From Trichosphaerium sp. ATCC 40318 (taxonomy: Eukaryota > Protista > Tubulinea): a stretch of DNA of 47,466 nt. Under the pieces are notes generated by a model. That model was not told where the DNA came from. It saw only the letters and a list, made by a program, of their open reading frames with translations, and made no database searches. Position numbers and translations under genes: made by a program. Positions 1-47,466 of this stretch are shown piece by piece; position 1 is the first letter of the stretch, and each line of letters begins with the position of its first letter. The stretch covers positions 1-47,466 of the forward strand of contig JALMLS010000136.1 in assembly GCA_038496445.1 (NCBI GenBank), in the 5' to 3' direction.

Positions 1-2732
1 AAATATTTAAAACGTTGCATTAATAAAGATCAATAAACATGCAATGAGCTTGGACAAGCCAAAGAACATGAAAGTATCGGGAAAAAAATAATAAAAATTA
101 TAACTTACTTATCATCTATGCGTTGCTGTGCTTCACCATAAGTAAAGGCACGCCTTGAGCATATTACAGTACGACAAAACTCTGTTGATTTAATTTCTGC
201 TTCAGGCGTTATTTCCTAAACACAAATCAATGACTACCAAACAACACTTCGACATTCTTCTTGACATAAGCTCTTAAAAGTTAAAAAAGCAAAAAAAAAA
301 ATTTTTGGCTCCTGCAGAAGGAAGAACTACGTTGAAATATCCGTAGAACGCCATCCAAGAAGCCGTATCACTCCTGTTCGGTTTATAGAAACACCAAGTA
401 ATCATTGACGAGAAAAACGTGATGGCAATAATAACGTACCCACATTACAGAAAAAGCAACACGATCTACTTTCTCTCTCAAAGAACAAATATTTGTTGAT
501 AAAGCAGAAGGAAGCATATCAATACGTCTATCAGCAAGGTAAACAGAAACACCACGTTTTGCTGCTTCCTTATCAAGAGGTGTATCTTCCTTGACATAAT
601 ATGTGACATCTGCAATATGTACGCCAACATTAAAGTTGCCATTCGGCAATTTGTATGCGTGTAAGGCATCATCTATATCTGTACAACCAATTGGATCAAT
701 AGAAACAATATTAAGGTGTCTTAAGTCTGTTCTAAATTCCATATCGGCTTCTGTTACTTCAAGACGTTCAGGAACACACTAAGGAATGTGAGTTTTCACT
801 TCAAAGAAAAAGAACAAATAAACAGGCAGTTATCTGTGTATACCTCTCTGACTTGTGGTGACCATTCTTGGTACCGGACATGGTGGGATACAAGTAGAGC
901 TTCTGCTTCTACATCTTTGTCACCTAAAATATAAATAAGAACAAGAACTCGATATCAAAAGGCTTCTAAACAACAATCACAGTTACTGTAGTTTCTGCCG
1001 CTTACGGAGCACCACTTAAAGGCAATTACCACATGTATACGCACCTGCATTACCAAGAAGTCTGACAAAATGACCATCAGGATACTTTGAGGTTCTAGAC
1101 CAACTATCAATACTGACAACAATCCGTTTATCTAGAACGTAACCAATTAGCTTATAACAAAGGCTCGTTTTCTTTTCAAAAAACGTACTTTCTAATTTAG
1201 CCCCTTGATTAGTAGTTATGCGCACTAATGGTACTGTCTGATCCGTGGACATGAATAAGAATTTTTTCTTATCTTTTGTAGTCGTGTCTCTGATCAAGGA
1301 GCCACAAAATCTGGTATGTCAAGGAACAAAGAAAAGAAACAAAAAATGTCACCTCCTGCAGAGGTGCGCAAGTAATTATATTCTCTGTAATCAAAGGATA
1401 CGCTCCCCACTTTCTTCTAATTATACCAACAACTCTAGCACTCGCAACTTTCTCTAATTCCCCTTGAATCTCATCATCTTCGTAATCATATATTTCAGCT
1501 CTTTTAATAATTTTTTGAGATTTAGATTTCCACTCTTCATTAGGCAATAATTGTACGGCAACAATATCACCATTAGTAGCTCTAAACATAATATATATCA
1601 GTACACCAAGAATCCAAAAAAAAAAGAAGCAGATGACCTCAGAGAAAAAACAAAAACAAGAAGAGATAAACGCACCTGTTGATATCCTTTAGACCACAAA
1701 CTAGAACCTCCCTGTTATCTACATATACACTACCTTGCATAGCATTATCATGAGATAAACGAAAACCACCCTGTCTGTATTTTCCACTCATTAATCCATC
1801 CTTGATCTCAACAGGGTTGGCATGCTGCGAATGAAAGTCAAAACAACATGCCAACTACAAGAACAAAAAAAAAACTAGCTCTGTTCTTACCTTTGGAAAT
1901 ACAATCTCAGCGTTGTCCATATCAACATCTAACTCATCGGTAACTCTAGGCCTTACAACAATATCCATTATTTCAGGATCATTGAGGTCCTGAGCGTACT
2001 CCCAAACTAAATATACGTTAGTGTTGTCCAACAAATGTCACACGCATTAAATACGGTCCAACGAATGTTCCATAAGCTCTCATAGCGTATAAACGCCGAT
2101 ATACAAATACGTACTTGTTTTTGCGTTTAATCCTGCCTCTACAGCTCGGGCTTTGTTGGCTTTGTCATTTGTTAACAGAATGACGTCGATAGAAGGCAAA
2201 TGCGAAGTGTACCACTGAGTGGCAGTTCGTATGGCTCTATCATTTCTGTCATTTGGCGATTCGCCACGCAGTGGATCGACATACGTTCCCCTAGGGTAGT
2301 TTTAATGGCTACTGGGATTTTTTGAGAAAATGCAAATATTATTCTCTTTTTCCGTTGCGTTTGTATTTTTTTAGCGTAGAGAGGGTCGTACTTGTGGTGT
2401 TCGTTGGAAAATACATAGAATCTTTGTTTATTTGCAATTAATTCGCGTAACCGCTCTTTAGTATGTCGTGACTGATGTCCCACCTCCTCGATGACAGTTT
2501 GAAGTATTATTACGTTTTCAATCTTTGGGTGTTCAATAAAATCGATTTGGTGTAGCACTACATTGGTGTCCAGTATCAAATAAGGACCAGAATCGCCTAA
2601 TTTCCCACCACCGTAGCATTTTTTACAAATTGGAGAACCACACCATATATCTTCACGTAAGTAGTGCTCTTTTATTGTTCGTATGATTTTCTTCCTTCTG
2701 GTCACACGAGTGACGGCCTTACGGCGCAACAT
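1..2732 (-). CDS. DIS3: Exosome catalytic subunit DIS3/RRP44 (PIN + CSD + RNB), multi-exon, 3' end runs off the window
   Basis: N-terminus [20 protein letters not shown]; PIN motif [22 protein letters not shown]; FSNEHH|..[12 protein letters not shown]; [13 protein letters not shown]; RNB motif [38 protein letters not shown] at 2732; GT-AG introns join the ORF-track pieces. Confidence 0.95.
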
Positions 2733-3074
2733 ACGAAAAAAATAACAAAAAACAAAGAACACGACAACACTTTGACTAAAAAATGTCACTCTACAAAAAT
2801 GCTTAAAATTACCGTAATCCATTGTCCACAAGTTTTTTTATTAATTTACAAACTTTTTTTGTTTTTCTCAGTGCGATGACAGCGAGTTTACTTTTTTTTT
2901 TTTTTGCAAAAACGGAATGTCACTCCACGCGAAAACGTACATGAAAAAAACTCCACGTGATACCTAATAAGTCATAGAACACCCAAAATTACTTCATACA
3001 TAATATCAATTATCACGTGACTTTGACAAGCCACAAATTTTTTTCCATATTTTCCTTTCGGTTTTTCAAGTTAT

Positions 3075-3899
3075 TCATGATTTATTCGTAGGCCTCTCAA
3101 GTAATAAACCAAACTTTTTGATACTATCCCAATCAAGATCTCTTATTTTATATCCTTTATGTATCATAGGCTTAATCTTTGTCCTGAACCACATCTCCTC
3201 AGGAGCGCATCTCTCCATTTCTAAAAATTCTTGAACTGTAAATTTTTGCTCTACAGGGTCTGCGTAAGGAACCAAAACACACTCTTTTGGTGGTTCTGAA
3301 TCAGAAAGGGAATTTGTTAGTTTTGGAGGTTTAATCTTTCTTAGAGAAGCAGCTAAGAACGTCTGCAAGTCAACCAGTTGATAATACTCCGCCTCAATGA
3401 TTAAAGATTGAATTTCTCTTAAAGATAAATCAGGCAGTGTCTTATTTCTTAGCCAGTTAAGGATATGATGAAAATATGTAGGATCACGGTCTATAAAGAC
3501 ACTATTTGTTGAAGTATCCTTTTCAAGCTTAAATCGACCTACATGCAATGTTTAGAGAGTTATTGTAGCGCGTGACGGCTGAAAAGTGTCGTTTTGTGTT
3601 GAAATAAATAGTTCGGAGTAAAACTGTTGTTTACACACCAGAAAACATGGCGCTGAGCATGCTATTTGATACAGCCTTTAACGTGGTTGATGTAGTAGTA
3701 AATAATTGACCTCCAACGTCTAAAAAGGTACTTTAGTATTACGAGCGTGCTGTCGGTAAAAATTACAAGCGTTATGGGAAGGGTAAAAAAGAATTGATGC
3801 ATTTTTAGTTTTAGTTTTGTTTGTACTTAGTTTCACGATAGTTGACTGATTCTTCGATGTATATTTACTCTTGTGCTTGTGGTTGTCGTTTATTGACAT
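3075..3899 (-). CDS. BTB/POZ (KCTD/T1-type) domain protein, 3 exons
   Basis: Spliced reading MSIND..IVKLN|VGGQLFTTTSTTLKAVSNSMLSAMFSG|RF..VFIDRDPTYFHHILNWLR..EAEYYQL, the canonical KCTD BTB signature. Confidence 0.9.
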
Positions 3900-4337
3900 T
3901 TTATTTAAACGACGCTACCAAAAAACGTAGGAGCTGCTTAAAACGGTTGAACCTGAGTTTGAGAACACTGAGATCTATTGTATTACTGTGTTTTGTATTT
4001 TAAGCAGAATTAAGTATTGACTGACAAATTCGCCAAAAAAACTTAACAAACGGATTTAGTCAAAAGGATCTAAGCGGCCTTATCTACGCCCTGCAAGTCA
4101 ACGCCAGACAATAAACAATAGTCAAAAGGTCACTCCCTTGTATTCTTATCAACATGTTTCGCACGTTTCATTGTTTGATAGAGTTGACAAAGTAGTATAG
4201 GCACGTCTAGGCGTTTTTTTCTGAATAAAAAAAAACAAATCGTTTGTTGCAGCTACGCCAAAAAGGATTTATTTTAGCAAACAAAGTATATGTGTACAAT
4301 CGGGACAACTCGTAATTCATTTTCTGACTCGAATATT

Positions 4338-5699
4338 TTAAAATCCTCCATAGTTACGACCACCATGCTTTTGACGCGATTTACGACCACCCCTTTTAAA
4401 AACAGAGTGTTAGAATAAAAAGAAAAAATAAACAAAAAAAAAGTGCTCACTTTCTTCCTTTTCTGCTCTTTAGATTACCCATCATCATATCGTCATAACC
4501 AGGTGCGTCACCCATGCCATCATCCATAACAGCCTATTACGGTTAGAACCTCTAAGTTGTAGAATACTAAAACGTCGGACTAGCGAGTAGTTTTCAAATT
4601 TTTTTTAAAATGACATACTTTGATATTCTTTTTAATTTCTGAAATACGCTCTTCGTAAGCAGCAGCGGCTTTTTTAGCACGCTCTTGTTCTGTTATGCCC
4701 CAGTGGACCTTTGCTTTAATGTCTTTCATCAAAGATTCGGAGTTGGTTACCCTAGAGAAGTTGGTATAAGCGCATATGTAACCGCTTTAAAAATGAGCTC
4801 TTACCAAGTTTCCAATTTTGAAAGAAGAGCGCCAATCTCTTCTGGACGTACATCACGTGCTAATTAAGGTATCAGTGACGTTCCAAGAGTAAAACAAAGG
4901 CAAAGAAATGAAAATGGTTTTTCTCGCGTACAAATGACAGTTTCTACTTGTAACTGAGAGTGCTCTTGATCTAATTTTGCTACCAACACACCCTAAACAA
5001 ACGTCAAAAGAAGAGCAAAAAAAAAAAGGTAATTGTTTGAGCTACAAACCTGGTAAATGGACTCAATAATCAAATCTTCCAAGTCACGAAGATTGGGAAT
5101 AGCGAGTTCTTTTAATAACATCGTATAAGCGAGTGTCTGTACAAAGCGTTAAAATTGCGACCCGTTATTGCTACAAAAGTATTGCTGCGTAAATATGTCG
5201 CGGTACAACGTACTCTGTTTGTTGAGGCTAGACCAGCGATGGTAAGTTGTCTAAGCTTTAGTAATTGCGCTTCAGTAAGCTTTGGTAGGTCGTCGCGTTC
5301 TGTAGAGAGTGTTGGTGTTCGTTGAATACAACAAGAAGAAAATAAAAGTTAAATAGACAGTTAATCACTGTAAGCCAGCGATCATCAACTACGTACTTGT
5401 GTAATCGCTGTAGAGTCCGTAGGCAAAAATTTCTAACAGCTCATGGTAGAGCTTAGGCTCACCTGTGGCAGTTTTCATCTGTGTTTTAAAGATCAGAGAA
5501 GTGTCTTGGTTGTATTGTCGCGTACGGCCTTTATGTTATCCATTGCAAGCAACTCACCGAATACAAAAAGATTTGGTGCGCTCAGAGCCTGTTTAATGAC
5601 TTGTTGAAGCGCTGAAGCGGATTTTGTGGACTTGGCCATAATAACGAACGGTTGGACATGTTGACCGCTTGAGAGCTCTTTAATACTTACAGCTGCCAT
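4338..5699 (-). CDS. CSN7: COP9 signalosome subunit 7 (PCI domain), multi-exon
   Basis: FVIMAKS..ALQQVIKQALSAPNLFVFGELL, LLEIFAYGLYSDY, LPKLTEAQLLKLRQLT, LLKELAIPNLRDLEDLIIE, GVLVAKLDQ; Gly-rich C-terminus ending ..GRNYGGF* at 4338. Confidence 0.88.
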
Positions 5700-5920
5700 G
5701 TTGCGTATACTCAAATTTTACTGGACGACTGAATAACACAAATACAAAAGTCTTTGAAATTAAACAAAACGGATTTGCTGAAAAACTAAGTCTCAGTCAA
5801 CTAATCTGTTGAGCCGATCGCATGGCGAGTGACTGGTTTATTTGTAGTGGTACAATTAACCACATTGATCCGACAAAAAAAATAAAGACCTTATCTTTGT
5901 CTTTATGTATTATACATTTC

Positions 5921-6902
5921 CTAAGTGCGTGGAGGCTGTGGTGGGATTGGTGGTAGTGTACGTTTCTCATTTAGTGGTAAAACAGGCAAGCTTTGATCAC
6001 CTTTAATAACTGTTAGTCATTGTAATGGAAAAATTCAAGTAGTACGTCTTGGTTCTAAATGACCTGTAACTGACACTTCTTCATCAATAGATGAATCGTT
6101 GTGATCACCTTCAGTATCGCTCAGAAGATGTTCTATCGTCATAGGTGGATCATCTTGAAGTATTTGTTAGCGATAATGTGATGGAAAGAACATAACAGAA
6201 AAAAAGCACAAATTGACATACATGACTCTCGTCGTTCTGTTGAGTGCTCTGGAGACTCAACGACATCTATGTCGTTATTATATTGCCTCATTTCGTTTGC
6301 TGACAGGCCAAGATCAGTAGGATCATTAGGCGGTGATGTGACGTATGATTTTTGAGTGGCGACAGGCATTTGTAGTTGTGATGTTGTTTCATCTTCAAAT
6401 TTCATTTCTGTTTGTTCTTCGTGGTCATTAAAACCACTCTGCCCAGGCGATCTAGGTCCAGACGCATCTGTAGTTACGGGTAGTGTTGTTTGTGGTGGAC
6501 CTGTGTCCCTTTTACCCATGAGTTTGTCCATGGCGTTCTGTAGAGCATCTTGTATGCCTAATGGCGTATTAATAAACAATTGCCTTTTACATCTAATCAA
6601 CACGTTTTGTTTTTATCTTCGAACACAGTGGAAATATTGGTTATTAGAGTGAGAATGAGTAATGTACCTGCGCACATAGCCAACATCAGTACAATACCGA
6701 ATGCAAGACATGTAAGTACGATAATAAACGGCATTACGTTGTTGTACTGTTTATCTATGCGGTTTTAGTACGCTATTATTGTTAATATGTTTGTACCTTC
6801 AATAATTGTGGCACTATACGCTCTACTTTGTCGACGTATTGGCGTAGATAATACACCTACTATAAACAATATAATACATAATACAATAACTGTGTTACTC
6901 AT
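5921..6902 (-). CDS. Putative type-I membrane protein (signal peptide, hydrophobic TM segment, low-complexity acidic tail ending in a Pro-rich motif)
   Basis: MSNTVIVLCIILFIVGVLS.. at 6902; TM-like VMPFIIVLTCLAFGIVLMLAMCA; ORF 6139-6603 forms the cytoplasmic tail; ends ..LPPIPPQPPRT* at 5921. Internal splice sites are approximate. Confidence 0.55.
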
Positions 6903-7298
6903 TTTCAGCGCCCTAATAGGTGTTACACCGTAATTATTGACCTCATAGAGCGAATGGGGTACTGATTGGGCTTATACAGCGCAACAGTGCAAATGCGGAA
7001 AGGAGGTTCGAAACAAGCCAGTCTGTTACTACGTAAAGGGAAATACGCACCTGCCTTACTGATTTGAGTACTTTTCTGTTATTATACGTTGTGACACAAT
7101 GAAAATCATTGACTCTGTCTGTTGCTCAGCGTCAATAAAAATGTCAAAGTTGACTCAACTCTAGAAAACTGACTCAAGAAACTTTGCTTCTGTGCAAAAC
7201 TGGATGCAACACGTGTTAGTAAACTCAAACACACGGAACACAAATGACAGAGAAGAACTTTGTTTGTCTTTGTAAGGTGCGTTTTATTCGAAGTTTTC

Positions 7299-9476
7299 TT
7301 AAAATTCTACGTCATTTACAAATCTTCGTATCATATCATAAGCACGGCGAGGCTGTAGCAATCCAATTAGCACTTTATGTTGTATTTCAAAAAAAGAGAC
7401 AAGGTTATCACGTACTTGATCTTGTGGTACCAAATGTCCAGCATCTCTTACAACAACTTGAGTGAACTTGTTTACATTGCGAGCAAAACCAGCAACCTGT
7501 TGAAGGAAAAAAATAAGAACACATGACAACCATTAAGTTTTGTAATTTTTTGTTCGTTCTTACCTCAACGTCTTTAGTATCTACTTTCCATATCTTCTTT
7601 TGCGCTTTAACATAAGCTGCTCTTCCACTCCAGTTGAGTTGTCTCAAAAAATTCTCACAAACTGGTGCTGACAGGATGATATCATTTTGGCCGTTGTAGA
7701 TAAGAACTTTGTAGTTTTCAAGCAAAGGTACTAGATAATCAGTAACGCTAACCATCCAATCGTTTACCAAAAACTTTTCAACTATTGGAGGAGTTAGGCA
7801 ATCGAATGAATAATAATTGACTTTTTTTTGAGTTTAACTGTAGACATACCAGATGAGTTGTATGGCTGAAAGCCGTATGTGCCAACATGAAGAGCATCTT
7901 TGTTCTCTTGTTTTTGAAGGAATTTATCATATGGATTTGGAGGGTAGATTGGAGAGCGGATGTTGAAGTAATCAGCAGTGCCAGTTATGTTTCTAAAACA
8001 AAAAATAAGAATTCATATTCCACATGAAGACTAAGCGCCTATGTTGTGCTATAGGCACTAATTCAAACAAATATGATTCTTTCGTTTTAGTTTACCTGAA
8101 ATACGGTGGGTATGGGTAAAAATCTCCGTTAATCATTTCATCAAAGACAAGGAACGCTTTGTAGAATTCCTTTTGTTTGATATGTACTTCAATCTGTGCT
8201 TCATATTCTTGAATCTTTACCATTTCGTTGTAGTCTGCAATACCAGCCCAGAAAGCGAGTGTACCGAGGCCCTATTTAAGATAGAGTTAAGTTCAAAACG
8301 TTTTTTGTGGATTTCTTGTAGAAAAAAGCAAAATAAAACGTTACCTGTGTTTGTGTCAAAGGATCCATCATACCATCACCAATAGAGATACCCTTAAGGT
8401 TGATACGTTTTTTGGCACTTGGGTTTTTAATATGGATAGTATAACCTGTAGCTGGTATATATTTTCCAGCATAAGACTCTCCTAGTGAAGAAAAAAGAAA
8501 TCAGTGAAAAAAAAACTAAACGGTTTATTTGATTGTCCTAAATTTTTGTTTCTCGTTCTTGAGAGTATGCCAAAGTTTCATTGGTTGCGTAGATAGTAAA
8601 ACCCGTACCTGTGATATAGAAATCATTTGATCTGTAGTCCTCAAAAACTTCGAAAAATTGGTAGAGAGCTTCGTACCTAAAAAATCACAAAATGTCAGTA
8701 AAAGGATTTAAACGTGTCACTACGAGGTTTGACGTACAAGTTTGCGCCTACTTCTGCTTCGTTTGTGACAAATCCACTATCACTTCCAGTGAAACTGAAT
8801 CCTAAGACAGTACGGGTTAGATAAACTACAAAACTGACATGTTTTTATATTCACTCATTTATGTAGCGAAAGGTTGTTTAAAATGATTTGTACCAACGCC
8901 AACTGGGTTATCAATGTATACAACGTTAAATTGTTTAGTCCAGGAGTATGGTTTTCCTGTTAGAGTAGTTGCATCAGCTTCTACTCTAAATGGACCATTT
9001 TCATTAAATAGACCGTCCAATGATGTGTAACCTGGACCGCCCTAGCGTGTAGGTGAGAAAAACCTTTTTTGGTGTCTTTCAAATTTGGAAAACATTTAGG
9101 ACATTTCTTTGGCCTAATCATTCGCGTACGTTTAGCCATAACAATACTGGCTTGTCTTGAGCGTTTTCGCATTCACAAGGAAAGAACCAAAAGAACATGT
9201 TGCTATCCGTTGTTGAGTTCACTGTAAAGTACCCAGAGTAACTCTCAATGCCTCCAAGCGTTACTTTACTGTATGAACATAATTAGGCGTTTAATATCAC
9301 AAATACGCATACCTGAGAGATCTAGCGGTCGCAGCGTCATTTGGGAGGTATTGTGTGAGGAATAGTGGCTCCGAGGCAGCTAATACCGCGCCTATATGTG
9401 TTATATTCGCGTTTAGGTTGTATTACGTACTCAGGGCGCACAAACTAAGGAGAAAGGTGATAAGATGCGTCGCCAT
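7299..9476 (-). CDS. Serine carboxypeptidase S10 (CPVL-like), secreted/lysosomal, multi-exon
   Basis: Signal peptide MATHLITFLLSLCAL; SYSGYFTV, GGPG..SLDGLFNENGPF, VVYIDNPVGVG, GESYAGKYIP (catalytic Ser), GISIGDG, YNGQNDII (Asp), AGHLVPQDQ (His). Confidence 0.93.
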
Positions 9477-10443
9477 TCTTATTTAATCAGGATAATATTC
9501 AATGCATGCCTTAATGCCATTATTGATAGTTCTAGCGCTGTAAACAGCCTTTATGGCTGTACTACATGTAATTACACTTTGTACATGGTAAAAATTTGCT
9601 GTACAATAGTATATTGTAACTCGTTCCTTCAGACACAACGTTCGCTGTTACAGAAACTCTTGGGAAACCTTTTTGGTATGAATGTAAAAATAATTCCATA
9701 CAACTTGTGGCAAAGTAAATCCTTTCTAGCTGGCGCCTAGTAAACTTATATTTAACATTCTACAACCATCTATGTTCGCTCAACGAACTATTTCAGTGAT
9801 ATGAAAAGGGAGCTGTTGCTGTGGCGCAGTCGAGGGTTTTTTGGGAAACAAACACCATTTTAAAGCGTCGAGATTTACAGATGTTGCTGTGATCACTGTA
9901 CGATAGCCTATTATGCCTTTGAAGTGTTGTCTTTACAGGATTCTAACCTAGTTTTTTCTCAGAGTGATAAATCATGCCCATGCTAGTTGCCAGAGTCAAT
10001 TCTAACAGCAGATTCTATTATTCGTTGTTGGTTTTCAAAACGTCTTCATTAGACACCAGGGCAAAGATAATACCCCTAACAAGGTCTGACGCAACACCCA
10101 TTTGGTGGAGACTAAGTAAATTGACGGTTTAGATATGGTAGCTGGTATGTGGAGAATATTTTGAGAAAAAAAGAAAGAACTTTTGAGTTTTCTACAAAAC
10201 ACGTGGTTCGTTTTTACTTTTTTTTTGGATAAAATCTAACACGTGTCGGAAGGGCCTCTCAGAACCACACAATACAATGTTACAGGTGACGGTTGTTGTG
10301 AACTCAAACACCTTGCTTGTACTGATTGCCGGCTTTACTATGATTAAAGTTGACCCAGGTATAGAGCGTTAGAAATAAGTGATCACATAAACAATTAATC
10401 CCAATACTGTCAATCCTTTTATTGGATGATACAGTTTTGCAAG

Positions 10444-12682
10444 TTAAAAATATTTTCGCTTGTAAAATTTGGAGAACATTTCACTGGTGTACTTGCTCCC
10501 ATAGTCGCCTCCATCCACCTAATAGCGCATTATACAACATCCAGATGTTTTATATTAAATACGTACCGAGGTACCATGTAATTGAGGGAAACGACCAACA
10601 CCATCACTAGGATCAGTATCTTTAATGCAGCCTAACAACAATAAAAAAACTCCAGAAGCTCCACGTGATTGACATTTGTACCTCCTTTCCCGTCAGGTCC
10701 AAAATGAATGCCATCAGGTTCTATGTACTTGCATGAATAAAAACCTTGTTCTAGATTAGCGACTGAGAGAAACAACTAATAATACTGACCCCCTTCGCTA
10801 CCACATGCTTTTGTATAGTTCGCACTTGAACAAGGATTTCCATTACAACTACCCAGCAATGGTGCACAATCATCTAACGCCATTAGTTTACTTACAATTA
10901 GTGTCGCTAATTATACATGCCTGGTTGAGCCCAAGCGCCATGGTATACCCACCTCTCAACATAAGAAGAGTAAGCGGGATAGTTCCAAGTAGTTTCAATA
11001 TCAGAAATTAAATTCATAATCAGGGCTGCAGCTTTCCATGGCTTTTAAAAAAAATAAGTATTCCTTCAATAAGATAACTTAATATGTACTTGTGAGTTAC
11101 AACAGAATTGATAAAAAGAAGTTGGATATGCACCACCATCAATTAGTCTGTAAGGGTCAGCGCAAATCCTACTAAAAGATGAGCTACATGAAGCGTGATT
11201 TGTACTACTGAGCCCATGTTCATCAACGTGCCTGTTACCGTCTCCTGTTACTGAAACCTTCCAATACTCTTCCTCTGAACAACCTACTTCCAATCCCCAT
11301 AAGCCCACTTGATTATTTGCAGTCCCAAAGTAACACTCCTGACTGCCAGTTAGCGTCTACGCAAAACAGCGACAAAACATACTGCATCTTCTTGAAATAC
11401 GTTTAACTTCTGTCCGACATTGCTTGATATTAAGGACTTCAATTCTGTATCATGTAGGAGCCATGCTGTAATAGCCAGAGGAAGTTTCCTTCCTTCATCA
11501 TGACCACCATTAGCTGGCCACTGTGCAACAAAAAGTAAGGAAATAGAGATGTTCTTAAACAGCACCAACCTTCATTCCGTTTCTGAGCATTGAAGCAAAA
11601 TCAATTCCAGCTTGCAGATACCTCACTACTCCACATAGACCAATAGATGACGATAAAACATCAGACTCCATTATGCGTATACCGGCTTGTCCAGTAGCAA
11701 CAGCGATATCAGCGCCCTAGAAGGACATACAAGTAAGTAAGTGAAGACACATTCACATATAAACTACGAACGTATGCTGGCATGTTTTGGATAGGATGCA
11801 TCTTACGCCCTTCGCTATTATTGTAAATTCATGAGAGTCTTGTAAAAGTACAAGTTACATACAAGTTTGTCCTGTGATCCAACTGAACCTTCTCAAACTG
11901 GTTTGCAACATAAGATAAATCGAGAGGGTTTGAAATGCCAGAAGTATCAAGTTTAAGCAACAAACTGGCGTCAACAGATGTTGTACTGATTTTTTTCTTA
12001 TCTTTACCAAAGTAACCGGGTCTAAACGAAAGAGATCCATTGTTTGGCGGAATTGTCTTCACGACCGTTAACACTGCGAAAGAGTTTGTTTCATTTCATC
12101 ACAGGTTTACTTAGTACTAACCTGTTGCTACTTCAAGGCAAGGTCTGCACTCCCCTGGCGCTACACTCACTGTTTTTACAACGGATGAATCACCTGAGAG
12201 GTATATTAGTACTTTAAATCGTTCTTCATACTTACCTTCAACTATCAAAGGTAGCTTTGGCACAAGGGATGCGTTAAAAGTCGAAATACGACTATCAAAT
12301 CCGTTCTGGAAGATTGAGCTTGGGTTTACTTCAAAACCATTTGCTGTCCCTTGAAGAAAAAAAATTAATCACGTGTTACGAAAAGTTTTTTGAAAAAAAG
12401 GCGAAATGACGTGCCAGTAAAGTCTGGGGTTATTTGAGTGATAGTGATAGGTCCAAGGACCCAGAAGTCGCCGTTTGCGTACTGGCCAACTGTGTAAACG
12501 GTGTCAAAGACAAAAGTCATATTGTACTGCGTCACAGAGCGCAACCTTTGCGGTTGTGATAATCCCGGGCACTTTTATTATTAAAAGTTAGTACGACTAG
12601 TTAATTAATATGCATGGTGTACTTGAAGGTTTACTGCTACACAAACTGCAACAAGAGTATAAAGCAAAAGAGTTGTTTTCAT
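10444..12682 (-). CDS. Secreted protein of unknown function resembling an uncharacterised bacterial family, multi-exon
   Basis: Signal MKTTLLLYTLVAVCVA; spliced motifs SVTQYNMTFVFDTVYTVGQYANGDFWVLGP, NGFDSR, VLTVV..FRPGYFG, HPIQNMPAYG, QAGID, WPANGGHDEGRKLP, DPYRLIDGG..YQFCC, YVERWV, GRFPQLHG; stop at 10444. Confidence 0.75.
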
Positions 12683-12741
12683 TGGAACTTTCTTGTCAAA
12701 AAACAATATTAAGTGACAACAGCTTGAAACCGTTGTGTTTT

Positions 12742-13029
12742 CTAAACACTAGTAGCTGCTTTTTTTACCCCTTTAGTAGAGAATTTAAACGATTTGAACT
12801 GTAATGTTCCACAAGAACGGACAAACAAAACGTGCGGTGTTTTGTATGAGATTGACAGTAATCCTTCACCGTGAAACATTGAAAAAAATAGCCCAGACAA
12901 GCGAGTATCACGTGATAGCTGCTCCACAACCATAAATTGTTCACCTTCTGTTCCAACTAACAACAAAGTGCGACCAGTCAGTTTCTGCACTTTATAAAAC
13001 ATTAACTGCTTTAAATATTCGTTATCCAT
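12742..13029 (-). CDS. Small hypothetical protein or gene fragment (95 aa)
   Basis: ATG-initiated ORF with protein-like composition; no recognisable motif. Confidence 0.3.
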   Translation of the reverse strand: MDNEYLKQLMFYKVQKLTGRTLLLVGTEGEQFMVVEQLSRDTRLSGLFFSMFHGEGLLSISYKTPHVLFVRSCGTLQFKSFKFSTKGVKKAATSV

Positions 13030-13595
13030 GTTCTAGTAAGCGGCTATGATGTTCACAAAGTATGGGAAACATTGAATTAAAAACCATTTTTCAGTGAGGT
13101 TTGCATGAGCAGTATTCCAATACAATGTCAATACATGAAGGTGATTTATTCAAAATTAGACCAATACCTCAATCCCAACAAAAGCGGTGCAAGACGATCT
13201 GGAGGAAAGGAACACACGGTCCCTGGCCGATAGCTCTGGCGCAGAGCGAGCATGTGTGAGGTTTATTTACAAAACATGATCGCGAATGCAATAAAATACA
13301 AACAGAGAAAAGAAATTTTTTTTTTTATTTAAAAAAAGGGTGGTAGTGGGAGGGTGATTTCTGCTTGCTATCGTATAAACCTGCTTGAGTCGGTTGTCTG
13401 TCTTTGTTGTATCAGTCCAGTTTGTTCAAACGCCTGAAATGTCTCACATGTTCAGACATGAATTTACAAGTATGTCTCAAGGGTAACACTTGTCTCCATC
13501 AACGTAATATTGCGGAATACTCTGCAACGTATGTGGTTCAAGTCTATATCACAGCCTGCTTCATAACCCGTCGACAGCTTAACTTGGTCTGTTAC

Positions 13596-14671
13596 TTAAC
13601 TCTTTAGTACGAACCCTTTAAGTGACATAATACCCTCATCTGTAATGTTTTTACAGCCTCTCAGGGAAATATATTTGACACCAGCCAGAGCCTTGATACC
13701 TTCATCTGTGATTTGTTTACAATGTTCAAGCCAAATCTTGTGTACTCCAGCAAGTGCCCTTAACCCTTCATCTGTTATATTTGTACTATTGAGAACAATA
13801 GTGTTGACACTGGAAAGAGCTTTCAACCCTTCATCTGTTATGTGTTTACAAGAATCAAGATAAATAGTATGAGTGCCAACAAAAGCTGTTAGCCCTTCAT
13901 CTGTTACACTTGTATCACCAAGATCAATACTATGAACTCCAGTAAGAGCTTTTATCCCTTCATCTGAAATATGTTTACAGCCATACAGAACAATTGTATG
14001 TACTCCAGCAAGTGCTTTTAACCCTTCATCTGTAACACTTGAAAGGCTGAGAGTAATTGTATGAACACCAGAAAGAGCTTTTATCCCTTCATCTGAAATA
14101 TTTTCACAGCCACACAGGTCTATGGTATGTACTCCAGTAAGCGCTTTTAACCCTTCATCTGATATACTTGTACAAGTGAGATCAATACTATGAACTCCAG
14201 AAAGCGGTTTTATCCCTTCATCTGAAATATTGTTACAGCCATACAACGTAATTGTATGTACTCCAGCAAGTGCTTTTAAACCTTCATCTGTTACATATGT
14301 ATCACTGAGATCAATTTCACGAACACCAGCAAATACTTTGACAATAGAATCGGTATTGGATAGCTCCCTCACTTTGATTTTTGTATGCTGGAGAGTACTT
14401 GAATGTTTTAAAACTGATTTTGCTTGCGAGATACTTGCAATACAAACGCTACTGTATCCGATTATATCATGAATGATACATGCAAGCCGATGGCATGTTT
14501 GTGCCACTGCAAACCTCGCTTTTGTCGTTTGACGCAGAATATGTGCTAAAATCTCTGTAGGGAGGTCTAAAACGCTTTCTTGTGCACCTCTATAATGTTA
14601 GAATAGTTTATAGACTAATTAGCACGTGCTAAGTACCTTTGGTCTTTTACGTCCAGTCTGTTTGTTGTCAT
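13596..14671 (-). CDS. F-box + cysteine-containing short LRR protein (11 LRRs)
   Basis: MTTNRLDVKDQR|GAQESVLDLPTEILAHILRQ..AQTCH (F-box-like; one ~46-nt intron near 14591-14636), then intronless GVHTIxLxx(C/T)xx(I/V)(T/S)DEGxKAL repeats. Confidence 0.88.
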
Positions 14672-16067
14672 ATGATTTGATCCCACAAACACCGCTGATG
14701 TAAGTTATATTGGCCATAGAAGAAACGCTTTTCAATAAGCCACTCCTGTTTAAGTTACACAAGCTTGGCAATTTAGTGGATGCAAATAGCTAGAACATTT
14801 TTAACTTCTTAAACGAAATACAGTGCAAAGACCAAATGAAACACGTGTAGTACTGGTAAGGAATGCTTGCAGAGGAGTGTGGTAGCCATTTCACTAAAAA
14901 GAGACACAAAAGATAACTGTTTTGGCATTGATGCGAACTTAGACTTTACGTGCTTGTGATGATTGGTGGTAATCTACTGAATTTTTAAAGACCATGAAGA
15001 AGAAAGCAAAAAATATCACGTTTTCTTCAAGTATTGACTACTTACGCTATCTCACAGATTTCTGGCCTCTTAATATTCGACTACCAAAGCCATAGATACT
15101 AACTTTGCAAGGTTAATTTCGTAAGAAACACAATTGGGAGGATGATTACAATGTCTAGTGGCTCTAGCGCAGCCCTTTTGTTGACTAGGAATATATTAAG
15201 GCACAGGTTCTATTGCTAGTTAAGAAGGAGAAGATGTGTCGGTTGAGATGTATTTATGTTTATTATTAAATAATGATTGTCAAGTACAAAAGCAATTTTA
15301 TTCAATCAATTTCTATCAGCGTCTTTCCATTCGAATATATTACTTCCTTATAGCCTTGTTTTTGTTTTATATACACAGGATGTGGGATATTGTTTTTGTT
15401 GGCTTGTTTCCGCTGATAATCTACCGAAGATTATTTGATGAAAAAAGAAAGTAAAAATCAATCAGTTGTTGATTTGTTTAACAAGTTAAACCGTACTTTC
15501 TTGTATTGCTTCTTTATACGCTAATTCTAGAGGCTCTATGAGGTCTAGATACTTATCTCTCCTTTGTGGCAGTGGTGGGCTTTAAAGGCGTTAACACAGA
15601 GCTCCTAAAACGATAATGTTGAAATACCTTTGGGTTTGTGAATTTGCTGTTCTATGATAGCGCTGTCCATTATTAGGTTGTGTACTATTGCTTGATTTCT
15701 TTTGATATTGATGATAATTCCAAGGCTGTGGTGACGTCATTGTTGTTGATGGTTTTGTTTTTTACACTCTATCTAGGTTTTGCCATGCAAAAACTGTTCA
15801 AGAATCCCAAAGTAGTATGTGCAGATTTTCCTATCCAGAATGTATGTTCGCTATTAAATATGTTAAGATATTAGCCCTAAAACCCAACAAAAAGTTTATC
15901 AATCAGTAAGAAAACAATTCTGCTTACACTTTTCCACCAGTACATCTGTTTATCATAAGTTACAAACCTGACTTGTGTAGATATCTAAGACTTGAACATT
16001 TGTTACCCCTAAAGGAGAAGTACAGCCTCTTTAACCTTTAAATTTAGTTCACTTTTATTGACGTATG

Positions 16068-16946
16068 TTACAACAACCATGTTTTAAAAGAGTTTGGTTC
16101 CAACTCAATATATTCTATGCCCAATGTTTCAACGGATTCTTTCGTAACATAAATGCGTTTACCAACTTCAATAGTTCTTAGTGATGTTAAATATTCCAAA
16201 CATGAGTCTGTGATGTTGGAACAATCGTCAATTCTTAGGTGTTCTACATTAATTAAATGCTTCAAACCTTCATCTGTTATCCTGTGGCAATACACGAGGT
16301 GTAATCTTTTTACTTTTCTCAACGATTTGATTCCGTAATCTGTGATTGATGAGCCATAAAAAATAGTAACTGTGTGAACGTTTCTTAGGTGCTTTAGCCA
16401 TGAGTCTTGTGGTTCACGGAGGGTAATTTGGTGTACACGTGTTAGCGCTTTAATTCCGTTAACAGTAATGTTATGGCAACCAAAAAGGTTAATGGTGTGG
16501 ACTCCAGTGAGTGCCTTTAGTGAAGCATCCGTAATATCTGAGTGTGCCAAGTCAAGATAGTAAAAGATATGTTTCCCTCCTTGTAATAACCGGAGAATAC
16601 AAGCATCTGAACCGCTTGCTTTTTTTATACTTAGAGAGCGAACACCATTAAGTAAAGCCAAGTCGCTCTCTGAAACGTCGTATGCTTCTGAGTGAGGGCC
16701 TTCTATAGTAGTGTTTTTGAGCAATGGGCTGAGTTTACCGCTGAGAAAGTGAACATCTGACGACAAGTTTTTTAATTTGATCCTATCAAGGCCAATAATG
16801 TACCGAATGATATCTTTGAAGCCATGAGAAACCTCAGAAGCCGTAATACGATGGTTTCGGTTTAAATAACGTAAAATATGCGTTAGCGTCTCTGGCGGTA
16901 AGGACTGTTCGGTTTCTTTTATTTCTAATGGTCGCTTAGCTGACAT
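16068..16946 (-). CDS. F-box + LRR protein (more divergent paralogue), intronless
   Basis: MSAKRP..SLPPETLTHILRYL..SEVSH F-box; repeats such as GVHTINLFGCHNITVNGIKAL and LHLVYCHRITDEGLKHL. Confidence 0.85.
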   Translation of the reverse strand: MSAKRPLEIKETEQSLPPETLTHILRYLNRNHRITASEVSHGFKDIIRYIIGLDRIKLKNLSSDVHFLSGKLSPLLKNTTIEGPHSEAYDVSESDLALLNGVRSLSIKKASGSDACILRLLQGGKHIFYYLDLAHSDITDASLKALTGVHTINLFGCHNITVNGIKALTRVHQITLREPQDSWLKHLRNVHTVTIFYGSSITDYGIKSLRKVKRLHLVYCHRITDEGLKHLINVEHLRIDDCSNITDSCLEYLTSLRTIEVGKRIYVTKESVETLGIEYIELEPNSFKTWLL

Positions 16947-17506
16947 TAAATTGTGAACGATGGTAGATTGTGTCACGTGTTTAAAAAGTAATATTACTTC
17001 AATTGACCCAAACGGCAATGGTTCTCTTTATGTTTTTGACCTTCGAAATTCTCTAGCTTGGATACATTGTTAAACAGGTATCTAGATCTCATCACGAACA
17101 CAACAAGCTAAATAGCAAGATAGTTGGGCAGTGAGTCACTCCTCTCTACATGGTCTTCTCGTTGTATATACAACATATTCGCTGTATAAGAACAAGGACA
17201 TGGGCCTTAACTCACTGACGTAAGTACTTCTACTGAAGTTGTTCAGAGAATAAGCTTAGTATTTTTCACAGCTTTTACAACATGTCTAAAAGGCGTTCTG
17301 CAGGCTTCGAGCCGTCTAAAATGTTATCAACATCGCTAATAAATACACATGAAGGCACTTGTAGTAGAATCAGACCCGTTAAACAAAGAATGAACTCAAA
17401 TGGAAACGAAATGGGTATCAATCTCCCCCAACATACACTAGAGTGCGTCCCTGCAAATATTAACAATATAAACGGTTCGGGGTTAACGAATACATCAAAG
17501 ACTTAG

Positions 17507-17660
17507 TTCTTTCATCCTTGCTGACGAGAGTGAATTTGAGAAAGAATTAGCATCGCTGAAGATGCTTCGCAAGGAAGGTTACCTGAATGATGCACAATAT
17601 GTTAACAGACGCAAAGGTTTACTGTTATCTTCAAAACTAGCTAATGAACAACATGTTTAC
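17507..17660 (+). other. Possible exon or gene fragment with a SHOCT-like short C-terminal motif
   Basis: After ..TTAG the frame reads SFILADESEFEKELASLKMLRKEGYLNDAQYVNRRKGLL, which resembles the SHOCT pattern LxxLxxxGxLxxxEYxxxKxxLL. Gene structure is unresolved. Confidence 0.3.
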
Positions 17661-17894
17661 ATGGTAACGTTTGTTTATTTGATAGCTTTATTGCAAACTT
17701 ACATTGTCGAAGGTCTTTCAGCCTCGGTGGCAATGGTTATAGTTCAACCCAACCGTTATTGTGTAAACAAATTCCATGCTAATTGTTTTTCAATAAATAA
17801 AATTCAGTCTACAAAGAGTTGCGAAAACAATATCTGCAACCTCATGTAAAATTTACATGGTGAAGTAATGTAAAGTCTGATACTACATTTTATT

Positions 17895-18180
17895 ACAAAT
17901 CACGTGATAAAAAAACACACACGCGTGCGATTTACAACTACATCCACAATAGGCGAGTGTATGTGAAAATACTGTATCATGGTCTGTGTAAGGTACAGTT
18001 CGAAACGGTTTACAAACGTTCGAAAAAAGAAAAAAATGTTCGAAAAAATTGTTCGAAAAATCAAAAAGTTCGAAAAAACAATATAAAACACTGCAACCGA
18101 CACTCGCAATACGTGAACTCAAAATTACGTACCAATTTCCTAAAACAAACGTTGCAGAGCTATCACGTGATAAAAAAGCC
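17895..18180 (+). promoter_or_regulatory. Putative promoter cassette of ANK-PARP copy 1: ATCACGTGATA - 5x GTTCGAA - ATCACGTGATA
   Basis: CACGTG at 17901 and 18164; GTTCGAA at 17998, 18018, 18038, 18051 and 18068; the arrangement is conserved in the paralogue. Confidence 0.5.
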
Positions 18181-18673
18181 AAAAGGCACGTAAAAAGCTC
18201 TCGTATACGTTGTCATGTTGAGCGCTAACGGAACATTAACAAACGCGTGAAAAACCACTTTCGATCAAGGAAATGTATTTGACTACCTCCGTCATATCTT
18301 TTTTCTTTGTCGGACTTATCAAGTTTGAGTTGGATGAGTCGGGAGGTAGTTAGATTAACGCCTTTTTAATTATTTTTTTTAGCAAAGTGAGGAAAACGGA
18401 AAACCAAGAAGTATAACATCTGCGGTTGCATATCATGTTACACCGAGACTTAAAAGGTATTGTTGTTACCAAGTCCTTAAATATAATAATATTACCTAGC
18501 CGAACTGAAGAAACTTGGATCAGCACTGCGCAAGCTTAATTTTTTTTTTTATTAAGTCAGTTTATTGACACGACGGTACATTCCGCACATGTTTACACAT
18601 GAAGTACAGCAAAAACTAAGGGTTACGATCCCTTCGCCGTTAAACGATTAAATAGGTGGACCACACCTGCTAG

Positions 18674-21600
18674 CTAGAGCAAAGGCATGTATAAGTAGGA
18701 TTTGTCTTTTGGGTTTTTAAGTCTATTTTCTACCAGAGCCATTTCTTTTTCAATCAGTGATCGGTGTTTAGTGAAAGAGGGGAGCCCTTCTGAGTGTCGG
18801 GCTGCATTATAAGCTATCCAAGTCCGTTTTATAAGGATTGCCAGGTAAAGTTGGTTAATTGGGCTAAGAGAAGATAGGGAATGCAAGGTGTCAGAACAGA
18901 ATTGAAAGTTAAGTCTAAGTTTTTTAGCAATGATGGTAGTAACATAGTAAGGAGGAGATTTGAAGAGGATCCACATAATATGGTCTTGTTCAGCGTCATA
19001 GGCGCATCGAAGTGTGCGTAGGATTGCTCTAAGTAGGTAATCTCTGAGTATAGGGAATATTTTGAAGTGGTTGCCCGTGTGTAGAACTTTGAAGGTGTTT
19101 TCCAGTTTGAGGCCATACTTGATTAGCATCTCTTTGATACGAGCAGTTGGTTCGCCTTTATTAGCAGTAGAAAGTTTATAAAGTTGTTTGGCGCTTCTCG
19201 GTTTAGGGCCTACAGCATCTATAACTTCATCTAAAGAGCAGTTTATGAATTTGGTGTTGAGGGATATCCAGGCGTTTCTACAAATTGTGAAATGGTAAGA
19301 GGCATTGGCTTTAGACCACATGCCAAAGTGATTATGCCATTGATTCCATAAGCGGTAAAATGGTAGGTGGTTGGAGTGGTAGTTGTACAGAAAATTTTCC
19401 CAGTGAGAAGCCAGCAAAGCTGTGTTAAAAGTAGCAGGGTTGATCAAATCAAAGCCACCTTGAGATGTGCTATTGAAGATTCGCTTAGGTGAGCGTCGAA
19501 ATTGTTTGCCAAAAAAAAGGTAAGTAGTAGCAAGCTTGATAGAGTTAATTTGCTGGGGAGAAGCCTTGATAAGTCTAAACAGATATGTGAAGAGGGAGAT
19601 GGAGTAAGAAACGTATATAGTTTTTTTGGAGTAGAGTGTTCTTGTGAGATTGGCCCACCTTGTGGATTTGTTTTGTAGATTATTAACAACATTCCAAATT
19701 GTATTTTCTAAACCGATATTGTTTTTGTTATAAGTGAAGGTGGTACCAAGATAAGTGGCTGAGCTAGTAGACTTGTAAGGAGACAAAAGCGGTTTGTTGG
19801 TTATGGACATGCACTTGTCAGGATGGGCTATAAGACCTGTAGTGGATTGAGCTGCTTTAAAGACTTTGGTCATTTCAGTAATATCTTTGACAGAAGTGGC
19901 AAGAACAACAACGTCATCGGCAAAAGCAAGATAAGTAACCTTAGTTTTGTGTAACATGACACCATCCAACTTGCGGTTAAGCAGGTTGAGGAGTGGTTGA
20001 AGAGTGATAACAAATAGGGTAGGTGAAAGAGGGTCTCCTTGTTTGACTCCACGGGATACCAGAAACGGCTTAGACAGGGTGCGATTAACATAGACTTTGA
20101 AAAAAGTGTTAGAAAGGCAAGCTTTGATAAGGTTAAGAAAGGGCTTAGGCACTTTGAAGTGTTTGAGTGTGCGAAAGATGGCTTTATGATCAACTGAGTC
20201 AAATGCTTTTTGAAAATCAATAAAGGAGAAGTTGTAAATGTTGTTACCATCACCACAATCAATTTCTTGGAAGAAAGCCTCCTCCAAAGTAATGATATTT
20301 GTGGTAATGTCCCGTCCAGGTACAAATCCGCTCTGTGTTTTAGGAATGATGTGTTTGAGGATACAGCGTAACCTGTTGTTGATCAAGTGAGTGAGAATTT
20401 TATAGTCAGTATTGAGAAGAGCAATAGGGCGGCGATTACGAGGATCCAGAACATCACCTTTGTTTTTGTAAAGAGAGATAAATATTCCTTTTTTGAATGC
20501 TGCCGGAATGGAGACTGAGGAAGGGTTGCTAGTGTATGTGTTGTTAATACACCTGAGGAGGGAAGAAGAGAGTTTTGGAAACATTTTGTAGACAAAGGAT
20601 GGTAATGTATCTGGACCTGGAGCAGAAGAACCATTGAGCTTTGTGAGGACCTTATTCATTTCATCTTTGGTAAATGGTGAACTCATGTTTTTGAGTGCAG
20701 ATTTGGGGACTTTGCGAAGCAGTGGTTTAAGAGAAGAGCTTTTAAGTATAAGGCCATGTTTGGTAGCATTAGTTTTAGATTTTTTGTAAAGGTTTTCATA
20801 GAACGTACGCAGCACTTCAAGGATGTCTTTTGTAGAGTGAACTATCTCATTTTTAGAATTTTTCATAGCAGTAACGATTTGATTGTGACGTTTGCTGGCT
20901 AATCTAGCTGAAAGTAACGGACCAGGCACTTCATCAACAGTAAAGTCTTGAAGCCCTGCCTTGAACATTTGAACAGATTTGTAGCCTCGCTCCCAGTAAG
21001 ACAGCTTGGCACATAAATGAATATGTTCAGCAGTACCTGGTGAAGTGTTACTAAGTTGCTGTTTAACTTGATAGCGATTATGATTAATGATTTTGACCAG
21101 ATCTAATTGGTTTTTTTTAAGAGAGTGAGTAAGAGTACGCTTTATGCTACACCATTGGTGAAGGTTATTTGCTAAATGTGTGTTGGTGGATTGGACAGTG
21201 GTTTTTAAAGTTTCAGAGTATTTCATCCAGTTTTGGAGCCGCCATAAGCCTTTGCTAAGTTTGTTTTTGTGAGAAGAGAACTTGGAAACAAGGAAGCAGT
21301 GGTCATAGTTTGATAGTGGAGGATCAACTTCGAATTTAGTGCAGGATTGATGCCAAAATTTACTAGCAAAAATATAATCGATTTTAGACTGAGAAGACTT
21401 ACCACGGTAACAGGTAGAGAGAAGGTTATTGTCAATATCAGTTAGACTGTTAGAGAGAAGAATTGTACCTAGTTCAAACAAGCCCGTAAGCCTAGAATCT
21501 GAACTGCTACAGTGTGGGGTGACATGTTTGACTGAAAAAATTGTATTGAAATCACCTAATAGAAAATCGACGTTGCTAACGTTTTGATTAAGAGAGGAAA

Positions 21601-21997
21601 AAAAAGCAGGGCGTTCTTTAGACTGAGAGGGAGCGTATACAACACAGATGTTGAAGGAAACAGCATTTTTGGTGACTGTGGCTGTGACATACCTGCCGGA
21701 TTGGGAGAGCACAATATTTGAGATGTTGAGTGACTTGCGGAGTATCAGTGCTGTACCTGAATGCCTTGAGGAAGGTTGAGGAGACCAAGCGACCTTGTAA
21801 GTAGAAGAGGAGACAAAAAAGGGTATAGAGTTGGTTCTACGTGAGTTAGAGGAGTTTGAAATAGGTTTCCAATGTGTTTCAGAGACAGCGACAAGGTCAA
21901 GATTGTGAAAAGACATTTTTTGAAGCAAGAAGTTCCATTTATTGACAGTAGTAAGTCCGTTAGCGTTCCAAGAGCCTATAGCTAAGTTGAGAGTCAT
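18674..21997 (-). CDS. LINE ORF2: apurinic-like endonuclease + reverse transcriptase (1107 aa)
   Basis: EN motifs SWNANGL, VSETH, VYAP, GDFN, IDYIF, YDH. RT motifs SAPGPD, RPIALLNTDYKI, QSGFVPGR, IDFQKAFDSVDH, GVKQGDPLSPTLF, FADD, YLG. Confidence 0.97.
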   Translation of the reverse strand: MTLNLAIGSWNANGLTTVNKWNFLLQKMSFHNLDLVAVSETHWKPISNSSNSRRTNSIPFFVSSSTYKVAWSPQPSSRHSGTALILRKSLNISNIVLSQSGRYVTATVTKNAVSFNICVVYAPSQSKERPAFFSSLNQNVSNVDFLLGDFNTIFSVKHVTPHCSSSDSRLTGLFELGTILLSNSLTDIDNNLLSTCYRGKSSQSKIDYIFASKFWHQSCTKFEVDPPLSNYDHCFLVSKFSSHKNKLSKGLWRLQNWMKYSETLKTTVQSTNTHLANNLHQWCSIKRTLTHSLKKNQLDLVKIINHNRYQVKQQLSNTSPGTAEHIHLCAKLSYWERGYKSVQMFKAGLQDFTVDEVPGPLLSARLASKRHNQIVTAMKNSKNEIVHSTKDILEVLRTFYENLYKKSKTNATKHGLILKSSSLKPLLRKVPKSALKNMSSPFTKDEMNKVLTKLNGSSAPGPDTLPSFVYKMFPKLSSSLLRCINNTYTSNPSSVSIPAAFKKGIFISLYKNKGDVLDPRNRRPIALLNTDYKILTHLINNRLRCILKHIIPKTQSGFVPGRDITTNIITLEEAFFQEIDCGDGNNIYNFSFIDFQKAFDSVDHKAIFRTLKHFKVPKPFLNLIKACLSNTFFKVYVNRTLSKPFLVSRGVKQGDPLSPTLFVITLQPLLNLLNRKLDGVMLHKTKVTYLAFADDVVVLATSVKDITEMTKVFKAAQSTTGLIAHPDKCMSITNKPLLSPYKSTSSATYLGTTFTYNKNNIGLENTIWNVVNNLQNKSTRWANLTRTLYSKKTIYVSYSISLFTYLFRLIKASPQQINSIKLATTYLFFGKQFRRSPKRIFNSTSQGGFDLINPATFNTALLASHWENFLYNYHSNHLPFYRLWNQWHNHFGMWSKANASYHFTICRNAWISLNTKFINCSLDEVIDAVGPKPRSAKQLYKLSTANKGEPTARIKEMLIKYGLKLENTFKVLHTGNHFKIFPILRDYLLRAILRTLRCAYDAEQDHIMWILFKSPPYYVTTIIAKKLRLNFQFCSDTLHSLSSLSPINQLYLAILIKRTWIAYNAARHSEGLPSFTKHRSLIEKEMALVENRLKNPKDKSYLYMPLL

Positions 21998-22827
21998 AGG
22001 TTGGAGTCGCTAGAGGGTAGTTTAACAATTTTGCTGGGTGAGTCAATGAGAAAAGGCTCGTAAGGGTCTACTGTATCTACATGAGTTACTTTACGACGTT
22101 TGGCGGGAGGAGAGGAAGTACTTGCGTTATTATCAGTGCCGTCAGAATATTCTGCTTTGCGAGAGGTTTTTTCGAAAAAGGTGATGGTAATGGAGTCATT
22201 ACCCGAAGGTATAACAACTCTACCAGGGCCAGTGAGTTTAGGACATACAGCAAGGAGATCGACATAAATGGTTTCACCAGGGATATTGCGGATGGATACA
22301 CGGTGAATAGAGCCAACATGTGCGTGGTACGACATTTCTAAGAACTTTTGGAAAAGTTGGGGGGTAATGTTAACCGGGATACCATGGAATACAATAGTTT
22401 GCGCTGGAGGAGCTTTGGCGGAGGAAGTGTAAGCGATACCATCATGAAAACATCTGAAAATTTGGGATGGGTATGAGATACGGATATTAGCAAACGACTT
22501 TAAAATCCACCCTTCTGAGGTGTTTTTAATGGTCGTGAGCCCTTGGTCGATGGAGTTGAGAAATTCATCAGGATCTTGAAATAATGGCGTGATAGCGGTA
22601 CGTAGGAACGTAGGAAAGTCAGGAGCTAAGTTTTTGTTGACTCTAACAGCTGTAAAGGTGAGATTTGGGTCATTGAGGTTATCCGCCGTAACAGCGGTTC
22701 CATTAGGCAAGTTAGGGGTACCAAGAGCAATAATAGTGACGATAATGGTGGTTTGGGCAGTATTAGCTAGCAGGGCGGACCAACCTTGTAGTACTGTTTC
22801 ATTCGGATTAGTCTGTGGAGCCGCCAT
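21994..22827 (-). CDS. LINE ORF1 (277 aa; RRM-like segment, NLS PPAKRRKV)
   Basis: Lies upstream of ORF2 and overlaps it by ATGA; TIVFHGIPVNIT.. resembles the first strand of an ORF1 RRM. Confidence 0.85.
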   Translation of the reverse strand: MAAPQTNPNETVLQGWSALLANTAQTTIIVTIIALGTPNLPNGTAVTADNLNDPNLTFTAVRVNKNLAPDFPTFLRTAITPLFQDPDEFLNSIDQGLTTIKNTSEGWILKSFANIRISYPSQIFRCFHDGIAYTSSAKAPPAQTIVFHGIPVNITPQLFQKFLEMSYHAHVGSIHRVSIRNIPGETIYVDLLAVCPKLTGPGRVVIPSGNDSITITFFEKTSRKAEYSDGTDNNASTSSPPAKRRKVTHVDTVDPYEPFLIDSPSKIVKLPSSDSNL

Positions 22828-23141
22828 GGCAGAGACGTTGCGATGATAGAGTAGTTAAGGAAGGACCCCTGCGCAAGCTTAATCCTAATACTTCTATCTT
22901 GAGCAAATATTTTGATTTGAGACAGCTTAAGGATGTAGAGAAAATAACAACAGGTACAGTGTATACAGTAGTATGTCCATTTATGTTATCTGTAGTATAC
23001 AAACTACAGAATCTATATAACGGAGAGACAGCCAATAAACTTCTACTTGTTTCAGGTTTGTTTATTAGCATTAGTACATGTTAACCATCAATTTAGCTTA
23101 TGTTGATTTGCCAAATATTAAATCGATGTGCTTACATGTAG

Positions 23142-25159
23142 GAGCAAATGCCAATGCTAAAGATAAATATGGACAAACAGCTTTACACAAAGCAGGTATT
23201 ATGATGTTCTTAATACAATGTATGCTCTAACACTTTCCAGCATTTTGTGGACGCCTCGAGGCTGTTATATTATTGCTCAAGGCAAATGCAGAAATAAGAG
23301 CTACAGACAAAGACGGCGAGACACCTTTACAAGTTGCTGGTACTGTTGTACATATAATGTATGTTCTATCTAACATGCTCCAGCTTTTTGTGGACACAAA
23401 GATATTGTCAATTTATTGATTGATAAAGATGCAAATGTCAATGCTACAGATAAGTATGGACAAACAGCTTTACACAAAGCAGGTACGGGATGAAAACATA
23501 AAATGTATGGTCTAACACATTCCAGCATGCCGTGGACACAATGATATTGTTGACTTATTGCTCAAGGCAGGTGCAAATGTAAATGGTACAGACAACGACG
23601 GAGAAACAGCCTTGTACAAAGCAGGTACTTAATGCGTTGTAAATAGAGTGCATGTTCTCACACTTCGCAGCATGCCGTGTACACTACGATACTGTCAAAT
23701 TATTGATCGATGCAGATGCAAATGTCAATGCTACAGATGCACAAACAGCTTTAGACGTTGCTGGTACTGTGATGTTAAAAAATGATGTTCTAACACCTTC
23801 CAGCATGCCGTGGAGACCATGATACCGTTAAGTTATTGATCAATGCACAAGTGAATATCAATGTTACAAACAAAGAAGGACACACAGCTTTATACCAATC
23901 AGGCACACGCACTGTAACAGTATATGTTCTAATACTTTACAGCGTTTTATGGGCACAATTACAGTGTTAAATTATTGATCAAAGCGAAAGCAGATATCAA
24001 TGCTACAGATATAGATGAAGAAACAGCTTTACATGCTGCAGGTAGTAAATTGTAAATATACAATTTTTTACACTTTCCAGCATGCTGTGGACACGTTGAT
24101 ACTGCAAACTTATTGATTGCATCAAAAGCAAATATCGATGCTACCAATATACATGGACAAACTCCTTTACACAAAGCAGGTACTGTTGTAAAATATACAA
24201 TGTATGTTCTCACATTTTCCAGTATGCCAAGGACAACGATATTGTCAGATTATTGATCACAGCAAAAGCAAATATGAATGTTAAAGATAAAGATGGAGAG
24301 ACAGCTTTACACAAAGCAGGCATGTGATGTAAATATACAACATATGTTCTAACACTTTCCAGTATGCCGTGGACACTATGATACTGTTAAATTATTGATC
24401 TATGCAGATACAAATATTAATGCCACAAATAAGCATGGACAGCTTTGTACCAATCGGGTAATCTGTGTTGTAACAATGAACATACTACAACTTTCCAGCA
24501 TTTTGTGGGTACAAACGTATTATTACATTATTGATAGGAGCGAATGCAAATGTCAATGCTGTGGACAAAGGTGGACAAACAGCTCTACATGCTGCAGGTA
24601 GTAAATTGTAAAGTATGCAATGCTAACACGTTTCAGCATATAATGGACACGATGCTACTGCAAACTTACTGATCAATGCAAATGCAAATATCAATGCTAT
24701 TAATAAACGTGAACAAACAGCTTTACATTTAACAGGTACCTGATGTAAATATACAAAGCAGTTTATAACACTTTCCAGCATACTGTGGACACTACATTGT
24801 CGTTAAATTATTGATAAATGCGGATGCAAATGTCAATGCTAAAGATATAAATGGACAAACAGCTTTACACAAAGCAGGTACTGTGATATAAATATAAAAT
24901 GTTCTCACATGTTCCAGCATGCCGTGGACACAACAGTTCTGTTAAATTATTGCTCAAGGCAGATGCAAATGTCAATATTGCAGATAAAGATGGACAAACA
25001 GCTTTACATGTTTCTGGTATAAACATCAGTTGGAGTTACAAAATATCTTATACTTGTTAGTTGACTGTGATGACAGTAGAGTAGCGGAGCAGTTAATTAA
25101 ACATGGCGCAAATGTTGAAGCACTAGACAATAAAGGATGGACACCTTTATTTTATGCAG
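23142..25159 (+). repeat. Tandem ~140-bp exon+intron units, one ankyrin repeat per exon (14 full units plus a half unit)
   Basis: Exons 23241-23339, 23384-23482, 23526-23624, 23671-23763, 23804-23902, 23943-24041, 24081-24179, 24223-24319, 24363-24457, 24499-24597, 24637-24735, 24779-24877, 24918-25016 and 25061-25159, separated by homologous 39-46-nt introns. Confidence 0.92.
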
Positions 25160-27899
25160 GTTCTACTACATTACCAACACAAAGACTCTAACTATTAGTA
25201 GCACAATATAAATATTCTAAAGTGTTTCTCATCTTATCAAAAGCAAGTGATGTTTTTTCTCGGACCATGAGAGGACAGAAGTTTGATTTTAAATTTGTAT
25301 TGAAAAAGGTGGTTGATAATGATCCTGCGTACACCAAAGTGTTTGAAACTCTTTTGACACACTTTCCAACCAATGGGCACACTCGTTCACTATGGGTTTC
25401 ATGTGCACATATAAAGAGTGAGGAATATGTAAGGCTAGGTATTATATTTGCTGATGAATGGAGATGCAAGCTTGCAAAATGGTTGCAATACTTGGTACAG
25501 CTTTAATTCAAAAAGTGTTGACTGATCATACACCAAGCCAACACGCTCTTATTTTAAGCTTGCAATGCAAAAAGGTATTTGCGCTCTAATCTGTACTTAC
25601 AATCGCATATTTGTACAATCCTCGGTACCAACACATTTTGCATTCAAACAGTTTTAATTTCCTTGTTAGAGCTTTTGGGTTGAGCAAGGAGGACTAATGG
25701 AAGGTATTTTGTATGATTTACCAGATGATATGTGGAGTAAAAAAACAAGCCAAGTTCGGACCATTTATCAAATGTGTGAAGAAGAAGGCTGGTGTATAAA
25801 CTCCATTCAACCAGATTTTAAACATTGTATGTGACGATAGTATAAAATTGCTGCTAACTGTTGCATAGCATTTAGGGAGTTTTATACATGCAACTATTGT
25901 GCTCAGCACCAATATACAGGAAATGTTGTATGTCAATATATAACATTTTTGTTTAACCTGTGGGTAGAAGCTTATTGCTGATCACCTCAAATGTAAGCGT
26001 GGTAAATATGCTATTCAGCCTATCACCCCAAATAGAGTATTATGTGATACTACAGCTGGTACAATCAATTGTCTCTGACAACCATTTAAGTTTCACAACA
26101 GGACTAAAAAGTAAGACATCATGGAACTTAAATCCACGATTGGAGTATGCGTGCGGTTGGGATAGATCAAACAACAAGTGAGTTGTTCATCTTTTAACCT
26201 AACATTGTTTAATATTTTACAGAGGTTTTAATGAAAAAGCAACCCATTATAGAACATTGGACCTATTTGATGAGACTGACACTGTAGCCAAACGAGAACT
26301 AAAGTTTCTTCATGAACAGATGTCAAAAATGCATGGATATGATCAAGTCACTGTTAAATCAGCATATCTTGTTTGCAATGATGTCTTGCTTCAGAACTTT
26401 GGGATGTACAACACAATACTTAAACATAGGCACCAGTACGTACACAGTATACATGCACATGTTTTAGGAAATATTGATTGTTACCTAGAGAACTACCAAA
26501 TTTATTTTGTAAGAATGATTGGAGGCGTGATGCCAATCAACGTACAAGTGTTTTTGATAAGTTTTTATCTTTGATACCCAGATCAACCAATAGCACAAAG
26601 GTACTACTATAGTAACAATAATAACTTGTGACTAATTGTTCAGTTACCTGTTGTGTTAATGGCACATGGAACACGTGCTGAAGCAGCATATAGTATTGTA
26701 AAAGCTGGATTTGGAACTGTAAGTGCATTGGATGCTGGATATTATGGACAAGGAATCTATTTTACAGTACTACTTAATCATCACTTTGTTCTTGTTCTAA
26801 TATGTTATTATAGAGTAGTCTTACATATGCTTGTTCTTATGATAGCACTAAAGGCGAAAAAACACTGATTTTGAGTTTAGTTACACCTGGCAATGTGTAT
26901 CCTGTACACACACATGGGTTCTATGTTTATTTACAATATTGGTAGGTAATTGAAAAACCTAGTGATGTTATCAACTTTAAGGGTAAGCCTATTAAACCTG
27001 GGTACCAAAGTCATTATGCAGTGGTAAACAAGAAGGGAGAAGCTTTAAGCGACAATATTGATAAATGCAAATGTGACGAGTTGGTTGTGGCTCAAGGTAA
27101 ATAGTATCATGTGATGTCAGTGTATTGTTTTTACTGTTAATTTAGATGTACAAGCTGTGGCGCGATATATCATTACTGTTGTAAAGAAGCCAAGAAAACG
27201 GGTGACTCAAAAAAAAAGTAAGGCTACAAAAAAGAAATCAAACAAGCCAACGAAGACCAAGAGCATCAAACCAGTTGGAAGTGATAACATAGAAAACAAA
27301 GAGATTTTGAAATCAGAAGATGATAGCGAGTCAGATGAGTTGTCTGATGAAGATTCATTTATCACTAAACGGTAAGGCAATAACACTAAAATATCTTACT
27401 TATTTACTGTGAAGAAAATTATGGGCAGCTGCAAATCCAAATCAACCTGATCAACCATGCACACAAGACCAGCGTGTAATATCACTAAAAAAAGAAGTCA
27501 CAAGGCTCAAACAAGAAAATAAAACCGTCCTTGACTGCAATGCCAAGCTGGAGGAAGACAAGGCACTATTGGAAGAAGAAAATGCCAAACTACTTGCCCA
27601 AATTGCAAGTCTCAAGAGCAATGTGAGCTCATAACTGTTTTCTACATAATAAAAATTCAATTAGCTTCTATGTTGTTTAATAAGCGTTTATGTTTAGAAT
27701 TTCTTCAGCACTTAGGCTGCGCTATGATTAAACATGCAGTATTAATAACTATTAAGCGTTTATGTGTAGAATTAAGGCACATGGTTTTTGATTAACTACG
27801 CAATCTTTTGTTTGTATCAAATATTCAATGTTGAAGTATTCCTTGAACAGTAACTAGATCAATTGTAAATTAGTTTCTTCATGCTGTCTAGTAAGAGTG

Positions 27900-28790
27900 T
27901 CATTGTTTTGGAACAAAGATAACTGCCAAATCCTCGTTCTCTCCATAGTACATTATACCAAATAACACATATATTTCAATGTCAGCAGATATCCATTTAG
28001 ATGCTAGTTCTGGGTATTTGCTTAGAGCTTTCATAGTATCATTAAAACACTCTCCAATACAACTTAAACATTCTTCATTTTCTTCATAATGATCACGTAC
28101 ATCATCAATTCGAAATAAGTTAGCTGCACTATAGTAGTACCCAGAACCTCCCCCACAAATAGGCAGAGCTACCAGCGGACATCTCAAATAGTAACATTTA
28201 GGACAGTATACTCTGAGGTCCGGTTTGTACACGCACATACAATCCTTTGTGGGCTTTCTACAAACATCACATGTTTTGGGGCGAGAATCTACAAATTCAA
28301 ACTCGTGGTTTGGTTCAGGCAAAGAATAGTCGATATCGCTAAGGTTGTCAAGGTCTTCTAATGCAGTTTCGTAATGTTCATGTTTTGCCCAACGGATAAC
28401 GTGAGATACAGCCAAGTCCCACAATGACTCTTTCGGTCCTTCATCATTTAAAACTGAAAAAAATAAAACATCTTCTTGTAACACGTGCGTTATTATCCTT
28501 TCTTTAAGTTCTTCTGTGTCTTCGTCGTGAATTACTTCAAGTACAGAGATATCCTTTAAAAGGCGTGTTTTACCACATGCCATACCAGAAATGATGTTGC
28601 GAAAGTGCTTGTTCGTTTATTTGAGCTGTACATGCCCTTTACACCTGTATAAAGCAGAATTTTGATTATCTCACCTAAAATGTCGGCAACAAGAAGAGCT
28701 TGTGGTGTTTGATGTTTTTTATCGCTTGTCGATTGTTTTTCTGCTCGTAGTTGTTTATTTAGACTCATACTTGTAAATGACATGCCAATC
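27900..28790 (-). CDS. Hypothetical protein with an F-box-like N-terminus and a Cys-rich (zinc-finger-like) segment, split over two overlapping frames
   Basis: ORF 28556-28840 has LLVADILGEIIKIL; ORF 27900-28583 has CDVC..CMC..YCPKC..C. The frames switch near 28560-28583. Confidence 0.5.
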
Positions 28791-28959
28791 GAAGTGATAT
28801 TGACAACTACACGTATGTAACGGTCAAATAAATTAATCACGTGATATAAACCAAACTCGCCTTTCTTACTCCAACAATAAGCACATATTTTAGTTTTGCT
28901 TTCTTAAGTCTTTGAGTGTAAAACAAAGCAATTGATAAGAGGTTGCAAAGAACACATTA

Positions 28960-29198
28960 ACGATACAAAGCTATTAGATAGCCCAACAGAGATACTTGCT
29001 CATTTACTTGAGTTTGTGGAGAGTTGTGAACGATTTTCGGTTTATGAAAGCTGTCATTCACCATCATGTTGGATACATTACTCGGTAATGTCATCATTTG
29101 GTTGTCATCTTCTTCCAGGCAAATACTTAAAAACAGAAAAAATTCTCGCTTATGAAGACGAGCTTAGCTTTATTCATGTCGGTAAGCCATTTGCCTAA
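28960..29198 (+). pseudogene. F-box gene fragment
   Basis: LLDSPTEILAHLLEFV..RFSVYESCH closely parallels LDLPTEILAHIL..RFAVAQTCH of the 13596 gene; no LRR follows. Confidence 0.5.
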
Positions 29199-29279
29199 TA
29201 CAGTCTTCCATTAGGTGTGCATGGTACTCTACAAGTCACACGTGGAATGTCAGACCAATTTCCTTTCCATTGCAAGGAG

Positions 29280-29960
29280 TTAGCGTTCGCAACAGTATCT
29301 CACTTTCATATCTGGACAAGTCTCAGAATTATCTCTACGCCTGCATTGTAACCCGCCTGCCAATGTACTTTGGGATCTTAAAAAATCTGTGTATGCTCTC
29401 CAATCTTTTCCTGAAGAAACAAGTACACATTGAACATTTGTAGCTTTGTGACCATCAGTACCTTTCAATATCAGTACAATGAGTTATGTCTAAACGTAAA
29501 AATAAGTCTTCGGAAGATCTACAAAAATTGTAAGTGCTCACTGATATTAGCACCGCCTACTGTCTCAGGTGCTTGAACTAAATGTTGAATGATATGAATT
29601 CTCTGAGATGTTCTGAATACTTCTCCATTGTTGTAGAGAGCAAATATATCACTTTGATCTCTTGAGTTATAAGGAATGAACTTACACAGTCTACCGTTGT
29701 TAATGCGTTTATGGTTATTTGGTGTCTCATACTCGCCATTCCCAGTAGGGTGTCTGCATGGATCCTGTTTTAAACCTTTAAAATACTGAAAGCGCAGTTC
29801 TAACCTTGTTGTGTACAACTATACACATTTGGTTTCTCGAACAAACATGATGTACAACAACGCTTTGATTATTGGTATTTTATGTTGCATTTCCGTTCAG
29901 CATCTTATACTCTCACAACGTATGATACTTGCAGGACCATATTCCTCCAATAACCTTTTT
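29280..29960 (-). CDS. Small protein or fragment with a mucin WxxW/CysD-like domain
   Basis: Spliced QDPCRHPTGNGEYETPNNHKRINNGRLC|TDGHKATNVQCVLVSSGKDW..GLQCRRRDNSETCPDMKVRYCCER* matches the CysD pattern (P.G.G.YE..C..C..GL.C..C.D..VR.CC). The 5' end is uncertain. Confidence 0.55.
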
Positions 29961-30600
29961 TTAGGTTATCCTACTTCTTTACGATGTCATGTGGCACATT
30001 ATTGGCATTGATAGATTCAAATTAAAACCTCTCACACTTTTTTGATGTAAACTTCCAATGTCAATGATCTCTTTTATGCTTTGTACTTCGAAATTCTAGC
30101 TTGGATACATTGTTAAACGTGTCTATCTCCTTGAGCATGAAACAAGCTAAATAGCAAGATAGTTGGGCAGTGAGTCACTCCTCTCTACATGGTCTTCTCG
30201 TTGTGTATGTCCTTGGGTAAGAGCAACTCCAAGTACCTTAGCTGACGGAAGTCATTCTGCTGGCTTAGAGCCGTCTAAAATAAAATGAGGCCGTTAAACA
30301 AAGAATGAGCTCAAATGGTAACAAAATGGGTATCAATCGTGTCCAACATATTGTCCGTATCGTGCGTTTGCACAACTCTGCAACTTTTGCTGTTTGTGAC
30401 TGTTGGTCTTTCAAGATCTGTTAAAAACTACAAGATCTGACGATCTTGTCAGTTCCGGAAAAAACTAAATCCACGTCTACACTGTATACGTATTTTTACG
30501 ACCACGTGTTTTTGACTATTGTACTTTATTTGGTACATTAGCTTTTGACAAGTTCTGTTGACGTCTCTGATAACCTCTAAGGTCCAACAGTTGTCTCATA

Positions 30601-31472
30601 TCCCGTGAAGGGACACACTTTTTCTGGTGAAGGGACACACACTTAATGACACCATATTTTCATGTATATTTACTTAAACATGCCATAAAGTTAGCCACAA
30701 ATATACCATCTATACTACTATATGTGTGAATATCAAGGGGTAATCAAAGTGGTTGGGTTGCAAGCTAGAGCGTTTTTTTGCAAAGTTAAAATTTTCGACG
30801 TGTCAACTTTGCATGCACACTGTGGACCATCTAAAAAATAACTCTTTCCCTTCACACTATATGTGATTTACAAGACCTTTATACCCGTCTATAAACATTA
30901 AAGAACTAAAAAAATTATTAATCATCTGTTTGCGAGGATGTTTCAAAATGGTAAAAAAGCCACTTTTGTGTTCATTTTTTCGGGCCTGCTTAACTGTGTA
31001 AAAGTGTAAATCCAATACCAGTTTCTTAACATGTGTTAGTACTATATGCTCTTGTTTAAATATTGAAATAACTGTAGGAGTAAGGGAGGAATTTGAGTGT
31101 CAAAATCACTTTTAGGCCTCTAAAATAATTGTAAAATGCTGCTGTGTATATTAATAGAACTCTTTGTTTAGTTTTTACATGTACAACTAAAACCTTTTAG
31201 CACGTATGGCAATAATAGATTTTGAAAAATATGAGTAAACTGCCTTTGAACTATAAAAGTAATTTTGTGTTAAAAAGTAAAAATTGGCTTTTTTGACAAT
31301 GCTCTGCCGCACCACCCAATCAATTGTATAAACTTTTGGTTTGTAAATAGATAGTATTGCATATTGGTGACAAAATGGTATGATATTATGCTGTTTAGCT
31401 TGAAGAGATGGAAAAATATAGGTAAAAAAAAATTGTGTACTTTCACCAAAAACAGTGTGTCCGCCCATGGGA
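30601..31472. mobile_element. Non-autonomous TIR DNA transposon (MITE), TA-flanked (Tc1/mariner-like)
   Basis: Left end TA|TCCCGTGAAGGGACACACTTTTTCTGGTGAA; right end, reverse-complemented, TCCCATGGGCGGACACACTGTTTTTGGTGAA followed by TA (25/31 identical). Non-coding AT-rich interior; absent from duplication copy 1. Confidence 0.75.
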
Positions 31473-31515
31473 TATAGTCTAAAACGGATTATTACGCTAA
31501 TACCGTACGCTCAGC

Positions 31516-31651
31516 ATACTTGGGAAGCGCTTGGAATTTTCTTTGAGATTTTTAACGTGCTCACGTTTTCTACGTTATACCGTACATGCAGCGCAAGATA
31601 CTTTGGAAGCGCTTGGAATTTTCTTTTGAGGTTTTTACGTTATCTCACGTT
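31516..31651 (+). repeat. Imperfect ~55-bp direct repeat (2 copies)
   Basis: atactt(g/t)ggaagcgcttggaattttcttt..gag..ttt.acgt..ctcacgtt at ~31516 and ~31598. Confidence 0.7.
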
Positions 31652-31841
31652 AAATACTCCTCTTTACGCCTGATTATGTGCCAGCATTCGCGTGGTGTTT
31701 GTAAGTTAACATGTAAAAAGCAATTGTTTTTCAATAAATAAAATTCAGTTGTCTACAAAGAGTTGCGAAAACAATATCTGTGCAACCTCATGTAAAAAAT
31801 TACGTGGTGAAGCAATGTAAAGTCTGATGCTACATTTTATT

Positions 31842-32140
31842 ACAAATCACGTGATAAAAAACACACACGTGCGTTTTACAACTACATCCACAATAGGCGA
31901 GTGTATCTGAAAATACTGTATTCATGGTCTGTGTAAGGTACACATACAGTTCGAAGCGGTTTACAAACGTTTGAAAACTTGTTCGAAAAAACCAAAACTT
32001 GTTCGAAAAAAACCAAGACTCGTTCGAAAAAAGATGACCTTTAAAAAAACACTGTAACTACCGACGCAGTACGTCATCTCAAAATTACGTACCAATTTGC
32101 TAAAACAAACGTTGTAGAGCGATCACGTGATAAAAAAGCC
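31842..32140 (+). promoter_or_regulatory. Putative promoter cassette of ANK-PARP copy 2
   Basis: ATCACGTGATA with CACGTG at 31848 and 32124, flanking GTTCGAA at 31949, 31981, 32001 and 32022 (variant GTTTGAA at 31969). Confidence 0.5.
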
Positions 32141-32498
32141 AAAAAGGCACGTAAAAAGCTGTCGTATACGTTGTCATGTTGAGCGCTAACGGAACATGAA
32201 CAAATGCGCTTGAAAAAAACCACAACATCATTTTCGATCAAAGAAATGTATTTAGCCTACCTCCGTCATATAGCGGAGGACCCAGACTCATACAACTTAA
32301 ACTGCCCATCTAAAACTTTGGCAGCGAGCACCACACAACAAATAACAATATTTTTACGCATTGTCTTTTCTTTTTCTTCTTGACTAGACTTAATCTCCAA
32401 ACTCCTTGTGGCATCTAGGAACAGATTAAATGTACTTCCAACAGTAGTTTGCTGTGTGAAGCATGTTGCCAATGTTTCAAGAAGCAAGTTTAAGTTGT

Positions 32499-35400
32499 AT
32501 GAGTCGGGAGGTAGTTAGATTAACGCCTTTTTAATTCTCTTTTTTAGCAAAGTGAGGAAAACAGAAAACCAAGAAGTATAGCATCCGTGGTTACATATTA
32601 TGTTACGCAAGGCCAAGAGAATATTAGAGACTTAAAAGGTATCGCTATTAATAATATTACCTAGCCAAACTGAAGAAACTTGGATCAATACTGCGCAATG
32701 TGGGATCAAATGTCAATGCTACAGATAAATATGGACAAACAGCTTTACACAAAGCAGGTATTATGTTTTAATATCTTGTATGTTTTAACACTTTACAGTG
32801 TTTAATGGACGCCTTGAGGCTGTTAAAGTATTGCTCAATGCAAATGCAAATATCAATGCTAAAGACAAAGATAGCGAAACAGCTTTACATGTAGCTGGTA
32901 CTATTGAAATACAATGACTTCTAACTCTTTCAGCATGGTGTGGACGCAACAATGTTGTAATGTTATTGATCGATGCAGATGCAAATGTTAGTGCTACAGA
33001 TAAATATGGACAAACAGCTTTACACAAAGCAGGTATCATGTTGTAAATACAGTTTATGTTCTAACACCTTCCAGCATCCTGTGGATATATTGATACTGTT
33101 AAATTATTGATCGATGCAGATGCAAATGTTAGTGCTACAGATAAATATGGACAAACAGCTTTACACAAAGCAGGTATTGTTTTGTTAAATATACAATGTA
33201 TGTTCTCACACTTCTCAGCTTTTCATGGACACTATGACACTGTTAAATTATTGCTCATGGCAAATGCACATATTGATGCTGTAGATGAAAATAGAGAGAC
33301 AGCTTTACACAAAGCAGGTATTGTTTTGTTAAATATACAATGTATGTTCACATGTTCCAGCGTTTTGTGGACACAACATTACTGTTATAATATTGATCAA
33401 TGCAGATGCGAATATCAATGCTCAGGATAAATATGGACAAACAGCTTTATGCAAAGCAGGTATTGTAGAAAATATACAATGTATGTTCTAATACTTTACA
33501 GCATTCCGTGGACACAATGACATTGTTAAATTATTACTCAATGCTACAGATGAAAACAGAGAGACAGCTTTACACAAAGCAGGTATTGTAGAAAATATAC
33601 AATGTATGTCCTAATACTTTACAGCATTATGCGGATGCAACGATATTGTTAAATTATTGATAGATGCAGACGCAAATGTCAATGCTAAAGATATAGATAG
33701 CCAAACAGCTTTACACAAAGCAGGTGTTGTTATAAAATATGCAATGTATGTTCTCACACGTTACAGCTTTTCATGGACACTATGACACTGTTAAATTATT
33801 GCTCATGGCAGATGCATATATTGATGCTGTAGATGTAAATAGAGAAACAGCTTTACACAAAGCAGGTACTGTAGAATATACAATGTATGTTCTCATGCGT
33901 TCCAGTATGCTGTGGAAACAATGATACTGTTAAATTATTGATCAAAGCAGATGCAAATATCAATGTTAAAGATAAAGATGGGCTTACAGCGTTACACAAA
34001 GCTGGTCATAATGATCAATTGAAATTACTAATTATCTTACACCTGCTAGGAAAATGTGGAGTGAGCTCTATAGCTAGACAATTAATATTATCAGGCGCAA
34101 ATGTTGAAGCAATAGACAATAAAGGATGGACACCTTTATTTTATGCAGGTTTACTACATCATCAAACCAAACATTTTAACTAGTAATAGCACACTATAAA
34201 AATTCTGAAGTGTTTCTCATCTTGTCTAACGCAAGTGATGTTTTTTCACAGACTATGAAAGGAGAGAAGTTTGGATTTAAATCTATATTGAAAAAGGTAG
34301 TTGATAATGATCCTGCATACACCAAACTATTTGAAACTATCTTGGCACACTTTCCAACAAATCAACAACAGCTGTGGCTATCGTGGGCAAATATAAAAAG
34401 GCGTGGATGGAGATACAAGCTTGCGAAATGGTTGCAGTACTTGGTACAGATTCATGTTTGAAATGTTGCACTTACAAATAATACACCAAGCAACTTAGCA
34501 TTTACTAATCATACACGTAGCCAACACGTCCTTATTTTAATCTTGCAATACAAAAGGGGGTTTGTATTTTAGTCTGTACTTACAACCGCATATTTGTACA
34601 ATCCCCGGTATCAACATTTTTAAGTTTAGTTTGCTTATTCATCGATTAGAGCTTTTGGGTTGAGCAAGGAGGACTAATGGAAGGCATATTGTTTGATTTA
34701 CCAGATGGTATGTGGAGTAAAAAAACATACCACACTGGTAGTATTGCTGAAATGTGTGCAAAAGAAGGCTGGTGTATAAACTCTATTCGGCCAGATAAAC
34801 TAGAGTGTAAGTGTTAATAGTCAATATTGTTGTTTAGTGTTGTGTAGGGTTTTCACAGCATTATACATGCAGCTATTGTGCTGAGGACAGAAAACATACT
34901 GCATGTCAAAATGTATAATCTTTTTTAACTAGTGGGTAGCAACTCATCAATGATGTACACCTCAAATGTAAGCATGGTACATATGCTATTCATCCTATCA
35001 TACCAAATACACTATTAACTGACACTACTGTTGGTACAATCGATACCATTTTTACCAACTGTTGATTTTTAAACAAGGATTAACAAGTGAGACATCATGG
35101 AAATTAAACCCTCGATTGGAGTATGCACATGGATGGGATAGATCTAAAAACAAGTTGAGGTTTAATGTATTTAATTTTGTTAAACAGTTCTAGGGGGTTA
35201 ATTAAAAAAGCAACGCATCACAGAACATTGGACCTTTTTGATGAGAATGACACTGTAGCCAAACGAGAACTAAAGTTTCTTCATGAACAAATGTCTAAAA
35301 TGCACGGATATGAGCAAGTCACTGTTAAATCAGCTCATCTTGTTTGCAATGATGTCTTGCTTCAAAACTTTGGGATGTACAACACAATACTTAAACATAG

Positions 35401-36700
35401 GCATCAGTATGTAGAGTACGTGTTTAAAGATTATTGATTGTTACCTAGAGAACTACCAAAGTTATTTTGTAAGAATGATTGGAAGTGTGATGCCAATCAA
35501 CGGACAAGTGTTTGTGATAAGTTTTTATCTTTGATACCCAGATCAACCAACAGCACAGAGGTACACTGTAGTAACAATAATAACTTGTGACTAATTTTTC
35601 AGTTACCTGTTGTGTTAATGGCACATGGAACACGTGCTGAAGCAGCGCATAGCATTGTAAAAGCAGGATTTGGAACTGTAAGTGCATTGGATGCTGGATA
35701 TTATGGACAAGGAATCTATTTTACAGTACTATTTAATCATCACTTTGCATTTGTTCTAATATGTTATTGTAGAGTAGTCTTGAATATGCTTGCTTTTATG
35801 ATAGCACTCGTGGTGAAAAAACATTGATTTTGAGTTTAGTTACACCTGGCAATGTGTATCCTGTACGCACACATGGGTTGTATTTTTATTTACAATATTG
35901 GTAGGTAATTGAAAAACCTAGTGATGATTTTAACTTTCAGGGTAAGCCTATTAAACCTGGGTACCAAAGTCATTATGCAGTGGTAAACAAAAAGGGAGAA
36001 GCTGTAAGCGACAATATTGATAAATGCAAATGGGACGAGTTGGTTGTGGCCCAAGGTAAATAGTCTCATGTGATGACAGGTAAGTGTATTGTTTTTACTG
36101 TTAATTTAGATGTACAAGCTGTGGCACGATATGTCATTACTGTTGTAAAGAAGCCAAGAAAACGGGTGACTCAAAAAAAAAGTAAGGCTACAAAGAAGAA
36201 ATCAAACAAACCAAAGAAGACCGAGAGCATCAAACCAGTTGGAAGTGATAGCATAGAAAACAAAGAGATTTTGAAATCAGAAGATGATAGTGAGTCAGAT
36301 GAGTTGTCTGATGAAGATTCATTTATCGCTAAACGGTAAGGCAATAACAATAAAATATTTTACTTATTTACTACTAAGAAAATTATGGGCAGCTGCAAAG
36401 CTGGATCAGCCTGATGAACTATGTGTACAAGATCAGCGTGTAATATCACTAAAACAAGAAGTCACAAAGCTCAAACAAGAAAACAAAACCATCATTGAGG
36501 AATCAAATACCAAAACACAAGAGCATCTTACCAGAATAACTAAACTGGAGGAATGCAATGTCAAACTGGAGGGCGACAATGCCAAACTAAAAGAAGACAA
36601 GGCCAAACTAGAAGAAAACAATGCCAAACTGGAAGAAGAAAATACCAACCAATGCTCTCAAATTGCCAAACTACTTGCCCAAATTGCAAGTCTTGAGTAA
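32499..36700 (+). CDS. Ankyrin-repeat / PARP-like (H-Y-E) ADP-ribosyltransferase / coiled-coil protein, copy 2 (apparently intact)
   Basis: MSRE|QSEENRK..RDLK|AKLKKLGSILRNVGSNVNATDKYGQTALHKA| then 10 ankyrin exons, a Cys/Trp-rich linker, and the PARP domain VKSAHLVCNDVLLQNF..LMAHGT..GFG..GYYGQGIYFT|SSLEYA..LSLVTPG..DELVV. This is followed by a Lys-rich/acidic stretch and a KLEExNA heptad coiled coil. Confidence 0.88.
32799..34148 (+). repeat. Tandem exon+intron ankyrin units (10 units)
   Basis: Exons 32799-32897, 32934-33032, 33075-33173, 33219-33317, 33361-33459, 33502-33582 (81 nt, in frame), 33625-33723, 33767-33865, 33906-34004 and 34050-34148; introns 36-45 nt. Confidence 0.92.
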
Positions 36701-37089
36701 TGTGCGCTCATAAACACTAAGATAGTTTTGTTTGTATCAATAGTCAATGTGGAAGTATTCCTTCAACAGCAACTAGATTGTAAAATCATCTTTACCATTT
36801 TCACCCTTTGAATTTTGGTACTACTTATTAAGATGCAATGAAACTTGTTTATCATATTTGGTCTAAATGGCTACAAAGGCAGCCACTGCCAACTTCAGTC
36901 CTACATTCCACCAAAATGGGTATTTGATCAGCTGAATTATCTTGTAGCGATTCAAAATTCACTTTAGACATGAAAAGAGATTTGCAATATGCGTTTAGAA
37001 TAACATAACACTAAAATCACCTATTCTTGTTTCACTCATTTTAGTTGGAGTTACCTTACTCTTCTGTTGTGTTCAGACAGGACAATTTT

Positions 37090-37800
37090 TTAAGCAGCTC
37101 ACACTTTCAAAAAAAGTCTTCAGAGCACATATGTGTCTACAATTATTAATTAATTTGAACTAGACTTGGCGTACTTCAATTAACTATTTCATTGAGTCTA
37201 AAACTGAGTTTTCTGCCTGGGATCATATTCTTCTTCTCCATGTTTTGCAGTTAATTCTTTTAACATAGTAATTAAAGATTACATTCTGTCATTTCTGGCA
37301 TTTTTTATAACTTTCAGTTTTCCACATAAACGTCTCTAGGTAGGTTTTTTCTGTCTTTTCTTTCTTTCATTTCTTCCTAGGGAATTTTGTAAGCAGTTCA
37401 CACTTTCAAAAAAAGTTTAGCACACCTCAAAAATGTTATTTATGTCCAATTTTTTGCTATGCTTCAGAACACATATGTGTCTATAATTTATATTAACCAG
37501 AACTTGCTGGTAATTAATAGTGTGCTTCAATCAACTATTTCATTGAAGCTAAAACTGAGTTTTTTTCTGCTTGGGGTCATATTCTTCTCCTCTATCACCA
37601 CCATGTTTCACAGGTAATTCTTTTACAGCATAGTGAGTAAGGAATACATTCTTTCGTTTAAGACATTTTTTATCACTTTCAGTGTACCACATAAAGCTAT
37701 CGTCACCTGTTTCTATACCTGATTGATGTAAATTGGTCATTCTTTTGAACTATCATTCTAACCCACAGATACCTTTTTCAAATCTTTCCTTTTGCTGGCA
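37090..37800 (-). pseudogene. Two tandem, degenerate copies of a gene 3' end plus 3' UTR
   Basis: KELTAKHGEEEYDPRQKTQF* (~37198-37260) vs KELPVKHGGDRGEEYDPKQKKTQF* (37549-37625); the downstream sequence aagcag.tcacactttcaaaaaaagt is also duplicated. Confidence 0.5.
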
Positions 37801-38975
37801 GTTGCTCAATAAATCATTGTGTACATATGTGCAGTTATAGCGTATTTGATAATTTAGGTATCAAAACACATGTTTCTTTTTCAAAGAAGTTGATGAACAT
37901 AATATTTAAATGAAAATGTTAAAAAACTCACTCTTGCTCGGGTACGTTATTGCATCAGATAGCCATAAAGCTTGCTGTATATGTATTTTACCACTATAGG
38001 ATTTTTAGACACAGATCTTAGTTTTTACATGGAGATACTGCAAGATTTTCCAAAACCAGGTTCAAAGAAACTGTGTCACTACACTCCATCAACTATTGCT
38101 ATAAATTACACTGTGCAATACCACATATGTTGACTATCACTATGAAAAGTGTGGGATGGTCAATTAGCTCTTGAGGTATTTAAATCCAAAAATCGCTAAT
38201 GGTCCACTAGTACAGAATATTGGAATTTATCAATTACACAAGGCTCGACAAGCTTAAAACTAATGTAAATACATTAAAAATAGTGTTAGACAACACTTCA
38301 GTAATTTAAACGCTTGTCAAAGCTTGTGTAATTGCTAATTTTGGGAACTCGCTTTTTCTTTATTCTTTACACCACAAACTAACGTTTTCAGCGTTTCTAG
38401 CGCAATAAACGTCGTTTAAAGGTACTTTGTATACACTTGTTCATATTTTGGTACCATAATCCTTGTTTTAGACTATAACGCTCTATTGCTGTTCAAGCAC
38501 CGTTTATAACTGATACTGGCTTGATTAATGTGTTTGTGAGCAGTGAAGCTCAGTTGACGCTTTTTTAGTTAAGTCTTAAAAAAAAACGCCAAAAAACAAG
38601 TAAAAAAGTAAATAATTTATTCCACATTTAGAACGTAACAATAGAGCCATTCATTCCAAAGGTACATTCACACAGGATAAAGCATTGATATGAGAGGTGT
38701 GAACCGCTTACAAAAATCGTCCCTATAACACCAATTCCGTATTTGCTCCAAAACACTCGTCCTAATTTGGACAAACAAAAAACCTTAAAATCTTACCTTC
38801 AAACGCGAGTCACAACTCCTCTCTTTTGATACTTTTAATAAGGTACAAACACTTTTACATTGCACTTAGTTCCTGTGCGCTAAGGCAATTAGTAAACCCA
38901 TTTTTTATCCTTGACTTCTTTTTTAGGCTTAACTGGTACACTCAAGTCGTTTTTAACTTTTTCCTCACATCAAAC

Positions 38976-40387
38976 ATGCAATACTCTGGCGCAGAGTATT
39001 ATTTATCGGGGCTCACTGCACTACCAATAGAAACAATAGTTCATATCTTGAAATGCGGGACCTTTACTTTACGTTCAGCACAAACATGCCATCTTATGCA
39101 TGATATCGTACATAACCACGTTGGATACAAAGAAATATGTGTCTCAAACGAAAATCAATTGCCGATACTTTCTGGGAGCCCGTTACTTCAGAACACACGC
39201 ATATCACTCGCTGGTATTTGTAGTACTGCCAACGATAGCCATTTGGACTTACTTGCAGGAGTACACACTATAGACTTGAGCGGCTGTTTAGGAGTAACGC
39301 ACAAAGGCATCAGTGCATTGATAGGTGTCCACGAGATTGATTTATCTCGAACAAATGTGAGAGACTCAAGTTTAAAGGCATTATCTGGCGTACATACTAT
39401 CAACTTGAGTCGTTGTAATCAAATAACGAGTGAAGGTATCAAATCATTGGCAGGTGTGCACACTCTTTACTTGACAAGTTGCGAATGCCCTTTAATAGAC
39501 GAAGGCATCAAAGCACTGTCAGGTGTACACACTATCGACTTGTGGTGTACTAAAATAACAGATGAAGGCTTAAAACCTTTGGCTGGTGTGCAAGCAATAT
39601 ACTTGTCCAGATGTTACTCGATTACAGATGAGGGTGTACAAGCATTGGCTGGCGTACAAGAAATTGATCTGTCACACACAAAAGTGACAGACGCAGGGCT
39701 AAAGGCGCTGGCAGGAGTTCAAAATGCTGGTTTGGTGGATTGCAAAAACATTTCTGATGAAGGTATCAAAGCCTTAGCTGGCGTACACCAAATCAACCTC
39801 AGCGGATGTGTAAACGTACATGACGAAGGTATCAAAGCTTTATCTGGTGTACACACAATCAGTTTGGAGCATTGTAGACAAATAACAGACGAGGGTATCA
39901 TGGCGTTAGCCGGTGTACATGAAATTAATTTATCTTACACCAACATACGCAATGAAGGCCTCAAAGCATTGTCAGGTGTACACACAATCTACTTGAGCAA
40001 GTGTGGAGACATATCAGACCTCGGTATAATGGCATTGGGTGGTGTACATACGATCAATTTATCGTTCACATCTGTGAGCGATTATGGCATTAAAGCGTTG
40101 TCTGGTGTACACAATATCACCTTGACATGTTGCAGTAGAATAACAGATGAAGGCATCAAGGCGTTGGCTGGCGTACATGACATCAGAGTCGCGTTCACAA
40201 AGGTGAGCGATTCAGGTATTAAAGCGTTGTCAAGTGTACACACGATCGATGTACAAGGTTGTTCTGGAGTAACAGATGAAGGTATTAAAGCTTTGTGTGT
40301 TTACGTCATATTCATCACAATATGAATACTGGTCTCAGTGAAGAATACATAAAGATCCTACGCAAGCGCGGTGTACGTGTATCTTAA
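38976..40387 (+). CDS. F-box + 16 short LRRs, intronless; probable 1-nt frameshift near the C-terminus
   Basis: MQYSG..LTALPIETIVHIL..AQTCH F-box; GVHTIxLxxCxxITDEGIKAL repeats. The ORF stops at 40325, but a further LRR-like cap continues in another frame to 40387. Confidence 0.9.
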
Positions 40388-40604
40388 ATAAAAATCGAAT
40401 TATTTACAACATCAAATTACCTTTTTGTGGAGGAGTTTAAGCTCTTTTGTCTGTACACATGATATCCTAAAAAATTGTTGAGTTATTGAAACAGTACAGT
40501 AAGTCTAGAGAGAAGCCAAACTATGACTGAAAAACCTTGTTAAGTCTCCCTACAGGTATTAATAATAACTTGGCTTAAATGGTTTCAAATAATTGTTAAA
40601 TTCA

Positions 40605-41426
40605 ATGGAAGAAAACAACACTATGCTAAAGATTATAACACTAAATGTTCTCATCGACAATGCTGATTGGATGCCAGGTATTGGGCGCATAACGCAATCA
40701 CCTAAACGATTCAAGTATCAACTTGACCACGTAATATGCCCAAATGGCAATGCCTACGCTGATATAATCTGTTTAAATGAAGTAACTCAAAAATACTACA
40801 ATACAATCATCTCAGACGCAAATCTTCTTTCAAACTACAACGTACACTCTGTTAAACTCAAACCTTTCGGTAATGTGATACTAACAAAACGAAACCTGAA
40901 AGTAATAGACAAACATTCGTTCACTGTGGGTACACTATGGAGGACAGTTGTGTCTGTGACAGTACAGATTGACAATAATACAATGGTCAGCATTGTATGC
41001 GCTCACTTGTCTTCAAAAGCGAAGGGATGTGTTAAAAGAAAAGTAGAGATTGAAGAGATCTATAAAGAGTGCCTAAATCGTTATCAGGACCAAGGAACAT
41101 CTCATGAAATACTCCTACTTGGTGACTTGAATTTTCAAAAGGAATTTGAAGAGATGTACTTCAAAGACATGTTCCATGATATGTGGAAAGTATTGAGACC
41201 TAATGATATTGGATACACTTATAATCCGACTTCAAACAACTTTATAACGACTCTAAGGCCTTGGGAGCTTAGGCACTTTAGATTGGATAGAGTTCTTCTT
41301 ATGGAAAGAAATATTGAGCATGTTCTTGCACCACGTGATATTAAGATAATTTGCAATCAACCTATTGCTCCTAAACTATTCCCATCAGATCATTTCGGCC
41401 TTTTTGTTGAGTTCCAGAGATTGTAG
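40605..41426 (+). CDS. Endonuclease/exonuclease/phosphatase (EEP) protein, TDP2-like, intronless
   Basis: IITLNV, DIICLNEVT, AHLSS, LLGDLNF, DMW..GYTY...N, RLDRVL, FPSDHFGL. Confidence 0.88.
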   Translation: MEENNTMLKIITLNVLIDNADWMPGIGRITQSPKRFKYQLDHVICPNGNAYADIICLNEVTQKYYNTIISDANLLSNYNVHSVKLKPFGNVILTKRNLKVIDKHSFTVGTLWRTVVSVTVQIDNNTMVSIVCAHLSSKAKGCVKRKVEIEEIYKECLNRYQDQGTSHEILLLGDLNFQKEFEEMYFKDMFHDMWKVLRPNDIGYTYNPTSNNFITTLRPWELRHFRLDRVLLMERNIEHVLAPRDIKIICNQPIAPKLFPSDHFGLFVEFQRL

Positions 41427-41704
41427 AGCATCTGGGAAGCTCCGTGCTTATGTAAAATAAATTCTATGAATGCACTTCAAAAATACCAAATAAAGATGCT
41501 CCAGGTGGTGTTATTTTGCACTTGCTTGTGTTTACAAGATATCTTTATGACTTGTTCTTTCTTCTTACGTTACTTTCCCTTCATCGATTTTGGTAGGTCC
41601 AGAGAGGTTGAAATGAAGCAGCAAAGACAATGACACAAATAGGACCTGTACATGAACTTTCGTTTTCTCAAATATTTCTGGTTTTATTTTTTTTTATTTT
41701 ACTT

Positions 41705-44450
41705 CTAGACAAACAAATAATTTATAGCTTTTCATCCTTCATGTGTTTTAGTTTTCCAACAATATCACTTGCAGAAGGCCTCTTTAGAGGATCCCAAGAC
41801 CAACATCTAAGAAAAGAGTAAGAACGAAAATGATTAAATCAACAATTGTTGTTTTTTTTTGCTTTTGATTTAATGTTCAACATCACACTTTCGTGCCTTC
41901 GTATAACGCGTCGTAAGTTTTGCGGGCAGTCTTCGCCAAGCTGGTTATACTTTTCTATTTATTTTTCCACGTATACGTTGATACAGACACTAAAAGTAAT
42001 TGTTTAGTTCAGGTTTGAGGTAGTAAAATAAAAAAGGTTCATACGTTGGTCCAAGTTTCCCCAAGTTTTTTGGATCTCCAAATTTCCCATAGTATAACAC
42101 CTAAGCTCCAAACATCACATTTTTCAGTATAGCTCTTTGGTCCATCTGGATTCAAGCGCTCAGGAGCGGTCCATAAATTCCTTTAATTGAAGTTAGTTTA
42201 GCTACAACTCTAGGCTCGCTGAAACTAACCTTGGTAGAAATCCTTCGTCTTCACCTCTTACTTCCAGTGTATGTAAAGTAGGTACTCGTGTAAAATTAAT
42301 ACCAACATCGCTTAACTTCGCCGCATAGTCTTCTCCAACCTCTTTAAGTGTCAGAACATTTTTTCTAATCCATACAAGACATGATAAAAAACAGCAAAAA
42401 AAATCAACAATGTGTTGATGGAGTATATTGATTTGTGCTTACCAATACGTTTGGGCTTTTAACATTGCGATGGAAAATGCCATTTTGGTGTAAATATGAA
42501 AGACCTGTAGCAACTTGAAACGCTACACTATAGCCTTTTTTATCCCATTTAATAAATCCAGCGCCTATCACGTGCGTCAATAACAAAGTAAACACAAATT
42601 TATCGAACGAAAGTTTTAAGTATCGATACAAATTTTCTCGGCTTACGCTTCTTTATTAGCCAATCAAGACTACCCCATCGCATCATTTCTGTTATGACAA
42701 ACCATTTAGGTCCTCTTTGAGCGTATCCCCAAACTGTCAAGATATTTGGATGACGAAGAAGTGAAAAAACAGCAACATGGAAACCAAACTTAGCAGCTAT
42801 GGCCGAGTATGCTTTTGTATCATTTGCAGGTACTGTAATTTCCTTTATCGCAACTTCTAAGTCCTTCCATCTACCCATATATACTGTTGAGATATCTGTA
42901 CGACCAAGTAGAATCCTAAAGTTAACGTGTGAGTGTGAGAACTTATTTTAGTTCATTTTTTTGCATGCCTTCGTGATTTCTCTCCTTCTTTCTGTCGTTT
43001 TACAAAAGTAATATCCTTCATACTTATATTCAATATTTGAGATTGCGTTCTGAGTAAAACACGATCTAAAGAATCATCAGGAACAAAGACATTGCTAAAA
43101 AACGGGTTTTTTTTGTCCTTCAAACCTTCGTTTCCTCTGTCAATGGAGCGTCCTTTATCATTAGTCAGTAATATATATGTATTAGATTCAGGCTCTCCCG
43201 ATCTATAAAATCTCCCAGGGTGATGCAGTAAATCAATAATCTAAGGAAAAGAAATGTTATATGAACACCATTTCTTGGTATTACTGTATCGCTTACCATT
43301 ACCGATGTATCAAATGTAAGTGTATTCCATACGTAAGGTATCGTTCTAGTGTCTCCTTTTGGAAACCCTGAAGAGAAGATCATTAGGCTTGCCAAATTAA
43401 GGAACAGAAACGTCGTACTTGGTAAAGTTTACAAGGAACGTCAGGTACAATTCTAGTAACCAAGTATTGAAATATAAAGCTCTATGTCTGCAAAGTCCAA
43501 AGTCAAGCTCTCCAACAAAAACAGGAGCATCTCTAACATCTCTTTCTTGTAACTGAGATATATTCTGAGCACATAGCCTTTAACCCACGCAAAGAGAAGT
43601 AAGCAAAAAAGATCTATTCATGAAAAAGAGGCAAAAGTTTAATCATTCTCTTCTTACCTTCCAAGCCCACTAGGGTTACCCCCAAGGCGACCAGCTACTA
43701 ATTGGGCTAGTTTTCTTACTCTACGCCTACCATTTTCTCTTTGCATTGGTCTTAACACTGTGCTTGCCAAGTTATAAAAGTCGCCCAATCTCTTGTCAAT
43801 CGTTTTATCAACAATTATCGATTCTCGATCAGAAAATCCAGCGTATCTGAATCCATCTTCTATTGTATTACCTGTAACATTTGCACCTTGAACCTAAATA
43901 ACAATAACATGTTATTCTTACAAACAATAAAAAAAATATGAAAATCACGTGCTGCGTTAACTGTATAATGTCGATGTTTCTGAACTGACGCATTAATTCT
44001 TCTTCTCAATGATTTAGAACCCTTTGAACTTGATCTTCTTGTCAAACCTGCTCGTTTCATAGTACTCTGAGGAGCTAGTATAGGGTTTCAGTTACGGCTT
44101 ATCTTTCTTTTAATGTTAATGTGATATACCTCGTGATCGTTTGAATTCAAGAATTGCAACATCATTCAGACTAGAACGAAATTGTGTACCTCCGAATATT
44201 ACAATTTTTGAACCAATTACGCTAGCGGAGTGAAATAGTCTATGGTTTGGATATTCTCCATCAATTTTACATTTAATCCATCCTTCGCTTCCTTGTATTT
44301 CTTTTAAAATTGGTCCATTTCAAACAAAGAAATTGATTGGTTTTCTGCACGTACCAGCTTGAAAAAGATAAACATCGTTAAAAACCAAGTCAGTCGTTCC
44401 GCCACCAAAGGCTATGAGTACTTCATCGTCTACTGATGATACTGTAATTC
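41705..44450 (-). CDS. Kelch-repeat + TKL-type (pseudo)kinase, multi-exon, 5'-truncated at the inverted-repeat junction
   Basis: Kelch motifs LIAFGGG...NDVY, HRLFHSASVIGSKIVIFGG..LNDV. Kinase motifs GRWKDLEVAIKE, LRHPNIL, GLSYLH..HRNVKSPNVL, KLSDVG, WTAPE, YTEKCDVWSLGVILWEI, CWSWDPLKRP. Confidence 0.85.
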
Positions 44451-44475
44451 ATATCTATTATTATGCGGATAATTT

Positions 44476-46731
44476 AGCACGTGATTTTCATATTTTTTTT
44501 ATTGTTTGTAAGAATAACATGTTATTGTTATTTAGGTTCAAGGTGCAAATGTTACAGGTAATACAATAGAAGATGGATTCAGATACGCTGGATTTTCTGA
44601 TCGAGAATCGATAATTGTTGATAAAACGATTGACAAGAGATTGGGCGACTTTTATAACTTGGCAAGCACAGTGTTAAGACCAATGCAAAGAGAAAATGGT
44701 AGGCGTAGAGTAAGAAAACTAGCCCAATTAGTAGCTGGTCGCCTTGGGGGTAACCCTAGTGGGCTTGGAAGGTAAGAAGAGAATGATTAAACTTTTGCTT
44801 CTTTTTCATGAATAGATCTTTTTTGCTTACTTCTCTTTGCGTGGGTTAAAGGCTATGTGCTCAGAATATATCTCAGTTACAAGAAAGAGATGTTAGAGAT
44901 GCTCCTGTTTTTGTTGGAGAGCTTGACTTTGGACTTTGCAGACATAGAGCTTTATTATTTCAATACTTGGTTACTAGAATTGTACCTGACGTTCCTTGTA
45001 AACTTTACCAAGTACGACGTTTCTGTTCCTTAATTTGGCAAGCCTAATGATCTTCTCTTCAGGGTTTTCCAAAAGGAGACACTAGAACGATACCTTACGT
45101 ATGGAATACACTTACATTTGATACATCGGTAATGGTAAGCGATACAGTAATACCAAGAAATGGTGTTCATATAACATTTCTTTTCCTTAGATTATTGATT
45201 TACTGCATCACCCTGGGAGATTTTATAGATCGGGAGAGCCTGAATCTAATACATATATATTACTGACTAATGATAAAGGACGCTCCATTGACAGAGGAAA
45301 CGAAGGTTTGAAGGACAAAAAAAACCCGTTTTTTAGCAATGTCTTTGTTCCTGATGATTCTTTAGATCGTGTTTTACTCAGAACGCAATCTCAAATATTG
45401 AATATAAGTATGAAGGATATTACTTTTGTAAAACGACAGAAAGAAGGAGAGAAATCACGAAGGCATGCAAAAAAAATGAACTAAAATAAGTTCTCACACT
45501 CACACGTTAACTTTAGGATTCTACTTGGTCGTACAGATATCTCAACAGTATATATGGGTAGATGGAAGGACTTAGAAGTTGCGATAAAGGAAATTACAGT
45601 ACCTGCAAATGATACAAAAGCATACTCGGCCATAGCTGCTAAGTTTGGTTTCCATGTTGCTGTTTTTTCACTTCTTCGTCATCCAAATATCTTGACAGTT
45701 TGGGGATACGCTCAAAGAGGACCTAAATGGTTTGTCATAACAGAAATGATGCGATGGGGTAGTCTTGATTGGCTAATAAAGAAGCGTAAGCCGAGAAAAT
45801 TTGTATCGATACTTAAAACTTTCGTTCGATAAATTTGTGTTTACTTTGTTATTGACGCACGTGATAGGCGCTGGATTTATTAAATGGGATAAAAAAGGCT
45901 ATAGTGTAGCGTTTCAAGTTGCTACAGGTCTTTCATATTTACACCAAAATGGCATTTTCCATCGCAATGTTAAAAGCCCAAACGTATTGGTAAGCACAAA
46001 TCAATATACTCCATCAACACATTGTTGATTTTTTTTGCTGTTTTTTATCATGTCTTGTATGGATTAGAAAAAATGTTCTGACACTTAAAGAGGTTGGAGA
46101 AGACTATGCGGCGAAGTTAAGCGATGTTGGTATTAATTTTACACGAGTACCTACTTTACATACACTGGAAGTAAGAGGTGAAGACGAAGGATTTCTACCA
46201 AGGTTAGTTTCAGCGAGCCTAGAGTTGTAGCTAAACTAACTTCAATTAAAGGAATTTATGGACCGCTCCTGAGCGCTTGAATCCAGATGGACCAAAGAGC
46301 TATACTGAAAAATGTGATGTTTGGAGCTTAGGTGTTATACTATGGGAAATTTGGAGATCCAAAAAACCTTGGGGAAACTTGGACCAACGTATGAACTTTT
46401 TTATTTTACTACCTCAAACCTGAACTAAACAATTACTTTTTAGTGTCTGTATCAACGTATACGTGGAAAAATAAAATAGAAAAGTATAACCAGCTTGGCG
46501 AAGACTGCCCGCAAAACTTACGACGCGTTATACGAAGGCACGAAAGTGTGATGTTGAACATTAAATCAAAAGCAAAAAAAAAACAACAATTGTTGATTTA
46601 ATCATTTTCGTTCTTACTCTTTTCTTAGATGTTGGTCTTGGGATCCTCTAAAGAGGCCTTCTGCAAGTGATATTGTTGGAAAACTAAAACACATGAAGGA
46701 TGAAAAGCTAATAAATTATTTGTTTGTCTAG
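44476..46731 (+). CDS. Mirror copy of the kinase gene (lacks the Kelch exons)
   Basis: Reverse complement of 41705-43953; ORFs 45554-45832 and 45801-46028 are identical to the minus-strand ones. Confidence 0.6.
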
Positions 46732-47010
46732 AAGTAAAATAAAAAAAAATAAAACCAGAAATATTTGAGAAAACGAAAGTTCATGTACAGGTCCTATTTG
46801 TGTCATTGTCTTTGCTGCTTCATTTCAACCTCTCTGGACCTACCAAAATCGATGAAGGGAAAGTAACGTAAGAAGGAAAGAACAAGTCATAAAGATATCT
46901 TGTAAACACAAGCAAGTGCAAAATAACACCACCTGGAGCATCTTTATTTGGTATTTTTGAAGTGCATTCATAGAATTTATTTTACATAAGCACGGAGCTT
47001 CCCAGATGCT

Positions 47011-47466
47011 CTACAATCTCTGGAACTCAACAAAAAGGCCGAAATGATCTGATGGGAATAGTTTAGGAGCAATAGGTTGATTGCAAATTATCTTAATATC
47101 ACGTGGTGCAAGAACATGCTCAATATTTCTTTCCATAAGAAGAACTCTATCCAATCTAAAGTGCCTAAGCTCCCAAGGCCTTAGAGTCGTTATAAAGTTG
47201 TTTGAAGTCGGATTATAAGTGTATCCAATATCATTAGGTCTCAATACTTTCCACATATCATGGAACATGTCTTTGAAGTACATCTCTTCAAATTCCTTTT
47301 GAAAATTCAAGTCACCAAGTAGGAGTATTTCATGAGATGTTCCTTGGTCCTGATAACGATTTAGGCACTCTTTATAGATCTCTTCAATCTCTACTTTTCT
47401 TTTAACACATCCCTTCGCTTTTGAAGACAGTGAGCGCATACAATGCTGACCATTGTATTATTGTCA
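47011..47466 (-). CDS. Mirror copy of the EEP/TDP2-like gene (partial; 1-nt deletion near 47430)
   Basis: C-terminal 138 aa identical to 40605-41426. Confidence 0.6.

Follow-up and report, generated by a model that had tools for sequence, protein, structure and literature searches.

Tandem ankyrin–PARP genes in an amoeba suggest a fast-turnover family with a candidate immune role

Two neighbouring genes in a 47,466-nt window (the whole of contig JALMLS010000136.1 from Trichosphaerium sp. ATCC 40318) each join an ankyrin array to a PARP-type ADP-ribosyltransferase domain, and their organization suggests a fast-turnover family with a candidate role in immunity. We consider it probable, with moderate confidence, that they belong to a lineage-expanded 'bind and tag' family shaped by birth and death and by repeat turnover, with a conserved ankyrin core and a nearly neutral surface. 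Judged from domain content, the N-terminal array would bind a target, the H-Y-E PARP-type domain would ADP-ribosylate that target or the protein itself and the coiled-coil tail would probably oligomerize the protein; putative conflict with viruses or intracellular bacteria would most probably explain why such a family exists. Giant viruses and Legionella-like bacteria naturally infect amoebae, whose cell-autonomous immunity is poorly known. A large family in which a rearranging ankyrin arm is coupled directly to a PARP domain from a branch not described before would be a concrete candidate for such immunity. To the picture of this family the locus contributes a dead copy next to a live one, a catalytic half exchanged later than the rest and a second organism with the same exon layout.

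The genes form a tandem paralogous pair on the forward strand (Table 1), with an overall identity of 79% and substitutions skewed to synonymous sites. The first-pass annotation had placed the candidate system at 23142–34148, which covers part of each gene; copy 1 (18334–27634) begins upstream of this span and copy 2 extends to 36700. Copy 2 is intact; a retrotransposon and frameshifts, both absent from that account, have disrupted copy 1. The retrotransposon is a 4.3-kb LINE that splits the third exon; both of its ORFs are intact, it has a poly(A) tail and its target duplication is perfect. Copy 2 is probably expressed, as three introns (35863–35904, 36056–36109 and 36336–36378) appear spliced out with 0–1 mismatches in copy-specific contigs of run X1, a run that is only guessed to be RNA and whose contigs reach no ankyrin exon of this copy. 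The window also holds a 3-kb inverted repeat (99.4% identity) of a kind typical of amplification chimeras.

Table 1. Coordinates of the two ankyrin–PARP genes and the inserted LINE.
Feature	Position	Strand	Details
Copy 1 upstream block	17781–18297	.	84% identical to 31722–32271; probably the promoter region, copied along with the gene
Copy 1 start codon, exons 1–2, 5' part of exon 3	18334–18539	+	Orthologous to 32499–32700
Target-site duplication, left	18526–18539	.	14 bp
LINE retrotransposon, full length	18540–22868	-	Antisense within copy 1 exon 3
LINE poly(A)	18540–18552		
LINE ORF2	18674–21997		1107 aa, RVT_1
LINE ORF1	21994–22827		277 aa
Target-site duplication, right	22869–22882	.	14 bp
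Copy 1 exon 3 remainder, 60-nt exon, N-cap ankyrin exon	22883–23195	+	N-cap exon 99 nt (23097–23195); copy 2 counterpart mostly lost by in-frame deletion
Copy 1 ankyrin array	23241–25159	+	14 phase-1 exons (13 internal, 1 terminal); introns 39–46 nt
Copy 1 repeat exons 8 and 9	24223–24457	+	97 and 95 nt; frameshifting deletions
Copy 1 middle region	25202–26177	+	C-cap, helical part, Cys/His-rich segment; ~80% identical to copy 2
Copy 1 PARP-type exons and basic/acidic linker	26223–27371	+	~94% identical to copy 2
Copy 1 triad	H 26665, Y 26758, E 27078	+	Intact
Copy 1 last exon	27415–27634	+	Coiled-coil tail and stop
Copy 2 upstream block	31722–32271	.	Counterpart of copy 1 block
Copy 2 gene model	32499–36700	+	Intact, 26 exons, 1041 aa (1020 aa if exon-2 donor is 32576)
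Copy 2 ankyrin array	32799–34148	+	10 phase-1 exons (nine 99 nt, one 81 nt); introns 36–45 nt
Copy 2 middle region	34190–35153	+	C-cap, helical part, Cys/His-rich segment
Copy 2 PARP-type exons and linker	35194–36335	+	ADP-ribosyltransferase
Copy 2 triad	H 35624–35626, Y 35717–35719, E 36037–36039	+	
Copy 2 last exon	36379–36700	+	Heptad coiled-coil tail (21-nt repeat) and stop

Fusion of the array to a downstream PARP-like domain, noted at first reading, holds for both copies. One 41-aa exon matches the Pfam PARP family (E 7e-5), HGT, GIYF and DELVV motifs are present in both genes, and the register of the triad was set by profile alignment to PARP13. As a proxy for the fold we used a database relative (P0152; 61–83% identical across the catalytic exons), whose structure model (pLDDT 90.6) matched tankyrase, PARP10 and PARP12 in Foldseek (E about 2e-8). 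Profile searches matched PARP13, PARP10, PARP4 and PARP2, with no tankyrase among them, and structural alignment to tankyrase gave 13–17% identity. With a predicted PARP fold and an intact H-Y-E triad, the domain is apparently active. Elsewhere, the PARP branch of these copies follows LRR, EGF, FG-GAP, Roc-COR and ANK-SH3 domains. An exon-by-exon scan revealed no Pfam family in the middle region of copy 2, and an Atlas search with the C-cap exon gave no match. For the Cys/His-rich segment, no confirmation was obtained of a UBR-type zinc finger. A giant-virus source of the PARP domain was unsupported, with just five weak viral matches (34–39% over 50–70 aa).

The overall design—an N-terminal ankyrin array and a C-terminal H-Y-E PARP domain—is common to tankyrases (PARP5a/b) and Clade 1-ank PARPs (Dictyostelium Adprt3 and C. 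elegans PME-5; PMC4245714, PMC2964712), and tankyrase catalytic domains are the best structural matches. In contrast to tankyrase, the copies are only about 15% identical to it and have no SAM domain detected in the scanned middle exons (exon by exon, E up to 5, two short exons left out). Unlike Clade 1-ank PARPs, they have no WGR or PARP-regulatory match exon by exon, nor do the transcript-derived relatives P0004 and P0005. They further differ from both groups in their coiled-coil tail, separate protist PARP branch, multi-copy family and variable repeat number.

Ankyrin exons in both copies have phase-1 boundaries on either side and are separated by introns of 36–46 nt with a common motif, as originally described, and the listed post-splice and beta-turn residue pairs all match the sequence. 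No description of one-repeat-per-exon ankyrin–PARP genes was found in the literature. The pattern is less uniform than had been claimed: most repeat exons are 99 nt but four of the 22 internal ones differ (93, 97 and 95 nt in copy 1; 81 nt in copy 2), and donors are generally GT but two in the copy 1 array are GC (23903 and 24320). The 97- and 95-nt exons break the frame and are thus exceptions to the proposal that every exon could be left out or exchanged in frame. Exon deletions of 4, 6 and 18 nt are flanked by short direct repeats. Intron homology was judged by the directly seen motif, as pairwise intron identities are inflated by the aligner (69% for control introns). An orthologue in another organism (L011) shares the architecture and the one-repeat-per-exon layout but has unrelated introns, and the layout is therefore inherited. 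No sign of spare exons, or of exons on the reverse strand, was noticed within the 36–46-nt introns; a search of metagenome contigs with a DNA pattern from one ankyrin exon returned one chance match, to an unrelated ankyrin gene, and no array transcript.

Repeat number (14 versus 10 ankyrin exons past the first donor) and content are indeed unequal, and comparison of the arrays reveals reshuffling over evolutionary time. Repeat order is non-collinear between the copies (p 0.11 against shuffled order), repeats fail to cluster by gene in trees (AU p 0.01–0.03), and copy 1 pairs 5/9, 6/10 and 7/11 and copy 2 pair 4/8 (96% identical) represent period-4 block duplications. An identical 74-nt tract is common to the otherwise dissimilar repeats 2 and 3 of copy 2, and a GENECONV-like test was marginal (best global p 0.04 and 0.065). 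The arrays were reshaped through block duplication and deletion. Near position 26250 the identity between copies jumps from ~80% to 94%, with intron mismatches of 30% versus 10% (p 1.6e-8), and the catalytic half was swapped between the copies more recently than the sensor half.

Under the birth-and-death reading that we favour, the intron that each repeat inherits at one shared phase-1 site would make exon plus intron the unit of duplication, so that repeats could be gained, lost and mixed with the frame kept. The turnover itself is seen, and unequal crossing-over, short-homology deletions and gene conversion may drive it. Copy 2 would be the survivor and copy 1, struck by the LINE and frameshifts, the casualty, with the catalytic half exchanged between such paralogues after the sensor half. 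Core residues would be under purifying selection, the surface (binding and back face alike) would evolve at about the neutral rate and the two post-splice residues would experience at most mild positive selection.

The positions randomized in DARPin libraries, which we take to be 2, 3, 5, 13, 14 and 33, belong here to the variable set and lie above average in entropy (1.91 versus 1.14 bits, permutation p 0.011). However, outer-surface positions 17, 18, 21, 25 and 27 are equally variable, with position 25 the most variable of all, and in contrast to the fixed DARPin scaffold, positions 16–19, 21, 25 and 27 vary too and position 13 takes few residue types. dN/dS was 0.36 for the core, 1.08 for the six DARPin sites, 1.2 for the outer (non-binding) surface and 0.75 for the beta-turn sites, and site models gave no significant positive selection (M2a versus M1a, p 0.29), these tests on 22 short repeats with recombination present having low power. 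Post-splice positions 13/14 had a dN/dS of 2.2 (p 0.005 uncorrected for CpG; a-priori bootstrap p 0.0004). Under a CpG mutability model—CpG transitions were measured to be fourfold more frequent—this value became 1.6 (p 0.10). Separately, p was 0.07 when the pair was regarded as chosen after the fact; position 13 alone gave 2.4 under the CpG model (p 0.04, uncorrected). The excess at 13/14 is largely accounted for by CpG mutability, and its nominal size hints at diversifying selection stronger than the birth-and-death reading allows. Codon 13 begins with T in every repeat (F, C, Y, W, S, L). Mean amino-acid identity among repeats is 51–59%, far short of the internal conservation typical of known diversifying arrays, and the best three-repeat blocks reach 76% (copy 2) and 65% (copy 1). 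As far as such sequence measures go, DARPin-like hypervariability is weakly supported and the suggested library-like, combinatorial binder is not supported at this locus, given the variation beyond the binding face, the site models, the low identity among repeats and the broken state of one copy; they show neither array to be a strong case of binding-face diversification.

A dN/dS near 1 at all exposed sites, and a conserved core beneath a relaxed surface, the generic pattern of young repeats, would also suit neutral, CpG-aided repeat expansion in an ordinary tankyrase-like signalling or scaffold enzyme, with conflict unnecessary. Relaxed selection on paralogous repeats has been called universal (PMC5120217), ankyrin–PARP fusions have several independent origins in eukaryotes (PMC4245714) and one copy is decaying. 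This reading, which we regard as rather unlikely, nevertheless leaves unexplained why the family is large and turns over fast, why the catalytic half was exchanged later, why the PARP branch is fused to many repeat domains of receptor type and why position 13 retains its dN/dS under the CpG model. We give little credence to a broader proposal, that Trichosphaerium-like amoebae possess a large ankyrin–PARP repertoire whose one-repeat exons are rapidly recombined or alternatively spliced, forming a variable innate receptor library by which viral or bacterial proteins are ADP-ribosylated; were it true, the catalytic-half exchange between paralogues would be part of the same process.

A dedicated diversifying immune receptor–effector, with combinatorial splicing or somatic shuffling, selected DARPin positions and a PARP domain that marks pathogen proteins, strikes us as decidedly improbable. 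Symmetric phase-1 exons would permit it, and the non-collinear arrays, the a-priori result at positions 13/14 and the host's reported heavy traffic with giant viruses (PMC10521059) speak for it, but the site models, the low beta-turn dN/dS and a back face as variable as the binding sites speak against it. Moreover, the 13/14 signal weakens under either treatment, the T-start constraint on codon 13 is unlike a random library, spare or reversed exons of the Ectocarpus type were not noticed in the array introns, and L011 has the same layout with unrelated introns. Programmed, antibody-like diversification is not supported at this locus.

Brown-algal LRR-ROCO and NB-ARC-TPR genes (PMC3341825, PMC11378527) are alike in having one repeat per symmetric exon, pseudogenes, tandem copies and paralogues unequal in repeat number and order, whereas they combine LRR or TPR with ROC-COR or NB-ARC rather than ankyrin with a PARP effector; the present genes also differ in the points just given on spare exons and site models. 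Fungal NLRs with ANK, TPR or WD repeats (PMC4986451) share variable concave-face residues, repeat-number variation and inter-repeat recombination, whereas here NACHT/NB-ARC is missing, introns split the repeats, variation extends past the concave face and the best three-repeat block falls below the fungal level of high internal conservation (at least 85% over at least 100 aa).

An assembly artefact, in which long-read assembly of amplified DNA produced a second gene or the damage in copy 1, is scarcely credible: the inverted repeat resembles an amplification chimera, the genome paper worked from amplified DNA (PMC10521059) and a consensus error could account for the two nucleotides missing from a CA run, but the copies are just 79% identical with synonymous-biased substitutions, the LINE carries the hallmarks of genuine insertion described above, the 4-, 6- and 18-nt deletions sit between short direct repeats and copy 2 agrees with independent spliced contigs.

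The window DNA is eukaryotic and rich in introns (GC ~37%), and it carries two tandem ankyrin–PARP paralogues, copy 1 and copy 2. Both this GC content, close to the published 37.69% (PMC10521059), and the MMETSP/JGI origin of the nearest relatives are consistent with Trichosphaerium. Parsing of the repeat arrays (period ~142; Tandem Repeats Finder) recovered 14 phase-1 ankyrin exons in copy 1 and 10 in copy 2, array introns of 36–46 nt with one common motif and the residue pairs after the splice site, all as listed in the first-pass annotation. Its description of every repeat as a 99-nt exon held for 18 of the 22 internal exons, the others measuring 93, 97 and 95 nt in copy 1 and 81 nt in copy 2, and two copy 1 donors are GC rather than GT.

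Copy 2 was modelled as a single open frame of 26 exons (1,041 aa, or 1,020 aa through another exon-2 donor that suits both copies), encoding, in order, a short N-terminus, the ankyrin array, a middle region that includes a Cys/His-rich segment and matched nothing in an exon-by-exon Pfam scan, a PARP-type domain, a basic/acidic linker and a coiled coil. Contigs from sequencing run X1, presumed to be RNA, showed 0–1 differences from copy 2 and lacked three predicted introns; further X1 contigs derive from transcribed paralogues, and none covers the ankyrin array. A transcript from another paralogue contains seven spliced repeats in succession. In copy 1, exon 3 is interrupted by a LINE that is full-length and lies antisense. 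Its ORF1 and ORF2 are both intact, it has a poly(A) tail, and the 14-bp target duplication is perfect; the element is apparently intact and probably young. Repeat exons 8 and 9 carry frame-shifting deletions. The damage is probably recent, given that the reading frame remains open throughout past repeat 9.

Features of the window and of a related metagenome contig
Position	Feature	Remarks
18334-27634	Copy 1	
18540-22868	LINE in copy 1	ORF1 stop and ORF2 start overlap; RT domain, N-terminus resembling an endonuclease
32499-36700	Copy 2	
23136-25008; 32707-34006	Tandem repeats of period ~142 (ankyrin exons)	
32665-32757	Deletion in copy 2	~290 nt present in copy 1 after exon 3 missing; exon 3 fused in frame to second half of N-cap repeat
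25670-26058; 34650-35033	Cys/His-rich segment, between array and PARP domain	Contains the exon pair of greatest divergence (68% identity; pN > pS over 17–19 codons); missing from P0004 and P0005 (transcript-derived paralogues)
25061-27420 vs 34050-36384	CpG comparison	CpG transitions ~4 times those at other C/G sites
17781-18297; 31722-32271	Upstream blocks, copies 1 and 2	84% retained; repeated GTTCGAAAAAA and TCACGTGATAAAAAA motifs
27900-28583 (-)	Cys-rich ORF between copies	227 aa; no Pfam match
37118-37330; 37462-37695	Local duplication downstream of copy 2	230 nt, 76%
40970-47466	Inverted repeat	3 kb, 99.4% identical, 490-nt spacer
13596-14507; 16068-17018; 38826-40325	Three (F-box-)LRR genes	Apparently intronless; internal periods 63/66/129 nt
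L012, 7492-8605	Second PARP gene of the branch, same metagenome as L011	Intron positions in common; no ankyrin array detected upstream

The claim that the arrays differ in number and content was borne out. Mean exon identity is 71% within copy 1, 76% within copy 2 and 73% between copies, and clear counterparts in the other copy exist only for the first and last repeats; the internal ones do not cluster according to gene (AU p = 0.01–0.03), and their order is no closer to collinear than random shuffles of it (p = 0.11). Repeat pairs 5/9, 6/10 and 7/11 (copy 1) and 4/8 (copy 2) indicate period-4 block duplications, an identical 74-nt tract is common to copy 2 repeats 2 and 3, whose 5′ parts differ, and short direct repeats flank the deletions. 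A global gene conversion test was only marginal. Inter-copy identity rises from ~80% to ~94% where the PARP domain begins, in exons and introns alike (intron mismatch, 30% before versus 10% after; p = 1.6e-8). From this we infer that conversion or a swap of the catalytic half took place once the sensor halves had already diverged.

An orthologue from another organism, on the long-read metagenome contig L011 (45% GC), matches in its PARP-domain intron positions and has six ankyrin repeats, each on one phase-1 exon with the identical junction. Its array introns (41–212 nt) are mutually dissimilar. The same layout with unlike introns means that one repeat per exon is inherited, and that the alike introns merely reflect later duplications of exon plus intron.

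Both copies retain HGT, GIYF and DELVV motifs, a profile built from 41 relatives matches PARP13, PARP10, PARP4 and PARP2, and the predicted structure of a close relative, modelled as a stand-in for the window protein (pLDDT 90.6), resembles the catalytic domains of tankyrase, PARP10 and PARP12 at ~15% identity. On these grounds the domain represents a PARP branch of its own, with presumptive enzymatic activity and a triad that appears intact. Elsewhere the branch occurs in protist proteins behind LRR, EGF, FG-GAP, Roc-COR, DUF4116 and ANK-SH3 domains, and in one simple ANK-PARP protein; viral contigs gave weak matches only.

DARPin-like hypervariability, as first proposed, is weakly supported. 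The six positions randomised in DARPin libraries (2, 3, 5, 13, 14 and 33) vary more than the average position (p = 0.011), but back-face positions do too, and pN < pS in both groups. Author-built GY94-type codon models on one fixed exon tree without recombination gave dN/dS values of 1.08 (DARPin sites), 0.75 (turn), 1.17 (outer surface) and 0.36 (core), and site models detected no significant positive selection (M2a versus M1a, p = 0.29). Positions 13/14 reached 2.2 (p = 0.005, or 0.07 if the pair is counted as picked post hoc). CpG sites mutated ~4 times faster between the two copies, suggesting CpG methylation in the Trichosphaerium genome, and changes at codon 14 run among CpG-related codons. 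A CpG term improved model fit and lowered the 13/14 value to 1.6 (p = 0.10), with position 13 alone at 2.4 (p = 0.04, uncorrected). Considering the site models, the CpG-corrected 13/14 value and a repeat identity well under the 85% threshold for diversifying arrays in fungi (PMC4986451), the case for diversifying selection here is weak.

Ankyrin–PARP fusions of several independent origins (PMC4245714), one-repeat exon shuffling in brown algae (PMC3341825) and variable ankyrin arrays in fungal NLRs (PMC4986451) are already known, and relaxed evolution is general in young repeats (PMC5120217); we found no literature on the one-repeat-per-exon ANK-PARP combination or its PARP branch. The protein is not a tankyrase, although it would work like a tankyrase-style bind-and-tag enzyme with an added rearranging arm; an immune receptor role is at most a candidate.

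The sequence upstream of the L011 orthologue likewise contains CACGTG motifs. The inverted repeat has the look of a hairpin chimera of amplified DNA; the genes it doubles are a kinase-like one and one for an endonuclease/phosphatase. The three (F-box-)LRR genes stand out from the otherwise intron-rich genome and are possibly virus-related.
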